A DNA stretch of 64,000 nt from an uncultured Solirubrobacteraceae bacterium (GTDB lineage: Bacteria; Actinomycetota; Thermoleophilia; Solirubrobacterales; Solirubrobacteraceae), in contig CADCVQ010000148.1 in the NCBI GenBank assembly GCA_902806175.1, forward strand, positions 47,200-111,199. The letters are read 5' to 3'. The notes under the pieces are model-generated. The model worked only from the letters and a program-made list of their open reading frames with translations. It was not told the DNA's origin and made no database searches. The translations under genes and the position numbers were made by a program. This document shows, piece after piece, positions 1-64,000 of this stretch; positions within the stretch are counted from its first letter, which is position 1, and each line of letters begins with the position of its first letter.

Positions 1-798
1 CGCCCATACGCCGACGGTGGCGTTGGATGCCGTCGGACCCGAAACGGCCTTGCGGTTGCGGGTCACGCGCGCCTCGGGAACCTGCAGGACGATCGTCTGC
101 ACGCCGTAGCCGGCGACGTTGTCGATGCCGCCACCCATGTTGCCGGTGCCGATCCCGTCGAGGTTGATCGAGTCAAAGACACGGTCCAGCGCTATGAAGA
201 ACGCATCGTCGCGCTGACCCGCGAACACCTTGCCGCCACCGGACAGCGACCTGATCGCCGAGTTGGCGAGCGACTCGTAATCGGGCATCGTCTTCGGGCC
301 CACGTTGCTCGGAGCGACGCGGAACCTGTTGCCCAGGCTGCGCGCCGACGTGCGCCGGCCACGGCTGTTGTAGGTCTCCCGTACGAGCTCGTAAGCCTCC
401 CGCTGAAACAGCTGCGGATCGTTGAGGCGCGTGACCGGCGTCAACGAGTGCAGGAAGTTGCGGTTGTTGAACTTCGTGCGGAAGTCAAAGCGGTAGCGAA
501 CGTCGTAGTCGCCGTCGCCCGTGTTGTCGATGTTGATGTAGTACCGCGCCCGATCGTCGAAGCGGTAGAAGTTCGGCCCACCCGCTGGATCCTCGAACGG
601 CACCCAGTTCGCCACGACCGTCAGCATTCCCGGGGCGTCCTTGGCCGTGAACGCGTACACATCGGTGTCGTCGGCCGTCGGATCAGCCGACGTCAGCGGC
701 GCCTCGCGATGACTCGAACCGGTGCCGACCGTCACGACGACAGCGACCGCAGCCAACGAGGCAAGTAGTGCTCCCAACAGCAGATGGATCTTGCGCAT
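1..798 (-). CDS. DUF4331 domain-containing secreted protein (C-terminus runs off the window start)
   Basis: Minus-strand frame is open from the ATG at 798-796 to position 1. Translation begins MRKIHLLLGALLASLAAVAVVVTVGTGSSHREAPLTSADPTADDTDVYAF, a signal peptide followed by the SSHREAP...D.TD.YAF signature I associate with DUF4331. Not in the ORF track because it is open at the window edge. Confidence 0.8.
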   Translation of the reverse strand, partial: MRKIHLLLGALLASLAAVAVVVTVGTGSSHREAPLTSADPTADDTDVYAFTAKDAPGMLTVVANWVPFEDPAGGPNFYRFDDRARYYINIDNTGDGDYDVRYRFDFRTKFNNRNFLHSLTPVTRLNDPQLFQREAYELVRETYNSRGRRTSARSLGNRFRVAPSNVGPKTMPDYESLANSAIRSLSGGGKVFAGQRDDAFFIALDRVFDSINLDGIGTGNMGGGIDNVAGYGVQTIVLQVPEARVTRNRKAVSGPTASNATVGVWA

Positions 799-987
799 GG
801 TGCTCCTTGAGTCGTGGAGGCCGCAGCCGCGGATGAAACCTTTCCCGGGGTGGCTGGCCCTCCGGATCATTTTGTGGCGCACGGCCGCTGTACGTCCGAA
901 CTGCACCGCTGTTCCCGACGTGAGGCGCCCCTGCCTTGGATGCACACCGCGCGGGCCGAGCCGACCCGACCTCGTGGCTGCAGGCGA

Positions 988-1524
988 TCACCCGATCGCG
1001 GCCCGCAGCCACGCCAGGCCGATCAGCGTCTTGGCGTCGTTCGTCGCCGCCACGGCCGCGTCGAGGTCGGCCAGCGGCCAGCGCACGATCTCGATGCGCT
1101 CGGCGGCGTCGGCCTCGGCCTCCTCGCACGGCCGCAGCCCGGTGGCGGCGAAGATGTGCACGAGCTCGTCGGAGTAGCCGCTGGAGGGGTAGTAGCACTC
1201 GACCTCGCTCCAGTGCTCGGCCTCCTGCCCGATCTCCTCGGCGAGCTCGCGCCGGGCGGTCTGCAGCGCCGACTCGCCCTCGACGTCGAGCTTGCCGGCG
1301 GGCAGTTCGAGCGTGTACTGGAGGATCGCCTCGCGCGGCTGGCGCACGAGCCAGACGTGCTCGTCGTCGTAGGCGACGACCGCCGCGGCCGCCATCCGGT
1401 GCACGTACTCGCGCTGCACCTCCTCGCCATCGGCATGGCGGAAGCGCTCGACGCGCACGGAGAACTGGCTGCCGTCGTAGGGCTCGTCGGCGCCGAGCGG
1501 CTCGATCTTCGGTTCGTGGGTCAT
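988..1524 (-). CDS. NUDIX hydrolase (ADP-ribose pyrophosphatase-like)
   Basis: 178-aa ORF with a Nudix-box-like stretch, LPAGKLDVEGESALQTARRELAEEIG. Its ATG overlaps the upstream stop as ATGA at 1521-1524. Same position as the Rv1700 NUDIX gene downstream of pyrG in mycobacteria. Confidence 0.85.
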   Translation of the reverse strand: MTHEPKIEPLGADEPYDGSQFSVRVERFRHADGEEVQREYVHRMAAAAVVAYDDEHVWLVRQPREAILQYTLELPAGKLDVEGESALQTARRELAEEIGQEAEHWSEVECYYPSSGYSDELVHIFAATGLRPCEEAEADAAERIEIVRWPLADLDAAVAATNDAKTLIGLAWLRAAIG

Positions 1525-2537
1525 CTCATATGCGCAAGCGCGGTGCCGCCCGCCAGCGCGGCGGCGAAGAACAGCGGGTCCTCCCGGCCCATCGACCGCG
1601 TCGGCAGGCCACTGGCGACATACCCGTCGAGGTCGCTGGGGAACTCGCGCCAGTCGTGGCGCTCGTCGGCCGGCGACTGACCCTGCGGGATCGCGACGAC
1701 AACGGGCCTGAGCAGCAGGTCGAGCACGGTGCGCGTGTGGTGGCTCAGCCCGCGATGGCGCGCGCGCAGGTCGGTCGAGGACATGCGCGGCACGAGCAGC
1801 GCGTCGCAGCCGAGCGCCAGCGCGGTGTGCAGCGAGTCGAGCGTCTGCAGCCCGCCGTGGCCGAGCGCCGAGCCGGAGCCGAGGATCCCGGGGCCGGGAC
1901 CTGCCACGACGGCGTCCCAGCGCAGCTCGGTGAGGCCGTGGTGCAGCGCTGCGGCCGTCGTGATCGACTCGCCGTCGGCTCCGCCGTAGGCCGGCCCCGC
2001 CGTGAGATGGCCGGCGAGCAGCCCGTCGTCGCGCAGGTCGCGCACGACGCAGGAATGCCCGCCCGGCAGCGCGCCGCCCGCGGTCTGCACGTAGCCCAGC
2101 CGGCCCTCCCCGCCGGTCGACTGCCCGAACGCCCAGGCCAGCGGCGCGAGCTGGCCGTGCAGCCCGATCGCCGCGGCGGGCCGGCGGAGCGGAAGCTGCA
2201 GCGCCGCGGGCGTCCCGTCCGCGTCGCCCTCCTCCACGGGCAGGACGGCGTGCTGCAGGCTCGTGTAGTTGAGCTTCATGACGTGCGCGCGCGGCGTGCC
2301 CTGGCCTTCGAGGCCACGGGTGAGGTTGCAGTGCACGATGTCAAAGCCGCCCGAGCCGAGGCCGAGCTCGACGGCCTCGACGTTGACGATCACCTCGTCG
2401 CCGGGTTGCGCGGCGCCGACGAGGCCGACGTCGGCGATCGCGCTGCGGCGCTCCTCGCCGACCTGGATCGAGATGCGCTGCTCCATCGGCTCGGCCGGCC
2501 CGACCGCGAGCACCGTCGCGCGCCTCAGGAGGAGCAT
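1521..2537 (-). CDS. DUF3866 family protein
   Basis: C-terminal 339 aa of the 694-aa track ORF. Start chosen at MLLLRRATVLAV (ATG at 2537). The stretch GDEVIVNVEAVELGLGSGGFDIVH matches my recollection of DUF3866. The upstream part of the track ORF is an Arg-rich shadow frame. Confidence 0.72.
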   Translation of the reverse strand: MLLLRRATVLAVGPAEPMEQRISIQVGEERRSAIADVGLVGAAQPGDEVIVNVEAVELGLGSGGFDIVHCNLTRGLEGQGTPRAHVMKLNYTSLQHAVLPVEEGDADGTPAALQLPLRRPAAAIGLHGQLAPLAWAFGQSTGGEGRLGYVQTAGGALPGGHSCVVRDLRDDGLLAGHLTAGPAYGGADGESITTAAALHHGLTELRWDAVVAGPGPGILGSGSALGHGGLQTLDSLHTALALGCDALLVPRMSSTDLRARHRGLSHHTRTVLDLLLRPVVVAIPQGQSPADERHDWREFPSDLDGYVASGLPTRSMGREDPLFFAAALAGGTALAHMR

Positions 2538-3661
2538 GCGTGCAGCAGCGCGAAGGTGACGTCGAGCATCCCCTCGAGCGCGGCGACGCTGACGCGCTCG
2601 CCGGGTTCGTGGTTTCGCTCCGTGCCGTTGGCGAGGTTCGTGCAGTGAAAGCCGCTGGCCTCGAAGGCGTTTGCGTCCGAGCCGCCACCGGTCGTGCGGC
2701 GCGTGGGCGAGTAGGCGCAGGCGCGCAGCGCCGCCTCGGCGGCGAGCACGGCGGGCGCGTCGGGCGCGTGGCGGTAGCCGTCGAACAGGCGCTCGGTCGT
2801 GACGTCGACGTCGCAGAAGCACGACGGCGTGTTGGCGGCGTCGTGCGCGCAGGCGATCACCTCGGCGATCGCGTCCTCGGCCTTGGAGCGATCGAGCGAG
2901 CGCACCTCGCCCAGCACGGTGCAGCGCGCGGCGACGATGTTCGTCCCGCCGCTCTGGCCGCCCTCGATCCGCCCGATGTTCGCGGTCGTCTCCTCGTCGA
3001 GGCGCCCGAGCCGCATCGCGGCGATCGCGCGGGCGGCCGCTTCGATCGCGCTGCGACCGTCCTCGGGGCGGATCCCGGCGTGCGCGGCCGTGCCGCGGAA
3101 GTCTGCTTGGAAGCGGTAGTAGGTCGGCGACGCGACGATGATCTCGCCGATCGGCGAGGCGTGGTCGAAGACGTAGCCCCAGTCGCTGTTCAGCGTCGTG
3201 ACGTCGAACGCCGTCGCGCCGGCGAGCCCGACCTCCTCGCAGACGGTGAACAGCAGCTCGAGGCCGACAGGTGAGCCTTCGATTGCACAGCGCCGCGCGA
3301 CCTCGAGGATCATCGCGACGGCGGCCTTGTTGTCGGCACCGAGGATCGTGTCGCCGCGGCTCACCCAGGCGCCGTCGTCGAGGACCGGCTCGATCACGCC
3401 GCGCTCGGGCACCGTGTCGAGGTGCGCGCAGAGCAGGATCGTGCGCTCGCCGCGGCCCGGGATGCGCGCCAGCAGGTTGCCGCACTGCGCGCCGACCTGC
3501 GCTGCCGCCCCGTCCTCCTCCACGTCGACGCCCATCGCGCCGAGCTCGCGCGCGACGGCGTCGGCCATCGCGCGCTCGCAGCCAAACGGGCTCGGGATCG
3601 CGCACAGGCGTGCGAACGTCTCGTTCAGGCGGCGGCGCTCGACATCGGAGGCGGGGCGCAT
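2525..3661 (-). CDS. M20/M25/M40 family metallopeptidase (tripeptidase/PepT-like)
   Basis: 378-aa ORF with M20 hallmarks: LLCAHLDTV, GADNKAAVA, CEEVGLAG and GGGSDANAF. Confidence 0.85.
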   Translation of the reverse strand: MRPASDVERRRLNETFARLCAIPSPFGCERAMADAVARELGAMGVDVEEDGAAAQVGAQCGNLLARIPGRGERTILLCAHLDTVPERGVIEPVLDDGAWVSRGDTILGADNKAAVAMILEVARRCAIEGSPVGLELLFTVCEEVGLAGATAFDVTTLNSDWGYVFDHASPIGEIIVASPTYYRFQADFRGTAAHAGIRPEDGRSAIEAAARAIAAMRLGRLDEETTANIGRIEGGQSGGTNIVAARCTVLGEVRSLDRSKAEDAIAEVIACAHDAANTPSCFCDVDVTTERLFDGYRHAPDAPAVLAAEAALRACAYSPTRRTTGGGSDANAFEASGFHCTNLANGTERNHEPGERVSVAALEGMLDVTFALLHACSS

Positions 3662-3714
3662 CGTCGCGTCAGTCTGACGTGCCGCGGACGAAGGCGGCCG
3701 CCGCGCGGGGCGCG

Positions 3715-3936
3715 CTATTCGTTGTGCTGCGGGCTCGTCGAAGGATCGCGCGGAAACTCGACATCGCGCGTCTCGTTCTCGACGACGGTGTGCGTCGGGC
3801 GCGGCGCTTCGCCCTCGCTCATCCTCCGCAGCTTGCGCTTCTGCACATAGCCGCCCGCTCCGAAGAGCGCGACGCTTGCGATGATCCCGCCGAAGACGAT
3901 GATCAGCGTCAGGATTACTGTGACTCCGCCTTCCAC
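3715..3936 (-). CDS. Small single-pass membrane protein, hypothetical
   Basis: 73-aa ORF (GTG start) with one hydrophobic helix, VTVILTLIIVFGGIIASVALFGAGG, followed by a charged tail. No recognisable family and a weak ribosome-binding site. Confidence 0.35.
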   Translation of the reverse strand: MEGGVTVILTLIIVFGGIIASVALFGAGGYVQKRKLRRMSEGEAPRPTHTVVENETRDVEFPRDPSTSPQHNE

Positions 3937-4003
3937 GGCTGTGCGGGTACCCGCTCAGGGCGCGGCCCCAACCACGAGTTCGCGCCGCTGGCGCGGGCCA
4001 GCT

Positions 4004-5677
4004 CTACGTGCGCGTGGCGCGGTAGGCCGCAGGCGCGGGCGCATGCCCGCCCGCCTGCTCCAGCGCCGCCCCGATGAAATCGCGAAACAGCGGAGCCGGG
4101 CGCTCCGGCCGCGACTTGAACTCCGGATGGAACTGCGACGCGACGAAGAACGGGTGGTCGTCGAGCTCGATCATCTCGACGAGGCGCTCGTCGGTGGTGG
4201 TGGCACCCACGATCAGGCCCACGGCCTCCAAGCGCTTGCGCAGGAAGATGTTGACCTCGAAGCGGTGGCGGTGGCGCTCGTAGGCGAGCCCTTCGCCGTA
4301 CAGCGCCCGGGCGCGGGTCTCGGGGTGGATCTTCACGGGCTCGACGCCGAGGCGCATCGTGCCGCCCAGGTCCGTGATCTCCTTCTGCTCGGGCAGCAGG
4401 TCGATGACCGGATACGGCGTCTCCGGATCGAACTCCGTCGAGTTCGCGCCGTCCATCCCCGCGATGTGGCGGGCGAACTCCATCACCGCGACCTGCATGC
4501 CCAGGCAGACGCCGAGGTACGGGATCCGCTGTTCGCGCGCGATGCGCGCGGCACGGATCTTGCCCTCGATGCCGCGGCCGCCGAAGCCGCCGGGGATGAG
4601 GATCCCGTCCGCCTGGCCGAGCCGCTGCAGCGCGGCGGCATCGCTGTCGAGCGACTCGGAGTCGACCCAGTCGATCTCGATGCGGACATCGTGATGGAAG
4701 CCCGCGTGGCGCAGGGCCTCGGACACCGACAGGTAGGCGTCCTGCAGCGCGACGTACTTGCCGACGAGCGCGATCTTGACGGTGTCCGTGGCCTCCGTCG
4801 CGCGGCGCGTGATCTCGGCCCACTCCGACAGATCGGCGGGCGGCGCCTCGATCGCGAAGTGATCGCAGATGAGGTCGTCGACGCCCTCGCTCGCGAACCA
4901 CAGCGGCACCTTGTAGATGTTGTCGACGTCCTTGGCGCTCACGACGGCCTCAACCGGCAGCGACGCGAACAGCGCGATCTTCTTGCGGATGTCGTGGCCG
5001 AGCTCGGACTCCGAGCGGCAGAGCAGCATGTCGGGCTGGATGCCGATCCGGCGCAGCTCGTTGACGGAGTGCTGCGTGGGCTTGGTCTTCAGCTCGCCGG
5101 CGTGCCCGATGTAGGGCACGAGCGTCAGGTGGATGAACATGCAGTCGCGCCGCCCGACGTCAACCGGGAACTGGCGGATCGCCTCGAGGAACGGCAGCGA
5201 CTCGATGTCGCCGACGGTGCCGCCGATCTCGGTGATGATGATGTCGACGTCGTGCATCTGCGCGAGCAGATTGATGCGCTGCTTGATCTCGTCGGTGATG
5301 TGCGGGACGACCTGCACGGTGCCGCCGAGGTAGTCGCCGCGGCGCTCGCGCCGGATGACGGCGTCGTAGATGCCGCCGGCGGTCACGTTCGAGGCCCGCG
5401 AGGTGTTCGAATCGGTGTAGCGCTCGTAGTGGCCGAGGTCGAGGTCGGTCTCCGCCCCGTCCTCGGTCACGAAGACCTCGCCATGCTGGTAGGGCGACAT
5501 CGTGCCGGGGTCGACGTTGATGTACGGGTCGAACTTCTGCAGGCCGACGGTCAGGCCGCGGGCGACGAGCAGGCGCCCGATCGACGCCGCCGCGATGCCC
5601 TTGCCCAGCGACGAGACGACGCCCCCGGTGATGAAGATGAAACGGGTCTTGCGCTGATGTGGCGTCGTGATGCTCAT
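4004..5677 (-). CDS. pyrG: CTP synthase
   Basis: 557-aa ORF. N-terminus is [23 protein letters not shown] and the glutaminase domain has GVCLGMQ. The start overlaps the upstream stop as ATGA at 5674-5677. Confidence 0.97.
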
Positions 5678-6504
5678 GTGGGCCTTCCGAGCGAGTCTAG
5701 GTGCCGGAGTCCCGGAACCTTCTCGATCACCTTCGAGATTGATCGAAATTCCCCGAAAAGGTTCAGCGCGAGCAGCAGCAGGAGCGCGATCACCTGCCCA
5801 TCCGTGTCGAGCGTCAGGACGATCCAGAGGCCGGCCAGGCCGCCGACCGCGTTGGAGCCGGTGTCGCCGAGCATCCCCCGCTCGCGCAGGTCAAACCAGC
5901 CGGCTACGAGCACCGGCGCGATGAAGATGCCCAGCCCGGCCAGCGCGGCCGTGTTCTGCGTCGCCAGCGTGAGGCCCAGCCCGAGCAGGACCAGGGCCTT
6001 GACCGAGCGGCCCGGTCGCAGGTCGAGCAGGTTGAAGGCGTTCGTCGCGAGCACGAGCACCGCCGTCGCGAGCAGGAAGTCGGCATCCGAGCCCGGCAGC
6101 GAGGACGCCACGAGCAGGGCCAGCCCGAGCGTGCCACCGGCCTTCAGCAGGCCGGTCGAGAGCGACCCGCCGAGCACGTCCTTGCCGTGGCCGCGCCAGC
6201 CGCGTCCCGCGCCCGACAGCGCGTCGTCGATCAGGCCCAGCAGCGCGATCCCGGGGATGAAGACGACCGCGAAGCCGAGGTTGTCGGGAAAGACGTCGGC
6301 ATCGGTCAGGCGCGCGAGCAGCATCACGGGGATCAGCGCGATCAGCGCCGCCGGGACGACGACGATGCCGATCGGGACCGGCAGGCGGCGACCGCGGTAG
6401 TTCTCGCGCGTGGCGCCGGCCTCGGCGAGCCGGCTGAGCACCAGCGGCGTGAGCGCCCCGGCGACCAGCAGCGAGAAGACGAACGGCAGTGCTTGCACCG
6501 GCAC
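5674..6504 (-). CDS. Polytopic membrane protein, MraY/WecA-like glycosyltransferase family 4
   Basis: 276-aa multi-helix ORF (GTG start). Contains LIDDA and NAFNLLD motifs reminiscent of polyprenyl-phosphate sugar-phosphate transferases. Translationally coupled to pyrG. Confidence 0.6.
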
Positions 6505-6566
6505 AGGAACCTAGCGGGGCGGCCGGACAAAGGGCGTGCCGGCGGCCGCCCGGGTGCCGTTCGCGC

Positions 6567-7430
6567 TCAGCGCGGGCGCCCGACGACCGGCGGCAGCAGC
6601 GCCTGTGCGTCGTCGCGGCGCCCGTACGAGCCCTGGCTGCCGGCCAGCACGAAGACGACCGCCGCGCGCCCGGCGGGCTCGTCGACGTTGTCGACGCTCG
6701 ACATCTCGCGGGCGCGAAACCAGCCGATGCTCGACGGCCGGCTCGCGCGTCGTTCGGTTCCGACCACCGGCACCCCCGTCTGCACGAGGCCGCGGGCGAT
6801 GCCGTCCTGCAGCGCTGCGAGCCGGTCGTCGGCGTCCTCGTCGGCCGGCCGGTCGGGCGAGCGCATGACGATCACGCCGTCGAGGTCGCCGAAGCTCCCG
6901 CTGAGCGACTGCAGCAGCGCCGCGCGCATCCGGCCGACGAGCTTGCCGCCGAGCACCATCTGAATCCCCGCGCGCCTGCCGAGATCGTCGATCAGCGTCG
7001 GGTCGCGCTCGATGTCGGCGTAGCGCGTCCGCCCGGCGCGGCCGGCGACCGTCTGCAGGTCGATGTTCTGACGCACGACGGCGACGAACGCCAGGTCGGC
7101 CCCCGTCGGCTCGAGCGCCTCGCGCACGATGTCCGGCGAGCCGTCGTCGTCGCCCAGCAGCACGAGCCCGATGCGCGCGTCGGGCAGCTGGCCGCCCGTG
7201 AGGATCGGATAGGCGGCGTTGGCGAACTGGCTCTGTTCGCGCACGCGCGCCTGCGCCTCGTCGCGCTCCTGGTCGGCCTTGCGCACGTCGGAGCGCAGCG
7301 AGTCGCGCAGCTCCTCGCGCGCGCCGGAGACGAGCTCCTTGTCGCCGATCGCGACGCCGAGCAGCAGCCCGACGACGAGCGCGATGAAGACGGCTGCCAG
7401 CGACAGCGCGTGGTAGCGGAAGTCGAACAT
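6567..7430 (-). CDS. Copper transporter family protein (MctB / DUF3186-like)
   Basis: 287 aa. The N-terminus MFDFRYHALSLAAVFIALVVGLLLG is typical of the family. It sits beside steA, as Rv1698 does in mycobacteria. Confidence 0.8.
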   Translation of the reverse strand: MFDFRYHALSLAAVFIALVVGLLLGVAIGDKELVSGAREELRDSLRSDVRKADQERDEAQARVREQSQFANAAYPILTGGQLPDARIGLVLLGDDDGSPDIVREALEPTGADLAFVAVVRQNIDLQTVAGRAGRTRYADIERDPTLIDDLGRRAGIQMVLGGKLVGRMRAALLQSLSGSFGDLDGVIVMRSPDRPADEDADDRLAALQDGIARGLVQTGVPVVGTERRASRPSSIGWFRAREMSSVDNVDEPAGRAAVVFVLAGSQGSYGRRDDAQALLPPVVGRPR

Positions 7431-7443
7431 GCGGCGCCTTGAG

Positions 7444-8586
7444 CTACTCGAGCCCGAGGACGACTTCGAGCTTGAGCCACATGAGGTCGGCGACGTCGCG
7501 CAGGGCGGGCGTCAGTGCGACGATCGCCAGCAGGCACAGCAGACCCGCCAGCGCGACGAAGACGAGCGGGCTGCGCCCCGGCAGCGGTCTGTACAGGCGC
7601 GAGACGCCCTTGGCGTCGACGAGGATCTCGCCCAGCCGCAGCCGTGTGAGGAACGTGGAGGCCATCCCGCGCCGGTTCTTGTCGAGGAACTCGACGAGGT
7701 TGAACTGCGACCCGACGGAGACGATCAGCTCAGCGCCCTTCTCGGCGGCGATCAGCATCGCGACGTCCTGGCTCGTGCCCGGGGCCGGCACGAGCTTGAA
7801 CGGCAGCTCGAGTGCCTCGAGGTGCTCGCGGCCGGGCGCGCGTCCGTCGGGATAGGCGTGGACGACGAGCTCGGCGCCGCAGCGCAGCGACGCCTCGCTG
7901 GCGGAGTCCATGTCGCCGACGATCATGTCGGGCTTGAAGCCCTCCTCGAGCAGCGCGTTGGCGCCGCCGTCGACGGCGATGATCCGCGGCCTGACGTCGC
8001 GGATGTACGGCCGCAGGGTGCGCAGGTCCTTCTGGTGATCGACGCCGCGCACGACGATCAGCGCGGGCCGGTCGCGAAAGTCCGTGTCGAAGCGCGGCAG
8101 CTCGATGCGGCCCGACAGCAGCTCGCGCTCCTCGAGCATGTGCTCGATCGTGTTCTTCGCGAACGCCTCCAGCGCGTCGCCGATCTCGCGCCGGCGCTCG
8201 TCGGTGGCGGCGCGCACACTGGCCGGGTCGCGGACCTCGCCTGTCGCGACCTCCTTGGACCCGCGGATGACGCTGCCACCGCGAACGGTGATCGCCTCGC
8301 CGTCCTTGAGCTCCTTGAACAGCCTGTCGTCGGGCAGGTCGACGAGGTGGATGCCGGCCTGGACGAGCAGCAGCGGCCCCATGTTCGGGTAGGCGCCCGT
8401 CGAGGACGGGCTGCAGTTCAGCACCGCCAGGACGCCCGCCGCGATCAGGTCCTCGGCCGACACGCGGTCGAGATCTCTGTGGTCGAGCACGGTGACCGCG
8501 CCGGGTTCGAGCGTTTTGACGAGGAGCTTCGTGCGCTTGCCCAGGCGGACGGGTCCAGAGAGCTCCCGGGCGACGGCGACGGCCAT
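7444..8586 (-). CDS. steA: Putative cytokinetic ring protein SteA
   Basis: 380 aa with a thiamine-pyrophosphokinase-like core (DMIVGDMDS), a C-terminal membrane helix, and conserved recN-steA-mctB neighbourhood. Confidence 0.82.
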   Translation of the reverse strand: MAVAVARELSGPVRLGKRTKLLVKTLEPGAVTVLDHRDLDRVSAEDLIAAGVLAVLNCSPSSTGAYPNMGPLLLVQAGIHLVDLPDDRLFKELKDGEAITVRGGSVIRGSKEVATGEVRDPASVRAATDERRREIGDALEAFAKNTIEHMLEERELLSGRIELPRFDTDFRDRPALIVVRGVDHQKDLRTLRPYIRDVRPRIIAVDGGANALLEEGFKPDMIVGDMDSASEASLRCGAELVVHAYPDGRAPGREHLEALELPFKLVPAPGTSQDVAMLIAAEKGAELIVSVGSQFNLVEFLDKNRRGMASTFLTRLRLGEILVDAKGVSRLYRPLPGRSPLVFVALAGLLCLLAIVALTPALRDVADLMWLKLEVVLGLE

Positions 8587-8694
8587 CGGCGGAGTCTAGA
8601 TGGGCCTGTTAACGGCTTGCGAAGATCTCCGCGAGGCGTTGGTAGCGTGTCCGTCGCTGTGTTCGGAGCGCTCGCAGCGGTCTCGCCGGACCGC

Positions 8695-9681
8695 ATGACC
8701 GACGTGTGCGGCGAGGACCCCGGCTTCATCTGCCGCGTGGTGCTCAACCGCACCGAAGACCGCGAGCTGGCCGAGCTGGCCGACAAGCTCCTGGGCACGA
8801 CGCTGACGATCATCGCGATCCTGCTCGGCGCGCTGCTCGTCAACCGCCTCGTCAAGCGCAGCGTCAAGCGCGGGCTGCGCACGATCCACTCCGGCGCCGT
8901 CCGCGAGCGCCTCGGCGCGATCCGCCGGCGCACGCCGAACGCGCTGCTGGAGACCGACGAGGTCAGCCTGCGCGCCGAGCAGCGCATCAACGCGCTCACG
9001 AGCGTCCTGCGCAGCATCGCGACCGCCGTGATCTTCGTGATCGCCGGCTTCCTGATCCTCGGCGAGGTCGGTCTGAACCTCGCGCCCCTGCTCGCCGGCG
9101 CCGGGATCCTCGGCGTCGCGCTCGGCTTCGGCGCGCAGTCGCTGGTCAAGGACTTCCTGTCGGGCCTGTTCATCCTCGTCGAGGACCAGTTCGGCGTCGG
9201 CGACATCGTCGACCTCGACCAGGAGACATCGGGCACCGTCGAGGCGGTGTCGCTGCGCACGACGCGGCTGCGCTCGGTCGACGGCACGGTCTGGCACGTG
9301 CCCAACGGCGACATCCGCCGCGTCGGCAACAAGAGCCAGCACTGGTCGCGCGCCCTGCTGGACGTCGAGGTCGCCTACGAGACCGACATCGACCACGCCA
9401 AGACGGTCATCAAGCGCGTCGCCGACGAGCTGTGGCACCAGCGCGAGGACATCCTCGAGGAGCCGGAGGTCTGGGGCGTCGAGCGGCTGGGTCCCAACTC
9501 GGTCGTGATCCGGCTGGTGGTCAAGACGCGCCCCGCCGACCAGTACGACGTCAGCCGCGAGCTGCGCCAGCGCCTGAAGGAGACCTTCGAGGCGGAGGGC
9601 ATCGAGATCCCGCTCGCCCAGCAGGTCGTCTGGCAGCGCGGCGCCGCGGCGGCGGAGGGTGCGGGCGACAAGCAGGCGTAG
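8695..9681 (+). CDS. Mechanosensitive ion channel family protein (MscS-like)
   Basis: C-terminal part of the 750-aa track ORF. Contains GILGVALGFGAQSLVKDFLSGLFILVEDQFGVGD and transmembrane helices. ATG at 8695; an in-frame GTG at 8647 is an alternative start. Confidence 0.9.
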   Translation: MTDVCGEDPGFICRVVLNRTEDRELAELADKLLGTTLTIIAILLGALLVNRLVKRSVKRGLRTIHSGAVRERLGAIRRRTPNALLETDEVSLRAEQRINALTSVLRSIATAVIFVIAGFLILGEVGLNLAPLLAGAGILGVALGFGAQSLVKDFLSGLFILVEDQFGVGDIVDLDQETSGTVEAVSLRTTRLRSVDGTVWHVPNGDIRRVGNKSQHWSRALLDVEVAYETDIDHAKTVIKRVADELWHQREDILEEPEVWGVERLGPNSVVIRLVVKTRPADQYDVSRELRQRLKETFEAEGIEIPLAQQVVWQRGAAAAEGAGDKQA

Positions 9682-9860
9682 CGACCGCTACGGCTCCGGC
9701 GCGGCTGACGGAAAGACAGGTATCGGCGCGCGCCACATATTGGGAGGTCTCCCGATGCGTGCGCCTTGCGCTCGCGGCGATCCTCAGTTGTGCAAGCGCC
9801 ATCGCCGGCCATGGAGCAGCAGCGATGCGACACATGCCCAAACAGGGGAGCAGCAACACC

Positions 9861-11297
9861 ATGAACAGGTCAACGATCGCCTTCGACGACGGCACCGCGG
9901 ACAGGGACACGACCACAGCGGTCCAGGCACCGAGCCGCGTCGCGATGTGCAAGCTCATCGCTGCGGCGCTGGCGGCCATGACCATCGTGCTGGTGGCACC
10001 GGCCGGGGCCGGCGCCGCGATGACGTCCTTCAAGCCCGAGGCCCACGGCTTTCAATTCCAGAACAAGTTCAGCGTAAAGGTGCAGCTACGGTTTCCCAAG
10101 CTCGGGCTGAAGTCCATCAACCTCGGCAAGCATGGCTACGGCCTCTGCGGCGGGATGACCTACGCCGCCTTGGACTACTTCCGTGCGGGCAAGCCGATCC
10201 CGCCGGATCTCACGCAGCCGCGGCTGGGATCGCCGCTGTACAAGTACATCTTCCGCCGCCAGCTCGACACGTTGACCCTCGGCACGCTGGGCAAGTTCGC
10301 CACGATGCCGTTTGAGTCCACAACCGACCTTACGCGCCAGTCGCGGCGGGCGTTTCAGAACGTGATCAGAGGCGAGCTCGACCGCGGCCGTCCCGTTGCG
10401 CTGGGCCTGATCAAGACGAAGGGGCTTGACAGCTTCATGACGGGCAACCACCAGGTCTTGGCGATCGGCTACTCCCTGAGGCCCGTCACGATCACCACCA
10501 GGAAGTGCTTCCTCGGCATATGCAAGACGACGCGGCGCCGTGACAACGAGCCGATCATCGCGATCTACGATCCCAACTACCCCAGGCGAATCACCTACCT
10601 CCAGACCAACCACAACATCCAGACGTGGGACGAGGCCGGCAAGCAGTCGTTCACGAGGGTTCGCGGCTACTTTGCCACCCCGTACCGCTTCGCCTCGCCT
10701 CCGGCTCCGCCGCCGCCTCCGCCGCCGCTGTTCAACCCGCCTCCCCCTCCGCCACCGCCACCGCCGCCGCCACCCCCGCCACCGCCGCCGCCCCCGCCTC
10801 CCCCGGGCTCGATCAACACGTTGCTCGGGTTTGACGGCCTGCCGAACCAGACGCAGGTCAGGACCCAGTACCTGGCTTCGCACGGCATCACGTTTGGCAG
10901 GTCGTCGGACTTCAACATCAGCGGGGGAGCGCGCTGCGCGGGCGGCCAGATCAGAGAGCCCGGCATCTCCAGCGGCCCGTCGTTGAGCATCGGGTGCTTC
11001 ATCAACGAGCTCGCATGGGACTTCGGAACGGCGTTCAGGTTTGCCTCTGAGCAGCGCAGCGTGTCCTTCCTGATGCGGCTGAGCGCGCCGAACTCCCCGA
11101 AGACGGCCACCGTGCAAGCGTTCGGCGCCGGCGGCGGGGTGCTCGAGAGCCGCGACGTCACGCTCGGCCCGGGAGCGCCGGTCCTCGTCTCCTTCGCGCG
11201 CCCGAGCTCGCAGATCGCGGTCGTCAGGATCGCGGGCGGAGACACCTCTCAGCTCGAGGTCATGATCGACGATCTCTCCTACTCGCGCGATCCGTGA
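9861..11297 (+). CDS. Secreted two-domain protein: putative papain-fold cysteine peptidase domain, polyproline linker, unknown beta-rich C-terminal domain
   Basis: ATG at 9861 is preceded by AGGGGAG ten nucleotides upstream. Hydrophobic signal/anchor is MCKLIAAALAAMTIVLVAPAGAGAAM. Candidate Cys-His-Asp residues lie in GYGLCGGMTYAALDYF, GNHQVLAIGY and AIYDPNYP. A Pro run is followed by a domain of about 165 aa. Confidence 0.75.
   Translation: MNRSTIAFDDGTADRDTTTAVQAPSRVAMCKLIAAALAAMTIVLVAPAGAGAAMTSFKPEAHGFQFQNKFSVKVQLRFPKLGLKSINLGKHGYGLCGGMTYAALDYFRAGKPIPPDLTQPRLGSPLYKYIFRRQLDTLTLGTLGKFATMPFESTTDLTRQSRRAFQNVIRGELDRGRPVALGLIKTKGLDSFMTGNHQVLAIGYSLRPVTITTRKCFLGICKTTRRRDNEPIIAIYDPNYPRRITYLQTNHNIQTWDEAGKQSFTRVRGYFATPYRFASPPAPPPPPPPLFNPPPPPPPPPPPPPPPPPPPPPPPGSINTLLGFDGLPNQTQVRTQYLASHGITFGRSSDFNISGGARCAGGQIREPGISSGPSLSIGCFINELAWDFGTAFRFASEQRSVSFLMRLSAPNSPKTATVQAFGAGGGVLESRDVTLGPGAPVLVSFARPSSQIAVVRIAGGDTSQLEVMIDDLSYSRDP
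10698..10805 (+). repeat. (CCN)n tract encoding PPAPPPPPPPLFN followed by P x23
   Basis: Codon-by-codon reading gives 23 consecutive Pro codons at 10737-10805 (mixed CCG/CCA/CCC/CCT). A shorter run lies at 10698-10727. Confidence 0.92.
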
Positions 11298-11321
11298 CCG
11301 CTTGACGGTCGTTCTCTGACT

Positions 11322-11349
11322 CGGCGGTGCAGCTGCGGCTGCACCGCCG
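11322..11349. terminator. Stem-loop between convergent genes (polyPro protein and recN)
   Basis: CGGCGGTGCAGC-tgcg-GCTGCACCGCCG, a perfect 12-bp stem with a 4-nt loop. There is no strong U-tract. Confidence 0.55.
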
Positions 11350-11392
11350 GTCGTTCCCGGGGGGTTCAGACCTGCGGCGGCGACGATCGCGC

Positions 11393-13045
11393 TCAGGCCG
11401 CCCGCAACAGCTCCTCAGCATGCCTGCGCGCCGGCCCGTCCACGTCATCGGCACCGAGCATCCGCACGAGCTCGCGCACGACCTCGTCGTCGCGCAGCTC
11501 GCTCACCGTCGTCTGCGCCGGCGTCCGGCTCGTGTCCTTGGCGATCGCGAAGTGCCGCGCGGCGAGCGAGGCGACCTGCGGCAGGTGGGTGATGCAGATG
11601 ACCTGGCGATCGGCGGCGAGGTCGCGCAGCTGGTCGCCGACGGCGCGGGCGGTCTGGCCGCCGATGCCCGCGTCGACCTCGTCGAAGACGAGCGTCGCGC
11701 CGCCGCCCGCGGCGGCAACGCCCATCAGCGCGAGCATGACGCGCGAGAGCTCACCGCCGGAGGCGGTCTCGCGCAGCGGGCCGGCCGGCACGCCCGGGTT
11801 CGGCGCGATCAGGAACTCGACGCTGTCGGCGCCGGCCGGCCCCGGCGCGCGGGGCTCGAGCGAGACCTCGAACGCGGCGCCCTTCATCGCAAGCTCATCC
11901 AGGCGCGCGCGGACGGCGCGGGCGAGCTTCGGCCCTGCCGCGGCGCGCGCCTTGCGCAGTGCGTCGCTGCCGGCCTGCAGCGCGGCGCGCGCTTCTTTCA
12001 GGCGCGTCGCGGCCGCCGCGATCGCCACCTCGGCGGCGCCCAGCTCCGCGCGGCGCGCGCGGCACACCTCGGCGTGCGCGAGCACCGCGGCGATCGTGCC
12101 GCCGTGCTTTCGCTCGAGCCGCTCGAGCACGCTGAGGCGCTCCTCGACTGCGTCCAGGCGCCCCGGCTCGGCGCCGAGGCCGTCGGCGTACGCGCGCAGC
12201 TCGCGGGCGAGGTCCGCGGTCTCGTCGGCCAATGCGCGCCAGCGCTCCCCGAGCGTGTCGAGCGCCGGATCGATCCCGCGCGCGCCGAGCAAGCCGCGCT
12301 CCGCGCTCGCCAGCAGGCTCGCAATTCCCGTCTCGTCGGCGGCCGCCGCCTCGGCAGCGGTCAGCGCTGCCGTGCCGAGCGCCTCGACGTGACGCAGGCG
12401 GGCGCGCTCGGCGCGCAGCGCCAGCGCCTCCTCCTCGCTGGGCTCGACGGCATCGATCTCCGCGAGCTCGAAGTCGAGCAGGTCAAGCTCGCGCTCCCTC
12501 GCCCCAGCCAACGCCCGCAGCTGCGCGAGCGCCGCCTCGGCGTCGCGGGCCGCCGCGTACGCCGCTGCCACCGTCGCGCGCCGGGCGAGCTGCGCCTCGC
12601 CGCAGAAGCCGTCGAGGATGTCGAGCTGCGCTCCGGCGAGGGCGAGCTTGCGGTGCTCGTGCTGGCCGTAGAACGTGATCAGCGACTCGGCGAGCTCGCG
12701 CAGGTCGGTCACCGTCGCCGAGCGGCCGTTGACGAGCGCCCGCGTGCGCCCGTCCGCGCCGATGCGGCGGGCCAGCACGACCTCCGTCGCATCGGCCGCC
12801 AGCCGCTCGCCGAGCTCGCCGCGCAGCGCGTCGGGCAGCTCGAAGACCCCCTCGACATACGCCTCCGCCGCCCCGGGCCGCACGATGCCCGGCTTCGCGC
12901 GGCCGCCCAGCAGCAGGTCGAGCGCGTGCGCGAGCACGGTCTTGCCCGCGCCCGTCTCCCCCGTCAGGACGTTCAGGCCGGCCGCCAGGCGCAGCTCGGC
13001 CCGCTCGATCAGCAGGAGGTTCTCGACGCGCAGCTCGCAGAGCAT
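11393..13045 (-). CDS. recN: DNA repair protein RecN
   Basis: 550 aa. Has an N-terminal Walker A (LNVLTGETGAGKT), a long coiled-coil middle region, and a C-terminal SGGELSRVMLAL signature plus a Walker B-like FDEVDAGIGG. Confidence 0.95.
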   Translation of the reverse strand: MLCELRVENLLLIERAELRLAAGLNVLTGETGAGKTVLAHALDLLLGGRAKPGIVRPGAAEAYVEGVFELPDALRGELGERLAADATEVVLARRIGADGRTRALVNGRSATVTDLRELAESLITFYGQHEHRKLALAGAQLDILDGFCGEAQLARRATVAAAYAAARDAEAALAQLRALAGARERELDLLDFELAEIDAVEPSEEEALALRAERARLRHVEALGTAALTAAEAAAADETGIASLLASAERGLLGARGIDPALDTLGERWRALADETADLARELRAYADGLGAEPGRLDAVEERLSVLERLERKHGGTIAAVLAHAEVCRARRAELGAAEVAIAAAATRLKEARAALQAGSDALRKARAAAGPKLARAVRARLDELAMKGAAFEVSLEPRAPGPAGADSVEFLIAPNPGVPAGPLRETASGGELSRVMLALMGVAAAGGGATLVFDEVDAGIGGQTARAVGDQLRDLAADRQVICITHLPQVASLAARHFAIAKDTSRTPAQTTVSELRDDEVVRELVRMLGADDVDGPARRHAEELLRAA

Positions 13046-13106
13046 GAGCAGGGTGTACCAGCGACGCCCGACGGATCGCCGCAGTGCAGCACTTTCGTAA
13101 CGGCGG

Positions 13107-13979
13107 CTACGAGGACAGGCGGCCGAACTTCGCCCGCAGCCGCTTGTAGAACGACGATCCCGGCAGCTGTGCGAGCGATGCGCAGCGCGGCTGGAACGCT
13201 GCGTGGATGTCCTCGCCGGGCGCGACCTCGCAGACCGGCTGACCGTCGACGTTGACGTCGACCGGCTCGCGGCCGCGGTTGGTGACCGTCAGGATGTCGC
13301 CCGGCGCGACGACGAGTGCGCGCGCGGTCAGCGAGTGCGGCGAGATGAACGACACGCCGAAGCCCTCCACGCCCCACGCCAGCACCGGCCCGCCGTTTGC
13401 CAGGTTGTAGCCCGTCGAGCCTGCCGGCGTGCAGACGACGAGCCCGTCGCAGCGCACCGAGCCGACCTCCTCGCCCTGGACGCCGTAGGACAGCTGCGCG
13501 ACGCGCCCGCCGATCTTGCGGTGAAACGAGATGTCGTTGATCGCCTTGTGCTCCCTGCCGCTGGCGCTGCGAAACACGATCGCGGGCAGCGGCAGGACCT
13601 CGAACTCGCCGCCGATCGCCCGCTCGAAGCCGAACTCGTCGAGCTCCTCGGGCTCGATCGTCGCGAGGAAGCCGACCTCACCGAAGTTCACGGCGAAGAC
13701 CGGCACGCGCGTGCCGGCGTAGCAGCGCAGGCCCCTGAGGATCGTCCCGTCGCCGCCGAGCACGACGCACAGCTCGACCTCGCCGATGCGGGGCGCGCCG
13801 GCGACGATGACGCCGTCCGTGTCGGGCCGCAGGCCGTGCTTCTCGGTCTCGGCGTCGTCGAAGCGCAACGTGACGCCGTTGGCGCGGGCGCACGCGATCA
13901 GCCGCTGCAACGTCGGCGTCACCTCCGCGATCCGCTGGTGTGTCAGCACCGTGACCGAACGCCGCGCCGCCGCGCTCAT
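13107..13979 (-). CDS. nadK: NAD(+) kinase
   Basis: Start at MSAAARRSV (ATG at 13979), overlapping the tlyA stop as ATGA. Motifs LGGDGTILR, NFGEVGFL and TPAGSTGYNL are present. Confidence 0.92.
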   Translation of the reverse strand: MSAAARRSVTVLTHQRIAEVTPTLQRLIACARANGVTLRFDDAETEKHGLRPDTDGVIVAGAPRIGEVELCVVLGGDGTILRGLRCYAGTRVPVFAVNFGEVGFLATIEPEELDEFGFERAIGGEFEVLPLPAIVFRSASGREHKAINDISFHRKIGGRVAQLSYGVQGEEVGSVRCDGLVVCTPAGSTGYNLANGGPVLAWGVEGFGVSFISPHSLTARALVVAPGDILTVTNRGREPVDVNVDGQPVCEVAPGEDIHAAFQPRCASLAQLPGSSFYKRLRAKFGRLSS

Positions 13980-14770
13980 GGCTCGACCTCGCGCGCGGCG
14001 GCGTCGAGATCCTCGCCGACGTCGCCCGCGCGACCCGCCTCGGCGAGCCAGACGAAGCTCTCCTGGTTGCCCTTCGGTCCCGGCAGCCCGGAGGACGCGA
14101 AGCCGAGCACCGCTGCGCCGAGCACCCGCGCGCTCTGCGCCGCCGCCACGAGCGCGGCGCGGCGCTGGCCGGGATCGCGGACGACGCCGCCCTTGCCGAC
14201 GTGGCCGCGCCCGACCTCGAACTGCGGCTTGACCATGGTGAGCGCGTCGAAGGTCGGCGCCGTCACGGCGAGCACGGCCGGCAGGAGCTTCGCAAGCGCG
14301 ATGAACGACGCGTCGACGACGACGAGATCGGGCGCGTAGGGCAGGTCGGCAGGCGTGATCGAGCGCGCGTTCGTGCGCTCGGACACCGTCACGCGCGCGT
14401 CGTTTCGCAGGCCCCAGGCAAGCTCGCCGTAGGCCACGTCGAGCGCGATGACGTGCTCGGCGCCCGCCTGCAGCAGGCAGTCGGTGAAGCCGCCGGTGGA
14501 CGCGCCGACGTCGAGCGCGCGCCGCCCGCGCACGTCGATCTGCAGGCGCGCGAGCGCGTTGGCGAGCTTGATCCCGCCGCGCGACACGAAGCGCGGCGCC
14601 TCGTCGACGGCCACGACGACGTCCGGATCGACCATCTGGCCAGGCTTCTGCGCCCGCTGGCCGTTGCCGCCGACGCGCACCTCGCCCGCCATCACCGACG
14701 CGGCCGCGCGCGTGCGTGAATCGAACAGGCCGCGCTCGGCCAAGAGGGTGTCCAGGCGCACGCGGGCCAC
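13976..14770 (-). CDS. tlyA: TlyA family rRNA (cytidine-2'-O)-methyltransferase
   Basis: S4-like N-terminus RVRLDTLLAERGLFDSRTRAA and an FtsJ-type SAM motif LDVGASTGGFTD. The GTG at 14770 gives an N-terminus like mycobacterial TlyA. The track ORF extends to 14848, so the start is uncertain. Confidence 0.88.
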   Translation of the reverse strand: MARVRLDTLLAERGLFDSRTRAAASVMAGEVRVGGNGQRAQKPGQMVDPDVVVAVDEAPRFVSRGGIKLANALARLQIDVRGRRALDVGASTGGFTDCLLQAGAEHVIALDVAYGELAWGLRNDARVTVSERTNARSITPADLPYAPDLVVVDASFIALAKLLPAVLAVTAPTFDALTMVKPQFEVGRGHVGKGGVVRDPGQRRAALVAAAQSARVLGAAVLGFASSGLPGPKGNQESFVWLAEAGRAGDVGEDLDAAAREVEP

Positions 14771-14956
14771 GAGCCTCAACGGTAGCCGCTGCCCGTCGCG
14801 CGCCCCTGTGTGACACACCTCACCCATGACTGGCTGGTCAGCCAGCACACTGTCGGTGGGCGGCGAGTCCGAGGCCTTCTCCCGAATGGGTCTCCCATAT
14901 AAGGCTCTCCGCCAGCCGGACCCACAACCACATAGCAGTGTCTCTCCTCCCTGAAG

Positions 14957-14979
14957 CGGCCCGCCCTCCCGGCGGGCCG
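14957..14979 (-). terminator. Candidate stem-loop downstream of the poxB-like gene
   Basis: CGGCCCGCC-ctccc-GGCGGGCCG, a 9-bp GC stem lying 8 nt beyond the stop at 14987. The T-run is on the plus-strand side only, so orientation is uncertain. Confidence 0.4.
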
Positions 14980-14986
14980 TTTCGCG

Positions 14987-16795
14987 TCAGGAGCGGTGCG
15001 GCAGGAGCTCTTGCATCTTCTCGCGCAGGCTGCGCCTGATGATCTGCCGGCCGGCCGGGTCGCCGCCGAGCAGCGCGCCGGCCAGCGACCGTGCCTGCTC
15101 GAAGGTGATGTGCGGCGGCAGCGCCGCGATCTCGGGGTCGGTCAGGACATCCAGCACGACGGGACGATCGGCCGCCAGCGCGGCGTCCCACGCCGCCCCC
15201 ACGTCCTCGGGCCGCTCGACGCGGATCCCGTGCAGGCCCGCCAGTTCGGCATAGCGCGCGTAGGGGAAGTCGGGCAGGCTCTGGGAGGCGTCGAACTTCG
15301 GGTCGCCCTCCATCACGCGCTGCTCCCAGGTGACCTGGTTGAGGTCGCGGTTGTTGAGCACCAGGACGATCAGGCGCGGGTCGCTCCAGCGCTGCCAGTA
15401 CTTGCCGATCGTGATGAGCTCGTTGATGCCGTTCATCTGCATCGCGCCGTCGCCGGCCAACGCGATCGCGACGCGATCGGGATGGGCGAACTTCGCGGCG
15501 ATCGCGTACGGAACGGCGCAGCCCATCGACGCCAGCGTGCCCGATACCGACGCCTTCATGCCGCGCCGCAGCTTCAGGTCGCGGGCGTACCAGTTCGCGG
15601 CCGAGCCGGAGTCGGCCGACAGGATGCAGTTCTCGGGCAGGCGCGAGCTCAGCTCCCAGAAGACGCGCTGCGGGTTGATCGGGTCGCCGTCGTTCATCGC
15701 CCGCGCCTCGAGCACCTTCCACCAGTCCGCGACGCCGGTCTCGACGGTCGCGCGCCACGTGCGGTCGGTCTTGCGCTTCACCAGCGCGATCAGCGCGCGC
15801 AGCGTCTGCGCGCTGTCGCCGACGAGGTTGACCTCCATCGGGTAGCGGATGCCGATCATCCGCGCGTCGATGTCGATCTGCACCCCGCGCGCCCGGCCCT
15901 CCTCGGGCAGGAACTCCGCATACGGAAAGCTCGAGCCGACCATCAGCAGGGTGTCGCAGTCCTCCATCAGGTCCCAGCTGGGCTTCGTGCCCAGCAGGCC
16001 GATCGAGCCGGTGACGTACGGCACGTCGTCGGGCACCGCGGCCTTGCCGAGCAGCGCCTTCGCGATGCCCGCGCCGAGCAGCTCGGCGATCTCGATGACC
16101 TCGTCGGTCGCGTCCAGCGCCCCCGCGCCGACGAGGATCGCGACGCGCCGGCCCGCGTCGAGCACCTCCGCCGCCCGGCGCAGCGCGCCGTCGCTCGGCA
16201 GCAGCGAGGACTCGCTGTAGCCGGCGGCCGAGTGGACCGTCCCGTGCTCCCGGGGCGCCTGCGCCACCGCGTCCTGCGCCTGCAGGTCGTTGGGCACGAT
16301 CAGGCAGGTGACGGTGCGCTCGGCGCGCGCGATCCGCACGGCGCGATCGACGAGGTGGCGGATCTGCGTCGGGTCGGTCGCCATGTGCACGTACTCGTGG
16401 GCGACGTCCTTGAACAGCGAGACGAGGTCGACCTCCTGCTGGTAGTTGCCGCCCAGCGCGCTGAGCGCCTGCTGGCCGACGATCGCCACCACCGGCTGGT
16501 GATCGAGCTTGGCGTCGTAGAGGCCGTTGAGCAGGTGGATCGCACCGGGCCCCGACGTCGCCAGGCAGACTCCGACCTCGCCGGAGTACTTCGCGTGCGC
16601 GCACGCCATGAAGGCCGCCATCTCCTCGTGACGGACCTGCACGAACTCCAGCGGCCCGTCGCCGTCGATGCCGCCGCCGGCGCGGTTCAGGGCGCCCATG
16701 ATCCCGTTGATCCCGTCGCCCGGGTAGCCATAGATGCGGCGCACGCCGTTGGCGGTGAGGCGCTCGATCAGGTGGTCGCCGACGTTCTGGCTCAC
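14987..16795 (-). CDS. Thiamine-diphosphate-dependent pyruvate oxidase / pyruvate dehydrogenase (quinone)-like enzyme
   Basis: 602 aa (GTG start). The N-terminus VGDHLIERLTANGVRRIYGYPGDGINGI...VRHEEMAAFMA and the TPP-binding GDGAMQMNGINEL are typical of PoxB/acetolactate-synthase-type enzymes. Confidence 0.87.
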   Translation of the reverse strand: MSQNVGDHLIERLTANGVRRIYGYPGDGINGIMGALNRAGGGIDGDGPLEFVQVRHEEMAAFMACAHAKYSGEVGVCLATSGPGAIHLLNGLYDAKLDHQPVVAIVGQQALSALGGNYQQEVDLVSLFKDVAHEYVHMATDPTQIRHLVDRAVRIARAERTVTCLIVPNDLQAQDAVAQAPREHGTVHSAAGYSESSLLPSDGALRRAAEVLDAGRRVAILVGAGALDATDEVIEIAELLGAGIAKALLGKAAVPDDVPYVTGSIGLLGTKPSWDLMEDCDTLLMVGSSFPYAEFLPEEGRARGVQIDIDARMIGIRYPMEVNLVGDSAQTLRALIALVKRKTDRTWRATVETGVADWWKVLEARAMNDGDPINPQRVFWELSSRLPENCILSADSGSAANWYARDLKLRRGMKASVSGTLASMGCAVPYAIAAKFAHPDRVAIALAGDGAMQMNGINELITIGKYWQRWSDPRLIVLVLNNRDLNQVTWEQRVMEGDPKFDASQSLPDFPYARYAELAGLHGIRVERPEDVGAAWDAALAADRPVVLDVLTDPEIAALPPHITFEQARSLAGALLGGDPAGRQIIRRSLREKMQELLPHRS

Positions 16796-17008
16796 GCGCA
16801 GCTCCGCTGCAGCGCGGCGATGGCCGGCGCCGTCAACGAGGCGCAGACGGCGAGAGGCAACGCGTCGATCGCGATCTTCCTGGGTCCCATAGACGACCTC
16901 CAGACGATTGGATGGTGCCCCCGGTCTGCCCGGCGGCGCCCCCTTTTCACGCGGCGCGAGTGCGCGTTCACATTTCCGTCAGGTGCGCGGGCGCCGCGCG
17001 CAGCTGCG

Positions 17009-17467
17009 TCAGAACGTCCCGCCGGGCCACGCCACGCCGTCGTAGCGCTCGATCACGGGCCCGGCCGGCGGCGGCACGTCGCAGAGCAGCGACGTGCGGG
17101 TGAGCGTTCCCGCGAAGATGCGCGCGAACGGGTCGGCGCTCCACGAAACGGGGCGGCGGGTGACGGTGATGGCTCCGCCGTAGCGGGCTTCGTCGAGCGC
17201 GAGCGTCGTGACGCAGACGAGCGCCTCGCCCAGCAGCGGGATCCACCACGCCAGCGCGTCGCGGCGCACCTGCTGGACCTCGGGCTGGTCGAAGGCAAGC
17301 GTTGCGCCGGCGTCGGGCAGCGCGCAGACGTGGGCATAGGCGTCCCGCACGGGCTCGCCCTGCACGCAGCGCGCGTCGACCATGAAACAGCGCCCCGGCG
17401 CGTCGCCGGAACGCAGGGCGTGACCGTCGAATGCCAGCAGCGCCGCGCCCCGCGGCAGATCACTCAT
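17009..17467 (-). CDS. Hypothetical protein (152 aa)
   Basis: Start taken at MSDLPRG (ATG at 17467), overlapping the upstream stop by 8 nt. Coding-like composition but no family recognised. Confidence 0.5.
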   Translation of the reverse strand: MSDLPRGAALLAFDGHALRSGDAPGRCFMVDARCVQGEPVRDAYAHVCALPDAGATLAFDQPEVQQVRRDALAWWIPLLGEALVCVTTLALDEARYGGAITVTRRPVSWSADPFARIFAGTLTRTSLLCDVPPPAGPVIERYDGVAWPGGTF

Positions 17468-17978
17468 ACACGCGGAAGTCGGCGCGGACGTCGCGCGAGA
17501 TCGCGCGCATGTCGCGGCGCAGATCCTCGACGGTCGGACGGCCCCAGTACCAGTAGCCGTCGTAGGCGGCATGGATGACGAGATCGGGGCGCAGCGTGAA
17601 GGCCGTCGGGCGATAGGGGCGATGCAACGTGTCGCGTTCTTCGAGCAGGCCCAGCCGGTCCAGCCAGACGCGGTCGGGATCGGACAGGAACGTGAAGCGG
17701 GCGCCGAGGCCGGCGCGGAACGCCGCCTGCACCTCGGAGCTGTCGATGCTCACGACGACGATGCGCGCGTAGGCGACCTCGAACTCGTCCTGCAGCGCGG
17801 TCACCTCGCGCAGGTGGCGCTGCTCCTTCGGGCACCACCAGCCGCGCGAGAACAGCAGCGCCAGCGGGTCGCCGCCGGCGAGCTCCGACAGCCGGCGCGC
17901 CCGGCCCGTGTGGTCGGGCAGGTCGAGGTCCGGGAAGCGACGACCCGCGACGAGCCGCTCGCTGACCGCCTCGCTCAC
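17460..17978 (-). CDS. Redoxin/peroxiredoxin-like thioredoxin-fold protein
   Basis: FPDLDLPDHTGRARRLSEL...LLFSRGWWCPKEQRHL is an AhpC/TSA-like pattern with a single Cys. The GTG at 17978 overlaps the upstream stop as GTGA. Confidence 0.68.
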   Translation of the reverse strand: MSEAVSERLVAGRRFPDLDLPDHTGRARRLSELAGGDPLALLFSRGWWCPKEQRHLREVTALQDEFEVAYARIVVVSIDSSEVQAAFRAGLGARFTFLSDPDRVWLDRLGLLEERDTLHRPYRPTAFTLRPDLVIHAAYDGYWYWGRPTVEDLRRDMRAISRDVRADFRVYE

Positions 17979-18394
17979 GCCATCCGCTCGTAGGCGACGC
18001 TGGTCGCCAGCACGTACAGACCCTTGTGCAACACGTCGGGAGCCAGCTCGCCGAGGCTCCACTTCCAGGGCCAGGGCGCGATCCCGAGAACCTTGTAGAG
18101 CACGACGTCAGAGCTCCACATCAGCGCGAAATGCGCCGACATGGCCGCCGGGTTCTGCAGCCCGGCACGGGCGATCGCGGCGCGAACCAGCCCGTGGTTG
18201 ACACCGTGAGCCCAGTGCATGCGCGTCGAGATGCGCGCCAGCGCCGCGTCGTCCTGCGGCGCAAGGCCCAGCAGCTTCGAAGCGACGTGTCCGGGCACCA
18301 TCGACGGCGGGCGGCCGCTGACGCGCATCTCCACTGCCTGACCTGCGGTCATCGCGGCAGTTCCTATCAATCCGGCGAGGGTTCCTTTGATCAT
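17975..18394 (-). CDS. Small membrane protein, hypothetical
   Basis: 139-aa ORF with hydrophobic segments (GTLAGLIGTAAMTAG and LYVLATSVAY). First gene of a three-gene overlapping string. Confidence 0.55.
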   Translation of the reverse strand: MIKGTLAGLIGTAAMTAGQAVEMRVSGRPPSMVPGHVASKLLGLAPQDDAALARISTRMHWAHGVNHGLVRAAIARAGLQNPAAMSAHFALMWSSDVVLYKVLGIAPWPWKWSLGELAPDVLHKGLYVLATSVAYERMA

Positions 18395-18493
18395 CTACGT
18401 CAGCTACCCGAGCCTGGACCAAACCACCGCACGCGCACCAGGTGTCACGAGATCGTCAGATCTGCGGCGCGCGGTGCTGGTAGATGTGTATGC

Positions 18494-19708
18494 ATGATGT
18501 CGCGACACGAAGCCCGGCCCGCGCTCGCGGCGCTGGCAGTCCTGACGGCGCTTGCAGCCGGCGGATGCTCAGACGACGGGGACGGCACGACCGCGCGCAG
18601 CGTCGCCGAGCCCGCGCCCGAGCGCACGGCGCAGGCGGCGGCCGCGCCGCCCGTGCGGACGTCGCGCTCGGCGCCGAGCGCTGAGGACCGCGCACCCGCC
18701 GAGCGGCGGTTGGCGCGCTCGAGCGGCGGTCCGCGCGTGAGCACGGTCGCCACCGGACTCCAGATTCCCTGGGACCTCGCGTTCCTGCCCGACGGCAGCG
18801 CGCTCGTGACCGAGCGGCCGGGACGCGTGCGGCTGCTCACCCGCGACCGTCGCCTGCGCCGCGAGCCGTTGGCGCGCATCGCCGTCTCCGCCCAGGGCGA
18901 GGGCGGGCTGCTCGGCGTGGCGATCGACCCGCGCTTTGGCCGCGGCAACGACTTCGTCTACTTCTACTTCACCACGGCCGCGGGAATGAAGGTCGACCGC
19001 TACCGGCTGGAGGGACGGCGCCTGCGCCGTGATGCCACGATCCTCGACGGCATCGAGGCCGGCGCGATCCACGACAGCGGCCGCATCCGCTTCGGGCCCG
19101 ACGACCGGCTGTACGTCGCGACCGGGGACGCCGGCCAACCGAATCTCGCGCAGGACCCGCAGAGCCTCAACGGCAAGTACCTGCGCCTGAGCCCGCGCGC
19201 GTACCGCGGCAACGGCGGCACGCCGCAGGTCTTCTCGCGTGGCCACCGCAACGCGCAGGGCTTCGACTGGCAGCCCCGCTCGGGGCGCCTGTTCTCCACC
19301 GAGCACGGGCCCGACGGCGACGACGAGGTCAACCTCGTCACGCGCGGCGCCAACTACGGCTGGCCCAGAGCGCGCGGACGCGACCACGGGGGCTTCCGCG
19401 CGCCGCTGCTCGTCTACGGCACGAGCATCGCGCCATCGGGCGCGACGTTCGTCACGCAACCGGGCTCGAGCTGGACGGGCGACTTCCTGTTCGCGGCGCT
19501 CCGCGGCGAGCAGCTGCGTCGCGTCCGCTTCGACGGGCGGCGCCCGACGCGCAACAGCGCGCTCTTCGTCGGCCGCTTCGGACGCCTGCGCACGGTTGTC
19601 GAGGCGCCCGACGGATCCCTGCTGGTGCTGACGAACAACCGCGACGGGCGCGGCTCCCCGCGCAGCGGCGACGACCGCATCCTGCGCATCGTGCCGCCGG
19701 CGCGCTGA
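18494..19708 (+). CDS. PQQ-dependent sugar dehydrogenase (soluble glucose/sorbosone dehydrogenase family), lipoprotein
   Basis: Start is MMSRHEARPALAALAVLTALAAGGCS (lipobox). Beta-propeller motifs are GLLGVAIDPRF, HDSGRIRFGPDDRLYV, RNAQGFDW and ANYGWP. Confidence 0.87.
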   Translation: MMSRHEARPALAALAVLTALAAGGCSDDGDGTTARSVAEPAPERTAQAAAAPPVRTSRSAPSAEDRAPAERRLARSSGGPRVSTVATGLQIPWDLAFLPDGSALVTERPGRVRLLTRDRRLRREPLARIAVSAQGEGGLLGVAIDPRFGRGNDFVYFYFTTAAGMKVDRYRLEGRRLRRDATILDGIEAGAIHDSGRIRFGPDDRLYVATGDAGQPNLAQDPQSLNGKYLRLSPRAYRGNGGTPQVFSRGHRNAQGFDWQPRSGRLFSTEHGPDGDDEVNLVTRGANYGWPRARGRDHGGFRAPLLVYGTSIAPSGATFVTQPGSSWTGDFLFAALRGEQLRRVRFDGRRPTRNSALFVGRFGRLRTVVEAPDGSLLVLTNNRDGRGSPRSGDDRILRIVPPAR

Positions 19709-19792
19709 CGTGACCCGCGGGCCGTCCCGCACGAGCACGCGCATGGAAGCTCGCGCGGGCAGCCGATCGTCCAGCCGCAGCCCGCGCGCCTC

Positions 19793-20263
19793 GTGATCTG
19801 CGGGCACGCGACCGACAGGCCAGATATGCCTGTCAGCGCAGCATCGATCGCCGAGAACCGCGCGGCTCGTCTGCCGAGTCTGCTGATCGCCGACGACGAC
19901 GCCGACCTGCGCGAGCTGCTCGCGATCCAGCTCGCCAAGCACTTCGCTGTCGTCGCCGTCGCCGCCAACGCAGACGAAGCGATCGCCCTCGGCGCGCAGC
20001 ACCAGCCCGATGTCGCCCTCGTCGACATGCAGATGCCCGGCGGTGGAGGGATCAGCGCGACGAGAGAGCTGCACCGGCGCAGCCCGGCGACGGCGATCGT
20101 CGCGCTGTCCGGCGACGAGTCGGACGCCATGGTTCGCGAAGTCATCGCCAGCGGTGCGATCACGTACCTGCGCAAGGGCATCCCGCGCGCCGAGCTCGCG
20201 CTGGCCCTGCTGGACGCGATCGGCGCCCACTCCACGTTGCAGCTGCACCGGCAGACGGTCTAG
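19793..20263 (+). CDS. Single-domain response regulator (receiver only)
   Basis: LLIADDDADLRELL...DVALVDMQMPGGGG...YLRKG is a CheY-like receiver with no output domain. The alternative ATG at 19826 lies in the loop of a small hairpin, GACAGGC-cagatat-GCCTGTC. Confidence 0.8.
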   Translation: MICGHATDRPDMPVSAASIAENRAARLPSLLIADDDADLRELLAIQLAKHFAVVAVAANADEAIALGAQHQPDVALVDMQMPGGGGISATRELHRRSPATAIVALSGDESDAMVREVIASGAITYLRKGIPRAELALALLDAIGAHSTLQLHRQTV

Positions 20264-20586
20264 CGGACCCGTCCGCAAGTTCTGCGGGTTGGAGGCGCAT
20301 CGTCCGGGGCACCTGTGGCGCAGCTCCGAGCGTGCTCGCGACGACGGCCGTGCCGACCGCTCCGATTCGCGCGGCGTAGCGGAGTTCATGATGGTTAGCG
20401 GCGAGCCTCACGCACGTGCTGGATCGTGGCCTTCATTACGGCCGATCCGTGGGTAGCAAATATGCCATCCATGCCTGCCACGAAAGAAGTGAAATGCTCA
20501 GAAGCCAGCCCAGCGGCCGTACGCTCGCTGTCCCGACGCCCGCGCTCGCCGGAGCTCTGCCCGACGCGCGAGAAGGAACATTGCGC

Positions 20587-21870
20587 ATGGCGATCAGACC
20601 CGCGAGGAAGATCGGGTTGGCGATCGTCGTCGCGACCTCGGCGATCCTGACGGCGCCGGCCGGCATCGCCTCGGCGCAGGGACAGGGCGGCGTCAGCCAG
20701 AACGCGCCGGTCGGCTTGACCCTCGACCGATCCAACCAGACCATCAGGAGCGCACGCCGCGTCGACCTCACGCGCGATTTCGCGACGCTGCCGCTGCACA
20801 GGGGCACCGCTCGCGGGGAAACCGTCTGGTTTGTGATCACCGACACCTCCGACGCGCGCATCGCCCGGCAACTGGGCATCAACCACTCGCCCAAGCTTCG
20901 TAACGTCCGCAGGGGCTGCCCGCATTGCGCGCAGGTCGTCCGCTCGAGCAGCCGGATCCTGGGTATGGCGCCCGCCCACTTCGAGGGCGCTCCGGACTTC
21001 AGCCCCAACCGGTCCCTCGTGCCGGGCCGCACGCCGTTTCCGCCCCGGTCGTTCAGCGACGGGGCCAGGGCCCGTACGGGCTACAGCCCGTACGTCACGG
21101 TCAGCGGCAGCCGCAGCGTCGTGTACAACGCGCCCATCGTGGCCACCGGCGACGGGCCATTCGACGTCACGACGCACACCAACACGCACGATCGGACGCT
21201 CGGCATCGACACCAGGCGGATGACCACCGACCATCTGTTCATCCGCGGGTTCTCCAACGGCCACCCGATCCTCTACCTGAGCTTCGACTCCTCCGACGCG
21301 TTCACGGCAGCCCTGGAGCGCAGCACCTTCGTCCCGGCGCTGGCCGATCTGGCCTTCGCGAACGGCGGCGGACACGCCCGATCGGCGCGCGCATCGATCT
21401 TCACCTTCGTCAACGCGAAGCGTGGACTGGAGCGCTCCGCGCCGCCCGCGGGCGCGTCCGACGGGCCGGGGCGCGCACAGGGCCTGACGCACGCGCTCGC
21501 CGACGGCTTGACCAATCGCGATGCCGCCGTGGCGAACCCCGAGGTGCTGGAGGGCTTCCGGCTGGGCGCGGACGTCAGCAACATCTTCGACGTGTTCCCG
21601 ACCAACCGCCGGGCGCGGGACCGCCGCGAGTACAGCCCGGCGTGGGACCTGCAGGTCGGTGTCTACAGCGCCGCGGCGGTGGCCAGGGGCCTGAACGGCC
21701 TCAAGCAGGACGCCAACGTCGTCCGGCGGATGGCCGCCAGAGGGCTCGTCACCTCGCCCGGAGGCGTCCCGCTCGGGTCGTCGAACATCGTCATCAACTG
21801 TCCCGCGCTCGCCTTCCTGGACGCGCGGCCGCGCGGCCCGCGGATTCCCGTCGCCGGCGTGCGGCCGTGA
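20587..21870 (+). CDS. Secreted protein of unknown function (427 aa)
   Basis: ATG at 20587 is preceded by GAAGGAA. Signal peptide is MAIRPARKIGLAIVVATSAILTAPAGIASAQ. Coding-like composition throughout. The upstream part of the track ORF was rejected. Confidence 0.7.
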   Translation: MAIRPARKIGLAIVVATSAILTAPAGIASAQGQGGVSQNAPVGLTLDRSNQTIRSARRVDLTRDFATLPLHRGTARGETVWFVITDTSDARIARQLGINHSPKLRNVRRGCPHCAQVVRSSSRILGMAPAHFEGAPDFSPNRSLVPGRTPFPPRSFSDGARARTGYSPYVTVSGSRSVVYNAPIVATGDGPFDVTTHTNTHDRTLGIDTRRMTTDHLFIRGFSNGHPILYLSFDSSDAFTAALERSTFVPALADLAFANGGGHARSARASIFTFVNAKRGLERSAPPAGASDGPGRAQGLTHALADGLTNRDAAVANPEVLEGFRLGADVSNIFDVFPTNRRARDRREYSPAWDLQVGVYSAAAVARGLNGLKQDANVVRRMAARGLVTSPGGVPLGSSNIVINCPALAFLDARPRGPRIPVAGVRP

Positions 21871-21880
21871 CACGTGCCCC

Positions 21881-21903
21881 GCTCCCGGCCGGCGGCCGGG
21901 AGC
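21881..21903 (+). terminator. Stem-loop after the 20587-21870 gene
   Basis: GCTCCCGGCC-ggc-GGCCGGGAGC, a 10-bp perfect stem lying 10 nt after the stop. Confidence 0.5.
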
Positions 21904-22059
21904 TGGGCTGATTCTTCAGAACAGTTCCTCGAGGCGGCGCCGCGAGGGCCGCGCAGACGGTCGCGGGCGTTCAGCCCTGAGTGGTGGGTCACGGCCCGCA
22001 GCGCCGGGAGGCGCGACCGCGCGGGGGTGGGTTGTTTGGGCGACCCGCCCCCCGAAGGA

Positions 22060-22311
22060 TCATCCCCACGCCACGTAGAAACCGACGAGCGCCGCGACCG
22101 CGGCCACGACGAGACCCGTGCAGATCCCGGCGAGGAAGATCTCGAGTCGCACCATGAGCGGGACTTCGACGATCTCCGCCAACCAGCGCGGGATCGGGAT
22201 GTCGACGCCGCCGCGGCTCCAGAAGTAGTCGTAGTCGCCTTCGTCGGCCGCGACGCGGCGCGCGGGTGCATAGGGGTCCGGAGGCGAGATCGCAGGCATG
22301 GACATGGACAT
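22060..22311 (-). CDS. Small membrane protein, hypothetical (83 aa)
   Basis: MSMSMPAISPP... with a C-terminal helix, LEIFLAGICTGLVVAAVAALVGFYVAW. GAGAGGG lies immediately upstream of the ATG cluster. Confidence 0.4.
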   Translation of the reverse strand: MSMSMPAISPPDPYAPARRVAADEGDYDYFWSRGGVDIPIPRWLAEIVEVPLMVRLEIFLAGICTGLVVAAVAALVGFYVAWG

Positions 22312-22446
22312 CCCTCTCGAGCGGTGAACGGTGGCTGTCCGGTGATACCAGCAGCGAGCTGCCGGGAACATGACGATGTGTTACGTTCGGTCGTGAGCTC
22401 CAGACCGCGACGCGCTGCCCGCGGACGGCGCGCGGCGACCGGCCCC

Positions 22447-23286
22447 TCAGCGTGGGGGGAGCCGGACGTGCAGGTGGTCGTCGTGACGGGCGGCGCTCTG
22501 CACGATGCCCGGTGGTCCGACGAGCGGGGTGTTCGGCCCGACGAAGACCATCTGCGCCCCGGCGCGGACGAAGCGGTCGACGAGCTCCTGCGAACGCGCC
22601 AGGTCGACGTCGCCGACGGCTCGCGGTGCCCGCTCGGCACGGTCGCGGCGAGGGTAGAAGATGTCGACGTCGAGACCGTTCTGGTGGGAGACGTGCGGAA
22701 GGCGCGGGCTGTAGCGCGCGCCGAAGTCGCCGCCGCGCGGACGGCTGAGGTCGCCCACCGTCATCCGCGGCCCGTCGGGATGGGCCCGCGCGAAGTCCTC
22801 TGCCACCCGCAGGATCATGCGGATCAGGCGCGCCGTGCCGTAGCGACGCCAACGGGGACTTGCGCGGCGAAGCCGATCCGGGTCCCACGTGAAGAAGTGC
22901 CGTCCCTCCGATGGCAGCTTCACGCCGCCGACGAGCGCGCCGGCATTCGGCGTTCCGATCGCCTGAGATGCGCGCCACACGACCCGCTCGTACGACGCCC
23001 GCCGCGAGCCGTGGGCCGGTCGCGCGGCTGCCCTTGCACGCGCGGGCGGGGGCGGGGGCCGCCATGTCCAGGCCTTCTCGGGCGCGGCTGCCGGCTGCGA
23101 AGCGGGCGGCTGCGCAGCCCCCGAACCCGCCAGCGGGACGGCGGCCAGCGCCGCGAGAGCCGCGAGAGCAACGATCCTGGCAAGCGCCACGACGGCGTCC
23201 GAGCGCGGCGCGCGGCGGCCGCGCGCCCGTGCGGTCACCGCGGATTTGGTGGCGCCGACCCGGCCGCGAGGAGCTCGCCGTGACAA
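22447..23286 (-). CDS. Penicillin-insensitive murein endopeptidase (MepA-like, peptidase M74/LAS)
   Basis: VGDLSRPRGGDFG...HVSHQNGLDVDIFYP and HDDHLHVRL parallel E. coli MepA (GDMGMPAGGRF..HASHQTGLDVDIF and HMHVRL). There is an N-terminal hydrophobic anchor. Confidence 0.78.
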   Translation of the reverse strand: MSRRAPRGRVGATKSAVTARARGRRAPRSDAVVALARIVALAALAALAAVPLAGSGAAQPPASQPAAAPEKAWTWRPPPPPARARAAARPAHGSRRASYERVVWRASQAIGTPNAGALVGGVKLPSEGRHFFTWDPDRLRRASPRWRRYGTARLIRMILRVAEDFARAHPDGPRMTVGDLSRPRGGDFGARYSPRLPHVSHQNGLDVDIFYPRRDRAERAPRAVGDVDLARSQELVDRFVRAGAQMVFVGPNTPLVGPPGIVQSAARHDDHLHVRLPPR

Positions 23287-23367
23287 GGCCCGAGCCTAGC
23301 GCCTCTCCTCGTGGCGTCACCCCATTTTGGGTGTCCGCTCGACTGCCGGCATCTGCACGTGACCGGC

Positions 23368-24669
23368 CTACCCGAGGCGCGCGATCGCCGCCACCATCCG
23401 GTCCTCGAAGCGCTTGGCCCTGGCCGGCTCCACGCGGTTGAACAGCAACGAGAAGACGATCGTGTCCCCCGAGGCCGCGCGGCAATAGCCCGACAGGGCG
23501 CTGACGTCGACACGGGTCCCGGTCTTGGCGCGACAACGTCCCTGTGCCCGACCACCGCGCATCCGTCTGCGCAGCGTCCCGTCGCGGCCGGCGATCGGCA
23601 GTGCCGCGTGAAAGGCATCGAACTCGGGCAGCGTGCGCATCGCAAGCAGCAGCTTGCCGACCGAACGCGGGGATGCGCGACTGTCGAGCGAGAGTCCCGC
23701 CCCGTCTGCGAGGTCGGGCGAGCTCCCCAGCCGCCGAGCGAATGTCGACACCTCCCGCAGAGCGCGTCGTGTGCTTCCCACCCGCCCGCGCTTGCGGGCG
23801 ATCGCCTTGGCCAGCATCTCCGCATGGAAGTTGGTCGAGCTCTTGAGGATCCTGCGCACGAGCTCCGATACGCGCGGCGAGCGGACGGCGGCGAGCACGA
23901 CGCGGCCCGTCGGAGCGTCTCCCGCCGCCGGGGCTCCGTCGACGCGCACGCCCTCGTCCTCCAGCGCATCGTCCAGGCGAGCGGCGGCGTGGACGGCTGG
24001 GTCAAGGGATACGACGCCGCGCATCCCGAGCGCAGACAGGGAGCCGATCTCGCTGGATGTGCCGTAGTCGGTGGCGGCCGTGCCCCGTCGCGAGTCGAAC
24101 GCGCGCCCGTCGCCGACGATCCGGCCGGTCACGCGCTTGATGCCGCGGCCGTCCGCGAGTTCACGGGCGAGGCGCGCGAGCGCGGCGCCGTCGAGCGTCG
24201 GATCGCCGCCGCCGCGAAGATGCAGGTCGCCGTGAAGCGTCGCGTCGCGCAGCCGCGACGGCCTGCCCACGACGGTCGTCGCGAGCTTCGCCTGCGGGCC
24301 CAGGCGTCGCAGTGCCACTGCCGCCGTGAAGAGCTTGGCGTTCGAGCCCAGACTGCGGCGGACGCGCTCGTGCCGGCCGAAGAGCTCCCGGCGTCGGGTC
24401 GCGTTGACCACCCACGCGCCGGAGGCTCCACCCGCCTCGCGCAGGCTTCGTCGCAGCACCCGCCGCAGGCGGCGATCGTTGTCTGGGCCTGCGGAGGAGA
24501 TGCCCGCTGTATCCGCGCCGGGGGCCGGGCCGCTCCCGGCCGCCCTTGCCTCGGCGAGGCTCTGCTTGCGGGCATCGCGCGGCACCAGCGCTATGGCGGC
24601 CGCGAGGATGACTGTCGCGATGACGACGGCGGCGGCCAGCGCGGGGGCGCCTGCACGACGAACCGACAT
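23368..24669 (-). CDS. dacB: D-alanyl-D-alanine carboxypeptidase/endopeptidase (PBP4 family, S13)
   Basis: Start at MSVRRAGAPAL (ATG at 24669) with AAGGAGAGG upstream. Has an SNAK active-site-like motif (LGSNAKLFT) and a C-terminal KTGT. Confidence 0.87.
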   Translation of the reverse strand: MSVRRAGAPALAAAVVIATVILAAAIALVPRDARKQSLAEARAAGSGPAPGADTAGISSAGPDNDRRLRRVLRRSLREAGGASGAWVVNATRRRELFGRHERVRRSLGSNAKLFTAAVALRRLGPQAKLATTVVGRPSRLRDATLHGDLHLRGGGDPTLDGAALARLARELADGRGIKRVTGRIVGDGRAFDSRRGTAATDYGTSSEIGSLSALGMRGVVSLDPAVHAAARLDDALEDEGVRVDGAPAAGDAPTGRVVLAAVRSPRVSELVRRILKSSTNFHAEMLAKAIARKRGRVGSTRRALREVSTFARRLGSSPDLADGAGLSLDSRASPRSVGKLLLAMRTLPEFDAFHAALPIAGRDGTLRRRMRGGRAQGRCRAKTGTRVDVSALSGYCRAASGDTIVFSLLFNRVEPARAKRFEDRMVAAIARLG

Positions 24670-24712
24670 GGTCCTCTCCTTCCATCTGAGCAGGCCGCCA
24701 CACATGAGCGTT

Positions 24713-24726
24713 CGTGACGTGTCACG
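24713..24726. promoter_or_regulatory. Perfect palindrome CGTGAC-GT-GTCACG upstream of dacB, in the dacB/lysR divergent region
   Basis: Read directly from the sequence. It lies 44 nt upstream of the dacB ATG, within a 478-bp divergent intergenic region. Candidate operator; its function is unproven. Confidence 0.3.
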
Positions 24727-25147
24727 ACAGCAGCGCTCACGTTGCTGACGTACCGGCACGCGACTCTGCGCGGACCGGCGATCCTCCTCGCGAGGACGCC
24801 TGGGCGCGAGATCTTTCGTGACGGTGAACGTCGTCGGTGCGCGGCCCGGCGGCCGCAGGCAGCCTGTACCTTGAGGGCCGAGGACCGTGACGGAGTCGGC
24901 GCATCGCGCCGGCGCACGACGCGAGTTTCGAGTTCCCCGACCCAAGGTCCAACGTGCCCGATTCGCACATCGAGCCGGCTGCAGATCGATGCGCCGCAGC
25001 TGCGCCGGCGCTCACCCCCTCCCCCGGCGACGTGCGGCTCCACCGCGCGGCCTGCGTACCCCTCCGGCCTCGGCGACCGGCAACCGCTGCGCCGAGCGGT
25101 CTCGCGCCGAGCCCGCGCGACGCCCGTCAGCTCACGATCGGCGACTG

Positions 25148-26206
25148 ATGCGGCCCAGCGACCCGGACTCCGCCAGCCCGATCAGCCGGATCCCGCCCAC
25201 GGCGCTGCTGGATCTGCGCCGGCTCGCCGTGCTGCGCGAGGTGGCCCGGCGCGGCAGCTTCGCGGCAGCAGCGGAAGCCATGTGCTACACGCCCTCTGCG
25301 GTCTCTCAGCAGATGGCATCGCTGGCGCGCGAGATGCAGGTCGTGCTGTTCGAGCGCACCCCGCGCGGCATGCGCCTGACCGAACCGGCTCGATCGCTCG
25401 TCACGCATTGCGAGGCGGTGTTCGCGCGGCTGTCAGACGCGCAGTGTGAGATCGACGCCATCGCGGGCGGCGTGCGCGGCCGCCTGAGACTCGGGTCCTT
25501 CCCGACCGCAACGGTGTGCTTCACCGCCACGGCGGTGGACACCTACCGGCGCCGACATCCCGGCGTGGAGATCCACTTCGCCGACGGCGAGCCGTACGAG
25601 AGCGTCGCGCGCCTGAAGGAGCGCGAGCTCGACCTCGCCGTCCTGTTTGACTTCGAGCACTGGACCGCGGCCACCGACTACGACGGGCGTGCGGTGTGCG
25701 ACGACTGCGAGATCGACTGCCTCGAGCTGTTCGACGACCCGTTCAACGTCGTCCTGCCGCGCGATCATCGACTTGCCGAAGCGGAGCTCGTCGACTTGCG
25801 AGATCTGGCCGGCGAGCGGGTGATCGGCAGCCCCTCGGTCTGCTCGCCGTGGGGTCCGGACTACCGTCATCTGTGCCGGGAGGCCGGCTTCGAGCCCGAT
25901 TTCGAGCCGCGCTACCGCTCCGCCGATTTCGCCGCCCTGCAGGCGATCGTCGCCACGGGCCGGGGGATCACCCTGGTGCCCGAACTGGCCCTCCCCCTGC
26001 CGAACGCAGGCACCGTGGTGCGCCCGCTCAGCGGCGGGCCGGTGCGACGCGTGCGAATCGCCATGCTCGCCGGCGTCACGCCGTCGCTGGCCTGCGACGC
26101 CATGGTCGCGGTCTTGAAGCAGGCCACGGCGCCTCTGTTCGAGGTTCATCACTCTGGCGACGGCGCTGCTCACGGCCCGCGGGCGCGGTTGCGAGCCGAC
26201 GGCTGA
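25148..26206 (+). CDS. LysR family transcriptional regulator
   Basis: Start at MRPSDPD (ATG at 25148). Helix-turn-helix region is LDLRRLAVLREVARRGSFAAAAEAMCYTPSAVSQQMASLE-like, followed by a LysR substrate-binding domain. Confidence 0.9.
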   Translation: MRPSDPDSASPISRIPPTALLDLRRLAVLREVARRGSFAAAAEAMCYTPSAVSQQMASLAREMQVVLFERTPRGMRLTEPARSLVTHCEAVFARLSDAQCEIDAIAGGVRGRLRLGSFPTATVCFTATAVDTYRRRHPGVEIHFADGEPYESVARLKERELDLAVLFDFEHWTAATDYDGRAVCDDCEIDCLELFDDPFNVVLPRDHRLAEAELVDLRDLAGERVIGSPSVCSPWGPDYRHLCREAGFEPDFEPRYRSADFAALQAIVATGRGITLVPELALPLPNAGTVVRPLSGGPVRRVRIAMLAGVTPSLACDAMVAVLKQATAPLFEVHHSGDGAAHGPRARLRADG

Positions 26207-26263
26207 CCGGCGGTCGACGGATCTCGGGTGCTGCTCGGCGCTGGTCGCGCGCAGCCGCGTCAG

Positions 26264-26292
26264 CGCCGCCTTCAGCGGCGCTGAAGGCGGCG
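26264..26292. terminator. Stem-loop between convergent lysR and the second mepA-like gene
   Basis: CGCCGCCTTCAGC-ggc-GCTGAAGGCGGCG, a 13-bp stem. A second copy of CCTTCAGCGGCGC allows an alternative pairing that reaches the stop codon at 26296. Confidence 0.4.
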
Positions 26293-26295
26293 CCT

Positions 26296-27060
26296 TCAGC
26301 GGCGCCAGTTGGCGATCCGCACGTGCACATGGTCGTCGTGGTGTGCGATCGCCTGCACGATCCCGGGCGGGCCGGCGAGGCCGACGCGCAGCCCGACGAA
26401 CGCGTGCTGGGCGCCCGCCCCGACGAAGCGGCTGACGAGGTCCTGCGCGAGCGCGCGGTCGACCTGCGCGACGGCGCGCGGCGGCTGCAGCGTGCGATCC
26501 AGGCGCGGGTAGTAGACGTCGACGTCCAAACCGTTCTGATGTGAGACGTGGCCCAGGCCGCCGAAGTCGCTGCCGAACGGCCCGCCGAAGGGGCGGCTGA
26601 GATCGCCGATCACGACCGGCGGCGCGCCGGCGTTGGCCAGCCGGTAGTCGCGCAGGACGTAGAGCAGATAGGCGAGCAGGCGATCGGTGCCCCAGCGGCG
26701 GTCGTCGCGGTTGGGGATGCGGTGCAGGATCGGGTCGTAGGTCACCCAGTCAGGTCCCGTTCCCGGCAGCTGCAGGCCGTTGATCAGGCGGCCGTTGTTC
26801 GTCGCGCCGGCGGCGACCGAGCCGATCTGCGGGACCGACATCGCGGGCGGAAGCCGGTGTGCGCCCGGCGACGTGAGCGTCGCGCGCACGCTCGTCGCGC
26901 GGCGCGGCTGCTTGCTCACGAGCGTGCCCGGGTTCAGGCGCAGGACACGGACCTGCGCGACGGGCTGCTCGTCGTCGCCGCAGCCGCCGAGCGCGGCGGC
27001 GATCGCCGTCGCGAGCACCGCGACGATCGGCATCCGGGGGACGTGTGACGGGACGAGCAT
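26296..27060 (-). CDS. Penicillin-insensitive murein endopeptidase (MepA-like), paralogue of 22447-23286
   Basis: IGDLSRPFGGPFG...HVSHQNGLDVDVYYP and HHDDHVHVRI are present. Has a lipoprotein-like N-terminus (ALGGCG). Confidence 0.8.
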   Translation of the reverse strand: MLVPSHVPRMPIVAVLATAIAAALGGCGDDEQPVAQVRVLRLNPGTLVSKQPRRATSVRATLTSPGAHRLPPAMSVPQIGSVAAGATNNGRLINGLQLPGTGPDWVTYDPILHRIPNRDDRRWGTDRLLAYLLYVLRDYRLANAGAPPVVIGDLSRPFGGPFGSDFGGLGHVSHQNGLDVDVYYPRLDRTLQPPRAVAQVDRALAQDLVSRFVGAGAQHAFVGLRVGLAGPPGIVQAIAHHDDHVHVRIANWRR

Positions 27061-27145
27061 CGTTCGGGGGCGCCGCGAGCGCCATCCGACAGTGTGCCGA
27101 TCGGTGTCCGCGCCCCTGCCGGTCGCGCGGCTGGTGACGGGCCAG

Positions 27146-29086
27146 CTAGGCTTCGGCGACCGCGCGCTGCGTCACGGCGGCCTCGATGCGCTCGGCGATC
27201 TTCTTGCCGGTGAAGCCGACCTCGGCGTGCAGGACCGGGACCGGGCCGTGCGTCACGAAGCGGTCGGGCAGCCCGACGCGCAGGATGCGCGGGACGTGCC
27301 GGCCGGAGTCGTTGAGCGTCTCCCAGACGGCGCTGCCGAAGCCGCCGGCGAGGACGCCCTCCTCGACCGTGACGAGCAACTCGTGCTCGGCCGCGAGCTG
27401 GGCCATCAGCGCCGTGTCGATCGGCTTGACGAAGCGCGCGTCGGCGACCGTGGCGTCGAGGCCGCGCGTGCTGAGGCGGTCGGCGGCCTCCAGTCCCTTG
27501 GCGACGCCGGTGCCGTAGCCGACGATCGCGACCTTGCCGTCGCCTTCGCGCAGGATCTCACCGGTGCCGATCTCGATCGGCTCGGCGAGCAGCGGCAGCG
27601 GCACCCCGAGCGCCTCGCCGCGCGGGTAGCGCAGCGCGATCGGCCCGTCGTCGTAGAGCAGCGCCGTGCGCAGCATGTGGACGAGCAGCGCCTCGTCGCG
27701 CGGCGCCATGACGACGATGTTCGGCAGGGAGCGCATGTACGCGATGTCGAAGACGCCGTGGTGCGTCGGCCCGTCGTCGCCGACGAGGCCGGCGCGGTCC
27801 AGCGCGAACACGACGTTGAGCTTCTGCAGGCAGACGTCGTGGACGATCTGGTCGTAGGCGCGCTGCAGGAACGTCGAGTAGATCGCCGCGACCGGCTTGA
27901 CGCCCTCGAGCGCGAGGCCGGCCGCGAAGAGGATCGCCTGCTGCTCGGCGATGCCGACGTCGAAGTAGCGCTCGGGGAGCTCCTTCTGCAGGATGTTCAG
28001 GCCCGTGCCGGTGTTCATCGCGGCGGTGATGCCGACGATCCGGCGGTCGCGGCGGCACTCCTTGACGAGCGCCTCGCCGAAGACCGTCGTGAACTGCGGC
28101 GGCGGCTTTGGCAGGACAGGCTTCGCGGGTGCGGCGACGACCCCGCCCATGATCGACCTCGGCTTGGCGGCGTGCCAGCGCTCCTGGCCCTCCTCGCCGC
28201 CCTCCTCGGCGGGCGCGAAGCCCTTGCCCTTGACGGTCGCGACGTGCACGACCACGGGTCGCTCGGCGGCGAGCGCGCTGCGCAGCGCGATCCGCAGCTC
28301 ATGGATGTCGTGGCCGTCGATGACGCCGGTGTAGGCCCAGCCGAGCTCCTCCCAGAGCAGGCCCGGCGCCCAGAAGGCCTTGATCGACTCCTTCATCTGC
28401 GGGCCGAAGCGCTCGATCTGGCGCCCGACGCCCGGCAGCTCGCTGAGGCGCGACTCCACGCTCTCGCGGGTGTGCCAGAGCTTCGGATGCAGGCGCACGC
28501 GATTGAAGTAGCGCGACAGCGCCCCGACGTTCGGCGCGATCGACATGCCGTTGTCGTTGAGCACGACCACCATCGGGGTGCCGGCGCCGCCGGCCTGGTG
28601 CAGCGCCTCGAACGCGACCCCACCGGTCATCGCGCCGTCGCCGATGACGGCGACGACGTGCGGCGGGTGCGGGTCGGGTTGCACCTGGAGCACGCGCATC
28701 GCCTCCTTCAGGCCGACCGCGTAGCCGATCGACGTCGAGGCGTGGCCGGCGCCCATGATGTCGTGCTCGGACTCGCCGATCGCGCAGAACGGCGCGAGGC
28801 CCTCGTACTGGCGGATCGTCGCGAGCTCGTCGCGGCGGCCCGTGAGGACCTTGTGCGGATAGGCCTGGTGGCCGACGTCCCAGAGGATCTTGTCGCGCGG
28901 CGAGTCCAGCAGCGAGTGCAGCGCGACGGCGAGCTCGCAGGTGCCGAGGTTGGCGCCGAAGTGCCCACCGATCTCGCCGACCGTGGCGATGATGTGCTCG
29001 CGCACCTCCTGAGCGACGCGCACGAGATCCTCCTCGCTGAGCGCGTGCAGGTCCTGGGGGCGGTTGATGCGTTGCAGGAGGGTCAT
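27146..29086 (-). CDS. dxs: 1-deoxy-D-xylulose-5-phosphate synthase
   Basis: Start at MTLLQRINRPQDL (ATG at 29086), overlapping the upstream stop as ATGA. Contains GHFGANLGTCEL, DVGHQAYPHK and GDGAMTGG. The rest of the 1106-aa track ORF is a shadow frame. Confidence 0.96.
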   Translation of the reverse strand: MTLLQRINRPQDLHALSEEDLVRVAQEVREHIIATVGEIGGHFGANLGTCELAVALHSLLDSPRDKILWDVGHQAYPHKVLTGRRDELATIRQYEGLAPFCAIGESEHDIMGAGHASTSIGYAVGLKEAMRVLQVQPDPHPPHVVAVIGDGAMTGGVAFEALHQAGGAGTPMVVVLNDNGMSIAPNVGALSRYFNRVRLHPKLWHTRESVESRLSELPGVGRQIERFGPQMKESIKAFWAPGLLWEELGWAYTGVIDGHDIHELRIALRSALAAERPVVVHVATVKGKGFAPAEEGGEEGQERWHAAKPRSIMGGVVAAPAKPVLPKPPPQFTTVFGEALVKECRRDRRIVGITAAMNTGTGLNILQKELPERYFDVGIAEQQAILFAAGLALEGVKPVAAIYSTFLQRAYDQIVHDVCLQKLNVVFALDRAGLVGDDGPTHHGVFDIAYMRSLPNIVVMAPRDEALLVHMLRTALLYDDGPIALRYPRGEALGVPLPLLAEPIEIGTGEILREGDGKVAIVGYGTGVAKGLEAADRLSTRGLDATVADARFVKPIDTALMAQLAAEHELLVTVEEGVLAGGFGSAVWETLNDSGRHVPRILRVGLPDRFVTHGPVPVLHAEVGFTGKKIAERIEAAVTQRAVAEA

Positions 29087-29952
29087 GAGCTGCGGGTTGC
29101 GATGAAGTCCGTGATCTGTTCGAGCTCGGGGGCGCCGCGAGGCGCCGCGGAGGCCAATGATGCCCGCGCCTGGCGATGTGAACGCGTAGCGAGCTCGCGC
29201 GCGCCAACCAGGCCGAACTCGCTGACGTACGTCCGCTTGCCGTGGCGCTCGTCGCTGCCCTGCGGCTTGCCCAGCGCGGCGTCGGTCCCGGTCACGTCGA
29301 GGATGTCGTCGACGATCTGAAACAGCACGCCGAGCTCGGACGCGAACTCGTGGTAGGCGGTTGTATCGGGGCGGCTCATTCCGGCTATAAGCAATACGCA
29401 CTCTACCGACGCACAGATGAGCCGCCCGGTCTTCAGCCCGTGCAGGCGCCGCAGATCCTCGGCGGTCAGCTGCTCTCCGGCGATGTCGAGAAACTGCCCG
29501 CCGACCATCCCGTTGACCCCGGTCGCGCCCGCGAGCTCGGCCATCGCGCGCAGGATCTGCGCCGGTTCGCCCTGCTGGTGGTTGAGGACATGGCGGAAGG
29601 CCTCGGCGTACAGCGCGTCGCCCGCGAGGATCGCGACGTCCTCGCCGAAGGCGACGTGCGCGGTCGGGCGGCCGCGGCGCATGTCGTCGTCGTCCATCGC
29701 CGGCAGGTCGTCGTGGATGAGCGAGTAGGTGTGGATGAGCTCGAGCGCCGCCGCGAGGGGCAGGAAGTCGTGCTCGTCGCGGCCGATCGAGCGGGCGGTG
29801 GCGAGCGCCAGGACCGGGCGGATGCGCTTGCCGCCTGCCAGCAGGCTGTAGCGCATCGTCTCGACGAGCCGTGCGATCGCGGGGTCTTCGGTGAACGTCA
29901 GCCCGTCGAGCTCGTGCTCGACCAGCCCTTGCAGCTCGTCGGGGTAGGGCAC
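29083..29952 (-). CDS. Polyprenyl (farnesyl/geranylgeranyl) diphosphate synthase
   Basis: 289 aa with a first DDxxD-type motif, LIHDDLPAMDDDDMRRG, and a second, FQIVDDILD. Confidence 0.92.
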   Translation of the reverse strand: MPYPDELQGLVEHELDGLTFTEDPAIARLVETMRYSLLAGGKRIRPVLALATARSIGRDEHDFLPLAAALELIHTYSLIHDDLPAMDDDDMRRGRPTAHVAFGEDVAILAGDALYAEAFRHVLNHQQGEPAQILRAMAELAGATGVNGMVGGQFLDIAGEQLTAEDLRRLHGLKTGRLICASVECVLLIAGMSRPDTTAYHEFASELGVLFQIVDDILDVTGTDAALGKPQGSDERHGKRTYVSEFGLVGARELATRSHRQARASLASAAPRGAPELEQITDFIATRSS

Positions 29953-29967
29953 TGCGCGGTCGGCTTC

Positions 29968-30177
29968 TTACAGGAGCGTGTCCTGGCCCGGCAGCGGCTC
30001 GCGCTCGGCCTCGCGGGTGCGGCGCTCCAGCTCGGCCGAGGCCTGCGACGCCAGCGACGCGCAGTCCTCGACGACGGTCGCGGCGGCGTCCGCGCTGAGG
30101 TCGCCGGAGCGCAGCTGCTCGGCGGCACGCTCGAGGCGGCCGACGAGTTCGTCGAGGGTGGCGTCGGCGTCGTTCAT
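29968..30177 (-). CDS. xseB: Exodeoxyribonuclease VII small subunit
   Basis: 69 aa, MNDADATLDELVGRLERAAEQLRSGDLSADAA..., a helical hairpin typical of XseB. The ATG overlaps the nusB stop as ATGA. Confidence 0.78.
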   Translation of the reverse strand: MNDADATLDELVGRLERAAEQLRSGDLSADAAATVVEDCASLASQASAELERRTREAEREPLPGQDTLL

Positions 30178-30590
30178 GCGCTGTGGCGCCGATTGTCGCC
30201 CATCTCGCGATGGATCGCGGCGAGGATGCCGTTGACGAACTTCGGCGCGTCCGCGCCGGAGTAGGTCTTCGCGAGCTCGACGGCCTCGTCGATCGCGCCC
30301 TCGGGCGGGATCGGCGTGTCGCCGGGCGCGGCGTCGGGATGGAGCATCTCCAGCAGGGCGACGCGCATGATCGCCTTCTCCAGCGGCGCGATGCGGTCGA
30401 TCGACCAACCCTTGGCGTGGCGCGCGACGAGCGCATCGAGCTCGTCCTCGCGGTCCTGGGCGCCATGCGCGAGCGCCCGCGTGAACAGCGACGCGTTGCG
30501 CTCGAAGACGTCCTCGAGCTCGCGCGTGGTGAGCTCGGCCTGGTAGAGCGCGAAGACGGCGGCCCTGCGCTGGTCGGACCTGCGCGACAA
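30174..30590 (-). CDS. nusB: Transcription antitermination factor NusB
   Basis: 138 aa. RRAAVFALYQ...WSIDRIAPLEKAIMRVALLEM...DEAVELAKTY...FVNGIL matches the NusB pattern. Confidence 0.92.
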   Translation of the reverse strand: MSRRSDQRRAAVFALYQAELTTRELEDVFERNASLFTRALAHGAQDREDELDALVARHAKGWSIDRIAPLEKAIMRVALLEMLHPDAAPGDTPIPPEGAIDEAVELAKTYSGADAPKFVNGILAAIHREMGDNRRHSA

Positions 30591-30594
30591 GCGC

Positions 30595-31155
30595 CTACGC
30601 GCGCGACATGTAGTCGCCGCTCGCCGTCTGCACCTTGACGCGATCGCCGATGTTCACGAACAGCGGGACGCGGATCGTGGCGCCCGTCTCGAGCGTCGCG
30701 GGCTTGTCACCGCCGCCGGAGGCGGTGTCGCCGCGCAGCCCCGGCTCGGTCTGGGTGACCTCGAGCTCGACGGAGGAGGGCAGCTGCAGGTCGCCGGGAT
30801 TGCCGTCGATGAACAGCACGTCGACGGTGTCGTTGGCCTTGGTCCAGCGCAGGGCGTCGGCGACGGAGGCGGCGGGAACGGCGATCTGCTCGTAGGACTG
30901 GGCGTCCATGAAGTGCGCCTCGGCGCCGTCGGAGTAGAGAAACTGCATCTTGCGCGCCTCGGTGTGCACGGAGCGGAACTTCTCGCCCGCACGGAAGGTC
31001 TTGTCGATGACGTTGCCGTCGCTCGCGCGGCGCAGCTTCGTGCGCACGAATGCGCCGCCCTTGCCCGGCTTGACGTGCTGGAAGTCGAGCACCTTGAAGA
31101 TCGTGCCGTCGACCTCGATGTGGTTGCCGTTCTTCAGTTGGTTGGTGCTGATCAT
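30595..31155 (-). CDS. efp: Elongation factor P
   Basis: 186 aa. MISTNQLKNGNHIEVDGTIFKVLDFQHVKPGKGGAFVRTKLR is a near-canonical EF-P N-terminus. Confidence 0.97.
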   Translation of the reverse strand: MISTNQLKNGNHIEVDGTIFKVLDFQHVKPGKGGAFVRTKLRRASDGNVIDKTFRAGEKFRSVHTEARKMQFLYSDGAEAHFMDAQSYEQIAVPAASVADALRWTKANDTVDVLFIDGNPGDLQLPSSVELEVTQTEPGLRGDTASGGGDKPATLETGATIRVPLFVNIGDRVKVQTASGDYMSRA

Positions 31156-31540
31156 GGCTGCGCGTCAGTGTAGGGCGCACCTGCGGCTCGGAGCCTGTGG
31201 ATCAGCTGGTGCGGCGCGATCTCGAGCAGCCCTCTGGCGGCGGTGGTGGCCGGGATGCCGTGCACGCGCGTGACGTCGCGCCGGTCCAAGGCTGCGCGAG
31301 CGGTGAAAGCGAATGCCGGGGCGGCTGCGGCCGCCGCAGCCGGGACGGTCACGTCGATCCGGCGCTCGGTCCAGCGGACGTAGCCGTGCACGCGACGCGG
31401 CGCCGGATCGCGGGGTCGTCCAGGCCGGCCGCCGCGAGCTGGTCGCTGCGGATCCGCCCGTGTTGTCGCGCGGCGACCGCGGCAACGCGTGCGTCGGGTG
31501 TGTCGAATCGTCGTCGCGGGGCGACGGTCATTCGACACAC
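31152..31540 (-). pseudogene. Decayed remnant of an AbiEi-antitoxin-domain / DUF559-type gene
   Basis: One frame reads MTVAPRRRFDTPDARVAAVAARQHGRIRSDQLAAAGLDDPAIRRRVA, which is AbiEi-N-like. The reading then has to switch frame to continue VHGYVRWTERRIDVTVP...TRVHGIPATTAARGLLEIAP. The middle and the C-terminal DUF559 part are missing. Confidence 0.5.
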
Positions 31541-31552
31541 CCCCCGCCGCGG

Positions 31553-31912
31553 CTACTCCCCCGCCGCCTCCTGCTCGGCGTCCCACGCCGCCACCACCCG
31601 CTTGGCGGCGAACACGCGCCACGCATCCTCGAGCAGCTCCCCCAGCTCGACGGGATCGACGGCCTCCAGGCGCACGAGGACGTACGGCCAGCCGTCGTAG
31701 TGCGGCGTCGTGAAGAACACGTCCGGGTCGCCCTGCAGCAGCGCCTCGCGCTCGCCCATGTCGGTGACGCGCACCACCAGCGCGTCGGGGTTCGTGCGCA
31801 TGCGGCACATGCCCTTGCCGCGCACGCGCAGCGCGGCCGTGCCATAGGACGTCCCGACCTCGACCCCCGGCAGCCGCGTCCCGATCTCGACGACGTCCTC
31901 CCAGCTCGGCAT
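31553..31912 (-). CDS. MmcQ/YjbR family DNA-binding protein
   Basis: 119 aa. LPGVEVGTSYGTAALRVRGKGM...FFTTPHYDGWPYVLVRL is the pattern typical of the YjbR family. Confidence 0.78.
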   Translation of the reverse strand: MPSWEDVVEIGTRLPGVEVGTSYGTAALRVRGKGMCRMRTNPDALVVRVTDMGEREALLQGDPDVFFTTPHYDGWPYVLVRLEAVDPVELGELLEDAWRVFAAKRVVAAWDAEQEAAGE

Positions 31913-32211
31913 CGCGACAACGTAGCGTCCGAACGCAATCGACCGCGATGAGCTGCGCGCCCTGCAGGCGCCGCTCGAGGAGCGCTGCGCCGAGCAGCGC
32001 GGAGCGCGTCGTGCTGCAGACGCTGCGCACGACGCCCCCGGTCACCTCGCGGACGGGTCCACTACTCGCCCGACCGCGCGACGAAACAAAATCCACCCCG
32101 GCCACGGGTACCGATTTACGATGCACCCGCGGACCGAAGCCAGGAGCGATCTCCGAAAGCTCCCGCGGCACGCCCCTGCCGATGCCACCCCACGTCGAAA
32201 GGAACGCCACC

Positions 32212-32670
32212 ATGGCCAACCCCCTGACGGTCATCATCCCGATGAAGCAGGACGCGGACATCGCGAAGCTGGCGGGAATCCTTCACGCCCAGCAGGATGC
32301 GATCGACGCGGCGCGCAGTGGCATCGCGACGCTTCATTACACATTTTTCCTGATCCTCGATCACTCATCGCCCAACCTGCAGCTTCAACCCGGCAGCTCC
32401 GGCCCGTTCAGCCTCGCCGTGATCACCATCTTCGACGGTGAACTGGACGACTACATCGCGGCCGTCGTCAAGGATCTCGGGCCGGCCTTCTCCCTGCTGC
32501 TGTCCTACAGCGCCGACGGACAGCATCTCCTCCCGGTGGCCGATCACTACGACGAGTTCGCCGCCTACATCCGCGGCAACGACGCTTCGCAGCACCCGCC
32601 CAACGACCAGCTGCGCTTCTGGGGCGCCTACCCGGACACCGCTCAGCAGATCGTCGGCGACACCAGCTGA
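32212..32670 (+). CDS. Uncharacterised small protein (152 aa), divergent member of the family also found at 35581-36129 and 36126-36719
   Basis: ATG at 32212 is preceded by GAAAGGAAC. It shares four ordered motifs with the two operon proteins (see findings). Confidence 0.65.
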   Translation: MANPLTVIIPMKQDADIAKLAGILHAQQDAIDAARSGIATLHYTFFLILDHSSPNLQLQPGSSGPFSLAVITIFDGELDDYIAAVVKDLGPAFSLLLSYSADGQHLLPVADHYDEFAAYIRGNDASQHPPNDQLRFWGAYPDTAQQIVGDTS

Positions 32671-32688
32671 GCCGAGCGGCAGCAGCGA

Positions 32689-33153
32689 ATGTCCGCGCGC
32701 CACACCCGGCCGTTCCCCACGCGGGAGATCCACCACGCGATCGACATCGACGCCCCGCCCGCGGCTGTCTGGGCGGTTCTGGCCGACACCGCGGCCTACG
32801 GCGAGTGGAACCCGTTCATACCCCGGCTCGAGGGCGACTGGCGGGTCGGCGCCAAACTCTCTGCGCTCGTCGCGACGCCCGGCGGCGGCCGGCCGAGGAC
32901 CTTCGAGCAGACCGTGCTCGCGGTGCAACCCGGCCGCGAGCTGCGCTGGATCGTGCGCGTGCTCGTGCCCGGCCTGCTCGACGGCGTGCACAGCTTCGGA
33001 CTGCAGCCGCTGCCCGCCGGCGGCACGCGCTTCACGCAGGTCGAGCGCTTCCGCGGCCTGCTCGTACGCCTGCTACGCCGGCAGATCGACAAGACGCAGC
33101 TCGGCATGGAGCAGATGAACGGGGCCCTCAAGCGGCGCGTCGAAGGCCGGTAA
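32689..33153 (+). CDS. SRPBCC domain-containing protein
   Basis: 154 aa. IDIDAPPAAVWAVLADTAAYGEWNPF is a typical SRPBCC/polyketide-cyclase-like N-terminus. It starts 18 nt after the preceding gene. Confidence 0.8.
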   Translation: MSARHTRPFPTREIHHAIDIDAPPAAVWAVLADTAAYGEWNPFIPRLEGDWRVGAKLSALVATPGGGRPRTFEQTVLAVQPGRELRWIVRVLVPGLLDGVHSFGLQPLPAGGTRFTQVERFRGLLVRLLRRQIDKTQLGMEQMNGALKRRVEGR

Positions 33154-33174
33154 AGCCCGCTCCGGCGATTCGCG

Positions 33175-34158
33175 CTACTCCGGCAGGATCGCCGGCTTGG
33201 TCTCACGCGACCGGCGCCGGTGTGACTCCCAGTAGGCCTCCGAGCGGAAGTGCAGCAGCGGGTCGTCGGAAAGCTCGATCCCGGGCGGCATCCGCGTCGG
33301 GTCGAAGACCCACTCGGCGACTGCCTCGGAGTCCTCGTGCAGGCGCTCGATCACGATCTCGCCCGCGACGACCTGCGGGCGGCTCTCGGGCCACAGCACC
33401 CGGAGGTCGTCGATCTCGTCGCCCTCCTGCGCGAGCTGGAAGACGAGCTTCCACGCCACCGGCGCCTGCTCGACGCGCTGCTTGATCTCGCTGACGACGT
33501 ACTGCGGCGGCAGCAGCGTGTCGTCCTTCGGGTCGATGTTGGCGACCCCCGCCACCGGCATGAAGCGGAAGCGGAAGGCCTGCCGGCGGCCGTCGGCGTC
33601 GACGAGGTAGTAGGAGTGAAAGCCGTTGAAGCGCGCGGTCGCGAAGCTCTCCGGCGGCGCGAGCGTCGCCGCCGCCTTGATGCCCGGCAGCGCGCGCGGG
33701 ATGCGCGGCGCGAGGAAGGCGAGCATCCGCAGCGGGTGCGGCGAGCCGCCCGGCAGCGCGGCACGCGTGTTGACCACCATCGCGTGGAAGTCGTCGGGCG
33801 TGCGCGGCGGGAACGCCGCGAGGTTCAGCGCCGTCCACGACGTGTGGTCGCCGGACGGCAGGGCGAAGCGCACCCCCATCCCGAGCGGGTTGCCGCGCTT
33901 GCCGTCGACGCGGTCGGCGAGGTAGGGGCTCGAGCCGCCGTTGGACAGGCGCACGACGACGTCGATGCGGCCGCTGTGGAAGAGCTCTGCCGTCGACAGC
34001 GCGCCGATCTCGGGGGTCGGCGTGAAGTGCCCGTGGAATGCGATCCCGCGGGCGTGCCCGCGCTTGTGGCCGGGCACGTTGTTCATGTGCTTCTCCATCG
34101 CCCCGAGCACCTTCTTGACGCGGGCGGGCCCTCCGAGCTTGTGTGGGCTCTCGCTCAT
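33175..34158 (-). CDS. Catalase-related (small-subunit clade) haem peroxidase
   Basis: 327 aa. Distal-His region is KRGHARGIAFHGHF and the proximal-Tyr region is HFRSEAYWESHRRR. It is much shorter than a monofunctional catalase. GGAGGTG ribosome-binding site. Confidence 0.85.
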   Translation of the reverse strand: MSESPHKLGGPARVKKVLGAMEKHMNNVPGHKRGHARGIAFHGHFTPTPEIGALSTAELFHSGRIDVVVRLSNGGSSPYLADRVDGKRGNPLGMGVRFALPSGDHTSWTALNLAAFPPRTPDDFHAMVVNTRAALPGGSPHPLRMLAFLAPRIPRALPGIKAAATLAPPESFATARFNGFHSYYLVDADGRRQAFRFRFMPVAGVANIDPKDDTLLPPQYVVSEIKQRVEQAPVAWKLVFQLAQEGDEIDDLRVLWPESRPQVVAGEIVIERLHEDSEAVAEWVFDPTRMPPGIELSDDPLLHFRSEAYWESHRRRSRETKPAILPE

Positions 34159-34195
34159 CGCGCCACCTCCATCTCGCTGGACATCGTGATGCTCA

Positions 34196-35584
34196 TCAGC
34201 CCGCCGTCCCGTCCACGAGCGCCCGCAGCGCGGTCATCCCCGGGACGAACAGGTACTCGCCGCCGCGCGTGACGACGAACGCCTCCTGCGGCGAGACGAA
34301 GAACGGCTTCTCGCCCTGGATCGTCATCTTGCCGCTGCCTGACGGTTCGCCCAGCAAGAAGTCCTTGTCGGTGCCCAGGCCGAAGATGTTGCCGTCGTTG
34401 ATCCACGGCGTCTGGACGCCCTCGAACTGGCGGAAGATGCTCGCCTGGAAGCTCACGAACACGAGGCCGCGCTCGGCGCCGTCGTCCTCCAGGGCGCCCT
34501 CGGGCAGCACCTTGCCGTAGGGCATCCCGCGACGGATCATGCGGTGGCGCAGGCTCAGCTTGCCGGCCGGGTCCAGCGCGTCGCGCGGATTGCAGCGGCG
34601 GATGTGCGCGCCCAGCGGGCAGCGCCGGCCGTCGAGGTCGTTGCGGTAGCGAAAGTCGTTGGCACCCGGGGCGGCGGGATCGAACTCGGGATCCGGGCCG
34701 TGCGGGTGCGTCTGGACCGGCGTGCCGTCCTGCCAGCGGCCGACGACCTTGGCGGCGAGCTTGCGCGCATCGCCGTAGGGGTAGCGCGCGGCGGCCGCGG
34801 CGATCGTGCGCCGCCACAGCGCGACGTCCTGGTGCAGCTTGCGCCAGACCATGTACGTGCCGTTGCGCGCCATCGCGCCCGTGGGCGCCGGCGGCAGCCG
34901 CCGAGCGCGATCGACGCTCGTGTCCTCGTCGGGATAGCCGAGGACGAACTCGCCGGGCGCCAGCGGGCGCCAGCGTCCGTCGCGCTCGGGAACGCCGCCA
35001 CCGGGCGCCTTGTCCTCCGTCGCTCCGGCGATCGCCGGCTGCGCGAAGCCGTCGGCGAAGCCGAAGTGCTCGCGCGCGCCGTGCAGCAGCTCGGCGTCCT
35101 GCTGGTAGAGGACGCTGACCCCGCCGGTGTCCTTCATCGCCGCCTGCATCTTGGCCAGCGCACGCCGATGGTCGGCCGTCGTCTGCGCGTTGATCGTCAG
35201 CAGCACGTGGGCGTCGCCGGTGCCCAGCCCCTGGTCCCATTTCGGCGGCGCGCTCGGGCCGGTGTCGCCGAGCAGCTCCGCGCGCGCCGCCATCCCCTGG
35301 CGAAACTCGTGCGAGAAGCTGCCGATCGTCTCCTGCGAGACGCCGAGCGCGGCCAGGCCGCTCGCCGTCAGCGCGACGTTCAGCGTCGTCAGCGGCTTCT
35401 CGCTCCACGGCGCGGCGTTCGTGACGTGGTCGACGACGCCGGCGAGCCATGCCCGCGCCTGCTCTGGCTCGCAGTCGATCCGCACGAACGCATAGGACGC
35501 GCAGTCATAGGAGTTGCCGTAGGCGCGCAGGATGTCGCCCTGGATGTCCGACAGCTCGAGCGCCGGCAGCGCCGCGCGGATCAT
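34196..35584 (-). CDS. Dyp-type peroxidase
   Basis: Start at MIRAALPALELSDIQGDIL (ATG at 35584), overlapping the upstream stop as ATGA. Has the GXXDG motif EHFGFADGFAQP, the proximal-His region GAHIRRCNPRD, and GLVFVSFQASIFRQFE. Confidence 0.9.
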   Translation of the reverse strand: MIRAALPALELSDIQGDILRAYGNSYDCASYAFVRIDCEPEQARAWLAGVVDHVTNAAPWSEKPLTTLNVALTASGLAALGVSQETIGSFSHEFRQGMAARAELLGDTGPSAPPKWDQGLGTGDAHVLLTINAQTTADHRRALAKMQAAMKDTGGVSVLYQQDAELLHGAREHFGFADGFAQPAIAGATEDKAPGGGVPERDGRWRPLAPGEFVLGYPDEDTSVDRARRLPPAPTGAMARNGTYMVWRKLHQDVALWRRTIAAAAARYPYGDARKLAAKVVGRWQDGTPVQTHPHGPDPEFDPAAPGANDFRYRNDLDGRRCPLGAHIRRCNPRDALDPAGKLSLRHRMIRRGMPYGKVLPEGALEDDGAERGLVFVSFQASIFRQFEGVQTPWINDGNIFGLGTDKDFLLGEPSGSGKMTIQGEKPFFVSPQEAFVVTRGGEYLFVPGMTALRALVDGTAG

Positions 35585-36129
35585 GCTGCGCCGAACTGCT
35601 CGAGGAACTCCTTGCGGCGCTCCGCCGGCTTCATCTCCTGCGCGCGGACGGCGAAGTCGATCAGCCGCGCGCGCTTGTCCAGCGCGGTCTTGATCTGCTT
35701 GACCGACGCGTTGGGGTAGGCCGCGAACGCGACGCCCGAGTCGACCTGGTTGCGGTGCAGGTAGGCCTTCAGCGCCACGCCCTCGGCGGGCTGCGGGCAG
35801 CCGACGCAGTGACCCCAGACCTCCGCCGCCTCGACCGCCATCAGCGCGACGAGCTCGTGCAGGTAGCTGTCGACGTCGCCGTCGAGGTTGCTCGTGAACA
35901 GCAGAAACTGCGTGCCCAGCGGGTCGCGCAGGTCCGTGCCCGGCGCGACCGGCATGTCCGGCACGACGATCCAGCGCGCCATGTGCGTGCGCGGCAGCTT
36001 GGCGAGCGGGCTCCCCGCGCCGTTGTCGAGGCCGTCGAGGTAGGCCCGCAGCGCCCCCTCCTCGCCCGGCTTGATCGGCGTCCAGATCATGAGCGAGTAC
36101 GTCTTGCCGGCGATGTTCGGAGATCTCAT
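35581..36129 (-). CDS. Uncharacterised protein (182 aa), family member 2
   Basis: ATG at 36129 overlaps the upstream stop and its own stop overlaps the Dyp ATG, both as ATGA. Coding-like composition. Confidence 0.7.
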   Translation of the reverse strand: MRSPNIAGKTYSLMIWTPIKPGEEGALRAYLDGLDNGAGSPLAKLPRTHMARWIVVPDMPVAPGTDLRDPLGTQFLLFTSNLDGDVDSYLHELVALMAVEAAEVWGHCVGCPQPAEGVALKAYLHRNQVDSGVAFAAYPNASVKQIKTALDKRARLIDFAVRAQEMKPAERRKEFLEQFGAA

Positions 36130-36719
36130 AGGTAGCGCTGCGCGTCCTCGATGAAGGCGTCCCAGGCCGCGTCGAACTGCTCCTCGGGGAGGTGGCGGAC
36201 ACGGTGGGCGAACATCTCCAGGCGCTCCTCGAGCTCCAGCGCCGAGCGCACGATCGTCACCGTCGCGTCCGGATAGGCGCAGTGGTAGTGGCTCGCGTCG
36301 ACCTCGTGGACCTTGAAGAACGCCTGAAACGGCCCCGCCGGCAGCGGGCCGGGAAAGCGCCGCGAGCTGCCCCAGAAGGTGTACATGCCGGTCGTCAGCA
36401 CGCGCACCGAGGAGTCGATGTACTGCGCCCAGCTGCCGTTGAAGCTGACCTCGAAGAACAGGTGCGGGTAGCGCAGCCGGCGCACGGTCTGCGGGGGCCC
36501 GTTGTAGGGCAGCTCGCGGATCAGCGACCAGCTCGCGAAGCTGATGAACGACAGCTTGTCCATCGCCTCCAGCGACTTCGGGGCCGCCCGCGTGAGCGTG
36601 AACATGAACGGCATCCAGAAGCGGCCCCACGGCTTTTGCGTCGTGAAGAGCGTGATCGAGGTCGTGCGGCCGCAGACGTTGCTCGGCGGCGCGTCGGGCG
36701 AGACCGCGGGCAGGTTCAT
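36126..36719 (-). CDS. Uncharacterised protein (197 aa), family member 3
   Basis: ATG at 36719 overlaps the hydrolase stop as ATGA. Rich in aromatic residues, with a coding-like composition. Confidence 0.7.
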   Translation of the reverse strand: MNLPAVSPDAPPSNVCGRTTSITLFTTQKPWGRFWMPFMFTLTRAAPKSLEAMDKLSFISFASWSLIRELPYNGPPQTVRRLRYPHLFFEVSFNGSWAQYIDSSVRVLTTGMYTFWGSSRRFPGPLPAGPFQAFFKVHEVDASHYHCAYPDATVTIVRSALELEERLEMFAHRVRHLPEEQFDAAWDAFIEDAQRYL

Positions 36720-37759
36720 GCGTCCCTCGCGAGCTCGCCGAGGATGATCGGGTGCCAGTCGCGGCCCGCGTGCTCGCCGACGAACACGTCGAGGTGCCCG
36801 TAGCCGGGCACGATGTGCATCGTGTGGCGCCCCGGGTCGTGCTTCTCGAACCACTCGAACGTGCGCATCTGACTCTCGGGCAGAAAGCAGTTGTTGCGCC
36901 CGCCGGTGATGAACGAGAAGCGCGCGTCGGTCAGCGGCGCCTGGGCGACGAAGCTCTCGGGCAGCTCGGGCCGCCCCTCGACGCTGACGAGGTGGCCGGC
37001 GCGGACGCATTGCGCGATCTGCTTGAAGAACGTCAGCGGGGCGGGGCCGAACTCGCCCTTCGTCCACTCGTGCGTCGCGGGGCTGAGCTGCTCGTGCGTC
37101 CACAGCGTCGGGTTGCCGGCGCCGAACATGAAGCTCGACACCTTGCAGACGCCGTTGTCGCAGGCGCGGCGCGAGAGCTTGCAGTACGCGGTCAGCGCCT
37201 TGGGCAGCAGCCAGGGCGCGCCCCGCTCGCCCCAGCGCGGATCGAGGTAGCCCAGCAGCCGCGACACCGGCGGCACGATGTAGTCGAGCTTGAGCTTCGC
37301 CACCTTCGTCACGACCGGATGCAGCGAGACCGCGCTCGCGACGACGGTGCGCACCTCGGGCACGAGGCCCGCACAGGCGGCCATCATGAAGCTCGTCGAG
37401 CCCTGGCAGTGCGTGATCGCCTGGATCGAGTCCGCGCCGGTCAGCTCGACGACCTTCTTGACGGCGACGGGGTGGTCGAGCACCGCGCCCTGGTCGAGCG
37501 TCCACGTGTTGTTGGGCACGTCCATGCTCGCCCGCCACGTCTCCATGAAGACGTCGTAGCCCTCGTCGACGAGCGCCTCGATCAGCGTGCGCGGGGTCGG
37601 CGGGCGCCAGATCTCCGTGCGCACGCCGACGCCGTGGACGAGCAGCACCGGCCCCTTCGTCGGCTCCTTCGGGCCGCGGACGCGGATGAGGTTGCAGGGA
37701 ACCCCGTCGGCGACGTCGAGCGCGATGAGCTCGTCGGTGTGCGCGGCGGCGGTCGTCAC
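36716..37759 (-). CDS. Alpha/beta-fold hydrolase (Cys at the nucleophile-elbow position)
   Basis: 347 aa. Has an oxyanion-like VLLVHGVG, an elbow ITHCQGST (small-x-Cys-x-small), and a C-terminal catalytic-His region, GYGHLDVF. Confidence 0.8.
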   Translation of the reverse strand: MTTAAAHTDELIALDVADGVPCNLIRVRGPKEPTKGPVLLVHGVGVRTEIWRPPTPRTLIEALVDEGYDVFMETWRASMDVPNNTWTLDQGAVLDHPVAVKKVVELTGADSIQAITHCQGSTSFMMAACAGLVPEVRTVVASAVSLHPVVTKVAKLKLDYIVPPVSRLLGYLDPRWGERGAPWLLPKALTAYCKLSRRACDNGVCKVSSFMFGAGNPTLWTHEQLSPATHEWTKGEFGPAPLTFFKQIAQCVRAGHLVSVEGRPELPESFVAQAPLTDARFSFITGGRNNCFLPESQMRTFEWFEKHDPGRHTMHIVPGYGHLDVFVGEHAGRDWHPIILGELARDA

Positions 37760-37777
37760 GCCTGGGCCACCGCGTCG

Positions 37778-40195
37778 TCAGTCCTTCTTGGAGCCGGGGC
37801 CGAACGCGTCCCAGAGGCTCCCGGCGAAGAGCCCGCCGAAGCGCCCGATCGCATCGACGCGGTGCGCCGGATCGACACGGAACGTCGTCATCTGGACCGC
37901 GAAGTCCTGCGGCAGGACGTGCAGGATCCCGCTCGCGACGACGTCGGCCGCGTCGTCGCCGTCGCCGGGCTCGACGTGTCCGGCGAGGATCCGCGTGAAG
38001 AGCGTCGTCGTGTCGCTCCAGACGTCGAAGCCGCGATCGTCCTTGACCTCCTTGTAGCCGTTGAGCGTGATCGGATGACCCTCGCCGTCGGCGATCAGCA
38101 GGCGGTACTTCATGAGCTTGCGCTCCTCGCCGTCCTCGTCGGCGTCGACGAAGAGGTTGAACCAGCCCTTCTGCACCTCGAGCCTGCCGCCGAGCGCGTC
38201 GCACTGGACGTGGCCGGTGATCGTGCCCGGATGCTGCGAATCCTCGATGAAGCGCTCGATGTCGTCCATCAGCACCGTCACGTGGAACATGCAGGCCGTC
38301 TTTGACTTCTTGCCCTGGCGAAAGCCCTTGTCGTAGTCGTCCTCGCCGAAGGTGATGAAGCCACGCATCTTCTCGGTGAAGCGCAGCGACGCGGGGTGCT
38401 CGCTGGCGCTCGGAGCGGCGGCGGCGGTCGGGCCACCCTCTTCATCGGCCGGCGGGGGTGGCGGGGGTGCGGTCACGGTGTGTCCCTTCATGTCTTCGAG
38501 GATGGCGTCGGCGAAGCGGTCGGCGAGGCCGGCGATCGTGAGGCTCGGGTTGGGGCCGACTGGCCCGGGCATGACCGAGCCGTCGGCGATGTGCAGGCCG
38601 GGGTGGTTGTAGACGCGCCCGAAGGGGTCGACGACGCCCTCCTGATCGTCACGCCCCATCGGGCAGCCGCCGAGCGCGTGCACGGTCACGACCCGGCTGA
38701 GCAGCCAGATCGGGTTGTCCAGGAAGGTCCCGCCCAGCTCGTCGGCAACGTCCTTGGAGATGTCGCGCACGCGCTCGAAGTACTCCTTGGACGACCCGTT
38801 CTTCTTCCAGTCGATCGCCAGGCCGCCGTCGCGCAGCGACATGATCCCCTCGGGGACGTCGCGGCCCATGCCCAGCAGCGGCAGGAAGCCCGAGGACTCG
38901 CTGCAGTCGCCCAGCAGCTCTGAGACATCGCCCCCGACGTCGGAATCCGCGTGCGTGAACAGACCGCGCACGACCTTCGGCAGGTTGCGGCGCTGCTCGA
39001 GCAGCGAGGACGGCGTGTCGATGAGCTGCAGCATCCACGAGACGAACTCTGGCTGGCCGGCGTCCTCGAGGTAGAAGCCGCGCTGTCCGCGCGCGCCGCC
39101 GTCGCTCTCGTCGGGCACGCGGATCGCGCTCGTGATGACCGGCGCGTGGGCGGAGTCCAGGACGTGTGGCACCTTCTTTCCCTCGACCTCGCTCATGCAG
39201 TTGCGCGCGAAGGTCAGCAGGTCGCCGTTGCCGCCGAAGCGCGAGCCGAGCATCGGGCTCAGGCCGGGGAACGCGGCGCGGTTCTTCAGCAGCAGGTACG
39301 TCGTGCCGAGCGTGCCGGCCGACAGGATCAGGCGATCGCAGGTGATCGCGTGGCGATCGAGGCGCGCGGTGTCGGTCTTCGTCCCCTCCGCCTCGGCGTC
39401 GTGGATGACGTAGTCGACCTGGTAGCCGCCACGGTCGCGCGCCTCGAAGGAGCGCACCTCGTGGCGCGTGCGGATGTCGGCGCCGGCGTGCCATGCCGCT
39501 GTGATGTACGTGTAGTCCAGCGAGTTCTTGGAGCCGTGGTTGCAGCCCAGGTCGCACTCCCCCGTGAGCTTGCAGGTCAGGCGCGTGCGGCCGTGGATGT
39601 TGGGCCGCTCCTCCTTGATCGGCTCGCCGACCATCGGCGGGTCGCCGTCGTTGGCGAACGTCACCGCGAGGTTGACCAGGCGCCAGTCCAGCCCGAGCTT
39701 CTGCGCCGCGTCGCGGAAGGCGAGCGTCTTGAGCGTCTTGTCGTAGGGGTCCTGGTCGAGCGGGTACTTCTGGACGTTCATCATCCGCTCGACGCGGTCG
39801 TAGTGCGGGTCCAGGTCGGCGCGCGTGACGGGCCAGTACTCGTAGCCGTCCTTCCACGAGCCGTTGCCGGGCTCCTCGCGCACGAACCACTCCTCGTCCT
39901 TGCGCAGCAGGACGTTGGCGTAGATCAGCGAGCCGCCGCCGAGGCCGCTGGCGACGATCGCGTCGATGTTGTCGAAGCTCCAGAGGTTGAACATCCCGTG
40001 CAGCCCCTCGCTGGGATCCCAGAACTGGCGCTTCATCCCCAGCGGCGAGCGCGGGAAGGAGTTGGGCGGGAAGGGCTTTCCGCGTTCGAGCAGGCAGACG
40101 CTGTGGCCGGCCTCGGCCAGCCGGTATGCCGTCACGGACCCGCCGAATCCGGATCCGACGACGACGGCGTCGAAATGTTCGGAAGCTGGACTCAC
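37778..40195 (-). CDS. GMC family oxidoreductase (cholesterol-oxidase-like) with a C-terminal extension of about 210 aa
   Basis: 805 aa (GTG start, GAGGTAGG upstream). FAD-binding fold is FDAVVVGSGFGGSV, with further GMC motifs GGGSLIYAN and HALGGCPMG. A Pro-rich linker, APPPPPPADEEGG, is followed by an extra domain. Confidence 0.9.
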   Translation of the reverse strand: MSPASEHFDAVVVGSGFGGSVTAYRLAEAGHSVCLLERGKPFPPNSFPRSPLGMKRQFWDPSEGLHGMFNLWSFDNIDAIVASGLGGGSLIYANVLLRKDEEWFVREEPGNGSWKDGYEYWPVTRADLDPHYDRVERMMNVQKYPLDQDPYDKTLKTLAFRDAAQKLGLDWRLVNLAVTFANDGDPPMVGEPIKEERPNIHGRTRLTCKLTGECDLGCNHGSKNSLDYTYITAAWHAGADIRTRHEVRSFEARDRGGYQVDYVIHDAEAEGTKTDTARLDRHAITCDRLILSAGTLGTTYLLLKNRAAFPGLSPMLGSRFGGNGDLLTFARNCMSEVEGKKVPHVLDSAHAPVITSAIRVPDESDGGARGQRGFYLEDAGQPEFVSWMLQLIDTPSSLLEQRRNLPKVVRGLFTHADSDVGGDVSELLGDCSESSGFLPLLGMGRDVPEGIMSLRDGGLAIDWKKNGSSKEYFERVRDISKDVADELGGTFLDNPIWLLSRVVTVHALGGCPMGRDDQEGVVDPFGRVYNHPGLHIADGSVMPGPVGPNPSLTIAGLADRFADAILEDMKGHTVTAPPPPPPADEEGGPTAAAAPSASEHPASLRFTEKMRGFITFGEDDYDKGFRQGKKSKTACMFHVTVLMDDIERFIEDSQHPGTITGHVQCDALGGRLEVQKGWFNLFVDADEDGEERKLMKYRLLIADGEGHPITLNGYKEVKDDRGFDVWSDTTTLFTRILAGHVEPGDGDDAADVVASGILHVLPQDFAVQMTTFRVDPAHRVDAIGRFGGLFAGSLWDAFGPGSKKD

Positions 40196-40367
40196 ACCTA
40201 CCTCTGCGCCTACCTATAACCGATGCTCCGGCAGGGTGCAACGCAGCACCGGCGGCCTGCACTTTCGTGCTGTTGCGGCGCATCGCGTGGCGAGTTTGGA
40301 CCGCTGAGCGCCCAGAACCGCCAATCGTCGTCGGCCGACGCCGCGGGCCTGCCGGCGGCGCCCGCTG

Positions 40368-41444
40368 CTAGTGGACGGTCCGCAGCGCCTTCGGCAGCCC
40401 GTTGAGGACCTCGTGCCCGTCGGCCGTCACCGCGACCAGATCCTCGATCCGCACGCCGCCGGCGCCGGGCACGTAGATCCCCGGCTCGACGGTCACGATG
40501 TTGCCCGCGACGAGCGCGTCCTTGCCCTGCTTGGACAGCCGCGGCCCCTCGTGCACCTCCATGCCGACGCCGTGCCCGAGTCCGTGGCCGAAGTGCTCGG
40601 CGTGGCCGGCGTCGTCGATGATCGCGCGCGCGACCGCGTCGACCTCCTGGCCGGTCGGTCCTGCGCGGACGGCGGCGAGCGCGGCCTCCTGCGCGGCCAG
40701 CACGGTGTCGTAGATCTCGCGGTCGCGCGGGTCCAGGTCGCCGGCGGTGGCGACGGTGCGCGTGCAGTCCGAGGCGTAGCCGTCCAGCTGCGCGCCCCAG
40801 TCGATGACGACCAGCGTGCCGGCGGGGATCGGCACGGCGCGCGGCACCGCGTGGGGCAGCGCGCCGTGCGCGCCCGCGGCGACGATCGGGGGAAAGGATG
40901 CTCCTTCGGCGCCGCGGCGGCGCATCGCGACCTCGAGGTCGAGCGCGACGTCGCGTTCGGCGCGTCCGACGATGCCGGCGCCGACAACCTCCTCGAAGGC
41001 TTCGTCGGCGAGCTCGGCGGCGGCCCGGATCCGCTCGATCTCATCCGGATCCTTGACCGCGCGCAGCTGCTCGACGATCGCGCCCGCAGCCACGAGTTCG
41101 ATGTCGCGCTCGCCGATGAGCCGCTCGAGGCGCGCGTGCTGTGCGACCGTGACGTGCGCGTCGTCGAAGCCGAGCTTCAGCGGTCCGTCGGGCAGGCCGT
41201 CGGTCACGCGCTTGAGCAGATCGGTCTCGATCTCGCGCTCCCAGACGGGATCGAGCTGCGCGGCCGCCTGCGTGAGGTAGCGAAAGTCGGTGACGAAGCG
41301 CGCGGTCTCGGCACCGACGACGGCGGCGCCGTTTGACCCCGTGAAGCCGGTCAGCCAGCGCAGGTTGACGAGGTTGGAGACGAGCAGCGCGCCGAGCTCG
41401 CGCTCGGCGACCTTCGCCCGCACCGCCTCCAGGCGAGCGGTCAC
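40368..41444 (-). CDS. pepP: Xaa-Pro aminopeptidase / M24 family peptidase
   Basis: The GTG at 41444 overlaps the aroQ stop as GTGA. Creatinase-like N-domain plus the M24 motifs HGLGHGVGMEVHE and VEPGIY. Same position as Rv2535c pepQ. Confidence 0.9.
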   Translation of the reverse strand: MTARLEAVRAKVAERELGALLVSNLVNLRWLTGFTGSNGAAVVGAETARFVTDFRYLTQAAAQLDPVWEREIETDLLKRVTDGLPDGPLKLGFDDAHVTVAQHARLERLIGERDIELVAAGAIVEQLRAVKDPDEIERIRAAAELADEAFEEVVGAGIVGRAERDVALDLEVAMRRRGAEGASFPPIVAAGAHGALPHAVPRAVPIPAGTLVVIDWGAQLDGYASDCTRTVATAGDLDPRDREIYDTVLAAQEAALAAVRAGPTGQEVDAVARAIIDDAGHAEHFGHGLGHGVGMEVHEGPRLSKQGKDALVAGNIVTVEPGIYVPGAGGVRIEDLVAVTADGHEVLNGLPKALRTVH

Positions 41445-41890
41445 GGCCGCAGCGACTGGCGTATGGCCACGAACGCGTCGCGGTAGCCCTCGACGCCCTT
41501 GCCGCCGAACGTCGCGATGCACGCGTCGGCGAGCACGGAGACATGACGCCACTGCTCGCGGGCCATGACGTCGGACAGGTGGACCTCGACGGCCGGCACG
41601 CCCGCGATCTGCAGCGCGTCGCCGATCGCGCGCGAGTAGTGCGACCAGGCGCCGGCGTTGAGGACGAGGCCGTCGGCAAGATCCGCGACGCGGTGCAGCT
41701 CCTCCACGAACTCGCCTTCGTGATTGGTCTGAAAGAAGCGCGCGTCCATCCCGAGCTCGTCGGCGTAGGCGTCGATCGCCTGCTCGAGCTGCAGGAACGT
41801 CATCCCGCCGTAGTGCGCCGGATCGCGCCGCGCGATCTGGTCGAGGTTGACGCCGTGCATGACGTGGATGCGGTTGTGAGCGGTGGGCAT
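41441..41890 (-). CDS. aroQ: Type II 3-dehydroquinate dehydratase
   Basis: 149 aa. IHVMHGVNLDQIARRDPAHYG, FFQTNHEGEFVE and NAGAWSHYS are diagnostic. Confidence 0.95.
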   Translation of the reverse strand: MPTAHNRIHVMHGVNLDQIARRDPAHYGGMTFLQLEQAIDAYADELGMDARFFQTNHEGEFVEELHRVADLADGLVLNAGAWSHYSRAIGDALQIAGVPAVEVHLSDVMAREQWRHVSVLADACIATFGGKGVEGYRDAFVAIRQSLRP

Positions 41891-41999
41891 GTGCCGCCAA
41901 CTCTGGCACGGCGACCGGATCGGCGCGTTCGTGTCGTTCCTTCGCCGACCGCGGCCCCGATCGCTCGCGCAGCGCGGGCGATGGGCCGATGGGACGCCG

Positions 42000-42680
42000 A
42001 TGAGCGATTCGCGTCCCCTGATCGCGCCGCTGGCGGTGGTCTGCCTCGTCGCGCTCGCGCTGGCGCTGTTTCTGCGGGGATCGCCGGCCGGGGCGCCCGG
42101 TCAGGCCGCGGCCGATGATGGTGCGCGCTATGGCCTCCAGGACGGCGGTCCGCAGGCACTGCCGCCGGTCGCTGCGCTGCGCTTCGCGGCGGGGATCGCG
42201 CCCAGCGATCAGCAGGTCGTGCTGCGCGCGGTGTCCGAGGCGCGGCCCGACGCGCGCCGTCTCGTCGGGCTGGTCGCCGGCCTTGTCACGATCAGCTTCG
42301 GGGAGCTCGGCAACGGCGTCGCGGGCCAGATGCGCCCGACCGCCGGCGGCTACGAGATCGTGCTGAACCTGGGCAGGGTCTACCGCGGCGCCGGGATGCG
42401 CGGCGTCCGGCGCCTCGTGCTGCACGAGCTCGCGCACGTCGTCGACCACGCGCTCGTCGCCGGCGAGCTCGAAGCCCGCCTCGACGCCGCGACGCCGCCC
42501 GGCTTCGGATGCGACGGCGGGCACTCCGGCGGCTGCGCAGCCCGCGAGGAGCGCTTTGCCGAGAGCTTCGCGAAGTGGGCGACGGGCGACATCGGCAACG
42601 ACCTGTACCTCGGCTACCGCGTCCCGCCGCCGGCCTCGCTGTCGGGCTGGGGCGCGCCGCTGGCCGCGCTCACGCGCTGA
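42000..42680 (+). CDS. Membrane-anchored hypothetical protein with an HExxH motif
   Basis: Start at MSDSRPLIAPLAVVCLVALALALFL (ATG at 42000). Contains a single HELAHVVDH motif. No family recognised. Confidence 0.55.
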   Translation: MSDSRPLIAPLAVVCLVALALALFLRGSPAGAPGQAAADDGARYGLQDGGPQALPPVAALRFAAGIAPSDQQVVLRAVSEARPDARRLVGLVAGLVTISFGELGNGVAGQMRPTAGGYEIVLNLGRVYRGAGMRGVRRLVLHELAHVVDHALVAGELEARLDAATPPGFGCDGGHSGGCAAREERFAESFAKWATGDIGNDLYLGYRVPPPASLSGWGAPLAALTR

Positions 42681-42702
42681 CGCCGGCCGGTTTGGACGCA
42701 CC

Positions 42703-42960
42703 ATGTCGGCTACCGCGCGGCCGGTGATCCGCCGAGGCCGCGGCTACGATCATGGGGTGACCGACGATGCCGCCGCACGTCTTCGCGCCGCGCTGGAGCT
42801 TCATGATCTCGGCGAGCGGATGCTGCGCCAGCGCCTGCGGCGCGAGCATCCGCAGATGACCGACACCGACCTGGACCATGCGGTGCGCGCGTGGCTGCGA
42901 GAGCGCCCCGGTGCCGAACACGGCGACGCCGTCGGACCGCGTTCCACGCGCTTCGCGTGA
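42703..42960 (+). CDS. Small helical protein (up to 85 aa), possible partner of the downstream nucleotidyltransferase
   Basis: ATG at 42703; an internal GTG giving VTDDAAARLRAALELHDLGE... is an alternative start. The stop overlaps the downstream GTG as GTGA. Confidence 0.45.
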   Translation: MSATARPVIRRGRGYDHGVTDDAAARLRAALELHDLGERMLRQRLRREHPQMTDTDLDHAVRAWLRERPGAEHGDAVGPRSTRFA

Positions 42961-43547
42961 CCCGCGTCGAGAAGGCGCTTCGCAGGATCGTCGCCGATCT
43001 CGAGAGGACATCGCTTCCGTTCGCCCTCGTCGGCGGCTTCGGCGTCTCGGCCCGCACCGAACCGCGCTTCACGCGCGACGTCGATCTCGTCGTGGCCGTG
43101 CCCGACGATGCTGCCGCAGAAGGCCTGCTCGCCGAGCTCGGAGGACGTGGCTACGTGATCGTGGCCGCCGTCGAGCAGCTGGCGGCCGGCCGGCTGGCGA
43201 CCGCTCGTCTCGCATCACCCTCCACCAGGGACGACGAACTGATCGTCGATCTGCTGTTCGCCTCGTCGGGCATCGAGGGCGAGATCGCCGCGCGCGCCGA
43301 GGCGCTGGAGGTGTTATCGCAGCTCGTCGTTCCCGTCGCTCGGGTCGGCGATCTGCTGGCACTCAAGCTGCTCGCACGCGACGACGACGTGCGGCCGCTC
43401 GACGCGGCGGACCTCCGAGCGCTGCGCTCCGTCGCCGGCGCGGACGACCTGGGGCTCGCTCGCGAGGCGGCCGAGCTCATCCAACGCCGCGGGTATGCGC
43501 GGGGTCGCGATCTGGTGGCGGCGCTCGACGAGCTGCTCGGCACGTGA
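42957..43547 (+). CDS. Nucleotidyltransferase-fold protein (minimal NTase, GGx(n)DxD)
   Basis: GTG at 42957. FALVGGFGVSARTEPRFTRDVDLVV is the G[GS]...DxD pattern of pol-beta-type NTases. The C-terminal LKLLARDDDVRPLDAADLRAL resembles small NTases of toxin-antitoxin or defence type. Confidence 0.62.
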   Translation: MTRVEKALRRIVADLERTSLPFALVGGFGVSARTEPRFTRDVDLVVAVPDDAAAEGLLAELGGRGYVIVAAVEQLAAGRLATARLASPSTRDDELIVDLLFASSGIEGEIAARAEALEVLSQLVVPVARVGDLLALKLLARDDDVRPLDAADLRALRSVAGADDLGLAREAAELIQRRGYARGRDLVAALDELLGT

Positions 43548-43578
43548 CGCCGGTCCTCAACTCGTCCTCGTCCTCGGT

Positions 43579-45057
43579 TCAGCCCGCCAGCTCCCGCACC
43601 GCCGACAGCACGTCGGACGCCGCTACGCGCCGGCCGTGGCGCACATCGCCGGGCGCCTCGACGAGGACGAACGGCACGCTGTCGCCGACGCGCTTCTTGT
43701 CCAGCCGCGTCGCCGCGACGACGTCCTGCGGATCGGCGCCCTCGAGCGTCGTCGGCAGCCCGGCCGCCGCCAGCAGGTCTGCGACCTGCGCGCGCAGGTC
43801 ATCGGTCCCGCCGAGCCGCAGCGCCGCGAGCAGGCCAAGCGCGACGGCCTCGCCGTGGCGGTAGCGGCGATAGCCGGTCACCGTCTCGATCGCGTGGCCG
43901 ACGGTGTGGCCGAGGTTCAGCAGCTGGCGCACGCCACCGTCGCGCTCGTCGGCGGCGACGACCGCGATCTTCGTGCGCGCGCAGTCCAGCACGACGCGCT
44001 CGTCCGCGGTTGCGCCGGCCGCGACGCGCTCCCACAGCGAGCCGCCCGCGATCAACGCGGTCTTGACGACCTCGGCGTATCCGGCCGCGACCTCCGCCTC
44101 CGGCAGCGTGGTGAGCGTGTCGACGTCGGTGATGACGGCGGCCGGCTGGTGGTAGGCGCCGACGTAGTTCTTCGCCTCCGGCAGGTCGACGCCGGTCTTG
44201 CCGCCGTAGGCCGCGTCGACCTGCGCGACGACGCTCGTCGGGACCTGCACGACCGGCACGCCGCGCTGGTAGGTGGCCGCGCAGAAGCCGGCGAGGTCGC
44301 CGACGACGCCGCCGCCGAGCGCGACGAGGTGGTCGTCGCGCCCCATCCCCTGGGCGGCGAGCTCGCGCCAGACCGTCTCGGCGACGGCGAGCGTCTTGTG
44401 CTCCTCCCCGGCGGGGATCGTGATCGTGCGATGCGTGTCGCGCAGCGCGCCGGCGTGGAGGGCGCCGACGTTCTCGTCGGTCACGACGAACGCCCGTCGC
44501 CCGGGCCGCGGCAGGCCGCCGATCAGCCCGCGCCCGACGAAGACCGGGTACTCGCGGCCGCCCGCGACGGCCCAGACGAGCTTCGTGCCCGCGGGCGCCT
44601 GCGCGAGCGCCTCGAGCGCGGGCAGGGCGCGGCGCACGAGGCGGTCGCCCTCGGGCACGAACGCGTCGGCGATCGACTCGTAGACCGGCCGGCGCTCGGC
44701 ATGCAGCGCCTCGAAGGCGGCGCGGTCGCCGGCCAGCGGCCGGTCGTCACCGGCCGCGCGCGCCCAGGCGGTCTCGTCGGAGACGTCCATCCACACGACG
44801 GTGTGCTCGCGCAGCGCCGTCCGAATCGTCGGCGACAGCACGCTGCCGCCGCCGAGCGCGATCGCGGGCGCGCCGGAGCGCAGCGCCCGCAGCACGACGG
44901 GCTCCTCGCGCCGGCGGAACTTCTGCTCCCCGTAGGCGGCGAAGAACGACGCGATGCTCATCTCGAGCTGCTCTGAGACGAGCTTGTCGGTGTCGAGGAT
45001 GTCGTCGAGCGCCGAGGACTTCCCCGCCCCCATGAACCCTACGAAGACGAGCGCCAT
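43579..45057 (-). CDS. aroKB: Bifunctional shikimate kinase / 3-dehydroquinate synthase
   Basis: One uninterrupted 492-aa frame. The N-terminus has the shikimate kinase P-loop (ALVFVGFMGAGKSS). It continues into AroB (GGGVVGDLAGF, DAAYGGKTGVD, NLGHTVGHAIE). Confidence 0.92.
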   Translation of the reverse strand: MALVFVGFMGAGKSSALDDILDTDKLVSEQLEMSIASFFAAYGEQKFRRREEPVVLRALRSGAPAIALGGGSVLSPTIRTALREHTVVWMDVSDETAWARAAGDDRPLAGDRAAFEALHAERRPVYESIADAFVPEGDRLVRRALPALEALAQAPAGTKLVWAVAGGREYPVFVGRGLIGGLPRPGRRAFVVTDENVGALHAGALRDTHRTITIPAGEEHKTLAVAETVWRELAAQGMGRDDHLVALGGGVVGDLAGFCAATYQRGVPVVQVPTSVVAQVDAAYGGKTGVDLPEAKNYVGAYHQPAAVITDVDTLTTLPEAEVAAGYAEVVKTALIAGGSLWERVAAGATADERVVLDCARTKIAVVAADERDGGVRQLLNLGHTVGHAIETVTGYRRYRHGEAVALGLLAALRLGGTDDLRAQVADLLAAAGLPTTLEGADPQDVVAATRLDKKRVGDSVPFVLVEAPGDVRHGRRVAASDVLSAVRELAG

Positions 45058-45065
45058 GCGGCCCC

Positions 45066-46256
45066 TTATGCGGACGAGGTCGGCCAGCCGATGCGCGCGC
45101 GGTAGGCGTCGACGGCGGCGATCACGTCGTTGAGGTGGTCGCCGCCGAACTTCGCGCGGTAGGCGTCGGCGAGGACGAAGGCGACCATCGCCTCCCCCAC
45201 GACGCCGGCGGCCGGCACCGTGCAGGAGTCGGTGCGCTCGCGCAGCGCCTGGGCGGGTTGCTTTGTCGCGATGTCGACGGAGCGCAGCGGCTTGGTCAGC
45301 GTCGGCAGCGGCTTCATCGCCGCGCGCGCGTACAGCGGGTCGCCGGTCGTCATGCCGCCCTCCAGGCCGCCGGCGTGGTTCGTCTCGCGGTGGTAGCCGC
45401 GCTCCTGCGTCCAGAAGATCTCGTCGTGCGCCTCCGAGCCGGGCTTGCCGGCGAGGTCGAAGCCCTCGCCCAGGCCGACGCCCTTGATCGCCTGGATCGA
45501 GCACAGCGCGCCGGCGATGCGGCCGTCCAGGCGCTCCTCCCAGGAGACGTGCGAGCCCAGGCCCGGCACGAGCCCGAAGGCGATCACCTCGAAGACGCCG
45601 CCGAGCGACTCGTTGGCCTTTCGCTGCACGTTGATGTGCGCGACCATCGCGCGGCTGGCCTCCTTGTCGAGGCAGCGCACCGGGTCCTCGTCGACACCGT
45701 CGAAGTCCGCGGGGGTACGTACATGGCCGGTGGGCCCGTCGGTCCGCTGCGGCGCGAGGACGCTGCCGATCTGGATCACGTGCGAGCGCACCTCGACGCC
45801 GAGCGCGCGCAGGAACGAGCGCGCGACGGCGCCGCCGGCGACGCGCGCGGCCGTCTCGCGCGCGCTCGCGCGCTCGAGCACGTTGCGCACGTCGGTCAGG
45901 TCGTACTTCTGCGTCCCGACGAGGTCGGCGTGGCCGGGACGCGGCAGATGGACCTCGGGCACGTCGGCCTGCACCGGCCACGGGTTCATCCGCTCTTCCC
46001 AGTTGGCGTAGTCGCGGTTGGCGATCTGCAGCGCGATCGGGCCCCCCATCGTCAGCCCGTGGCGCACGCCGCCCGTCACGTCGGCACGGTCGCGCTCGAT
46101 CTTCATGCGCCCCCCACGACCATGGCCCAGTTGCCGCCGGGCCATCTCGCGGTTGAGCGTCTCCTCGTCGAGGGGCAGTCCGGCGGGCAGTCCCTCGACG
46201 ATGCAGGTGAGACCGGGGCCGTGTGACTCCCCGGCGGTGACGAAGCGCAGCGCCAT
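45066..46256 (-). CDS. aroC: Chorismate synthase
   Basis: Start is MALRFVTAGESHGPGL (ATG at 46256). Also RPGHADL and GRSSARETAARV-like motifs. Confidence 0.96.
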   Translation of the reverse strand: MALRFVTAGESHGPGLTCIVEGLPAGLPLDEETLNREMARRQLGHGRGGRMKIERDRADVTGGVRHGLTMGGPIALQIANRDYANWEERMNPWPVQADVPEVHLPRPGHADLVGTQKYDLTDVRNVLERASARETAARVAGGAVARSFLRALGVEVRSHVIQIGSVLAPQRTDGPTGHVRTPADFDGVDEDPVRCLDKEASRAMVAHINVQRKANESLGGVFEVIAFGLVPGLGSHVSWEERLDGRIAGALCSIQAIKGVGLGEGFDLAGKPGSEAHDEIFWTQERGYHRETNHAGGLEGGMTTGDPLYARAAMKPLPTLTKPLRSVDIATKQPAQALRERTDSCTVPAAGVVGEAMVAFVLADAYRAKFGGDHLNDVIAAVDAYRARIGWPTSSA

Positions 46257-46291
46257 GGCGCTGCGCAGTCTATGCAGCGCTAGTGGCCCGT

Positions 46292-47257
46292 CTACCCGGC
46301 GGGCTGGTCGGCGCCGGCCGCGTCGCCGCCCGCCTTCGCGGACTTGACGAGCAGGCCGCTGTCGCGATCGAACTGGATCGGGCCGAGCGCGTCGGCGGTG
46401 GCTTCGTGCTGCCACATCGCGCGCAGGACGTCGCGGCCGTCGGCGTGGACGCGCAGGCGCATCTTGCGCGCGGTCGGCGCGTCGGCCGCGATCGTCCGGA
46501 CCGCGACGACGTCCAGGACGTACCGGCGCGCCTCACCGCCGTCGGCCGGCTGGACGGTGACGATCTGCGTCTGGCCGGCCTTCAGGCCGATGACCCGGCA
46601 GTCCGTGTCGTCCTCGCACTCGGCCTCGCCGTCGGAGGTCGCGTTCGGGCCGAGCAGGAAGACGGCATATGAGCTGCTGGACTTCGTGACGCCGAGGTAG
46701 ATCGCCGCGGGATCGGCGAGGCCGCCGAACGGCGTCAGGCGCGTGATCGGCCGCGACTTGGCGGGCTTGTGCTCATACCAGCGCACTTCGGTGCGGTAGT
46801 AGACGGAGGTGGCGACGTCCCGCACGGGCGGCGTCGTCTGCGCCGGCGCTTCGCGGGCGGGGCTGGCGCCGCCGCCCGAAGAGGGTGCTTGCTCGGCGGC
46901 GCCACCGGCGCTGCCGCCGGTGCCGGCGCTGCCGCCGGCGCTGTCGCCGGCGCCCGAACCGGAACCGGTGTCGGCGGACGGCGGGGCGGGCGGATCGTAG
47001 ATCGGGTCGATCGCACGGCCGGGGCGGCTGTCCTTGTCGTCGGCGGCCTCGTCGACGACGGTCACGAGCGACTTCGAGGCGGGCGCCCCGGCCGCCGGCC
47101 CCGCGAGCGCGACCGGCGACGGTGCCTGCTCGGACGAGCCGCCGATCAGCATCGGGACGGCGACGAGCGCGACGAGCAGCAGGGCCGCGACGGGCCAGAG
47201 CTTCTTGTCGACGAGATCGCGCGCGATCCGCTTCAGGGGGTCGATCAGCGTGTTCAT
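46292..47257 (-). CDS. Membrane-anchored hypothetical protein, last gene of the pilM-N-O string
   Basis: 321 aa. Has an N-terminal helix (LWPVAALLLVALVAVPMLIG), a Gly/Ser/Ala/Pro-rich spacer of about 110 aa, and a C-terminal globular domain of about 170 aa. The ATG overlaps the pilO stop as ATGA. Confidence 0.65.
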   Translation of the reverse strand: MNTLIDPLKRIARDLVDKKLWPVAALLLVALVAVPMLIGGSSEQAPSPVALAGPAAGAPASKSLVTVVDEAADDKDSRPGRAIDPIYDPPAPPSADTGSGSGAGDSAGGSAGTGGSAGGAAEQAPSSGGGASPAREAPAQTTPPVRDVATSVYYRTEVRWYEHKPAKSRPITRLTPFGGLADPAAIYLGVTKSSSSYAVFLLGPNATSDGEAECEDDTDCRVIGLKAGQTQIVTVQPADGGEARRYVLDVVAVRTIAADAPTARKMRLRVHADGRDVLRAMWQHEATADALGPIQFDRDSGLLVKSAKAGGDAAGADQPAG

Positions 47258-48063
47258 CGTCCGGCTCCCTGAGCGTTCGGAGTGACAATTGCGGGGGTGG
47301 TGGTCGATGCACCGGCGCTCGCGCCGGCGGGCCCTTGCGGCGTCGCGCCCGCGGTGGAGCCCTTGGCATCGGGTACGATGTAGGCCGTCGCGCTGACGGT
47401 CGCCTTGAGCTTCGGGAAGCCGTCCGGGCTCGGGGCCAGCGAGAAGCCGTCGATCGTCAGCAGGCGGCCCTTGACCGTGATCTGCTGCCTGTCGTTCTTC
47501 GCCAGGCCGTTGACGGCCTTCATCAGGCGCTGCAGCTTCAGGTAGTTGCCGTCGAACGTCAACGTGAACGGCACGGTCAGCAGACCGGCCGAGCCGACGA
47601 CGGCACCCGGCGGGGGCTGCGCGACGACTGGGGCGGCGACGGGAGCGGCCTTGTCGGCAGCCGCGCCCTGCTTCTTGTCGTCAGCGCCCGCCGCCGCCGT
47701 GTTGGCGGGCGCCGCGGCCGGCTCCGCCGAGGCGGAGCCGGTCAGCTTGACGGCGCGAAAGTCGATCTTGTTGGCCTTCGCGATCGTCTCGAGCTGGTAG
47801 ACGAGCGACGCGACGTCGTCGTCGGCCGGCACGGCCTTGCCGAGGCGGGCGACGGTCTCGTAGTCGCGCACGTAGTTGCGGCGCGCCTGCTCGGCCTGCT
47901 GCGCGGACGCCGTCGCGGCGTCACGGCGGCTCTCGGCCTGGACGATCTGATCGTTCGCGGCGCCGATGTCCGCGCGCTTGGGCGCGAGCAGCAGAAACCA
48001 GAAGCCGGCCATCACCGCGACGATCGCGACGACACCGAGGACGGGGCGAGTCTGAGCGCTCAC
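47254..48063 (-). CDS. pilO: Type IV pilus biogenesis protein PilO-like
   Basis: 269 aa (GTG start overlapping the pilN stop as GTGA). Has an N-terminal helix, a coiled-coil segment and a C-terminal domain. The call rests mainly on position after pilM-pilN. Confidence 0.72.
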   Translation of the reverse strand: MSAQTRPVLGVVAIVAVMAGFWFLLLAPKRADIGAANDQIVQAESRRDAATASAQQAEQARRNYVRDYETVARLGKAVPADDDVASLVYQLETIAKANKIDFRAVKLTGSASAEPAAAPANTAAAGADDKKQGAAADKAAPVAAPVVAQPPPGAVVGSAGLLTVPFTLTFDGNYLKLQRLMKAVNGLAKNDRQQITVKGRLLTIDGFSLAPSPDGFPKLKATVSATAYIVPDAKGSTAGATPQGPAGASAGASTTTPAIVTPNAQGAGR

Positions 48064-48806
48064 TTGGAACCTCCGGCAGCAGCCGTGTTCGGGGCGGCAG
48101 GTGCCGCGGTGTTCGGGGTCGCGGCGCCAGCGCCATCGGCGGCCGGCACGATGCCGTCAAGCGCCTTGTAGAAGAGCGTGACCTGGAACTGCGGCATCTT
48201 CTTCGTCGAGCGGCAGTCGGTCTCGCCTCCGGCGCCCGAGTCGCTCTTCTCGGAGCTTGCGAGCGTGACGCGCTGAACGCCGTCGACCGCCCGCAGGCGG
48301 GCAAGCAGCGTGGCGACGTGGGCCTGGCTCTTGGCGCAGCCGATGAGATCGACGGCGGGGACCGGCAGGGCGGTTCGCAGCGAAGCGCTGCCACCGCCGC
48401 CCTCGACCGGGGACGTCGGCGAGACGGTGCCGACGAGCGAGGTGAGATCGACGTCGGCCGGCACGACACGAGCGACCTCGCGCAGGCTGTGGGCCCAGTC
48501 AAAGCGTCCGTCGAGCAGTCCGCCGACGGTCTCGACGCGAGCTGTGCGAACAGCGGCGAACTCCGTATAGGGCTTCAACGCGTTGGTCTTCGCCTCGGCG
48601 GCCTGCGCCTCGCGCTCCACGCGGGCGAGATCGGACTGGCGGTCAGAAAGCTGCTTGTTCGTGAACGCAAAGGCGCCCGCCATGACGACGGCGACGGCCA
48701 GGACGGCGATCACGACGTACGCGCCGATCGGCCCGGTCGTGGAGAACGCCGTCGTCGCGCCGCCGGCGCGCGGCGTGTCGGCGGGGATGAGGTTGACGGC
48801 CTTCAT
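48060..48806 (-). CDS. pilN: Type IV pilus assembly protein PilN-like (fimbrial assembly)
   Basis: Start is MKAVNLIP (the PilN-type INLLP-like N-terminus), followed by a single helix and a coiled coil. The ATG overlaps the pilM stop as ATGA. Confidence 0.75.
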   Translation of the reverse strand: MKAVNLIPADTPRAGGATTAFSTTGPIGAYVVIAVLAVAVVMAGAFAFTNKQLSDRQSDLARVEREAQAAEAKTNALKPYTEFAAVRTARVETVGGLLDGRFDWAHSLREVARVVPADVDLTSLVGTVSPTSPVEGGGGSASLRTALPVPAVDLIGCAKSQAHVATLLARLRAVDGVQRVTLASSEKSDSGAGGETDCRSTKKMPQFQVTLFYKALDGIVPAADGAGAATPNTAAPAAPNTAAAGGSK

Positions 48807-49885
48807 GAGGTCGGTCCTTCCTGGACGGCCAGCCCGGCGGCCACACTGAGGCAGGCGGCGTCGAGCGCTTCGAGGTTCACGCCCTTGGCAGCGGCCACGA
48901 CGCGCTCCTGTACTTCGAGGCCGAGCTCGGCCTCCAGCGCGCTCGCGAAGCCAGTGACGGCGACGGCGGGACCGGTCAGCACGACGCGGCGAACGCCCGT
49001 GCCGTCCTCGACCTGACCCTGGTGGTAGTCCAGCGAGGCGCGCACCTCCGCGGCGATGCGGCGCGCGCCGCTCGTCAGGATCGAGCGCGCGTCGGCGACG
49101 ATCGCCTCGTCGCCGTCGATGTCCTCGACGGCGGTCTCGAGGCCGACGTGGTGCAGCCACATGCGCGCATGCTCGAGCGTCAGCTCGCGGCGCTCGGCGA
49201 GCTCCACGGCAAGGTTCTCCAGGCCGCTGCCCGCGACGCGGGTGAAGGTGCAGATGCCGCGGTCGGCGACGGCCAGGTTGGTCAGCCCGCCGACGGAGAC
49301 GAACAGCTCGGGTCCGTCGTCGGCGCCCGGGCGCTGCAGCGCGCGGACCATGCCGAAGGCCGACAGGTCGATCCCCGTCGGCTTCAGGCCGGCGGCGCGC
49401 GCTGCGGTCAGCGTGTCGAGGATCATCTCGCGGCGCGCGGCCACCAGCACGATCCGCTGCCGCGGCCCGTCGGGCGTGTCGACGATGCCGATCGACTGGA
49501 AGTCCAAGACCGCGTCGTCGAGCGGCATCGGGATCTCGTCAGCCGCCTGGAAGCGGACCGCGACGGCCAGCTGCTTGGGATCGGAGATCGGAGGAAGGAA
49601 GATCGTGCGGACGACGATGCGCGCGTTGGCGACACCGATCCGCACGCGCTTGTCGAGGTGCTTGTGCTCGCTCCAGAGCGACGCGAGCGCCTCGGCCAGG
49701 GCATCGGAATCGGCGACCTCGCCGTCCCGTACGACGCCCGGCTCGAGCTCGGCGCGCCCACCGTCCTGGATGACGATGGATCCGTTGACGCTCACATGAG
49801 CGGCAGCGATGCGTCCGGGCTCGATGGTGAGTCCGACGAAGGTTGTTGAGCGTGAGCGTCCCATTGACGAGACCGACATCGGCAT
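48803..49885 (-). CDS. pilM: Type IV pilus assembly protein PilM (actin-like ATPase fold)
   Basis: 360 aa. FVGLTIEPGRIAAAHV...IDLSAFGMVRAL...VSVGGLTNLAV matches the PilM/FtsA-like pattern. Confidence 0.87.
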   Translation of the reverse strand: MPMSVSSMGRSRSTTFVGLTIEPGRIAAAHVSVNGSIVIQDGGRAELEPGVVRDGEVADSDALAEALASLWSEHKHLDKRVRIGVANARIVVRTIFLPPISDPKQLAVAVRFQAADEIPMPLDDAVLDFQSIGIVDTPDGPRQRIVLVAARREMILDTLTAARAAGLKPTGIDLSAFGMVRALQRPGADDGPELFVSVGGLTNLAVADRGICTFTRVAGSGLENLAVELAERRELTLEHARMWLHHVGLETAVEDIDGDEAIVADARSILTSGARRIAAEVRASLDYHQGQVEDGTGVRRVVLTGPAVAVTGFASALEAELGLEVQERVVAAAKGVNLEALDAACLSVAAGLAVQEGPTS

Positions 49886-49965
49886 GCCGACGGCAAGCTC
49901 GCAACGCCGCGCCGGAAGATCGCCCGAATGTCCAGAGCGTCCAGCGGATGCTCGACAACGCTTAA

Positions 49966-49999
49966 CCGCGTGAGGCGGGCCGCAGCCCGCCTCACGCGG
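49966..49999 (-). terminator. Strong stem-loop between pilD and pilM
   Basis: CCGCGTGAGGCGGGC-cgca-GCCCGCCTCACGCGG, a perfect 15-bp stem with a 4-nt loop. On the minus strand it is followed by TTAAGCGTTGT. Confidence 0.6.
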
Positions 50000-50023
50000 T
50001 GAGCGCGCCCGGCCCGCGTCTCG

Positions 50024-50779
50024 TCAGAAGGCGGTCAGGTACAGCTGGACGAGCTCCTCGCCGGCGAGCAGGCCGACGAGCCCGCCCAGCGCGAGGAACG
50101 GCCCGAACGGCACGGCCGTCTTGCGTCCCTGGCTCATGCCCTTGCGGACGATGATCGCGATGCCGAACGCCGTGCCCGTCAGGAAGGCGACGAAGAACGC
50201 GGGTGCCACGGCGGCACCGAGGAAGAGCCCGAGGACGCCGATGAGCTTCGCGTCGCCCATGCCCATGCCCCTGGGGTTCAGCAGCGACGGCAGGCCGAGC
50301 ACGGCGGCCGCGGCGGCGCCGGCGATGAGCCGCTCGACCTGGCCGCCCGGATCCAGCGCGGTGCCGAGCACGATCGCCAGCACGGCGGCCGGCAACGTGA
50401 GCCGGTTGGGGATGATCCGGTGGTCGAGGTCGATCAGCGCGATCGGCACGAGAAACGCGACGAGCACGAGGCCCATGACGAGGGCAGCGGTGTCGGCGTG
50501 ATGTACCGCGACGACCGCCGCGAACAGCGCGGCCGTCGCCGCCTCGACGATCGGGTAGCGCGCGCTGATCGGCGCCGCGCAGCTGCGACAGCGTCCGCGC
50601 AGGATCAGCCACGACAGCACCGGGATGTTGTCGTACGGCTTGATCGGCGTCTCGCACGACGGACAGTGCGAGGCCGGCATCGCCAGCGACTTGCGGCCCG
50701 GCATGCGATGGGCGACGACGTTCAGGAAGGACCCGACGATGAGTCCGAACGTTGCAGCGAAGGGCAGGGCGACGGGCAT
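50024..50779 (-). CDS. pilD: Prepilin peptidase (A24 family)
   Basis: Start is MPVALPFAATFGLIVGSFLNVV. Has a Zn-ribbon (CPSCETPI...CRSCAAPI) and the catalytic Asp regions LIDLDHRIIP and GMGDAKL. Confidence 0.92.
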   Translation of the reverse strand: MPVALPFAATFGLIVGSFLNVVAHRMPGRKSLAMPASHCPSCETPIKPYDNIPVLSWLILRGRCRSCAAPISARYPIVEAATAALFAAVVAVHHADTAALVMGLVLVAFLVPIALIDLDHRIIPNRLTLPAAVLAIVLGTALDPGGQVERLIAGAAAAAVLGLPSLLNPRGMGMGDAKLIGVLGLFLGAAVAPAFFVAFLTGTAFGIAIIVRKGMSQGRKTAVPFGPFLALGGLVGLLAGEELVQLYLTAF

Positions 50780-50880
50780 GGACACGTTCCTCAGTCTCGT
50801 TGACGGCGCAAGCGGTGCGTTGCTTCGCCTATCGGCCGCTTCGGCGGCCGGCTTGACACGTGCCGACGAGCCCGGACCGA

Positions 50881-52113
50881 TCAGGATCCGGCCGGCAGTT
50901 CGCGCCACGTGTTCTGCACGAGGCCCGCGACGCCGGTGACCGAGAAGTTCAGGTTGTTCGGGGAGTAGGTCAGGCGCGCGTTGCCGTTGATGTAGGTGCC
51001 GCACTTGCCCTCGATGATGACCCCGCCATAGATGTTGTTCGTGCCGTTGATCTGGATGCAGTTCTCGGTCCCCGCGACGCTCGCGTCACGTTCGGCGAGG
51101 TTGAGGTGCATGAGCATGCCGTAGAACTGCGCGGTGCCCCTGAGCTCGAGCGTGCCGCGCTTCATGATCACGATTCCGGGCGAGGCCGCCGTGTTGATCG
51201 CGCCGTTGCCCTCATAGGTGCACCTCGTGACATCGGGCACGTCGATGACGACGATCCCCGCCAATTGCGTCAGGGACGGGCAGCTCGTGTACGTCGTCGC
51301 GCTGTCGAGCAGCTGCTGCAGCGTGCTGTCGGGAACGCGGTTGCCGAGGCTCGCGTTGTACTGCACGCTGTCGGGCACGATCTGCGCCGGCTTGTGGTTC
51401 GTGGCCGGCTCGTAGTCGGCGCAGGGATCGCCGTAGCCCGGGCAGCGCAGCACCGGCGCGGACGTCGTGTCGGTCGAGATCACGCCGGGCTGACCGCCCT
51501 GGCCGATCTCCAGCGCGCCCGAGACGAGCACCCCCTTGGGCAGGAAGATCGGGATCGGGTCGCGCTTGAGCAGCGCGACGATCGTCCGCGTCCTGCTCTG
51601 CACGGTCGCGGTCGACTTCACCCACATGAACCCGTCCTGATTGGCGTCGTAGCGCGGCACGGTGTCGGCGTCGATCGCGGCGGTGTAGATCTGGTTGTTG
51701 ACCGCCGAGTTGTCGCGCACCTTCGTCGTCCACACGACGCCGCTCTCGTAGTCGATCTCGTCGAAGGCGTTGTTGGCGCCCGCCCCGGCGAGCGACGACG
51801 GCGTCGGGCAGCGGCTGTTGGCGGGATTGCCGGGGTTGGAGGCCGGGGTGCACGAGGCCGGCAGCGCGTGGATGGCCAATTTCGGCCAGCCCCTGCCGCC
51901 GAGCAGGAAGCTCTGCTGCTGCAGCGCGCCCTCGGCGAGGTTGAAGGACGACTCGCGGTGGCGCTCGATGCCCGACTGGCGCGTCTGCTGGTCGGTCAGC
52001 GCCAGCGACGCCAGCCCGAGCATGAGCATCAGGCCCATGGCCGTCATCGCGATCACGAGGGCGGAGCCGCGCTCGTCGCGGATGCGGTGACGGATGGTTG
52101 GAGCGTTGATCAT
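50881..52113 (-). CDS. PilX-N-domain minor pilin-like protein (410 aa)
   Basis: ERGSALVIAMTAMGLMLMLGLASL is a PilX N-terminal-type hydrophobic segment. It is followed by a large Cys-containing, beta-helix-like C-terminal region. ATGA overlap with the upstream gene. Confidence 0.7.
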   Translation of the reverse strand: MINAPTIRHRIRDERGSALVIAMTAMGLMLMLGLASLALTDQQTRQSGIERHRESSFNLAEGALQQQSFLLGGRGWPKLAIHALPASCTPASNPGNPANSRCPTPSSLAGAGANNAFDEIDYESGVVWTTKVRDNSAVNNQIYTAAIDADTVPRYDANQDGFMWVKSTATVQSRTRTIVALLKRDPIPIFLPKGVLVSGALEIGQGGQPGVISTDTTSAPVLRCPGYGDPCADYEPATNHKPAQIVPDSVQYNASLGNRVPDSTLQQLLDSATTYTSCPSLTQLAGIVVIDVPDVTRCTYEGNGAINTAASPGIVIMKRGTLELRGTAQFYGMLMHLNLAERDASVAGTENCIQINGTNNIYGGVIIEGKCGTYINGNARLTYSPNNLNFSVTGVAGLVQNTWRELPAGS

Positions 52114-53057
52114 GGGAAGCTCACCGACTTGGAGAGGGTTGCCTGCAGGTCGCCGGGGTCGATCGCGCAGAGCGTCACCGACTGCGGCGAGCTCGTCCCG
52201 GTCGGAAAGAGCGCCTCGAGCACGATCCCGGAGCCGAGGTAGCTCGCCGGCTCCGGCGTCGGCGGCTTGCAGCCGGTCGGGATCGCCGGCGCCGCGCCGT
52301 AGTACCAGTAGTAGTTCAGCCGGCGCCCCTCGAAGTCCGTCGTCGCGGATGCGTTCAGGACGACGCGAAAGCCGGCCGCGGTCGTGCCGCCCGGAGTCGA
52401 CGTGAAGCTCGGCACCGGCGCCTGATTCTGGTTGCGCAGGAAGACTCCGCTCGTCAGGCGCTGCTCCGCGGGTCTGGCGCCCGGGTTCGGGTCGACCCAC
52501 AGATCGCTGCGGATCCGCGTGATGGCCGATGTGTCGCTCGTGTCCGGGGCGCCGCCCGCCGCCTGCGGCCAGTTGTACGTGAAGACCGGACGGCTCAGGC
52601 TGTCGCGCGTGTTGACGACGGCGGCGCCGACGGGGGTCGCGTTCCAGGCGCCCCCGACGGCACACGTCGTCGTCGTCGGCGGCACGGCGCCGTTGAAGAC
52701 GCCGTACCACAGGCGCGCCGTGCCACCGGCGGACTGCGCGCTCGCGGGGTTGATGCAGTAGCGCACCCAGCGCTTGGTCGGGTCGGCCGTCTGGAAGACG
52801 AGGTCGTAGTCGCCCGCGCGGTAGATCGACTTCGTGAGCGCCTGCGGCGTGGCGAGGTTGCGCAACTGGCGCTGCAGGTGGTCCATCCCGCGGCGCAGGA
52901 CCTCCTGCGCGTCAGAGCGCTTCTGGTCGAGGCTCTGTCTTGAGCGGAAGGCATCCAGCGAGGACAGCGTCGCGCCCATGATGATCAGCATGATCGTCAT
53001 GGCGATCAGGATCTCGGGCAGCGAGAAGCCGTCCTCGTTGCTCAGGCGGGGCGTCAT
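52110..53057 (-). CDS. Prepilin-type N-terminal cleavage/methylation domain protein (PilW-like minor pilin)
   Basis: MTPRLSNEDG|FSLPEILIAMTIMLIIMGATL is a class III signal. ATGA overlaps on both sides. Confidence 0.72.
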   Translation of the reverse strand: MTPRLSNEDGFSLPEILIAMTIMLIIMGATLSSLDAFRSRQSLDQKRSDAQEVLRRGMDHLQRQLRNLATPQALTKSIYRAGDYDLVFQTADPTKRWVRYCINPASAQSAGGTARLWYGVFNGAVPPTTTTCAVGGAWNATPVGAAVVNTRDSLSRPVFTYNWPQAAGGAPDTSDTSAITRIRSDLWVDPNPGARPAEQRLTSGVFLRNQNQAPVPSFTSTPGGTTAAGFRVVLNASATTDFEGRRLNYYWYYGAAPAIPTGCKPPTPEPASYLGSGIVLEALFPTGTSSPQSVTLCAIDPGDLQATLSKSVSFP

Positions 53058-54529
53058 GACGCGGGTACCACCGCCGACTCGGCGAAGTCGTTGTCGACCG
53101 CGCTGACGAAGTAGGTGTACGTCGTACCGCCGGCGTCCTTGTCGATGAAGGAGTGCGTCGCGGCGTCGGACGTCTTGCCGTAGCGGTGGGCGATCAGCTG
53201 GCCCTCGCGGTAGATGCGATAGAAGATCACGTCGCTGCTGCTGGAGGCGGTCCACGAGATCTCGGGCTGCGCGCCGGCCGCGACGCTCACCGCGGTCGGT
53301 GCGGCCGGCGCGGTGTTGGGCGTACCGACCGCCGGGATCGTGAGGTTCGTCTGCGGCCCGAAGACCTGCCCGAGGGCGAAGTTGTCCTGCTTGGGCCGGA
53401 CGTAGTAGTCGATCGCGCCCGCAGGCGGGTTGACGTCCGTGCACTCCGCTGCGCGCACGCCGTTGCAGACGAGCTTGTCGGTGGCCTCCTCGGCCTGCTT
53501 CTTGCGCCAGACGCTGTAGGAGCCCACGTCGCCTTCGAAGCTCGCTCCCCACTGCAGGTCGACGACGCTGCCGTGCTGCGGGTTGCGCCCGCCCGCGAAG
53601 TCGCACAGCTTGTACGGCGTCGAGCGGTCGATCGCGATCGTCTGCGTGCGCAGGTCACCGGGGGTGCCGCTTGCGTCGAAGGGCTGGAACGTCATCTGGT
53701 AGGCGGGCGCGTCGGGCACCCAGTCGACCGGCGTCGCGCAGGTGTAATCCGCGGGCGCGACGGGCGTGCCGAGCGACCAGGCGAACGGCCACGAGGTCGC
53801 GCCGCTCGGATCTTGCAGCTGGCCGCCGTGCTCAGAGTCTCCGGCGTCCCAGTTCAGCGAGTTGGCGGCGGTCGTCGTGACGGTCATCTGCACGCTCGTC
53901 GTGGTGCCGGAAACGGGGATGACGCGGTTCGTGTTGACCACCGGCGACGAGCCGACGGCCGTGATGCGCGGCCCGAAGCCACCGGCGGGGTTGACGATGT
54001 TGGCGATCAGCCGGACGCGCCGGGAGTCCCAGGCCGCCGCGATCGTGAGCTTGCGGTAGTCGTCGCCGTTGGCGTCGACGGCCGCCGGCGCGGGATCGCC
54101 CGTGGCGTCGCGATCGCAGTACTGCGTCCGGTCGCCGGCGAAGATCCCGTCCTTCGGATCGTCGAACATGCACGACTCGACGGTCAGCGTGTACGTGACG
54201 CCGCGGCGCCTGACCTGCCAACCGGCCGTGGACGTGTCGGCATCCGCCAAGCCGTCGATCGACTGCAGGGCGGCGGGCGCCGTGTTCGTCAGCAGCAGGT
54301 CGTAGTCGATCTCGCGGGCGGTCTCGACGATCTCGCGCGTGAGGTTCGTCGCCGCCTCACGGCTGCGCGACGTCTGGCCGACGCTGATCGACGCGTCGAT
54401 CAGCGCGAGGGTGCCCAGGACCCCGACGAGCAGCACGAACGCGGCGACGAGCACCTCGATGATCGTGAAGCCGGCTTCGGCATCTCTGGTGCTTGCAGAT
54501 CCCCGTCCCCCGCAGCGCAGCTCGTCCAT
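53054..54529 (-). CDS. Prepilin-type minor pilin (PilV-like) with a large C-terminal extension (491 aa)
   Basis: ...DAEAG|FTIIEVLVAAFVLLVGVLG is a class III signal. The C-terminal region includes an FN3-like segment (PAAPTAVSVAAGAQPEISWTASSSSDVIFYRIYR). Confidence 0.72.
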   Translation of the reverse strand: MDELRCGGRGSASTRDAEAGFTIIEVLVAAFVLLVGVLGTLALIDASISVGQTSRSREAATNLTREIVETAREIDYDLLLTNTAPAALQSIDGLADADTSTAGWQVRRRGVTYTLTVESCMFDDPKDGIFAGDRTQYCDRDATGDPAPAAVDANGDDYRKLTIAAAWDSRRVRLIANIVNPAGGFGPRITAVGSSPVVNTNRVIPVSGTTTSVQMTVTTTAANSLNWDAGDSEHGGQLQDPSGATSWPFAWSLGTPVAPADYTCATPVDWVPDAPAYQMTFQPFDASGTPGDLRTQTIAIDRSTPYKLCDFAGGRNPQHGSVVDLQWGASFEGDVGSYSVWRKKQAEEATDKLVCNGVRAAECTDVNPPAGAIDYYVRPKQDNFALGQVFGPQTNLTIPAVGTPNTAPAAPTAVSVAAGAQPEISWTASSSSDVIFYRIYREGQLIAHRYGKTSDAATHSFIDKDAGGTTYTYFVSAVDNDFAESAVVPAS

Positions 54530-54609
54530 GACGTGCCCATCGACGCGACAGCCACGGTCGCTGAGGCACGCCGACGTCCGTGGACGGACGTCCGAAGCGC
54601 GCCGAGCCG

Positions 54610-55029
54610 CTACCAGCTGCTGTCGGACCGGCATCCACCTTGGCCCGGGACCGTGCAGCTGCGCGAGTAACCGCCGGCCTGGCGCTCGATCGTGAAGACC
54701 GTGTCGGTCTTGGAGCGCTGCGACACCGAGAAGCGCGCGCCGCCGTCGAGGATGGTCGCGGTGACGCCCCGTGCCAGCGGGCTCTGGACATCGGGGCAGC
54801 CGGTGTACATCTCCGCGCTGCGAAAGCAGGATTCCATCTGCGAGACCGCGTTGCGGACGTCGGTCTTGGCCTCCGCGTCGCGCGCTTTGGCGGCCTGGCC
54901 GAGGAAGGTGGGCAGCGCGATCGCCGCGAGGATCCCGATGATCAGGACGACGACGAGAAGTTCGATCAGCGAGAAGCCGCGTTCGTCCATGGCGAGGCCA
55001 TCGGCTCGGTGAGCGGCCTGCGCAACCAT
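54610..55029 (-). CDS. Type IV pilin (copy 1)
   Basis: MDERG|FSLIELLVVVLIIGILAAIALPTFLGQ. The start could be the ATG at 55029 or the one at 54990. Has a C-terminal Cys pair. Confidence 0.85.
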   Translation of the reverse strand: MVAQAAHRADGLAMDERGFSLIELLVVVLIIGILAAIALPTFLGQAAKARDAEAKTDVRNAVSQMESCFRSAEMYTGCPDVQSPLARGVTATILDGGARFSVSQRSKTDTVFTIERQAGGYSRSCTVPGQGGCRSDSSW

Positions 55030-55066
55030 CGGCCCGCGCGATGGCCGAACGTCTGAGAACGACGAA

Positions 55067-55088
55067 GGGCGAGCCCGAAGGCCCGCCC
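55067..55088 (-). terminator. Imperfect stem-loop between the two pilin genes
   Basis: GGGCGAGCC-cgaa-GGCCCGCCC, a 9-bp stem with one mismatch. On the minus strand it is followed by a T-containing run, TTCGTCGTTCTC. Possible attenuator after the first pilin gene. Confidence 0.42.
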
Positions 55089-55128
55089 CTGTGCGTGTTC
55101 AGCGCTTGCGTTTTTCAGGCGTGGCGAC

Positions 55129-55557
55129 TCAGCTACCAGGCCAAGAGGTGTCATCAGTGTTGGACGTCGTGCGTGCCAGACCGCTCGCCGACTTCGTGAT
55201 CGTGTACGTCTTGCCGGACTTCGACGTCGCGGTTACGGCGTACATTCCCGCCGGCGCAGTCGTGGAGACGGTCACAGGCAGCGTGACCAGCTTCAGCGCG
55301 GCGAGCGGGGGGTTGCCGGCCGCGGTACCGCAATCGTCCGCGTCCGCGTCCGCCTTGTCCACCAGGCAGGACTCGATCTCGCTGACGGCGTTGCGGACGT
55401 CGGACTTGGCCGCCGAATCCTGCGCCTTGGCGCGCTGGCCGAGGAACGTCGGCAGGGCGATGGCGGCGAGGATGCCGATGATGAGGACGACGACCAGGAG
55501 CTCGATGAGCGTGAAGCCGGACTCGTCCGAGGCGCGGTTGCGCAGGTTCTGCAGCAT
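55129..55557 (-). CDS. Type IV pilin (copy 2, first gene of the locus; major pilin candidate)
   Basis: MLQNLRNRASDESG|FTLIELLVVVLIIGILAAIALPTFLGQ. GGAGGG lies 8 nt upstream of the ATG at 55557. Confidence 0.88.
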   Translation of the reverse strand: MLQNLRNRASDESGFTLIELLVVVLIIGILAAIALPTFLGQRAKAQDSAAKSDVRNAVSEIESCLVDKADADADDCGTAAGNPPLAALKLVTLPVTVSTTAPAGMYAVTATSKSGKTYTITKSASGLARTTSNTDDTSWPGS

Positions 55558-55797
55558 GTGATGATCCCTCCAGGATCCGGTATGTGTAGGCATGCAGGCC
55601 GTTGCCATGGCGCAGCCGCGCCGGTGAATGACGGGAGATCCGTCGCCCGCCCTCACGAGCGGTGTGCCGACTGCGTCGAGTGACTGGCGTTGCATGCTGC
55701 GCTCATCGGCCGGCGGACGGCTCGACGACGAGCGAGGGTCCACGCTTCTGGACGGACGGTCGATTGGGGGCCGCCGGGCGTGGACGTTGCGGGCCGT

Positions 55798-55986
55798 CTA
55801 CGCCGTGTCGGCGGCGCGGCGCGCGGCCTGGGCGTCGTGGCCGGGCAGCTGCACCCCGCCGCCGTCGCACCACGGGCAGGCGACCTGCTGCGCCGTCCCG
55901 CCGAGGTTCGAGATGACGTGCCCGGTACCGCGGCAGGGCGCGCAGGACGGCGGCTCGCCAGGCTGGGTGTCGTCGGGCACGGCCAT
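55798..55986 (-). CDS. Small DnaJ-type zinc-ribbon protein (62 aa)
   Basis: MAVPDDTQPGEPPSCAPCRGTGHV...ACPWCDGGGV carries two CxxCxGxG motifs. The longer 132-aa track ORF has an implausible N-terminus. Confidence 0.45.
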   Translation of the reverse strand: MAVPDDTQPGEPPSCAPCRGTGHVISNLGGTAQQVACPWCDGGGVQLPGHDAQAARRAADTA

Positions 55987-56200
55987 CGCAGGCACGCTAG
56001 TACACGCGCTCGCCGCCCGCGTGGCGCCAAAGTGCACGATCTCGCAACCGCTTTGCGCCGTTGCGCAGCAAACTCCTGCGCGAAGCCGGGTTTCAGCGCT
56101 GGACTTGCCGGCGGGGCATGGGCACAATGCGAACAATGCCTGGGGTAAGGATGCCAATGGAACGTCGTCGCGCCCGCGCTTGCGCGCGTATCTCAACGAT

Positions 56201-58336
56201 ATGAACCGTCGCCGATCGCTTCTGGAGATGCTTGTGTGCGCACTGCTTGTCGCAGTGCTCGCAGTTCAGCCCGCGGCCGGAGACGGCAAGGGCAAGGGCA
56301 ACGCCAACGGCAAGGCCAAGCACGACAACGCACCGGCCGCGGCCGCGCCTGCGGGCGCCGGCGACGGCGCGCCCGGTGGGCCGCCGGCCCCAGCCGCCGC
56401 CCCCGCTCCGGACCCCGCTCCCGCTCCCGCTCAGTCGAACGGTCCCAAGCCGGGCAACGCGCCCGCGACCGGCGCAACCGGCAAGGGCAAGGCGAGCGCC
56501 AAGAGCAAGGCGGCGGGCAAGCATCGTGCGAAGTCGCGATCGGCTCAGAAGGGGGCGCCCCCGCCGCAGGCGCAGGCACCGGCAAGCCCGGGCAACTCGC
56601 CGTCGGCGGGCCACGGTCCGCCGGCCAAGCACGGTGCGCCCGTCGACGAGGTCCCCGCAGCGGGGCGCGAGGAGCGCGATCCGGGCACGCCTCCGCAGAT
56701 GTCGGAGGCGCCCGGCGAGAAACGCGAGGCGCGCGACGCGCCGGCAGCGCAGGACGGTGCGCCACCGCGCGACGCGGGCGTGACACCCGACACCGCCCGT
56801 GGCGCGCCGGGCAGCGGCAACATCGGCGTGCCTGCATCGCCGTCCGCCGAGGCGCCGGCCGTCACCGCCGTCGTCCCGCCGCCCGCTGCTGCGCCGGCCG
56901 GCCCGCCCGGTACGCAGGAGCCCGGCAGCGGTGCCGTCGCCGTCCCCGTCCAGGGCTCAGGGTCGGCGCCACCGCTCAACGGCGATCTGCGCGGCAACGG
57001 CTTGAACTCTACGCTGCGCCAGCCGCCTCAGGCTTCAGCGATCACCGGACCGTCGCCGCTGACGCAGACCGGCGGAGCGATCCCGGCATCGGCGATCGAG
57101 ATCCCGCTCGTCACGCCGGCGACCGAGGCGATCACGCGCGTGCGAGAGGCCGGCCCGAGCCAGACCTCGGGGCCGCGTCCCCGGCGCGGCGACACCGTCG
57201 CGCCGCTGCAGGGCGTCGCGAGCGCGGGTGCGAGCGACTCGTCGGTCGGCGCGGTGCTCGTCTCGTGGGCGAAGTACGCGCTCGCGGTGCTCGTCCTGCT
57301 CGTCCTCGCGCTCGGCGTCAACTCGATCGTCGCCGCCGCTCGCACACGCCGACTCGAGCGCCAGCGCGAGCGCCTGATGGAGGACATCGGTTTGCTGCAG
57401 GCCGCGCTGCTGCCGGCGGTGCCCGCGCGCCTGGGCGCACTGCTGACGACGGTCGCCTACCGCCCTGCCGACGGCCCCGCGGCCGGCGGTGACTTCTACG
57501 ACGCGTTCCCTCTGCCCGACGGGCGTGTGGGGCTGCTGCTCGGCGACGTCTCCGGGCACGGGCGACAGGCGCTCGCCAAGACGACCCTCGTGCGCTTCAC
57601 CGTGCGCGCCCACCTCGAGGCGGGGCTCTCTCCGCGCGAGGCGGTAGCGATCGCCGGACGCTCGCTCGACGGGCGCCTGTCGGATGACTTCGCGACCGTG
57701 ATCGCCGCGATCCACGATCCGGCGATGGGAACGCTGACCTACGCGAGCGCCGGCCACCCGCCGCCGATCGTCGTCGGCCCCGCGCGCCACCACCCCGTGA
57801 CGGTGTCCTCGGCGCCGCCGATCGGCGTCGGCTTCCCCACAGGCCAGCGCCAGACGGTGCTGCCGATGCCTGAGGGCGTCTCGGTGATGATCTACTCCGA
57901 CGGCCTGCTCGAAGCGCGCATCGACGGCGTGCCGATCGGGCCGGAGCGACTCGCCGCCTGGCTGGACGAGTTCGGCCCCGACGGCACGGCGAAGGCGGTG
58001 CTCGACCGCGTCGTCGAGAACGCCGATCGCGTTCCGGACGATCTCGCCGCCGTCCTGCTGCACGCCTCCCCCGGCGCGAGCGCGCCGGCGGCGCGAATCG
58101 AGCAGCTCAAGCTCGACGTGCTGGACATGGACGGCCCGGACCTGGACGGCTTCCTGCGCGCAGCAGGGGTCTCGGAGGTCGACCGCCTGATCGCCGGGCG
58201 CCGCGTGAGCGAGCTGCTGGCCACGACGAGCGGCGTGATCGTCGACGTCCGCACCGGCGAGCACCCGATGGTGAGCGTCGCGCCGATCGGCGACGACACC
58301 GCGGTCGCCACGCGCCCGAGCGCGCGCGCACGCTGA
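56201..58336 (+). CDS. Membrane PP2C/SpoIIE-family serine phosphatase with a long low-complexity ectodomain
   Basis: ATG at 56201. Has a signal-like N-terminus, about 330 aa rich in Pro/Ala/Gly/Lys, a transmembrane helix (YALAVLVLLVLALGV), and then GGDFYDAF...GDVSGHG...YASAGHPPP...YSDGL. Confidence 0.85.
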   Translation: MNRRRSLLEMLVCALLVAVLAVQPAAGDGKGKGNANGKAKHDNAPAAAAPAGAGDGAPGGPPAPAAAPAPDPAPAPAQSNGPKPGNAPATGATGKGKASAKSKAAGKHRAKSRSAQKGAPPPQAQAPASPGNSPSAGHGPPAKHGAPVDEVPAAGREERDPGTPPQMSEAPGEKREARDAPAAQDGAPPRDAGVTPDTARGAPGSGNIGVPASPSAEAPAVTAVVPPPAAAPAGPPGTQEPGSGAVAVPVQGSGSAPPLNGDLRGNGLNSTLRQPPQASAITGPSPLTQTGGAIPASAIEIPLVTPATEAITRVREAGPSQTSGPRPRRGDTVAPLQGVASAGASDSSVGAVLVSWAKYALAVLVLLVLALGVNSIVAAARTRRLERQRERLMEDIGLLQAALLPAVPARLGALLTTVAYRPADGPAAGGDFYDAFPLPDGRVGLLLGDVSGHGRQALAKTTLVRFTVRAHLEAGLSPREAVAIAGRSLDGRLSDDFATVIAAIHDPAMGTLTYASAGHPPPIVVGPARHHPVTVSSAPPIGVGFPTGQRQTVLPMPEGVSVMIYSDGLLEARIDGVPIGPERLAAWLDEFGPDGTAKAVLDRVVENADRVPDDLAAVLLHASPGASAPAARIEQLKLDVLDMDGPDLDGFLRAAGVSEVDRLIAGRRVSELLATTSGVIVDVRTGEHPMVSVAPIGDDTAVATRPSARAR

Positions 58337-59259
58337 TCGCGCCGCCGGCCGACGCCAGCGCCAACGGCCGCTACGCGCCGTCGCCGACGGGCGCGCTGCA
58401 CCTCGGCAACCTGCGAACGGCACTGCTGGCATGGCTCTTCGCGCGCTCGCAGAGCGCGCGCTTTCTCATCCGCATCGACGACCTCGACCGCGGCCGCGTA
58501 CGGCCGGGCGTGGCGGAGCAGCAACTCGCTGATCTTGCCGCGCTCGGCCTGGACTGGGACGGCCCGGTCGTGCGCCAGTCCGAGCGCCGCGAGCTGTACC
58601 GCGCGGCGCTCGACCAGCTCGACGCCGGCGGTCACCTGTACCGGTGTTACTGCACGCGTGCGGAGATCCGCGAGGCCGCCTCGGCCCCCCACGGGGCGCC
58701 GCCGGGAGGCGTCTATCCGGGCACCTGCCGCGAGCTGACGCGCGCGCAGCGCGCCGCGCGCGAGCGCGCCGGGCGCCCGCCGGCGCTGCGCATGCGCGCG
58801 GGCGAGGCGGTCGTCTCGTTCACCGATCGGCTGCTCGGCGGCTACGAGGCCGTCGTCGACGATCTGGTCGTGCTCCGCAACGACGGCGCACCCGCATACA
58901 ATCTCGCCGTGGTCGTCGACGACACAGCGCAGGGCGTCCGTGAAGTGGTGCGCGGCGCCGACCTGATCGAGACGACCCCGCGTCAGCTGCACGTCGCCGC
59001 GCAACTGGGCGCCGCCGCCCCCGGCTACGCGCACGTCCCGCTCGTGCTCGGCCCCGATGGCGCCCGCCTGGCCAAGCGTCACGGCGCCGTGACGCTCGCC
59101 GATCGCATCGCGGCGGGCGAGTCGCCCGAGCAGGTGCGCGCCGCACTGGCACGTTCGGTCGGACTCGCCGGCGCCGCAGAGGCGCCGACGCTCGACGAGC
59201 TGCTGGCCCGCTTTGATCCCTCGTCCCTCCCGACAGAACCGACGGTGCTCATCGCATGA
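58333..59259 (+). CDS. gluQ: Glutamyl-Q tRNA(Asp) synthetase (start codon unresolved)
   Basis: In-frame translation from 58333 gives ...GRYAPSPTGALHLGNLRTALLAWL...RIDDLD..., the HIGH-region N-terminus seen in E. coli GluQRS/YadB. The first ATG/GTG/TTG in this frame is only at 58510, after that region. Confidence 0.82.
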   Translation: MIAPPADASANGRYAPSPTGALHLGNLRTALLAWLFARSQSARFLIRIDDLDRGRVRPGVAEQQLADLAALGLDWDGPVVRQSERRELYRAALDQLDAGGHLYRCYCTRAEIREAASAPHGAPPGGVYPGTCRELTRAQRAARERAGRPPALRMRAGEAVVSFTDRLLGGYEAVVDDLVVLRNDGAPAYNLAVVVDDTAQGVREVVRGADLIETTPRQLHVAAQLGAAAPGYAHVPLVLGPDGARLAKRHGAVTLADRIAAGESPEQVRAALARSVGLAGAAEAPTLDELLARFDPSSLPTEPTVLIA

Positions 59260-59438
59260 GCGACTACTTCGCCCCTATCGCCATCGGCGTGCTCGTGATC
59301 GTCGCGATCCTCGCCATCGTCTTCAACCCGGGCTTCACGGGCGTGCTGTATGCCCTTGTCGTCATCGTCGGCGCCTGCACGGTGTGGCTGCTGCGCCAGC
59401 TGTACCTCGCCGAGAGCGAGCGCCAGGACGACAGATGA
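59256..59438 (+). CDS. Small two-helix membrane protein (60 aa)
   Basis: MSDYFAPIAIGVLVIVAILAIVFNPGFTGVLYALVVIVGACTVWLL. The ATG overlaps the gluQ stop as ATGA. Confidence 0.45.
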   Translation: MSDYFAPIAIGVLVIVAILAIVFNPGFTGVLYALVVIVGACTVWLLRQLYLAESERQDDR

Positions 59439-59454
59439 ACAGCGCGTCGTCCAG

Positions 59455-60630
59455 TTGAGCGACCTCGCCGGCGCCAGCGCGATCGCAGCCCTCGCCGACC
59501 TCGCCCGCGACTGCGGGCGCCTCGGGATCGACACGGAGTTCATGGGCGAGGGGCGCTACCGCACGCTGCTGTGCCTCGTCCAGGTCGCGGCCATGACGCC
59601 GGAGGGCGCGGTCCGCATCGAGGTGCTCGACCCGCTCGACGACGCGCTGGACCCCTCTCCCCTCGCGGACGTCCTCGCCGACCCGGCGATCGAGATCGTC
59701 ATGCACGCCGGGCGCCAGGACGTCGCGCTGCTGCGCCGCGTCTGGCAGACGGACATCACGAACCTGTTCGACACGCAGCTCGCCGCCGGCTTCGCCGGCC
59801 TGCGCGCGCAGCTCGGCTACGAGCCGCTGCTGTACGAGCTGCTCGGCGTGCGGCTGAAGAAGAGCGCGAGCTTCACGCGCTGGGACGCGCGGCCGCTGAG
59901 CACCGAGCAGATCGACTACGCGCGCGACGACGTGCGCCACATCCTGCAGGCGGCCGGGGAGCTGCAGGAGCGCCTGCGCGCGCGCGGGCGCCTGGAATGG
60001 GCGCGCGAGGAGTGCGTCGCGCTGGCCGGCGCGACCGACGAGCGCGACCCCGACAGCATCTTCGCGCGCCTGCCGCGCGTGAACTCGCTTGACCCCAAGC
60101 TGCGCGCGATCGCCCGCGAGCTCGTCGTGTGGCGCGAGGAGACGGCGCAGGCGCAAGACCGCCCGATCCCGTCGGTGCTGTCCGACGCGGGGCTCGTCGA
60201 GGTCGCCAAGCGGCGGCCGAGCGAGATGCGCCAGCTCGAGCAGATCCGCGGCATCAACGAGTCGACGATGCGCCGCCGCGGGCGCGCGATCCTCGAGGCG
60301 GTCGAGCGCGGCCGCAGCCGCCCGCCGATCCCGGTCGAGGGCGAGCGCCCGGCACAGCCCGACGCGCTCGATGCGCCCGTCATCGCGCTCGCCGAGGCGC
60401 TCGTGCGCGCGCGCGCGCTCGAGGAGGAGCTCGCCTACGAGCTGATCGCCGCCCGGGCCGACCTGCAGCGCATCGTGCTCGCGATGCGCGACGGCCGCCC
60501 GCCGCCGGAGGTCCGCACGCTGCAGGGCTGGCGCCGCGAGGTCGTCGGCAACGAGCTGCTCGAGCTGCTCGACGGCAGGCGGGCGCTGACCGTCGGTCCC
60601 GACAAACACGTCGTCGTCGCCGACCGCTGA
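59455..60630 (+). CDS. rnd: Ribonuclease D
   Basis: DEDD exonuclease motifs GIDTEF, HAGRQD and YARDDV, followed by an HRDC-like region. The start is uncertain. The TTG at 59455 is the first start after the small gene; the track ATG at 59350 overlaps that gene. Confidence 0.85.
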   Translation: MSDLAGASAIAALADLARDCGRLGIDTEFMGEGRYRTLLCLVQVAAMTPEGAVRIEVLDPLDDALDPSPLADVLADPAIEIVMHAGRQDVALLRRVWQTDITNLFDTQLAAGFAGLRAQLGYEPLLYELLGVRLKKSASFTRWDARPLSTEQIDYARDDVRHILQAAGELQERLRARGRLEWAREECVALAGATDERDPDSIFARLPRVNSLDPKLRAIARELVVWREETAQAQDRPIPSVLSDAGLVEVAKRRPSEMRQLEQIRGINESTMRRRGRAILEAVERGRSRPPIPVEGERPAQPDALDAPVIALAEALVRARALEEELAYELIAARADLQRIVLAMRDGRPPPEVRTLQGWRREVVGNELLELLDGRRALTVGPDKHVVVADR

Positions 60631-60636
60631 CCGTTT

Positions 60637-60652
60637 GCGCTGCGCGCAGCGC
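60637..60652. terminator. Short GC palindrome between convergent rnd and the BNR4 gene
   Basis: GCGCTGC-gc-GCAGCGC fills most of the 22-nt gap between the two stops. Confidence 0.35.
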
Positions 60653-61834
60653 TCAGAAGTCCAGGGCGTGGATCCGCATGCGGTAGTTCGTGAAGCCCGT
60701 CGTCGTCTCGTCGCCGCGCGCGAACAGGACGCGGTTGGCATCGACGAGCCCGCGCGGGCGCACCGGACGGATGCTGTAGTGGTCGCTGTCGTTCGTGAGC
60801 TGGCTGTGCGACCACGTACGGCCGCTGTCGGGCGTGAACCACAGCTCCACCTGGTTCCAGCGCCCGATCGTCCGCGACAGGTACACGAAGCGCGGATCGG
60901 CGTGGTCGAACGTCGCGCCGCCGGAGGTAAACGAGTTGCGCCCCGCGCCGGCCTCCACGATCTTGCGACTCAGCCACCTCTCGCCGTTGTGGTAGGCGTA
61001 CCAGAACGTGTCGCGGCCGCTGGGCCCGCCCAGCCGCCGCGTGTAGACGACTCGTGGCCGGCCGTCGTCGGTCAGCGCGATGTCGTGCGGCCAGGCGCGC
61101 CCGCCGCTGTCGGAGTACCTGTAGATGCGATCGAGCTCGTCGATCGGGACCGGCACCGAGGCCAGGCTCGCGATCCGCCGGCCGCTCATCGCGAACAGGT
61201 CCTCGCCCTCGTAGCGCACGTAGAACAGGCTGTTCTTGAAGTTCATCGCGTGGCCGTTGGAGAAGATCCCGTGGATGTTCGTCTTGCCGTCGCCGACGTA
61301 CTTCGCGTAGGGCCGCTGGCCGGGCGAGGAGTGGATGAGCTCGCGTGCAGGCACCCAGTCGAGCTTGTTCTCGGTGTAGCTGAACGTCGGAAACCACTGC
61401 GCGCCGCGCCAGAACAACCACAGCTTGTCGCTCTGCTGCAGCGGGTTGGGATAGGTGAAACCGAGGCTGCCGGGGACGTTCGGGACGGTGTGGATCGGCC
61501 CCCACCCGTCGATGATCGAGAACGCCTTCTTCGAGATGCGGTAACGCATGACGCTCGGGATCCCGGGCGGCGGCAGGTCGTGACCGGAGTGCGGCGAGAA
61601 GAACACCGCGATCCGGCCGTCGCGCAGGAAGACGAGCGACGGGTTGTTGTGGTCGTCGCGGCCCAGGCCCCGAAACAGCAGGTGCTTGCTGAGCCTGCCG
61701 CCGGGCGTCAGACGCGCGACCCAGACATGACCCGCCGTCGAGATCCAGCCCGTGAACGTGTGGCCGTCGTGCGAGATCGCGCGCGGATCGCCGAAGTACG
61801 ACCACGCGCCTGCCCCGAGTTCCCTGCCCGCCAT
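60653..61834 (-). CDS. BNR-4 repeat-containing (sialidase-like beta-propeller) protein
   Basis: 393 aa. Has SxDxGxTW-type Asp-boxes (YSDSGGRAW and TPDSGRTWS) and HNNPS, which I recall from the BNR_4 family. By eye it is less GC-rich than its neighbours. Confidence 0.78.
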   Translation of the reverse strand: MAGRELGAGAWSYFGDPRAISHDGHTFTGWISTAGHVWVARLTPGGRLSKHLLFRGLGRDDHNNPSLVFLRDGRIAVFFSPHSGHDLPPPGIPSVMRYRISKKAFSIIDGWGPIHTVPNVPGSLGFTYPNPLQQSDKLWLFWRGAQWFPTFSYTENKLDWVPARELIHSSPGQRPYAKYVGDGKTNIHGIFSNGHAMNFKNSLFYVRYEGEDLFAMSGRRIASLASVPVPIDELDRIYRYSDSGGRAWPHDIALTDDGRPRVVYTRRLGGPSGRDTFWYAYHNGERWLSRKIVEAGAGRNSFTSGGATFDHADPRFVYLSRTIGRWNQVELWFTPDSGRTWSHSQLTNDSDHYSIRPVRPRGLVDANRVLFARGDETTTGFTNYRMRIHALDF

Positions 61835-61864
61835 CGCATCCTCCCCGCCTCGTGGTCGGCCTCG

Positions 61865-62248
61865 TCAGCTCGTGGTGACATCCATCGCCGCGCGCACGGC
61901 GTCGCGCAGCTGGGCGGGCTTGGCCGCCTTCGGCATCCAGCCCTCGGCCTGCAGCCGCTCGGCCTCCTTCTCGAGGCTGAAGGGCGGCATGTTCGAGATC
62001 AGCAAGATCGCCGTGTCCGGCGAGCCGCCGCGTATCCGGGCGACGAGATCGGCGGGCTCGGGCACGTCGGGCAGCACGAGGTCGAGCAGCAGCACGTCGG
62101 TGGGGCAGCTCGCGAGCTTCTCGACCGCCTCCTCGCCGGTGCTCGTCGCGGCGACGACCTCGATGTCGCCCTCCTCCTCGAGCACCTGGCGCAGGAAGAA
62201 CTTCACCGCCCGAGCGTCGTCGCACACCGCTACCCGGATTGTCGCCAC
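61865..62248 (-). CDS. Single-domain response regulator (receiver only)
   Basis: 127 aa. IRVAVCDDA...DVLLLDLVLPD...PKA is the CheY-like acidic pocket and Lys pattern. Confidence 0.85.
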   Translation of the reverse strand: MATIRVAVCDDARAVKFFLRQVLEEEGDIEVVAATSTGEEAVEKLASCPTDVLLLDLVLPDVPEPADLVARIRGGSPDTAILLISNMPPFSLEKEAERLQAEGWMPKAAKPAQLRDAVRAAMDVTTS

Positions 62249-62299
62249 GGCCGCAGGCTAGCGGTTTGAGCGGTCGGCGGCGGGCGTCGCGCGCCGCCG

Positions 62300-63223
62300 T
62301 CAGAGCAGCGTTTTGGCCTGTAGGAACTCCCGTGCGACGTCGGCGGGGTCGCGGCCGCGGACGTCGACGGCCGCGTTCATCTCCCGCATCGCCGACGTCG
62401 TGAGCGTCCGGGAGACGGCGTCGATCGCGCGCTGCAGGCGCGGCCCGTGCGCCTCGAGGATCCGGTTGCTGAGGATCGGCGCGACGTGGCCGGAGGCGAA
62501 GAGGCGCTGCGGGTCCTCGAGGATGACGTAGCGCTCGCCCGCCAGCTGGCCCTCGGTCGTGAAGACGGAGGCGACGTCGACGTCGCCTCTGTCGAGCGCT
62601 GCGTAACGGCGCTCGACGGCGCTGACCCTGAGGTTGCGCAGGCCGTAGACCGCGCGCAGCCCGTCGAGGCCCTCGTAGCGCGTCCGGAACTCCGGTAGCG
62701 CGCCGATCTTCACCGTCCGTTTCAGCCGCTTGAGGTCGCTGATCGTGCGCAGGCGGTGGCGCTCGGCGAACTCCGGCTTGACGCCGAGCGCATTGGAGTC
62801 CGAGAACGGCGTCTGCGCGAGCATCGTGAAGCCGCCCTTCTGCTCGTACTCCTTGGCGACCTCGTACGCCGCTGCCGCACTGCGCGGGCGCGAGCGCACC
62901 TCGGCGACCTCGGACAGCAGCACGCCGACGTACTCGGGATACATGTCCAGCGCGCCGCGCCGCAGCGCGCGGTGGATGATCTCGGTGCTGCCGACGTCGG
63001 CCTTCAGCACGACCTCGAAGCCCTTCGCGTCGAGTGCCTGTCGATACAGCTCCCCGAGGATCATCTGCTCCGTGAAGTTCTTGGCGCCGATGCGGATCGG
63101 TGGCGCGTCCGACGCGACCGGGTCGGTGGGCGTGGCGTCGTCGTCGCCACCGCAGGCGCCGAGCGCCAGGACGAGGCCGAGCGTCGCGAGCAGCGCGACC
63201 ACACGCCGGATCGCAGCGTTCAT
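62300..63223 (-). CDS. Glycine-betaine/osmoprotectant-type ABC substrate-binding lipoprotein (OpuAC family)
   Basis: Lipobox LALGACGG. IRIGAKNFTEQMILGELY...DMYPEYVG is typical of the OpuAC/ProX-like family. Confidence 0.87.
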   Translation of the reverse strand: MNAAIRRVVALLATLGLVLALGACGGDDDATPTDPVASDAPPIRIGAKNFTEQMILGELYRQALDAKGFEVVLKADVGSTEIIHRALRRGALDMYPEYVGVLLSEVAEVRSRPRSAAAAYEVAKEYEQKGGFTMLAQTPFSDSNALGVKPEFAERHRLRTISDLKRLKRTVKIGALPEFRTRYEGLDGLRAVYGLRNLRVSAVERRYAALDRGDVDVASVFTTEGQLAGERYVILEDPQRLFASGHVAPILSNRILEAHGPRLQRAIDAVSRTLTTSAMREMNAAVDVRGRDPADVAREFLQAKTLL

Positions 63224-64000
63224 CAGGCGGTCGCCCCCACCCGCGGTGGCTCGGCCTGCGCCGGAGTGGCGGCCGGCAGCGTGAAGTGAAACACGCTGCC
63301 CTCGCCCGGCCTGCTGGACACCCAGATGCGCCCGCCGAGCTGGCCGATGATGCGCTCGCAGACGGCCAGGCCGATGCCCGTGCCGGGATAGTCCTCCTCG
63401 CCGTGCAGCCGCTGGAAGGGCTGGAAGATGCGCTGCGCATGCTCGGGCTGCATGCCGATCCCGTTGTCGCGCACCGAGAAGCGCCAGTCACCGTTGTCGC
63501 GCTCGGCGTCGATGCACACGTGCGCGGTCTCCTCGCCGGTGAACTTCACCGCGTTGCCGATGAGGTTCTGAAAGACGCGGCACAGGTTCGTGCGATCGGC
63601 GCGCACGACCGGAAGCTCGCCGACGGTCACCTCCGCGCCGCTCTCCTCGATCGCCCCCGCGAGCTGCTCGAGCGCGTTGTCGACGATGAGCGCGGCCGGC
63701 ACGTCCTCGACCTTGAGGCTGCCGCGGCCAGCGCGCGAGTACTCGAGCAGGTCGCGGATCAGGGCGCGCGCCTGCTGCGTCGCGCCGCGGATCCCGTCGA
63801 CGAGGTCGAGGTCGGCGCCGGGCTGCTCGCCGCGGCGGCGCTCGAGCAGCTCCGCGTACATCGAGATCGTCGTCAGCGGCGCCTGCAGGTCGTGCGAGGT
63901 GACCGAGGCGAACTGCTCGAGCTCGGCGTTTGAGCGCGTCAGCTCGGTGTTCGTGTGCTCGAGCTCCTCGCGCCCGCGCTCGAGCGAGTCCGCCATCGAG
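63223..64000 (-). CDS. Sensor histidine kinase (HisKA + HATPase_c; N-terminus probably beyond the window)
   Basis: H-box is FASVTSHDLQAPL, N-box is QNLIGNAVKF, and the G-boxes are DNGIGM and GTGIGLAV. The stop overlaps the downstream ATG by one base (TGATG). The frame is still open at 64000. Confidence 0.88.
   Translation of the reverse strand, partial: SMADSLERGREELEHTNTELTRSNAELEQFASVTSHDLQAPLTTISMYAELLERRRGEQPGADLDLVDGIRGATQQARALIRDLLEYSRAGRGSLKVEDVPAALIVDNALEQLAGAIEESGAEVTVGELPVVRADRTNLCRVFQNLIGNAVKFTGEETAHVCIDAERDNGDWRFSVRDNGIGMQPEHAQRIFQPFQRLHGEEDYPGTGIGLAVCERIIGQLGGRIWVSSRPGEGSVFHFTLPAATPAQAEPPRVGATA

Follow-up and report, generated by a model that had tools for sequence, protein, structure and literature searches.

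A DyP-linked alpha+beta-barrel family, probably encoded as split halves beside a class-V peroxidase in an uncultured Solirubrobacteraceae bacterium

The analyzed window, 64,000 nucleotides of the genome of an uncultured Solirubrobacteraceae bacterium, encodes a lineage-specific operon of six genes on the minus strand. The operon begins with a GMC/cholesterol-oxidase-like flavoprotein (37778..40195, 805 aa) and ends with a catalase-related small haem protein (33175..34158, 327 aa). Between them lie an alpha/beta-hydrolase (36716..37759, 347 aa), itself a lineage-specific member, protein C (36126..36719, 197 aa), protein B (35581..36129, 182 aa), and a class-V (C/D-type) DyP peroxidase (34196..35584, 462 aa). 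All three junctions from hydrolase to C, C to B, and B to DyP are ATGA stop-start overlaps; the last two bear out the earlier observation that C and B lie directly upstream of the DyP gene and are translationally coupled to it. Protein A (32212..32670, 152 aa) is encoded on the plus strand, opposite to the operon and convergent with its 3' end. The gene for a SRPBCC/polyketide-cyclase-like protein (32689..33153, plus strand, 154 aa; Pfam Polyketide_cyc2, E 1.7e-16) starts 19 bp downstream of it. The open reading frames of A, B, and C were confirmed at these coordinates and lengths, and a scan of the whole window found no further member of their family and a single DyP gene.

The flavoprotein matches GMC_oxred_N/C and NF058674, has cholesterol oxidases as its best PDB matches, and carries a C-terminal extension of ~230 aa without annotation. 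The hydrolase matches Abhydrolase_1, with weak PHA-synthase-like matches, and both proteins are conserved in locus L001. The DyP matches Pfam DyP_N and Dyp_perox_C as well as TIGR01413 above cut-off, and its closest solved structure is DrDyP of Deinococcus radiodurans (8re3, E 2.7e-75). Its catalytic residues are present: the GFADG motif, the proximal His (AHIRR), and the distal Arg (IRRG) align with DrDyP (residue roles from PMC10820274). The catalase-related protein contains the catalase core (Pfam Catalase E 3e-19; PF00199 69.8 bits versus a cut-off of 25) and is closest to PDB 3e4w/3e4y (320 aa, E 1.2e-32). It falls into the size class of ~320-390 aa, and the motifs around its distal His and its proximal Tyr line up with those of other catalase-like proteins linked to the family described below.

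Proteins A, B, and C have no match in Pfam or NCBIfam, yet sequence comparison shows that they are homologous, as distant members of one large, unnamed family. B and C align over their full length (BLASTP E 5e-15, 26% identity), and their families match in profile-profile comparison (E 1.6e-15, probability 98.5%). Protein A is more distant, with pairwise E values of 0.016 to B and 0.29 to C. The profile of its family matches that of B (hhalign E 1.6e-9, probability 96%, 126 columns); compared directly, the A and C profiles gave no significant match (E 0.013, probability 3%), so the membership of A rests on B and the wider family. An independent HMM, built solely from domain instances of other organisms, scored B at 202.8 bits, C at 175.5, and A at 51.7, while the best of 3000 shuffled sequences (1000 per protein) reached 9.6 bits.

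The sequence-only reading had described four motifs in a common order and had taken the three proteins for old paralogues. Both points stand up to alignment and shuffling, as even the score of A lies far above the shuffles. When the three families are aligned with MAFFT, the motifs fall into the same columns, and all three proteins have them in the order beta1 (T.P), HFARW on beta2, (S)NFDG..Y after beta3, and AYP after beta4. Four columns (G84, P112, A137, and Y138 in B numbering), which make up the 'DG' and 'AYP' motifs, are invariant in all 39 aligned sequences. The division into C-type (N-domain) and B-type (C-domain) sequences occurs in every phylum sampled.

An exhaustive profile search placed the size of the family at 3795 clusters at 50% identity. 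The best 150 matches include 148 representatives not obtained before, of which 101 contain two near-complete copies of the domain. The consensus of the N-terminal copy (LSFIHFARW...FESNFNG...GFPGP) agrees with protein C, which scores 174 bits with the N-domain HMM versus 102 with the C-domain HMM. That of the C-terminal copy (TPI.PG...SPFA...THFARW...FDG...C.G.P) agrees with protein B (202 bits with the C-domain HMM versus 139). Given that the top matches are mostly tandem proteins with an N-domain like C and a C-domain like B, we interpret C and B as the split form. Overall, we think it probable that C and B, encoded separately but translationally coupled, are the halves of a single conserved alpha+beta-barrel protein of two domains (pseudo-dimeric), that this protein is dedicated to class-V (C-type) DyPs as their partner and in many lineages partners a catalase-related haem protein as well, and that A is a third, more divergent single-domain copy. 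Three points go beyond the sequence-only reading: that C and B represent the halves of a two-domain protein of wide occurrence, that the family is large and unannotated, and that a catalase-related gene is a frequent third partner.

Within this family a His-x-x-Arg site is invariant in the B-type domain, and the equivalent site in the C-type domain is often lost, as in the window. Across 76 two-domain sequences the only invariant columns are H49 and R52, represented in protein B by His49 and Arg52 (RTHMARW). The His and Arg are conserved in 100% of C-terminal (B-type) domains versus 71% and 82%, respectively, of N-type domains. In protein C the sequence ISFASW, invariant within its own family, replaces HFARW, with Ser in place of both His and Arg. 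Protein A keeps the His and has Phe in place of Arg. It is ~1.5 kb away from the DyP gene and has just 13 close relatives; one homologue (P0133, 44% identical) is encoded directly upstream of a DyP in locus L003, and another (61% identical) is convergent with a catalase-related gene in locus L093. Given its location on the other strand, the missing Arg, and the small number of close relatives, the role of A may differ.

Structure prediction agrees with the ferredoxin-like alpha+beta fold proposed from the sequence. AlphaFold2 (AF2) models of B alone (pLDDT 84.7) and of concatenated C and B, with natural fusions as the alignment (pLDDT 92.7, pTM 0.91), have the secondary-structure order beta-alpha-beta-beta-alpha-beta in B itself as well as in each half of C+B, with two such units per barrel. 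Because the pTM of 0.91 was obtained with the two proteins joined artificially and with natural fusions as a guide, a heterodimer of the split proteins is inferred. C+B is predicted to be a tandem ferredoxin-like alpha+beta barrel that is closest to ABM/SchA-like proteins and weakly like DyP. Foldseek probabilities reach 1.0 for ABM, Dabb, and SchA-like barrels. The best matches of the C+B model are the ABM/SchA-like WhiE-ORFI (9lmn, E 6.5e-7), which likewise carries a pair of units in a single chain, and the Abx(+)O polyketide decarboxylase (9ltx, E 1.4e-5); B alone matches ABM proteins at E about 1e-2.

These proteins, like the single-domain ABM structures 4dn9 and 3gz7, pair ferredoxin-like beta-alpha-beta units in a barrel. 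However, TM-scores to the family model are 0.34-0.38, and there is no sequence-level relation: A, B, and C gave no match at E<=1 to the ABM or SchA/CurD-like Pfam models, and 76 diverse members gave none at E<=0.01. The family is further set apart by long extra C-terminal helices, its own motifs (HFARW, SNFDG, AYP), and its strict association with DyP; 9lmn and 9ltx, in contrast, are connected with polyketides according to their PDB titles. Sulfur oxygenase reductase (2cb2, 6m35) and CT0912 (3gn6) also contain two ferredoxin-like repeats per chain (Foldseek E 1e-4 to 1e-3, probability 0.97-1.0) but differ in having TM-scores of about 0.3, no common motifs, and an unrelated genomic context.

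The predicted fold raises the question of whether A, B, and C are degenerate half-domains derived from DyP itself, which the sequence-only reading had offered as one option. They adjoin a DyP and have the broad ferredoxin-like fold class of DyP domains (described in PMC10820274). Members of the DyP/chlorite dismutase/EfeB (CDE) superfamily also have two such domains, with the functional site retained in the C-terminal one, and CDE haem proteins are neighbors or fusion partners of the barrel family. Nevertheless, when an alignment of 76 neighboring DyPs was compared by hhalign with each family singly, with all of them combined, and with the two-domain alignment, the probabilities were just 0.07-0.5%, and the family profile had no match among PDB sequences. 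The GXXDG motif is not apparent in the family alignments, and on the fusion proteins the DyP HMM matches the true DyP portions alone. DyP and chlorite dismutase are weak Foldseek matches of C+B (E 0.012-0.04, TM 0.21-0.24; DyP E 0.012, TM 0.24), far below the ABM/SchA-like and sulfur oxygenase reductase repeats. Descent from DyP is largely refuted at the available sensitivity, and we regard it as very improbable.

Genomic context gives an indication of function. We collected 80 genome loci by family motifs, independent of DyP, from Actinomycetota, Acidobacteriota, Gemmatimonadota, Nitrospirota, Dormibacterota, and Alphaproteobacteria. In 78 of them a DyP homologue (E 1e-44 to 1e-259) is encoded ~0-120 bp downstream on the same strand, and in the other two the contig ends first. 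The gene order is almost always C-type, B-type, DyP. The family also occurs in cultured Granulicella tundricola, Rhodococcus koreensis, Acinetobacter lwoffii, Novosphingobium aromaticivorans, Nostoc, and D. radiodurans, where the family gene (WP_051618841.1) is followed by the crystallized DrDyP and then by the catalase-like DR_A0146. With DyP as the starting point, 15 loci on plasmids or chromids of cultured bacteria were examined, and the family is upstream or fused in 12 of them. The DyP loci that lack it, from one Streptomyces, one Ralstonia, and one Acaryochloris, encode DyPs at most ~32% identical to that of the window, so the partner is not required by all class-V DyPs. Natural fusions include family-family-DyP, DyP with a catalase-like protein, and a catalase-like protein on either the N-terminal or the C-terminal side of the family pair. 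DR_A0146 was reported to lack catalase activity, which is known for this one alone of the catalase-related proteins considered here. Because the family is directly ahead of, or fused to, a class-V DyP in many soil bacteria, it is probably an overlooked component of the DyP system. The suggestion that the small proteins are accessory subunits thus has strong comparative support from the adjacent DyP genes and from the fusions to DyP and catalase-related proteins.

Other DyPs rely on dedicated proteins encoded alongside them, as in the encapsulin-DyP cargo system (B-type DyP) and EfeUOB, in which EfeB is an A-type DyP. The partners in those systems have other folds, whereas the barrel family goes with cytoplasmic class-V/C-type DyPs, with neither a targeting peptide nor a transporter involved. 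Permanent coupling of a small catalase-related haem protein to a second protein, by fusion or operon, also has a parallel: in coral and cyanobacteria, lipoxygenase is fused to a catalase-related allene oxide synthase and makes its substrate. Here, by contrast, the partners are the barrel pair and DyP, and no hydroperoxide-forming activity is known for the barrel pair.

How the pair might work with the peroxidase can be proposed in outline. C and B would form a 1:1 heterodimer that binds DyP and, where present, the catalase-like protein. The heterodimer would supply one functional site, the His/Arg pocket of the B domain, which could bind or transform the physiological substrate or modulate the haem enzyme. 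With a heterodimer that both binds the haem enzymes and supplies a site, DyP would not stand alone but would belong to a peroxide-dependent oxidation system of several subunits. In this respect, recombinant DrDyP alone was inactive at physiological pH, its haem being six-coordinate and low-spin, and the authors of that study propose that its activity in vivo is controlled by further proteins (PMC10820274). We tentatively extend the proposal to class-V (C-type) bacterial DyPs at large. These may be the haem component of an unrecognized multi-subunit system whose obligatory second part is the His/Arg barrel pair and whose third part is often a catalase-like haem protein, with the pair either binding the true substrate or switching the haem from the inactive six-coordinate to the active state. 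Against a partner of this kind, tight synteny and fusions also fit consecutive pathway enzymes without a stable complex, and C-type DyPs, DrDyP among them, fold and take up haem with no family protein present.

Alternatively, the pair could be an enzyme in its own right rather than a stable subunit. As an ABM/SchA-like oxygenase, decarboxylase, or isomerase that needs no cofactor, it would precede or follow DyP in a shared pathway and might, for instance, produce an organic hydroperoxide or a quinone for the haem enzymes to convert. Its best structural matches are indeed enzymes (ABM monooxygenases, WhiE-ORFI, Abx(+)O decarboxylase, and sulfur oxygenase reductase), and the invariant His/Arg pair resembles a catalytic or carboxylate-binding site. 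Lipid-metabolism genes (3-hydroxyacyl-CoA dehydrogenase, thioesterase, TetR, and lipase or hydrolase) recur nearby, and the catalase-related partner is closest to 3e4w, a small catalase-like protein that was reported to prefer organic hydroperoxides. However, TM-scores to all such enzymes are low (0.29-0.38), the sequences match neither the ABM nor the SchA Pfam models, and the fusions, which join the pair to two kinds of haem protein in either order, suggest physical coupling no less than sequential chemistry. We therefore consider a separate enzyme doubtful.

It is unlikely that the pair binds haem or porphyrin, be it to load DyP and the catalase-like protein in the role of a chaperone or store, or because the pair is itself a third haem protein of chlorite-dismutase/DyP/EfeB build with cofactor in the C-terminal domain only. 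The restriction of invariance to a His and an Arg of the C-terminal (B-type) domain, with frequent loss of both from the N-type, does resemble the asymmetry of DyP; in DrDyP the haem sits in the larger C-terminal domain (PMC10820274). The His could ligate iron and the Arg could bind a propionate, the enzymes to which the family is fused both contain haem b, a Sinorhizobium hemA lies ~1.1 kb upstream of a family gene, and DyP and chlorite dismutase are among the weak structural matches. Yet with a spacing of three residues along a single beta-strand, the His and Arg would be expected to face opposite sides, and there is no sequence similarity to the haem-binding barrels IsdG, HemQ, Cld, and DyP. 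Moreover, recombinant DrDyP was obtained haem-bound (PMC10820274), so loading seems not to need the partner, and it would be unusual for a chaperone and its client to be fused permanently.

The physiological role of bacterial DyPs, the C-type in particular, was still described as unknown in 2024 papers (including PMC10820274). The C-type enzymes now have a probable partner family that is large (the 3795 clusters above), spread over many phyla, unannotated, and almost always adjacent to DyP. Database curators gain a domain family that is new and can be annotated clearly from its context, and the combination of DyP, catalase-like protein, and barrel pair can be flagged as a three-part module. 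Some of the cultured organisms that carry the family are genetically tractable, and in D. radiodurans the partner adjoins a DyP of solved crystal structure, which opens the question of its role to direct experiment. If the tentative multi-subunit reading is true, it would explain both the inactivity of isolated enzymes such as DrDyP at physiological pH and the missing physiological substrate of C-type DyPs.

Six closely packed genes on the minus strand, in a region of about 71% G+C whose proteins have their nearest database matches in metagenome-assembled genomes of Solirubrobacteraceae, form an operon. From Pfam and NCBIfam domain assignments and family membership these are a GMC/cholesterol-oxidase-like flavoprotein (37778-40195, 805 aa), an alpha/beta-hydrolase (36716-37759), proteins C (36126-36719, 197 aa) and B (35581-36129, 182 aa), a DyP peroxidase (34196-35584, 462 aa) and a catalase-related protein (33175-34158, 327 aa). 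An ATGA overlap joins hydrolase to C, C to B and B to DyP, and 37 bp separate the DyP stop from the start of the catalase-related gene. Convergent with the operon end, on the plus strand, lie protein A (32212-32670, 152 aa) and an SRPBCC/polyketide-cyclase-like gene (32689-33153) that starts 19 bp after A and ends 22 bp from the catalase-related gene. A scan of the whole window found exactly three members of the family to which A, B and C belong, and one DyP.

The complete six-gene row (window 33175-40195, minus strand) also occurs at locus L001 (5957-12887) of a relative, where B shows 65% identity. The row occupies the same chromosomal site there, between aroQ/Xaa-Pro peptidase genes and efp-nusB, with OsmC and YjbR genes in place of A and the SRPBCC gene. 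The A/SRPBCC pairing is absent beside A homologues in the examined contigs L003, L093 and L094. Behind a Pro/Ala-rich linker, the GMC product has a further ~230 aa at its C terminus (residues ~575-805) that gave no sequence match in Pfam, NCBIfam or the PDB.

A sequence-only reading had proposed that A, B and C are old paralogues sharing four motifs, and their homology is borne out. The BLASTP alignment of B with C spans both proteins in full (E 5e-15, 26% identity), and A is pairwise marginal (E 0.016 against B, 0.29 against C). Profile-profile comparison of family alignments (13, 20 and 16 sequences) joins the A family to the B family (96% probability, E 1.6e-9, 126 columns) and the B family to the C family (E 1.6e-15); the direct comparison of the A and C families was not significant. 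A control HMM built from 242 domain instances, all from other organisms, scored A at 51.7 bits, B at 202.8 and C at 175.5, versus 9.6 for the best of 3000 shuffled sequences. The four motifs fall in the same columns of a joint alignment of the three families.

The family is large. Searched exhaustively with HMMER, 1.84 billion cluster representatives yielded 3795 proteins at E <= 1e-3 and 1998 at E <= 1e-10. Neither A, B and C nor 76 diverse relatives were assigned a family by Pfam or NCBIfam scans, and neither B nor a two-domain profile found a match in the PDB by sequence or profile search. Where source databases name a member, it is as "hypothetical protein", apart from DyP fusions, which are named after their DyP part. 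Architectures were mapped for 148 of the best 150 of the 3795 matches, the other two being proteins already collected. Tandem two-domain proteins (~330-530 aa) are the majority, and single domains span ~150-250 aa. In longer forms, a two-domain unit precedes DyP (860-964 aa; Pfam DyP_N and Dyp_perox_C), follows a catalase-related domain (734-864 aa), or precedes a short catalase-related domain (556-643 aa) whose distal-His and proximal-Tyr motifs align. Counting the long fusions, 101 of the 148 mapped proteins contain two near-complete domain copies. One two-domain member, P0385 (562 aa), has two predicted hydrophobic, membrane-spanning-looking segments near its end (residues ~430-500), so some family members may be membrane-anchored. 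In Novosphingobium aromaticivorans plasmid pNL2, WP_011907039.1 (1443 aa; L100, 199-4530; "Dyp-type peroxidase domain-containing protein") has two family domains in front of DyP, and the ~430 aa that precede these domains at the N terminus matched no profile used.

In two-domain proteins the N-terminal domain bears the signature of protein C and the C-terminal domain that of protein B. Protein C scores 174 bits on the N-domain HMM versus 102 on the C-domain HMM, and protein B 202 bits on the C-domain HMM versus 139 on the N-domain HMM. By these signatures and scores, C followed by B is a single two-domain protein in split form. The C/B duplication is present in every phylum sampled. In many loci a single stop parts C-like and B-like ORFs that share a reading frame. 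Read-through or selenocysteine insertion was considered and rejected: the stops mix TAG, TGA and TAA and are followed by ordinary spacers and ATG starts, so the two ORFs are simply two genes.

The only invariant columns among 76 two-domain sequences are His49 and Arg52 (B numbering), in an HFARW motif on beta2. Both residues are conserved in 100% of C-terminal-type domains, with His and Arg at 71% and 82% in N-type domains and at 95% and 93% in single-domain members. The protein C family has Ser at both positions throughout. Protein A keeps the His and has Phe in place of the Arg; A-family members with an ARF form of the motif, including a DyP-adjacent one, retain the Arg. Invariance in the B-type half and frequent loss in the N-type half point to a single essential site per pair, located in the B-type half.

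A scan for two family motifs, run over one genome for each GTDB species, gave 356 relatives, of which the best 80 loci were fetched. In 78 of these 80, a homologue of the window DyP follows directly downstream in the same orientation; in the other two the contig ends inside or just after the B-type gene. Most of the 80 encode the C-like and B-like units as separate ORFs with short ordinary spacers. Such loci occur in Acidimicrobiales, Solirubrobacterales, Mycobacteriales, Pseudonocardiaceae, many Acidobacteriota, Gemmatimonadota, Nitrospirota, Dormibacterota and Emcibacter. Sampling in reverse, from the DyP side, covered 15 loci on annotated plasmids and chromids of cultured bacteria. In 12 the family lies just upstream of DyP (Deinococcus radiodurans, Granulicella tundricola, Rhodococcus koreensis, a Streptomyces, Sinorhizobium, Nostoc, Sphingobium, Brucella anthropi, Methylobacterium and Acinetobacter lwoffii) or is fused to it (Rhizobium sp. 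CC1099, in the 974-aa family-family-DyP protein WP_283074239.1, and Novosphingobium aromaticivorans). The DyPs of the remaining three are among the most distant from that of the window (<= ~32% identity). A relative with 44% identity to A likewise directly precedes a DyP, and a 61%-identical one is convergent with a catalase-related gene, like A in the window. Locus L007 has a second DyP homologue (4981-6370, minus strand) on the opposite strand, ~1.6 kb upstream of its C-like/B-like/DyP module; the match is split over two ORFs, possibly by a frameshift.

By profile, a catalase-related gene is present in 13 of 92 loci, and in one locus scanned later. DyP and catalase-related matches share one uninterrupted reading frame in four loci, three from Acidimicrobiales and one from an unclassified actinomycetote (L005 7103-9910, L006 4562-7219, L010 9154-11688 and L035 311-3616), which suggests a fusion of DyP to a catalase-like protein. 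The PDB entry nearest to the window catalase-related protein is 3e4w, the small Mycobacterium avium catalase-related protein, which is reported to prefer organic hydroperoxides. The GMC, hydrolase and SRPBCC genes were rejected as general partners: in phmmer searches with the window proteins, the GMC and hydrolase homologues were confined to near relatives, plus one other GMC, and an SRPBCC homologue was found in no examined locus. The oxidase and hydrolase are lineage-specific additions. A TetR regulator and fatty-acid genes (3-hydroxyacyl-CoA dehydrogenase, acyl-CoA thioesterase) recur around the family/DyP/catalase-like trio in D. radiodurans (L084), Sphingobium cloacae (L090), B. anthropi (L091) and A. 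lwoffii (L096), a hint that the substrate is lipid-derived. In Sinorhizobium chiapasense (L088, 405-1634), hemA (5-aminolevulinate synthase) lies ~1.1 kb upstream of the DyP-preceding family gene, and a NIPSNAP protein, another alpha+beta barrel, follows DyP.

The window DyP belongs to class V. Among solved structures it is nearest to D. radiodurans DrDyP (8re3, E 2.7e-75), and aligning the two shows that the window DyP keeps its GXXDG motif, its proximal His and its distal Arg. DrDyP is inactive at physiological pH and has six-coordinate low-spin haem; the authors of that study propose that its in vivo behaviour is controlled by other proteins (PMC10820274). Upstream of DrDyP (DR_A0145) lies the gene for a family member of 243 aa (WP_051618841.1, E 8.8e-15), and we found no publication mentioning it. 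Downstream, DR_A0146 is catalase-like and lacks catalase activity (PMC6300522).

The ferredoxin-like alpha+beta fold guessed from sequence proved right. AF2 modelled B alone (pLDDT 84.7) with a beta-alpha-beta-beta-alpha...beta order and long C-terminal helices, and Foldseek matched it to ABM, Dabb, muconolactone-isomerase-like and hydroxynitrile-lyase barrels (E ~1e-2, probability up to 1.0). C and B modelled as one concatenated chain, using an alignment of 75 natural fusions, gave a compact, confident two-domain body (pLDDT 92.7, pTM 0.91). Its best PDB match is the two-domain ABM/SchA-like WhiE-ORFI (E 6.5e-7), followed by Abx(+)O decarboxylase, sulfur oxygenase reductase and CT0912, all top matches having TM-scores < 0.4. 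The same reading had offered degenerate DyP half-domains as one origin, and this found no support: hhalign against 76 neighbouring DyPs gave a probability < 1%, and Foldseek matches to DyP and chlorite dismutase reached E 0.012-0.04 at best. Descent from DyP is effectively excluded at the available sensitivity.

The fold superfamily is already known. Pfam (2025) and NCBIfam (June 2026) carry no annotation of the family, of its two-domain organisation or of its near-obligate pairing with class-V DyPs, and none of the three is described in the literature that we found on DyP gene context and neighbourhoods, catalase-related proteins, DR_A0144 and WhiE-ORFI.

Given the ABM-like matches and the conserved His/Arg site, the C/B pair could be a separate ABM-like enzyme of the same pathway as DyP; set against the single-chain fusions to DyP, we hold this to be rather unlikely, if a serious alternative. 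Alternatively, the pair may be a haem-binding protein or chaperone, which we consider unlikely. The reading with most support has C and B, probably as a heterodimer, making up a pseudo-dimeric barrel that works with DyP and, where present, the catalase-like protein. This barrel may have a catalytic or ligand-binding role, and most likely binds DyP, and the catalase-like protein where it occurs, in a physical association.

Follow-up and report, generated by a model that had tools for sequence, protein, structure and literature searches.

A six-gene operon of uncultured Solirubrobacteraceae combines two separable modules, one containing an unnamed family of small proteins encoded beside DyP-type peroxidases

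Introduction

What might a bacterium gain by placing a GMC flavoenzyme, an alpha/beta hydrolase, two small proteins of no named family and two different haem enzymes in one operon? This question is raised by six minus-strand genes of an uncultured Solirubrobacteraceae bacterium, in a stretch of 64,000 nucleotides (contig CADCVQ010000148.1; hereafter the window). A first-pass annotation, made from the sequence alone, had described them as a self-contained cytoplasmic module in which peroxide is generated and consumed in place, and had not recognized the combination as a described pathway; the literature that we searched likewise holds no match. Here we report that the operon is built from two separable modules, joined in one uncultured actinobacterial lineage (Solirubrobacteraceae/Thermoleophilia), and that both modules are widespread and so far uncharacterized.

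A compact, translationally coupled operon

The six open reading frames, each free of internal stops, occupy positions 33175-40195, and the locus has the following features:

40196..40367, minus strand: probable promoter region, the 172-nt intergenic space from the pepP stop to the GMC start (direct reading)
37778..40195, minus strand: GMC flavoenzyme, 805 aa (Pfam GMC_oxred_N/C, FAD GxGxxG motif)
36716..37759, minus strand: alpha/beta hydrolase, 347 aa (Abhydrolase_1, Cys elbow, His motif)
36126..36719, minus strand: SD-A, 197 aa, first paralogue (no Pfam or NCBIfam match; paralogue of the 182-aa protein)
35581..36129, minus strand: SD-B, 182 aa, second paralogue (T-H-x-A-R-W motif, AlphaFold2, Foldseek)
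34196..35584, minus strand: class V (former C/D) DyP-type peroxidase, 462 aa (DyP_N, Dyp_perox_C, PDB matches)
34155..34196, minus strand: mini-ORF of 13 codons, MSITMSSEMEVAR (direct reading)
33175..34158, minus strand: catalase-related haem protein of the MAP-2744c type, 327 aa (Pfam, PDB 3e4w)

Direct reading of the sequence reproduced the coordinates, strand and junctions of the first-pass annotation: an 18-nt gap from the GMC stop to the GTG start of the hydrolase, ATGA overlaps at three junctions (hydrolase/SD-A, SD-A/SD-B and SD-B/DyP) and 37 nt between the DyP and catalase-related genes. At its 5' end the mini-ORF takes the last letter of the DyP TGA as the A of its own ATG, and at its 3' end its stop codon, TGA, runs into the start codon, ATG, of the catalase-related gene; the mini-ORF may be a translational-coupling relay, or else a product of chance. 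Directly 5' of the GMC GTG start lies a GAGGTAGG ribosome-binding site. A sigma-70 consensus scan of 40196..40367 gave no match, such a scan being uninformative for an actinobacterium of 71% G+C. In none of the six proteins did a 19-residue window exceed a Kyte-Doolittle value of 1.6, and no signal-like or twin-arginine N-terminus was seen, as had been proposed. These data support a single, translationally coupled cytoplasmic unit of six genes that includes no transporter or regulator. The co-translation had also been called stoichiometric, a property deduced from the overlaps only.

The gene order recurs within one lineage

Among GTDB genomes, the same six genes were found together in the same order in 17 of 17 species-level loci recovered, all from uncultured Solirubrobacteraceae/Thermoleophilia, at protein identities of 54-94% and always at one chromosomal position, with pepP on one side and efp on the other. 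Such recurrence of order and position rules out a chance juxtaposition; these syntenic loci all reflect common ancestry. In locus L001 every one of the five junctions is a 4-nt overlap. Loci L017-L019 are exceptions in that the catalase-related gene is inverted, and the DyP match of L017 is truncated. The surroundings of the cluster in this lineage are housekeeping genes (aroC/K/B, pepP, efp, nusB, dxs), and an OsmC peroxiredoxin-type gene adjoins it in L001-L003.

Two modules that occur independently

Profile searches (Pfam, NCBIfam, PDB) of all six proteins upheld the families proposed for four of them. The first two genes form module 1. Residues ~1-575 of the GMC protein are a cholesterol-oxidase-like core, which matches the NCBIfam cholesterol oxidase model at 2e-60 (score 204.8 against a cutoff of 850) and PDB cholesterol oxidase 1b4v at 6e-27; residues ~575-805 are an unannotated C-terminal domain of roughly 230 aa with no Pfam match. 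The hydrolase matches Pfam Abhydrolase_1 weakly (23.7 bits, cutoff 25.8), and its nearest PDB relatives, also weak (E ~0.01-0.02), are acid lipases and PHA synthases. Its Cys elbow, noticed in the first-pass annotation, was confirmed: the elbow T-H-C-Q-G-S, with nucleophile Cys118, and the His motif G-Y-G-H-L-D are kept in 20/20 cluster-bearing loci (L001-L020) and in Streptomyces, Ralstonia and Pseudonocardia homologues. Module 2 consists of the 197-aa and 182-aa proteins, the class V DyP and the small catalase-related haem protein.

A neighbourhood survey revealed that the two modules occur independently outside the single uncultured lineage. Module 1 stands alone in Streptomyces, Arthrobacter and Pseudonocardia; in Pseudonocardia the C-terminal extension is a separate 197-aa gene, and in Ralstonia the whole module, extension included, is one 1150-aa fusion protein. 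The six genes are therefore not one indivisible invention. Given this independence, in-place generation and consumption of peroxide cannot be ascribed to the peroxidase module in general, and O2 reduction by the GMC enzyme is putative. The GMC and hydrolase genes were found beside SD and DyP genes only in one lineage related by vertical descent; the two modules could thus be coupled for regulatory convenience and not as parts of a single pathway.

A rival reading, that two functionally unrelated operons became neighbours and were compacted in this lineage, accords with the independence of the modules everywhere outside the lineage and with the fact that every co-occurrence lies in syntenic, vertically related genomes. 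We nevertheless consider it unlikely. The hydrolase stop and SD-A start form an ATGA overlap both in the window and at nine further loci (L001, L002, L009, L014, L017-L019, L119 and L120), at SD identities from ~57% to near-identical, with a 1-nt overlap in L003 and L012 and a gap of a few nucleotides in other loci. Moreover, other SD-DyP clusters carry functional analogues of both genes of module 1: a patatin or thioesterase, which hydrolyse acyl esters or thioesters, and a hydroxy-acyl dehydrogenase.

An unnamed family linked to class V DyPs

SD-A and SD-B have no match in Pfam or NCBIfam, neither of which holds a model for their family, and all 157 close clusters of SD-A are annotated 'hypothetical'. 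They had been regarded as two unknown proteins, yet they are related to each other (BLASTP 5e-15; hhalign 98.3%). A profile search of 1.84 billion representatives returned 3069 clusters at E<=1e-3 (about 3,000, defined at 50% identity), and the T-H-x-A-R-W motif carried by SD-B is invariant in the family. Among the 150 matches listed, 148 could be analysed for architecture: 72/148 are SDA-SDB tandems, ordered as in the two window genes, with SD-A in the N-terminal position of fused two-domain homologues, and 3/148 are SD-SD-DyP fusions. Several SD-SD-X and X-SD-SD fusions were also found, in which domain X is catalase-related, its profile matching MAP-2744c (3e4w) at 3.6e-22.

Linkage to DyPs extends across at least six phyla, in which SD members lie directly upstream of class V DyPs (Deinococcus radiodurans DR_A0144-0146 included). 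Some members are fused to DyP or catalase-related domains. In 80 metagenomic loci, which are relatives of one query and hence not independent, a DyP directly follows the SD genes at 48 of the 51 loci with room (49 counting L060, which has a long DyP ORF); the next gene is a P450 in 19 and catalase-like in 1 of the 28 with further room. All 12 plasmid or replicon contexts inspected likewise place an SD gene immediately 5' of the DyP gene (Granulicella, Rhodococcus, Deinococcus, Sinorhizobium, Nostoc, Streptomyces, Kitasatospora, Sphingobium, Novosphingobium, Roseomonas, Brucella and Bradyrhizobium). Judged by sequence and gene order, SD-A and SD-B are paralogues in one large family with a specific link to DyPs of class V.

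The AlphaFold2 model of SD-B (pLDDT 84.5) has a ferredoxin-like beta-alpha-beta-beta-alpha core with additional helices. Foldseek returned only weak matches, all to dimeric alpha+beta barrel proteins, and none was significant (E at least 4.6e-3, TM-score 0.3-0.44; PDB sequence profile E = 0.53); the sequence and fold searches (Pfam, NCBIfam, Foldseek, PDB profile) suggested no function. A pseudo-symmetric alpha+beta-barrel heterodimer of SD-A with SD-B is probable.

Could such proteins handle haem, in binding, delivery, insertion or turnover, rather than act on a substrate? Haem b is common to every recurrent partner (DyP, catalase-related protein and P450), the SD-B motif offers an invariant His and Arg, and the alpha+beta barrel superfold that the predicted fold resembles counts IsdG, HemQ and chlorite dismutase, all of them haem-binding, among its families. 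Yet no homology to haem-binding barrel families or to DyP was detected (hhalign probability 0.2%; PDB profile search), a chaperone covalently fused to its client would be unusual, and DyPs, catalases and P450s mostly function without a dedicated helper. An accessory role of this kind thus seems improbable.

Two haem enzymes with intact active sites

Both haem enzymes retain their catalytic or haem-ligand residues. The DyP passes TIGR01413 (111 bits, cutoff 100.5), has no Tat signal and best matches D. radiodurans DrDyP (8re3, 2.7e-75), followed by fungal D-type DyPs, AnaPX and DyP2; its invariant residues include the GXXDG Asp178, proximal His327 and Arg351/352. The catalase-related protein matches Pfam Catalase at 3e-19 (69.8 bits, cutoff 25) and PDB 3e4w end to end at 1.2e-32, with distal His35, proximal Tyr309 with Arg305, and Arg70/Ser72 invariant.

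Two peroxide-using haem enzymes in one operon with a GMC enzyme, a group in which reduction of O2 to H2O2 is common, invite a simpler account: generic H2O2 management, in which the DyP and the catalase-like protein scavenge by-product H2O2 and the SD proteins are incidental. This is in-place generation and consumption minus the shared substrate, and the OsmC gene at L001-L003 fits it. MAP-2744c, however, was reportedly described by Pakhomova et al. in 2009 as an organic-hydroperoxide-dependent peroxidase with no catalatic activity. The homologue DR_A0146 is without catalase activity (PMC6300522), and DrDyP, whose physiological substrate is unknown, is inactive on H2O2 at physiological pH (PMC10820274). 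The properties of these three proteins count against plain H2O2 scavenging. In addition, the peroxidase module lacks a GMC gene at every locus outside the Solirubrobacteraceae/Thermoleophilia lineage, and the account leaves the tight SD-DyP linkage and the fusions unexplained; we give it little weight.

A tentative role in oxidized lipid processing

Neighbouring genes, known from their annotations and hence a case of guilt by association, point to oxidized fatty-acyl substrates, for which three independent forms of context speak: patatin and P450 genes near SD-DyP; oleate hydratase, 3-hydroxyacyl-CoA dehydrogenase, acyl-CoA thioesterase and a divergent TetR gene; and, in the window operon, the hydrolase weakly like acid lipases and PHA synthases with the cholesterol-oxidase-like GMC enzyme. 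Lipid genes are absent from the surroundings of many SD-DyP loci, and the P450 partner is an ordinary CYP107-like enzyme, not of the hydroperoxide-specialized CYP74 type. The neighbours in other phyla lend independent support to the lipid or oxylipin-type substrate guessed at earlier.

The best explanation, to which we give slightly less than an even chance, is a two-module cytoplasmic operon that processes oxidized fatty-acyl lipids. At its core, in module 2, SD-A and SD-B would work physically with the class V DyP and a second haem enzyme, the MAP-2744c-like protein in the window and a P450 elsewhere. Module 1 would contribute a secondary-alcohol-type GMC enzyme with its extra C-terminal domain and a Cys-nucleophile hydrolase or acyltransferase. 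The Cys hydrolase would act on an ester or thioester, freeing or transferring its acyl chain, and the SD pair would bind, and possibly oxygenate, the lipid. The organic hydroperoxide that results would then be the oxidant for both haem enzymes, being reduced or rearranged to a hydroxy or epoxy product, whose secondary alcohol the GMC enzyme may convert to a ketone; if GMC electrons pass to O2, the DyP might use up the resulting H2O2.

Much less probable is tailoring or degradation of an aromatic or polyketide-like small molecule, with the SD proteins as tandem ABM/SchA-type cofactor-free oxygenases, cyclases or decarboxylases and the DyP oxidizing a quinone or phenol product: anthraquinone oxidation is the best-known DyP activity, P450s are frequent partners and the weak SD matches are ABM-type barrels, among them WhiE-ORFI (9lmn; Foldseek rank 38, profile E = 0.53) and polyketide decarboxylase 9ltx, but all fall below significance, the surroundings in the lineage are housekeeping genes, and no PKS, NRPS or other core biosynthetic gene was found in the window flanks or at more than 100 related loci.

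Comparison with known systems

The lipid-processing reading can be set beside several known systems. The GMC enzyme shares an FAD-binding N-terminus and a GMC C-terminal catalytic region with type I cholesterol oxidase (Streptomyces ChoA, PDB 1B4V), and its V-H-A-L-G-G-C and G-P-N-P motifs presumably occupy the ChoA His447 and Asn485 positions. Unlike cholesterol oxidases, it scores far under the NCBIfam equivalog cutoff and has no signal peptide, and it differs from ChoA in its extra C-terminal domain and obligate Cys-hydrolase partner (fused in Ralstonia). In the hydrolase, the H-x-Q-G elbow and (Y)-G-H-L-D motif resemble the G-H-S-Q-G and H-L-D-F of acid lipases (gastric lipase/lysosomal acid lipase), and Cys replaces Ser as in PHA synthases; both likenesses are marginal (NCBIfam E ~1e-4, far under cutoffs; PDB as given above), and no PHA genes lie near the hydrolase. 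SD proteins have in common with dimeric alpha+beta barrels (ABM/Dabb/SchA-like, such as WhiE-ORFI, PDB 9LMN) a predicted ferredoxin-like core, and their tandem two-domain forms of ~400 aa parallel tandem ABM/SchA proteins. These barrels are the only fold and profile matches obtained, none significant, and the SD domain, at ~180 aa, is much larger than the ABM domain of roughly 100 aa.

The core order of SD gene, class V DyP and small catalase-related gene is shared with D. radiodurans DR_A0144-DR_A0145-DR_A0146. DR_A0145 is DrDyP (PDB 8RE2/8RE3), and DR_A0146 is catalase-like. DR_A0144 matches SD profiles at 8e-12 (A3) and 1.8e-21 (A4), and DR_A0146 falls within the catalase-related profile. 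Published work describes DR_A0145 and DR_A0146 as neighbours but mentions neither DR_A0144 nor a pathway. In contrast to the window operon, the D. radiodurans cassette has one SD gene rather than two paralogues, a catalase-like protein of another subfamily (361 aa) and no GMC or Cys hydrolase gene, with a TetR regulator and a 3-hydroxyacyl-CoA dehydrogenase upstream. The best PDB match of the sixth gene of the operon is the 33-kDa MAP-2744c of Mycobacterium avium ssp. paratuberculosis (PDB 3E4W), similar in its small size and in its distal His and proximal Tyr/Arg.

A similar logic is found in the catalase-related allene oxide synthase-lipoxygenase fusions of corals and cyanobacteria and in the fungal Ppo/linoleate diol synthases (haem dioxygenase-P450), and a Ppo-like role of DyP-P450 fusions was already speculated on in a 2022 survey (PMC9719856). 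SD-DyP systems differ from these oxylipin fusions in having no lipoxygenase or animal-haem-dioxygenase domain and a P450 that is not CYP74-like, and an oxygenase role of SD or DyP is putative. What they share is that a haem domain, catalase-related or P450, is fused to, or encoded next to, the supplier of its hydroperoxide substrate, an arrangement of which the putative SD counterpart is an SD-SD pair fused to catalase-related domains or to DyP, or a DyP followed by a P450.

A six-gene operon in a conserved housekeeping slot

Six genes lie on the minus strand at 33175-40195 of the window (G+C 71%), as the first-pass annotation had given them: an extended GMC enzyme, a Cys alpha/beta hydrolase, two small proteins of 197 and 182 aa (hereafter SD-A and SD-B, for small domain), a DyP-type peroxidase and a catalase-related protein. 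Reading the junctions from the sequence showed that 18 nt separate the GMC stop from the hydrolase GTG, that the next three junctions (hydrolase/197-aa, 197-aa/182-aa and 182-aa/DyP) are ATGA stop/start overlaps and that the catalase-related gene follows after a 37-nt gap. This last gap is filled by a mini-ORF whose ATG uses the A of the DyP TGA and whose own TGA overlaps the catalase-related ATG; in several related loci, L001 and L002 among them, the two genes overlap directly, whereas 37 nt separate them here. The absence of signal peptides, also claimed at first reading, held: the six proteins have no transmembrane-grade hydrophobic segment and no signal-like or Tat-like N-terminus.

Small and flanking features of the operon
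34155-34196, minus strand: 13-codon mini-ORF MSITMSSEMEVAR, spanning the whole 37-nt DyP/catalase-related gap
32689-33153, plus strand: SRPBCC gene (START-like lipid-binding fold), directly after the cluster
31152-32261, minus strand: 369-aa ORF flanked by efp and the SRPBCC gene, without a Pfam family but strongly biased in G+C as coding sequence is

The upstream flank is housekeeping (aroC, aroK/aroB and a pepP-like M24 peptidase), and downstream come the convergent SRPBCC gene, the 369-aa ORF without a family, efp and dxs. An SRPBCC gene also directly follows the cluster in L008 (7305-7742), and a larger one (7602-8849) comes after the DyP gene in Bradyrhizobium (L118). In L001-L003, a gene of the OsmC family (organic hydroperoxide reductase-type) is found on the downstream side, directly next to the cluster in L001 (12874-13377) and L002. 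Conservation of the 369-aa ORF in related loci is limited to short segments, and its slot is variable, being occupied in some of them by AbiEi/DUF559-like or other genes. A scan for promoters and terminators found nothing, and is uninformative at 71% G+C.

Scanning one genome per GTDB species recovered at least 17 loci with the cluster, each in a MAG of uncultured Solirubrobacteraceae, Thermoleophilia or 'Actinomycetes'. The expectation that the six genes would co-occur in other genomes was borne out, with the same order and the same pepP-efp slot throughout and the catalase-related gene inverted in three loci. These 17 loci show maintenance under selection and, because they are syntenic and vertically related, provide no independent evidence of linkage. 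The inversion relative to the other five genes is found in one Solirubrobacterales-type MAG sub-branch (L017-L019, ~10570-11560); in L017, the DyP match (9227-10042) spans residues 27-294 only, which may reflect a frameshift or decay.

The two small proteins are paralogues of a widespread family

SD-A (36126-36719) and SD-B (35581-36129) had been described as two unknown proteins. They indeed match no curated family in Pfam, NCBIfam, PADLOC or PHROGs, and their close homologues (57-91% identity) are all annotated 'hypothetical' in Solirubrobacteraceae-type MAGs; they are not, though, two separate unknowns, being paralogues (BLASTP 26% identity, 5e-15; profile-profile probability 98.3%) within one large family. 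A joint profile run against 1.84 billion cluster representatives matched 3069 clusters at E <= 1e-3 and 1619 at E <= 1e-10. The AlphaFold2 model of SD-B (pLDDT 84.5) has a ferredoxin-like beta-alpha-beta-beta-alpha core with extra helices. Its Foldseek matches are weak (best E 4.6e-3; TM-score 0.3-0.44 when normalised by the query and up to ~0.6 when normalised by the smaller target), and nearly all are dimeric alpha+beta barrel proteins, including ABM monooxygenases, Dabb/SP1, hydroxynitrile lyase and WhiE-ORFI. The SD profile reached only E = 0.53 against the PDB, and the SD-A model (pLDDT 51) was too poor for use.

Among the 148 analysable proteins of the 150 matches listed from the 3069 clusters, 81 are tandem two-domain proteins and 63 have a single domain. 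Profiles built separately for the two paralogues place the 197-like domain ahead of the 182-like domain in 72 tandems, as in the gene order of the operon. The matches listed also include three SD-SD-DyP fusions, a group in which SD-SD is followed by ~300 aa, and two proteins in which ~370 aa precede SD-SD. A profile made from these extra domains together with 'catalase family proteins' of Rhodococcus and Deinococcus matches MAP-2744c (PDB 3e4w) at 3.6e-22, followed by true catalases, and its R-D-x-H and R-x-x-x-Y motifs are invariant. Therefore, across homologues, the SD pair is covalently joined to each kind of haem enzyme that lies downstream of it in the operon.

SD-SD-catalase-related fusions also occur on two phage-like contigs with no DyP nearby (L024 8001-9986, 661 aa; L121 5959-7842, ~628 aa). 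The first has tail-fibre collar, Amidase_2 and HTH genes around it; the second, a viral contig from IMG/VR with 39% G+C, was the sole match among 2.9 million viral contigs. An anti-phage defence system or a phage protein family was considered and rejected, as there are no PADLOC or PHROGs matches; the PADLOC models gave no relevant match for the six proteins or the fusions. We also rejected the idea that SD is a degenerate half-DyP of the DyP/chlorite dismutase/EfeB superfamily (hhalign probability of SD against the DyP profile, 0.2%). In many metagenomic loci, two SD domains share one frame with a single stop between them. Programmed readthrough or selenocysteine insertion does not explain this arrangement: the stops are a mixture of TAA, TAG and TGA, each followed by a ribosome-binding site and ATG, and the domains are therefore encoded by ordinary pairs of genes.

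SD genes lie upstream of class V DyPs across phyla

The DyP (462 aa) scores above family cutoffs (TIGR01413, 111 bits versus 100.5; DyP_N, 45.2 versus 27.5; Dyp_perox_C, 30.1 versus 20). Its best PDB match is DrDyP, the product of DR_A0145 of Deinococcus radiodurans (8re3, 2.7e-75), and further matches are an ancestral D-type DyP, the fungal AauDyP and BadDyP, AnaPX and DyP2. The GXXDG distal Asp (G-F-A-D178-G), the proximal His (H327, within G-A-H-I-R-R-x-N-P-R) and the distal Arg (R351/R352, within R-R-G-x-P-Y) are all present, and these motifs are invariant in the nine SD-linked DyPs compared. Judged by its sequence, the protein is thus assigned to the class V (former C/D) DyP-type peroxidases, with relatives of ~450-500 aa.

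Outside the window, SD and DyP genes are neighbours in cultured organisms as well as in metagenomes.

Arrangement of SD and DyP genes in other genomes and on long contigs
Granulicella (Acidobacteriota): SD-A, SD-B, DyP
D. radiodurans: DR_A0144 (SD), DR_A0145 (DrDyP), DR_A0146 (catalase-like)
Rhodococcus koreensis: SD, DyP, catalase family protein
Sinorhizobium: SD, DyP, NIPSNAP
Nostoc and Streptomyces: SD, DyP
Kitasatospora: SD-like match ~340 nt upstream of the DyP match (tblastn coordinates only)
Bradyrhizobium: SD, SD, DyP, SRPBCC
Sphingobium, Novosphingobium, Roseomonas and Brucella anthropi: catalase family protein, SD, DyP
Three long contigs, one from a Geobacteraceae MAG: fused SD-SD, DyP, P450, patatin

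In the metagenomic loci whose sequence continues for 600 nt or more downstream, a DyP gene directly follows the SD genes in 48 of 51 (49 including L060). Where there was further room (28 loci), the next gene after DyP encodes a P450 in 19 and a catalase-like protein in one, and the genes past the P450 vary. The genome and metagenome scans were pattern-seeded, and their locus counts are lower bounds; all 80 metagenomic loci were found as relatives of a single query, a tandem SD protein, and the 12 plasmid contexts were picked from the top DyP matches. Within this sampling, the SD family is nearly always encoded just upstream of class V DyPs, in at least six phyla. Two ideas about the partners were discarded. 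Patatin is not a constant partner (present in the three long contigs and in 0 of the 80 metagenomic loci), and the partner P450 is not a hydroperoxide-specialised CYP74-type enzyme, being CYP107-like with a normal Cys loop.

The catalase-related protein (327 aa) matches Pfam Catalase at 69.8 bits versus a cutoff of 25 (profile positions 46-338 of 383). It has the ~33 kDa size of, and lacks the C-terminal catalase domains like, a small haem protein, MAP-2744c (33 kDa), with which it aligns end to end (residues 6-318; 1.2e-32) and which is reportedly an organic-hydroperoxide-dependent peroxidase without catalatic activity. Its distal His35 and proximal R305/Y309 (R-x-x-x-Y) are invariant in 13 catalase-related sequences from two subfamilies. 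The Deinococcus counterparts of the two haem proteins have been studied: DrDyP is in a six-coordinate low-spin state and shows no activity with H2O2 at physiological pH (PMC10820274), and DR_A0146 has no catalase activity (PMC6300522).

The GMC enzyme and the Cys hydrolase form a second module

The GMC enzyme (805 aa) carries an N-terminal FAD motif, V-V-V-G-S-G-F-G-G (GxGxxG), and passes the Pfam cutoffs for GMC_oxred_C (65.9 bits versus 24.6) and GMC_oxred_N (36 versus 23). It is closest to type I cholesterol oxidases (PDB 1b4v, 6e-27) but fails the NCBIfam cholesterol oxidase equivalog NF058674 (2e-60, 204.8 bits versus a cutoff of 850), the best match spanning just residues 7-331; on sequence, it is cholesterol-oxidase-like rather than a demonstrated cholesterol oxidase. 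Its C-terminal extension of ~230 residues has no match in Pfam or the PDB. The hydrolase (347 aa) scores marginally for Abhydrolase_1 (23.7 bits versus 25.8) and is otherwise weakly similar to PHA synthases and gastric/lysosomal acid lipases, falling far below the class I and III PHA synthase subfamily cutoffs (21 bits versus 622 and 365). It has a T-H-C-Q-G-S elbow (sm-x-Cys-x-sm) and a G-Y-G-H-L-D His motif. The T-H-C-Q-G elbow and G-Y-G-H-(L/I/Q)-D are kept in all 23 homologues compared, among them those of the 20 loci L001-L020 and relatives from Streptomyces, Ralstonia and Pseudonocardia that are 32-49% identical.

Searches by tblastn found the full-length extended GMC enzyme and the Cys hydrolase together on plasmids, without SD or DyP.

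GMC-hydrolase modules elsewhere
Streptomyces viridifaciens pKVP1 (L109 11348-15182): GMC, 613-aa hypothetical protein, hydrolase, acetoacetate-decarboxylase-family protein
Arthrobacter: GMC and hydrolase, without SD or DyP
Pseudonocardia: GMC and hydrolase, with the C-terminal extension as its own 197-aa gene
Ralstonia solanacearum megaplasmid (L110 6980-10432): single 1150-aa GMC-extension-hydrolase polypeptide

The Streptomyces genes lie on one strand and overlap or abut, and their acetoacetate-decarboxylase-family partner hints at a beta-keto-acid step in the chemistry of the module. The Ralstonia fusion is annotated 'choline dehydrogenase', adjoins a TetR regulator and is found in more than 120 Ralstonia megaplasmid records. 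Conversely, none of the SD-DyP loci from beyond the Solirubrobacterales lineage, more than 100 in number, has the GMC-hydrolase pair. The first-pass view of the six genes as one unit therefore does not extend beyond that lineage: the two modules occur separately elsewhere, and the six-gene operon is a lineage-specific fusion of a GMC-hydrolase module with an SD-A, SD-B, DyP and catalase-related module, each with its own Rosetta-stone fusions. That two unrelated operons merely abut here is unlikely; the modules do live apart, and in the window they meet at the ATGA overlap of the hydrolase and SD-A genes. We place high confidence in the structural claims, namely the operon and its division into two modules, the paralogy of the SD proteins and their linkage to DyP.

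Neighbourhoods suggest a possible acyl-lipid substrate

Three independent kinds of neighbourhood point, through the annotations of the neighbours, to fatty-acyl lipids. In the three long contigs, patatin-type lipases and a P450 accompany the core. In an alphaproteobacterial cassette, genes for TetR, acyl-CoA thioesterase, 3-hydroxyacyl-CoA dehydrogenase and oleate hydratase are divergent from the catalase-like, SD and DyP genes. The third is the present operon, with its lipase/PHA-synthase-like Cys hydrolase and cholesterol-oxidase-like alcohol oxidoreductase. In all three, then, a core of SD, DyP and a second haem protein is accompanied by a hydrolase for acyl esters or thioesters and by an enzyme that oxidises secondary alcohols. 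The cassette is near-identical on plasmids of Sphingobium (L114), Novosphingobium (L115) and Roseomonas mucosa (L116) and partial in Brucella anthropi (L117), and D. radiodurans keeps the TetR and 3-hydroxyacyl-CoA dehydrogenase genes. IS5, IS66, IS21 or Tn3 elements border the cassette, which suggests that it is mobile; its hosts include human-skin and clinical isolates.

We tentatively propose that the operon processes oxidised acyl lipids, a working model that we infer from these data and rate a little below an even chance. An acyl chain would be released or transferred; the SD pair, putatively barrels, would bind it and possibly oxygenate it; the two haem enzymes would reduce or rearrange the acyl chain hydroperoxide; and the GMC enzyme would oxidise the resulting alcohol, with any H2O2 formed being used by the DyP. 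An operon encoding a DyP and a catalase-related protein could instead serve generic H2O2 management, which we regard as improbable: the inactivity of DrDyP towards H2O2, the lack of catalase activity in DR_A0146 and the reported dependence of MAP-2744c on organic hydroperoxides speak against mere scavenging of H2O2. That SD handles haem has a similarly small chance; in its favour, the SD fusions are to haem enzymes. Aromatic or polyketide tailoring is the least likely of these rivals.

A bolder version of this model, which we consider a long shot, is that the SD-A/SD-B pair is a new kind of oxygenase, cofactor-free or sharing the haem of its partner, that adds O2 to an unsaturated fatty acyl chain; the haem enzyme attached to the pair (DyP, catalase-related protein or P450) would then convert the hydroperoxide. 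If true, bacteria would have an oxylipin or lipid-peroxide pathway that involves neither lipoxygenases nor cyclooxygenase-type dioxygenases, and the physiological reaction that has long been missing for bacterial class V DyPs would be found. The broader lipid-peroxide reading, if true, would reveal an unrecognised bacterial route for oxidised unsaturated fatty acids.

Relation to known systems

Characterisation of bacterial class V DyPs has been confined to dyes and model substrates. Their physiological roles are stated to be not established (PMC8395514). The SD-DyP linkage makes that role experimentally approachable in cultured organisms, and tractable hosts include D. radiodurans (DR_A0144-0146), Granulicella and the plasmid-bearing Sphingobium, Novosphingobium and Roseomonas. 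The extended GMC enzyme and Cys hydrolase are a second uncharacterised pair, fused in the plant pathogen Ralstonia solanacearum. Our literature search found no description of the SD family, the SD-DyP linkage or either module, and nothing relevant on DyP with oleate hydratase or on GMC with hydrolase and acetoacetate decarboxylase. Fusions of DyP to P450 were reported in a 2022 survey, which speculated that they have a Ppo-like role (PMC9719856). Among described loci, DR_A0145/DR_A0146 comes closest, and there the literature records adjacency alone (PMC6300522). The other pieces of the operon fall in known superfamilies and the SD proteins in no curated family; we regard the six-gene operon as a peroxidase system that includes a new and widely distributed accessory family.
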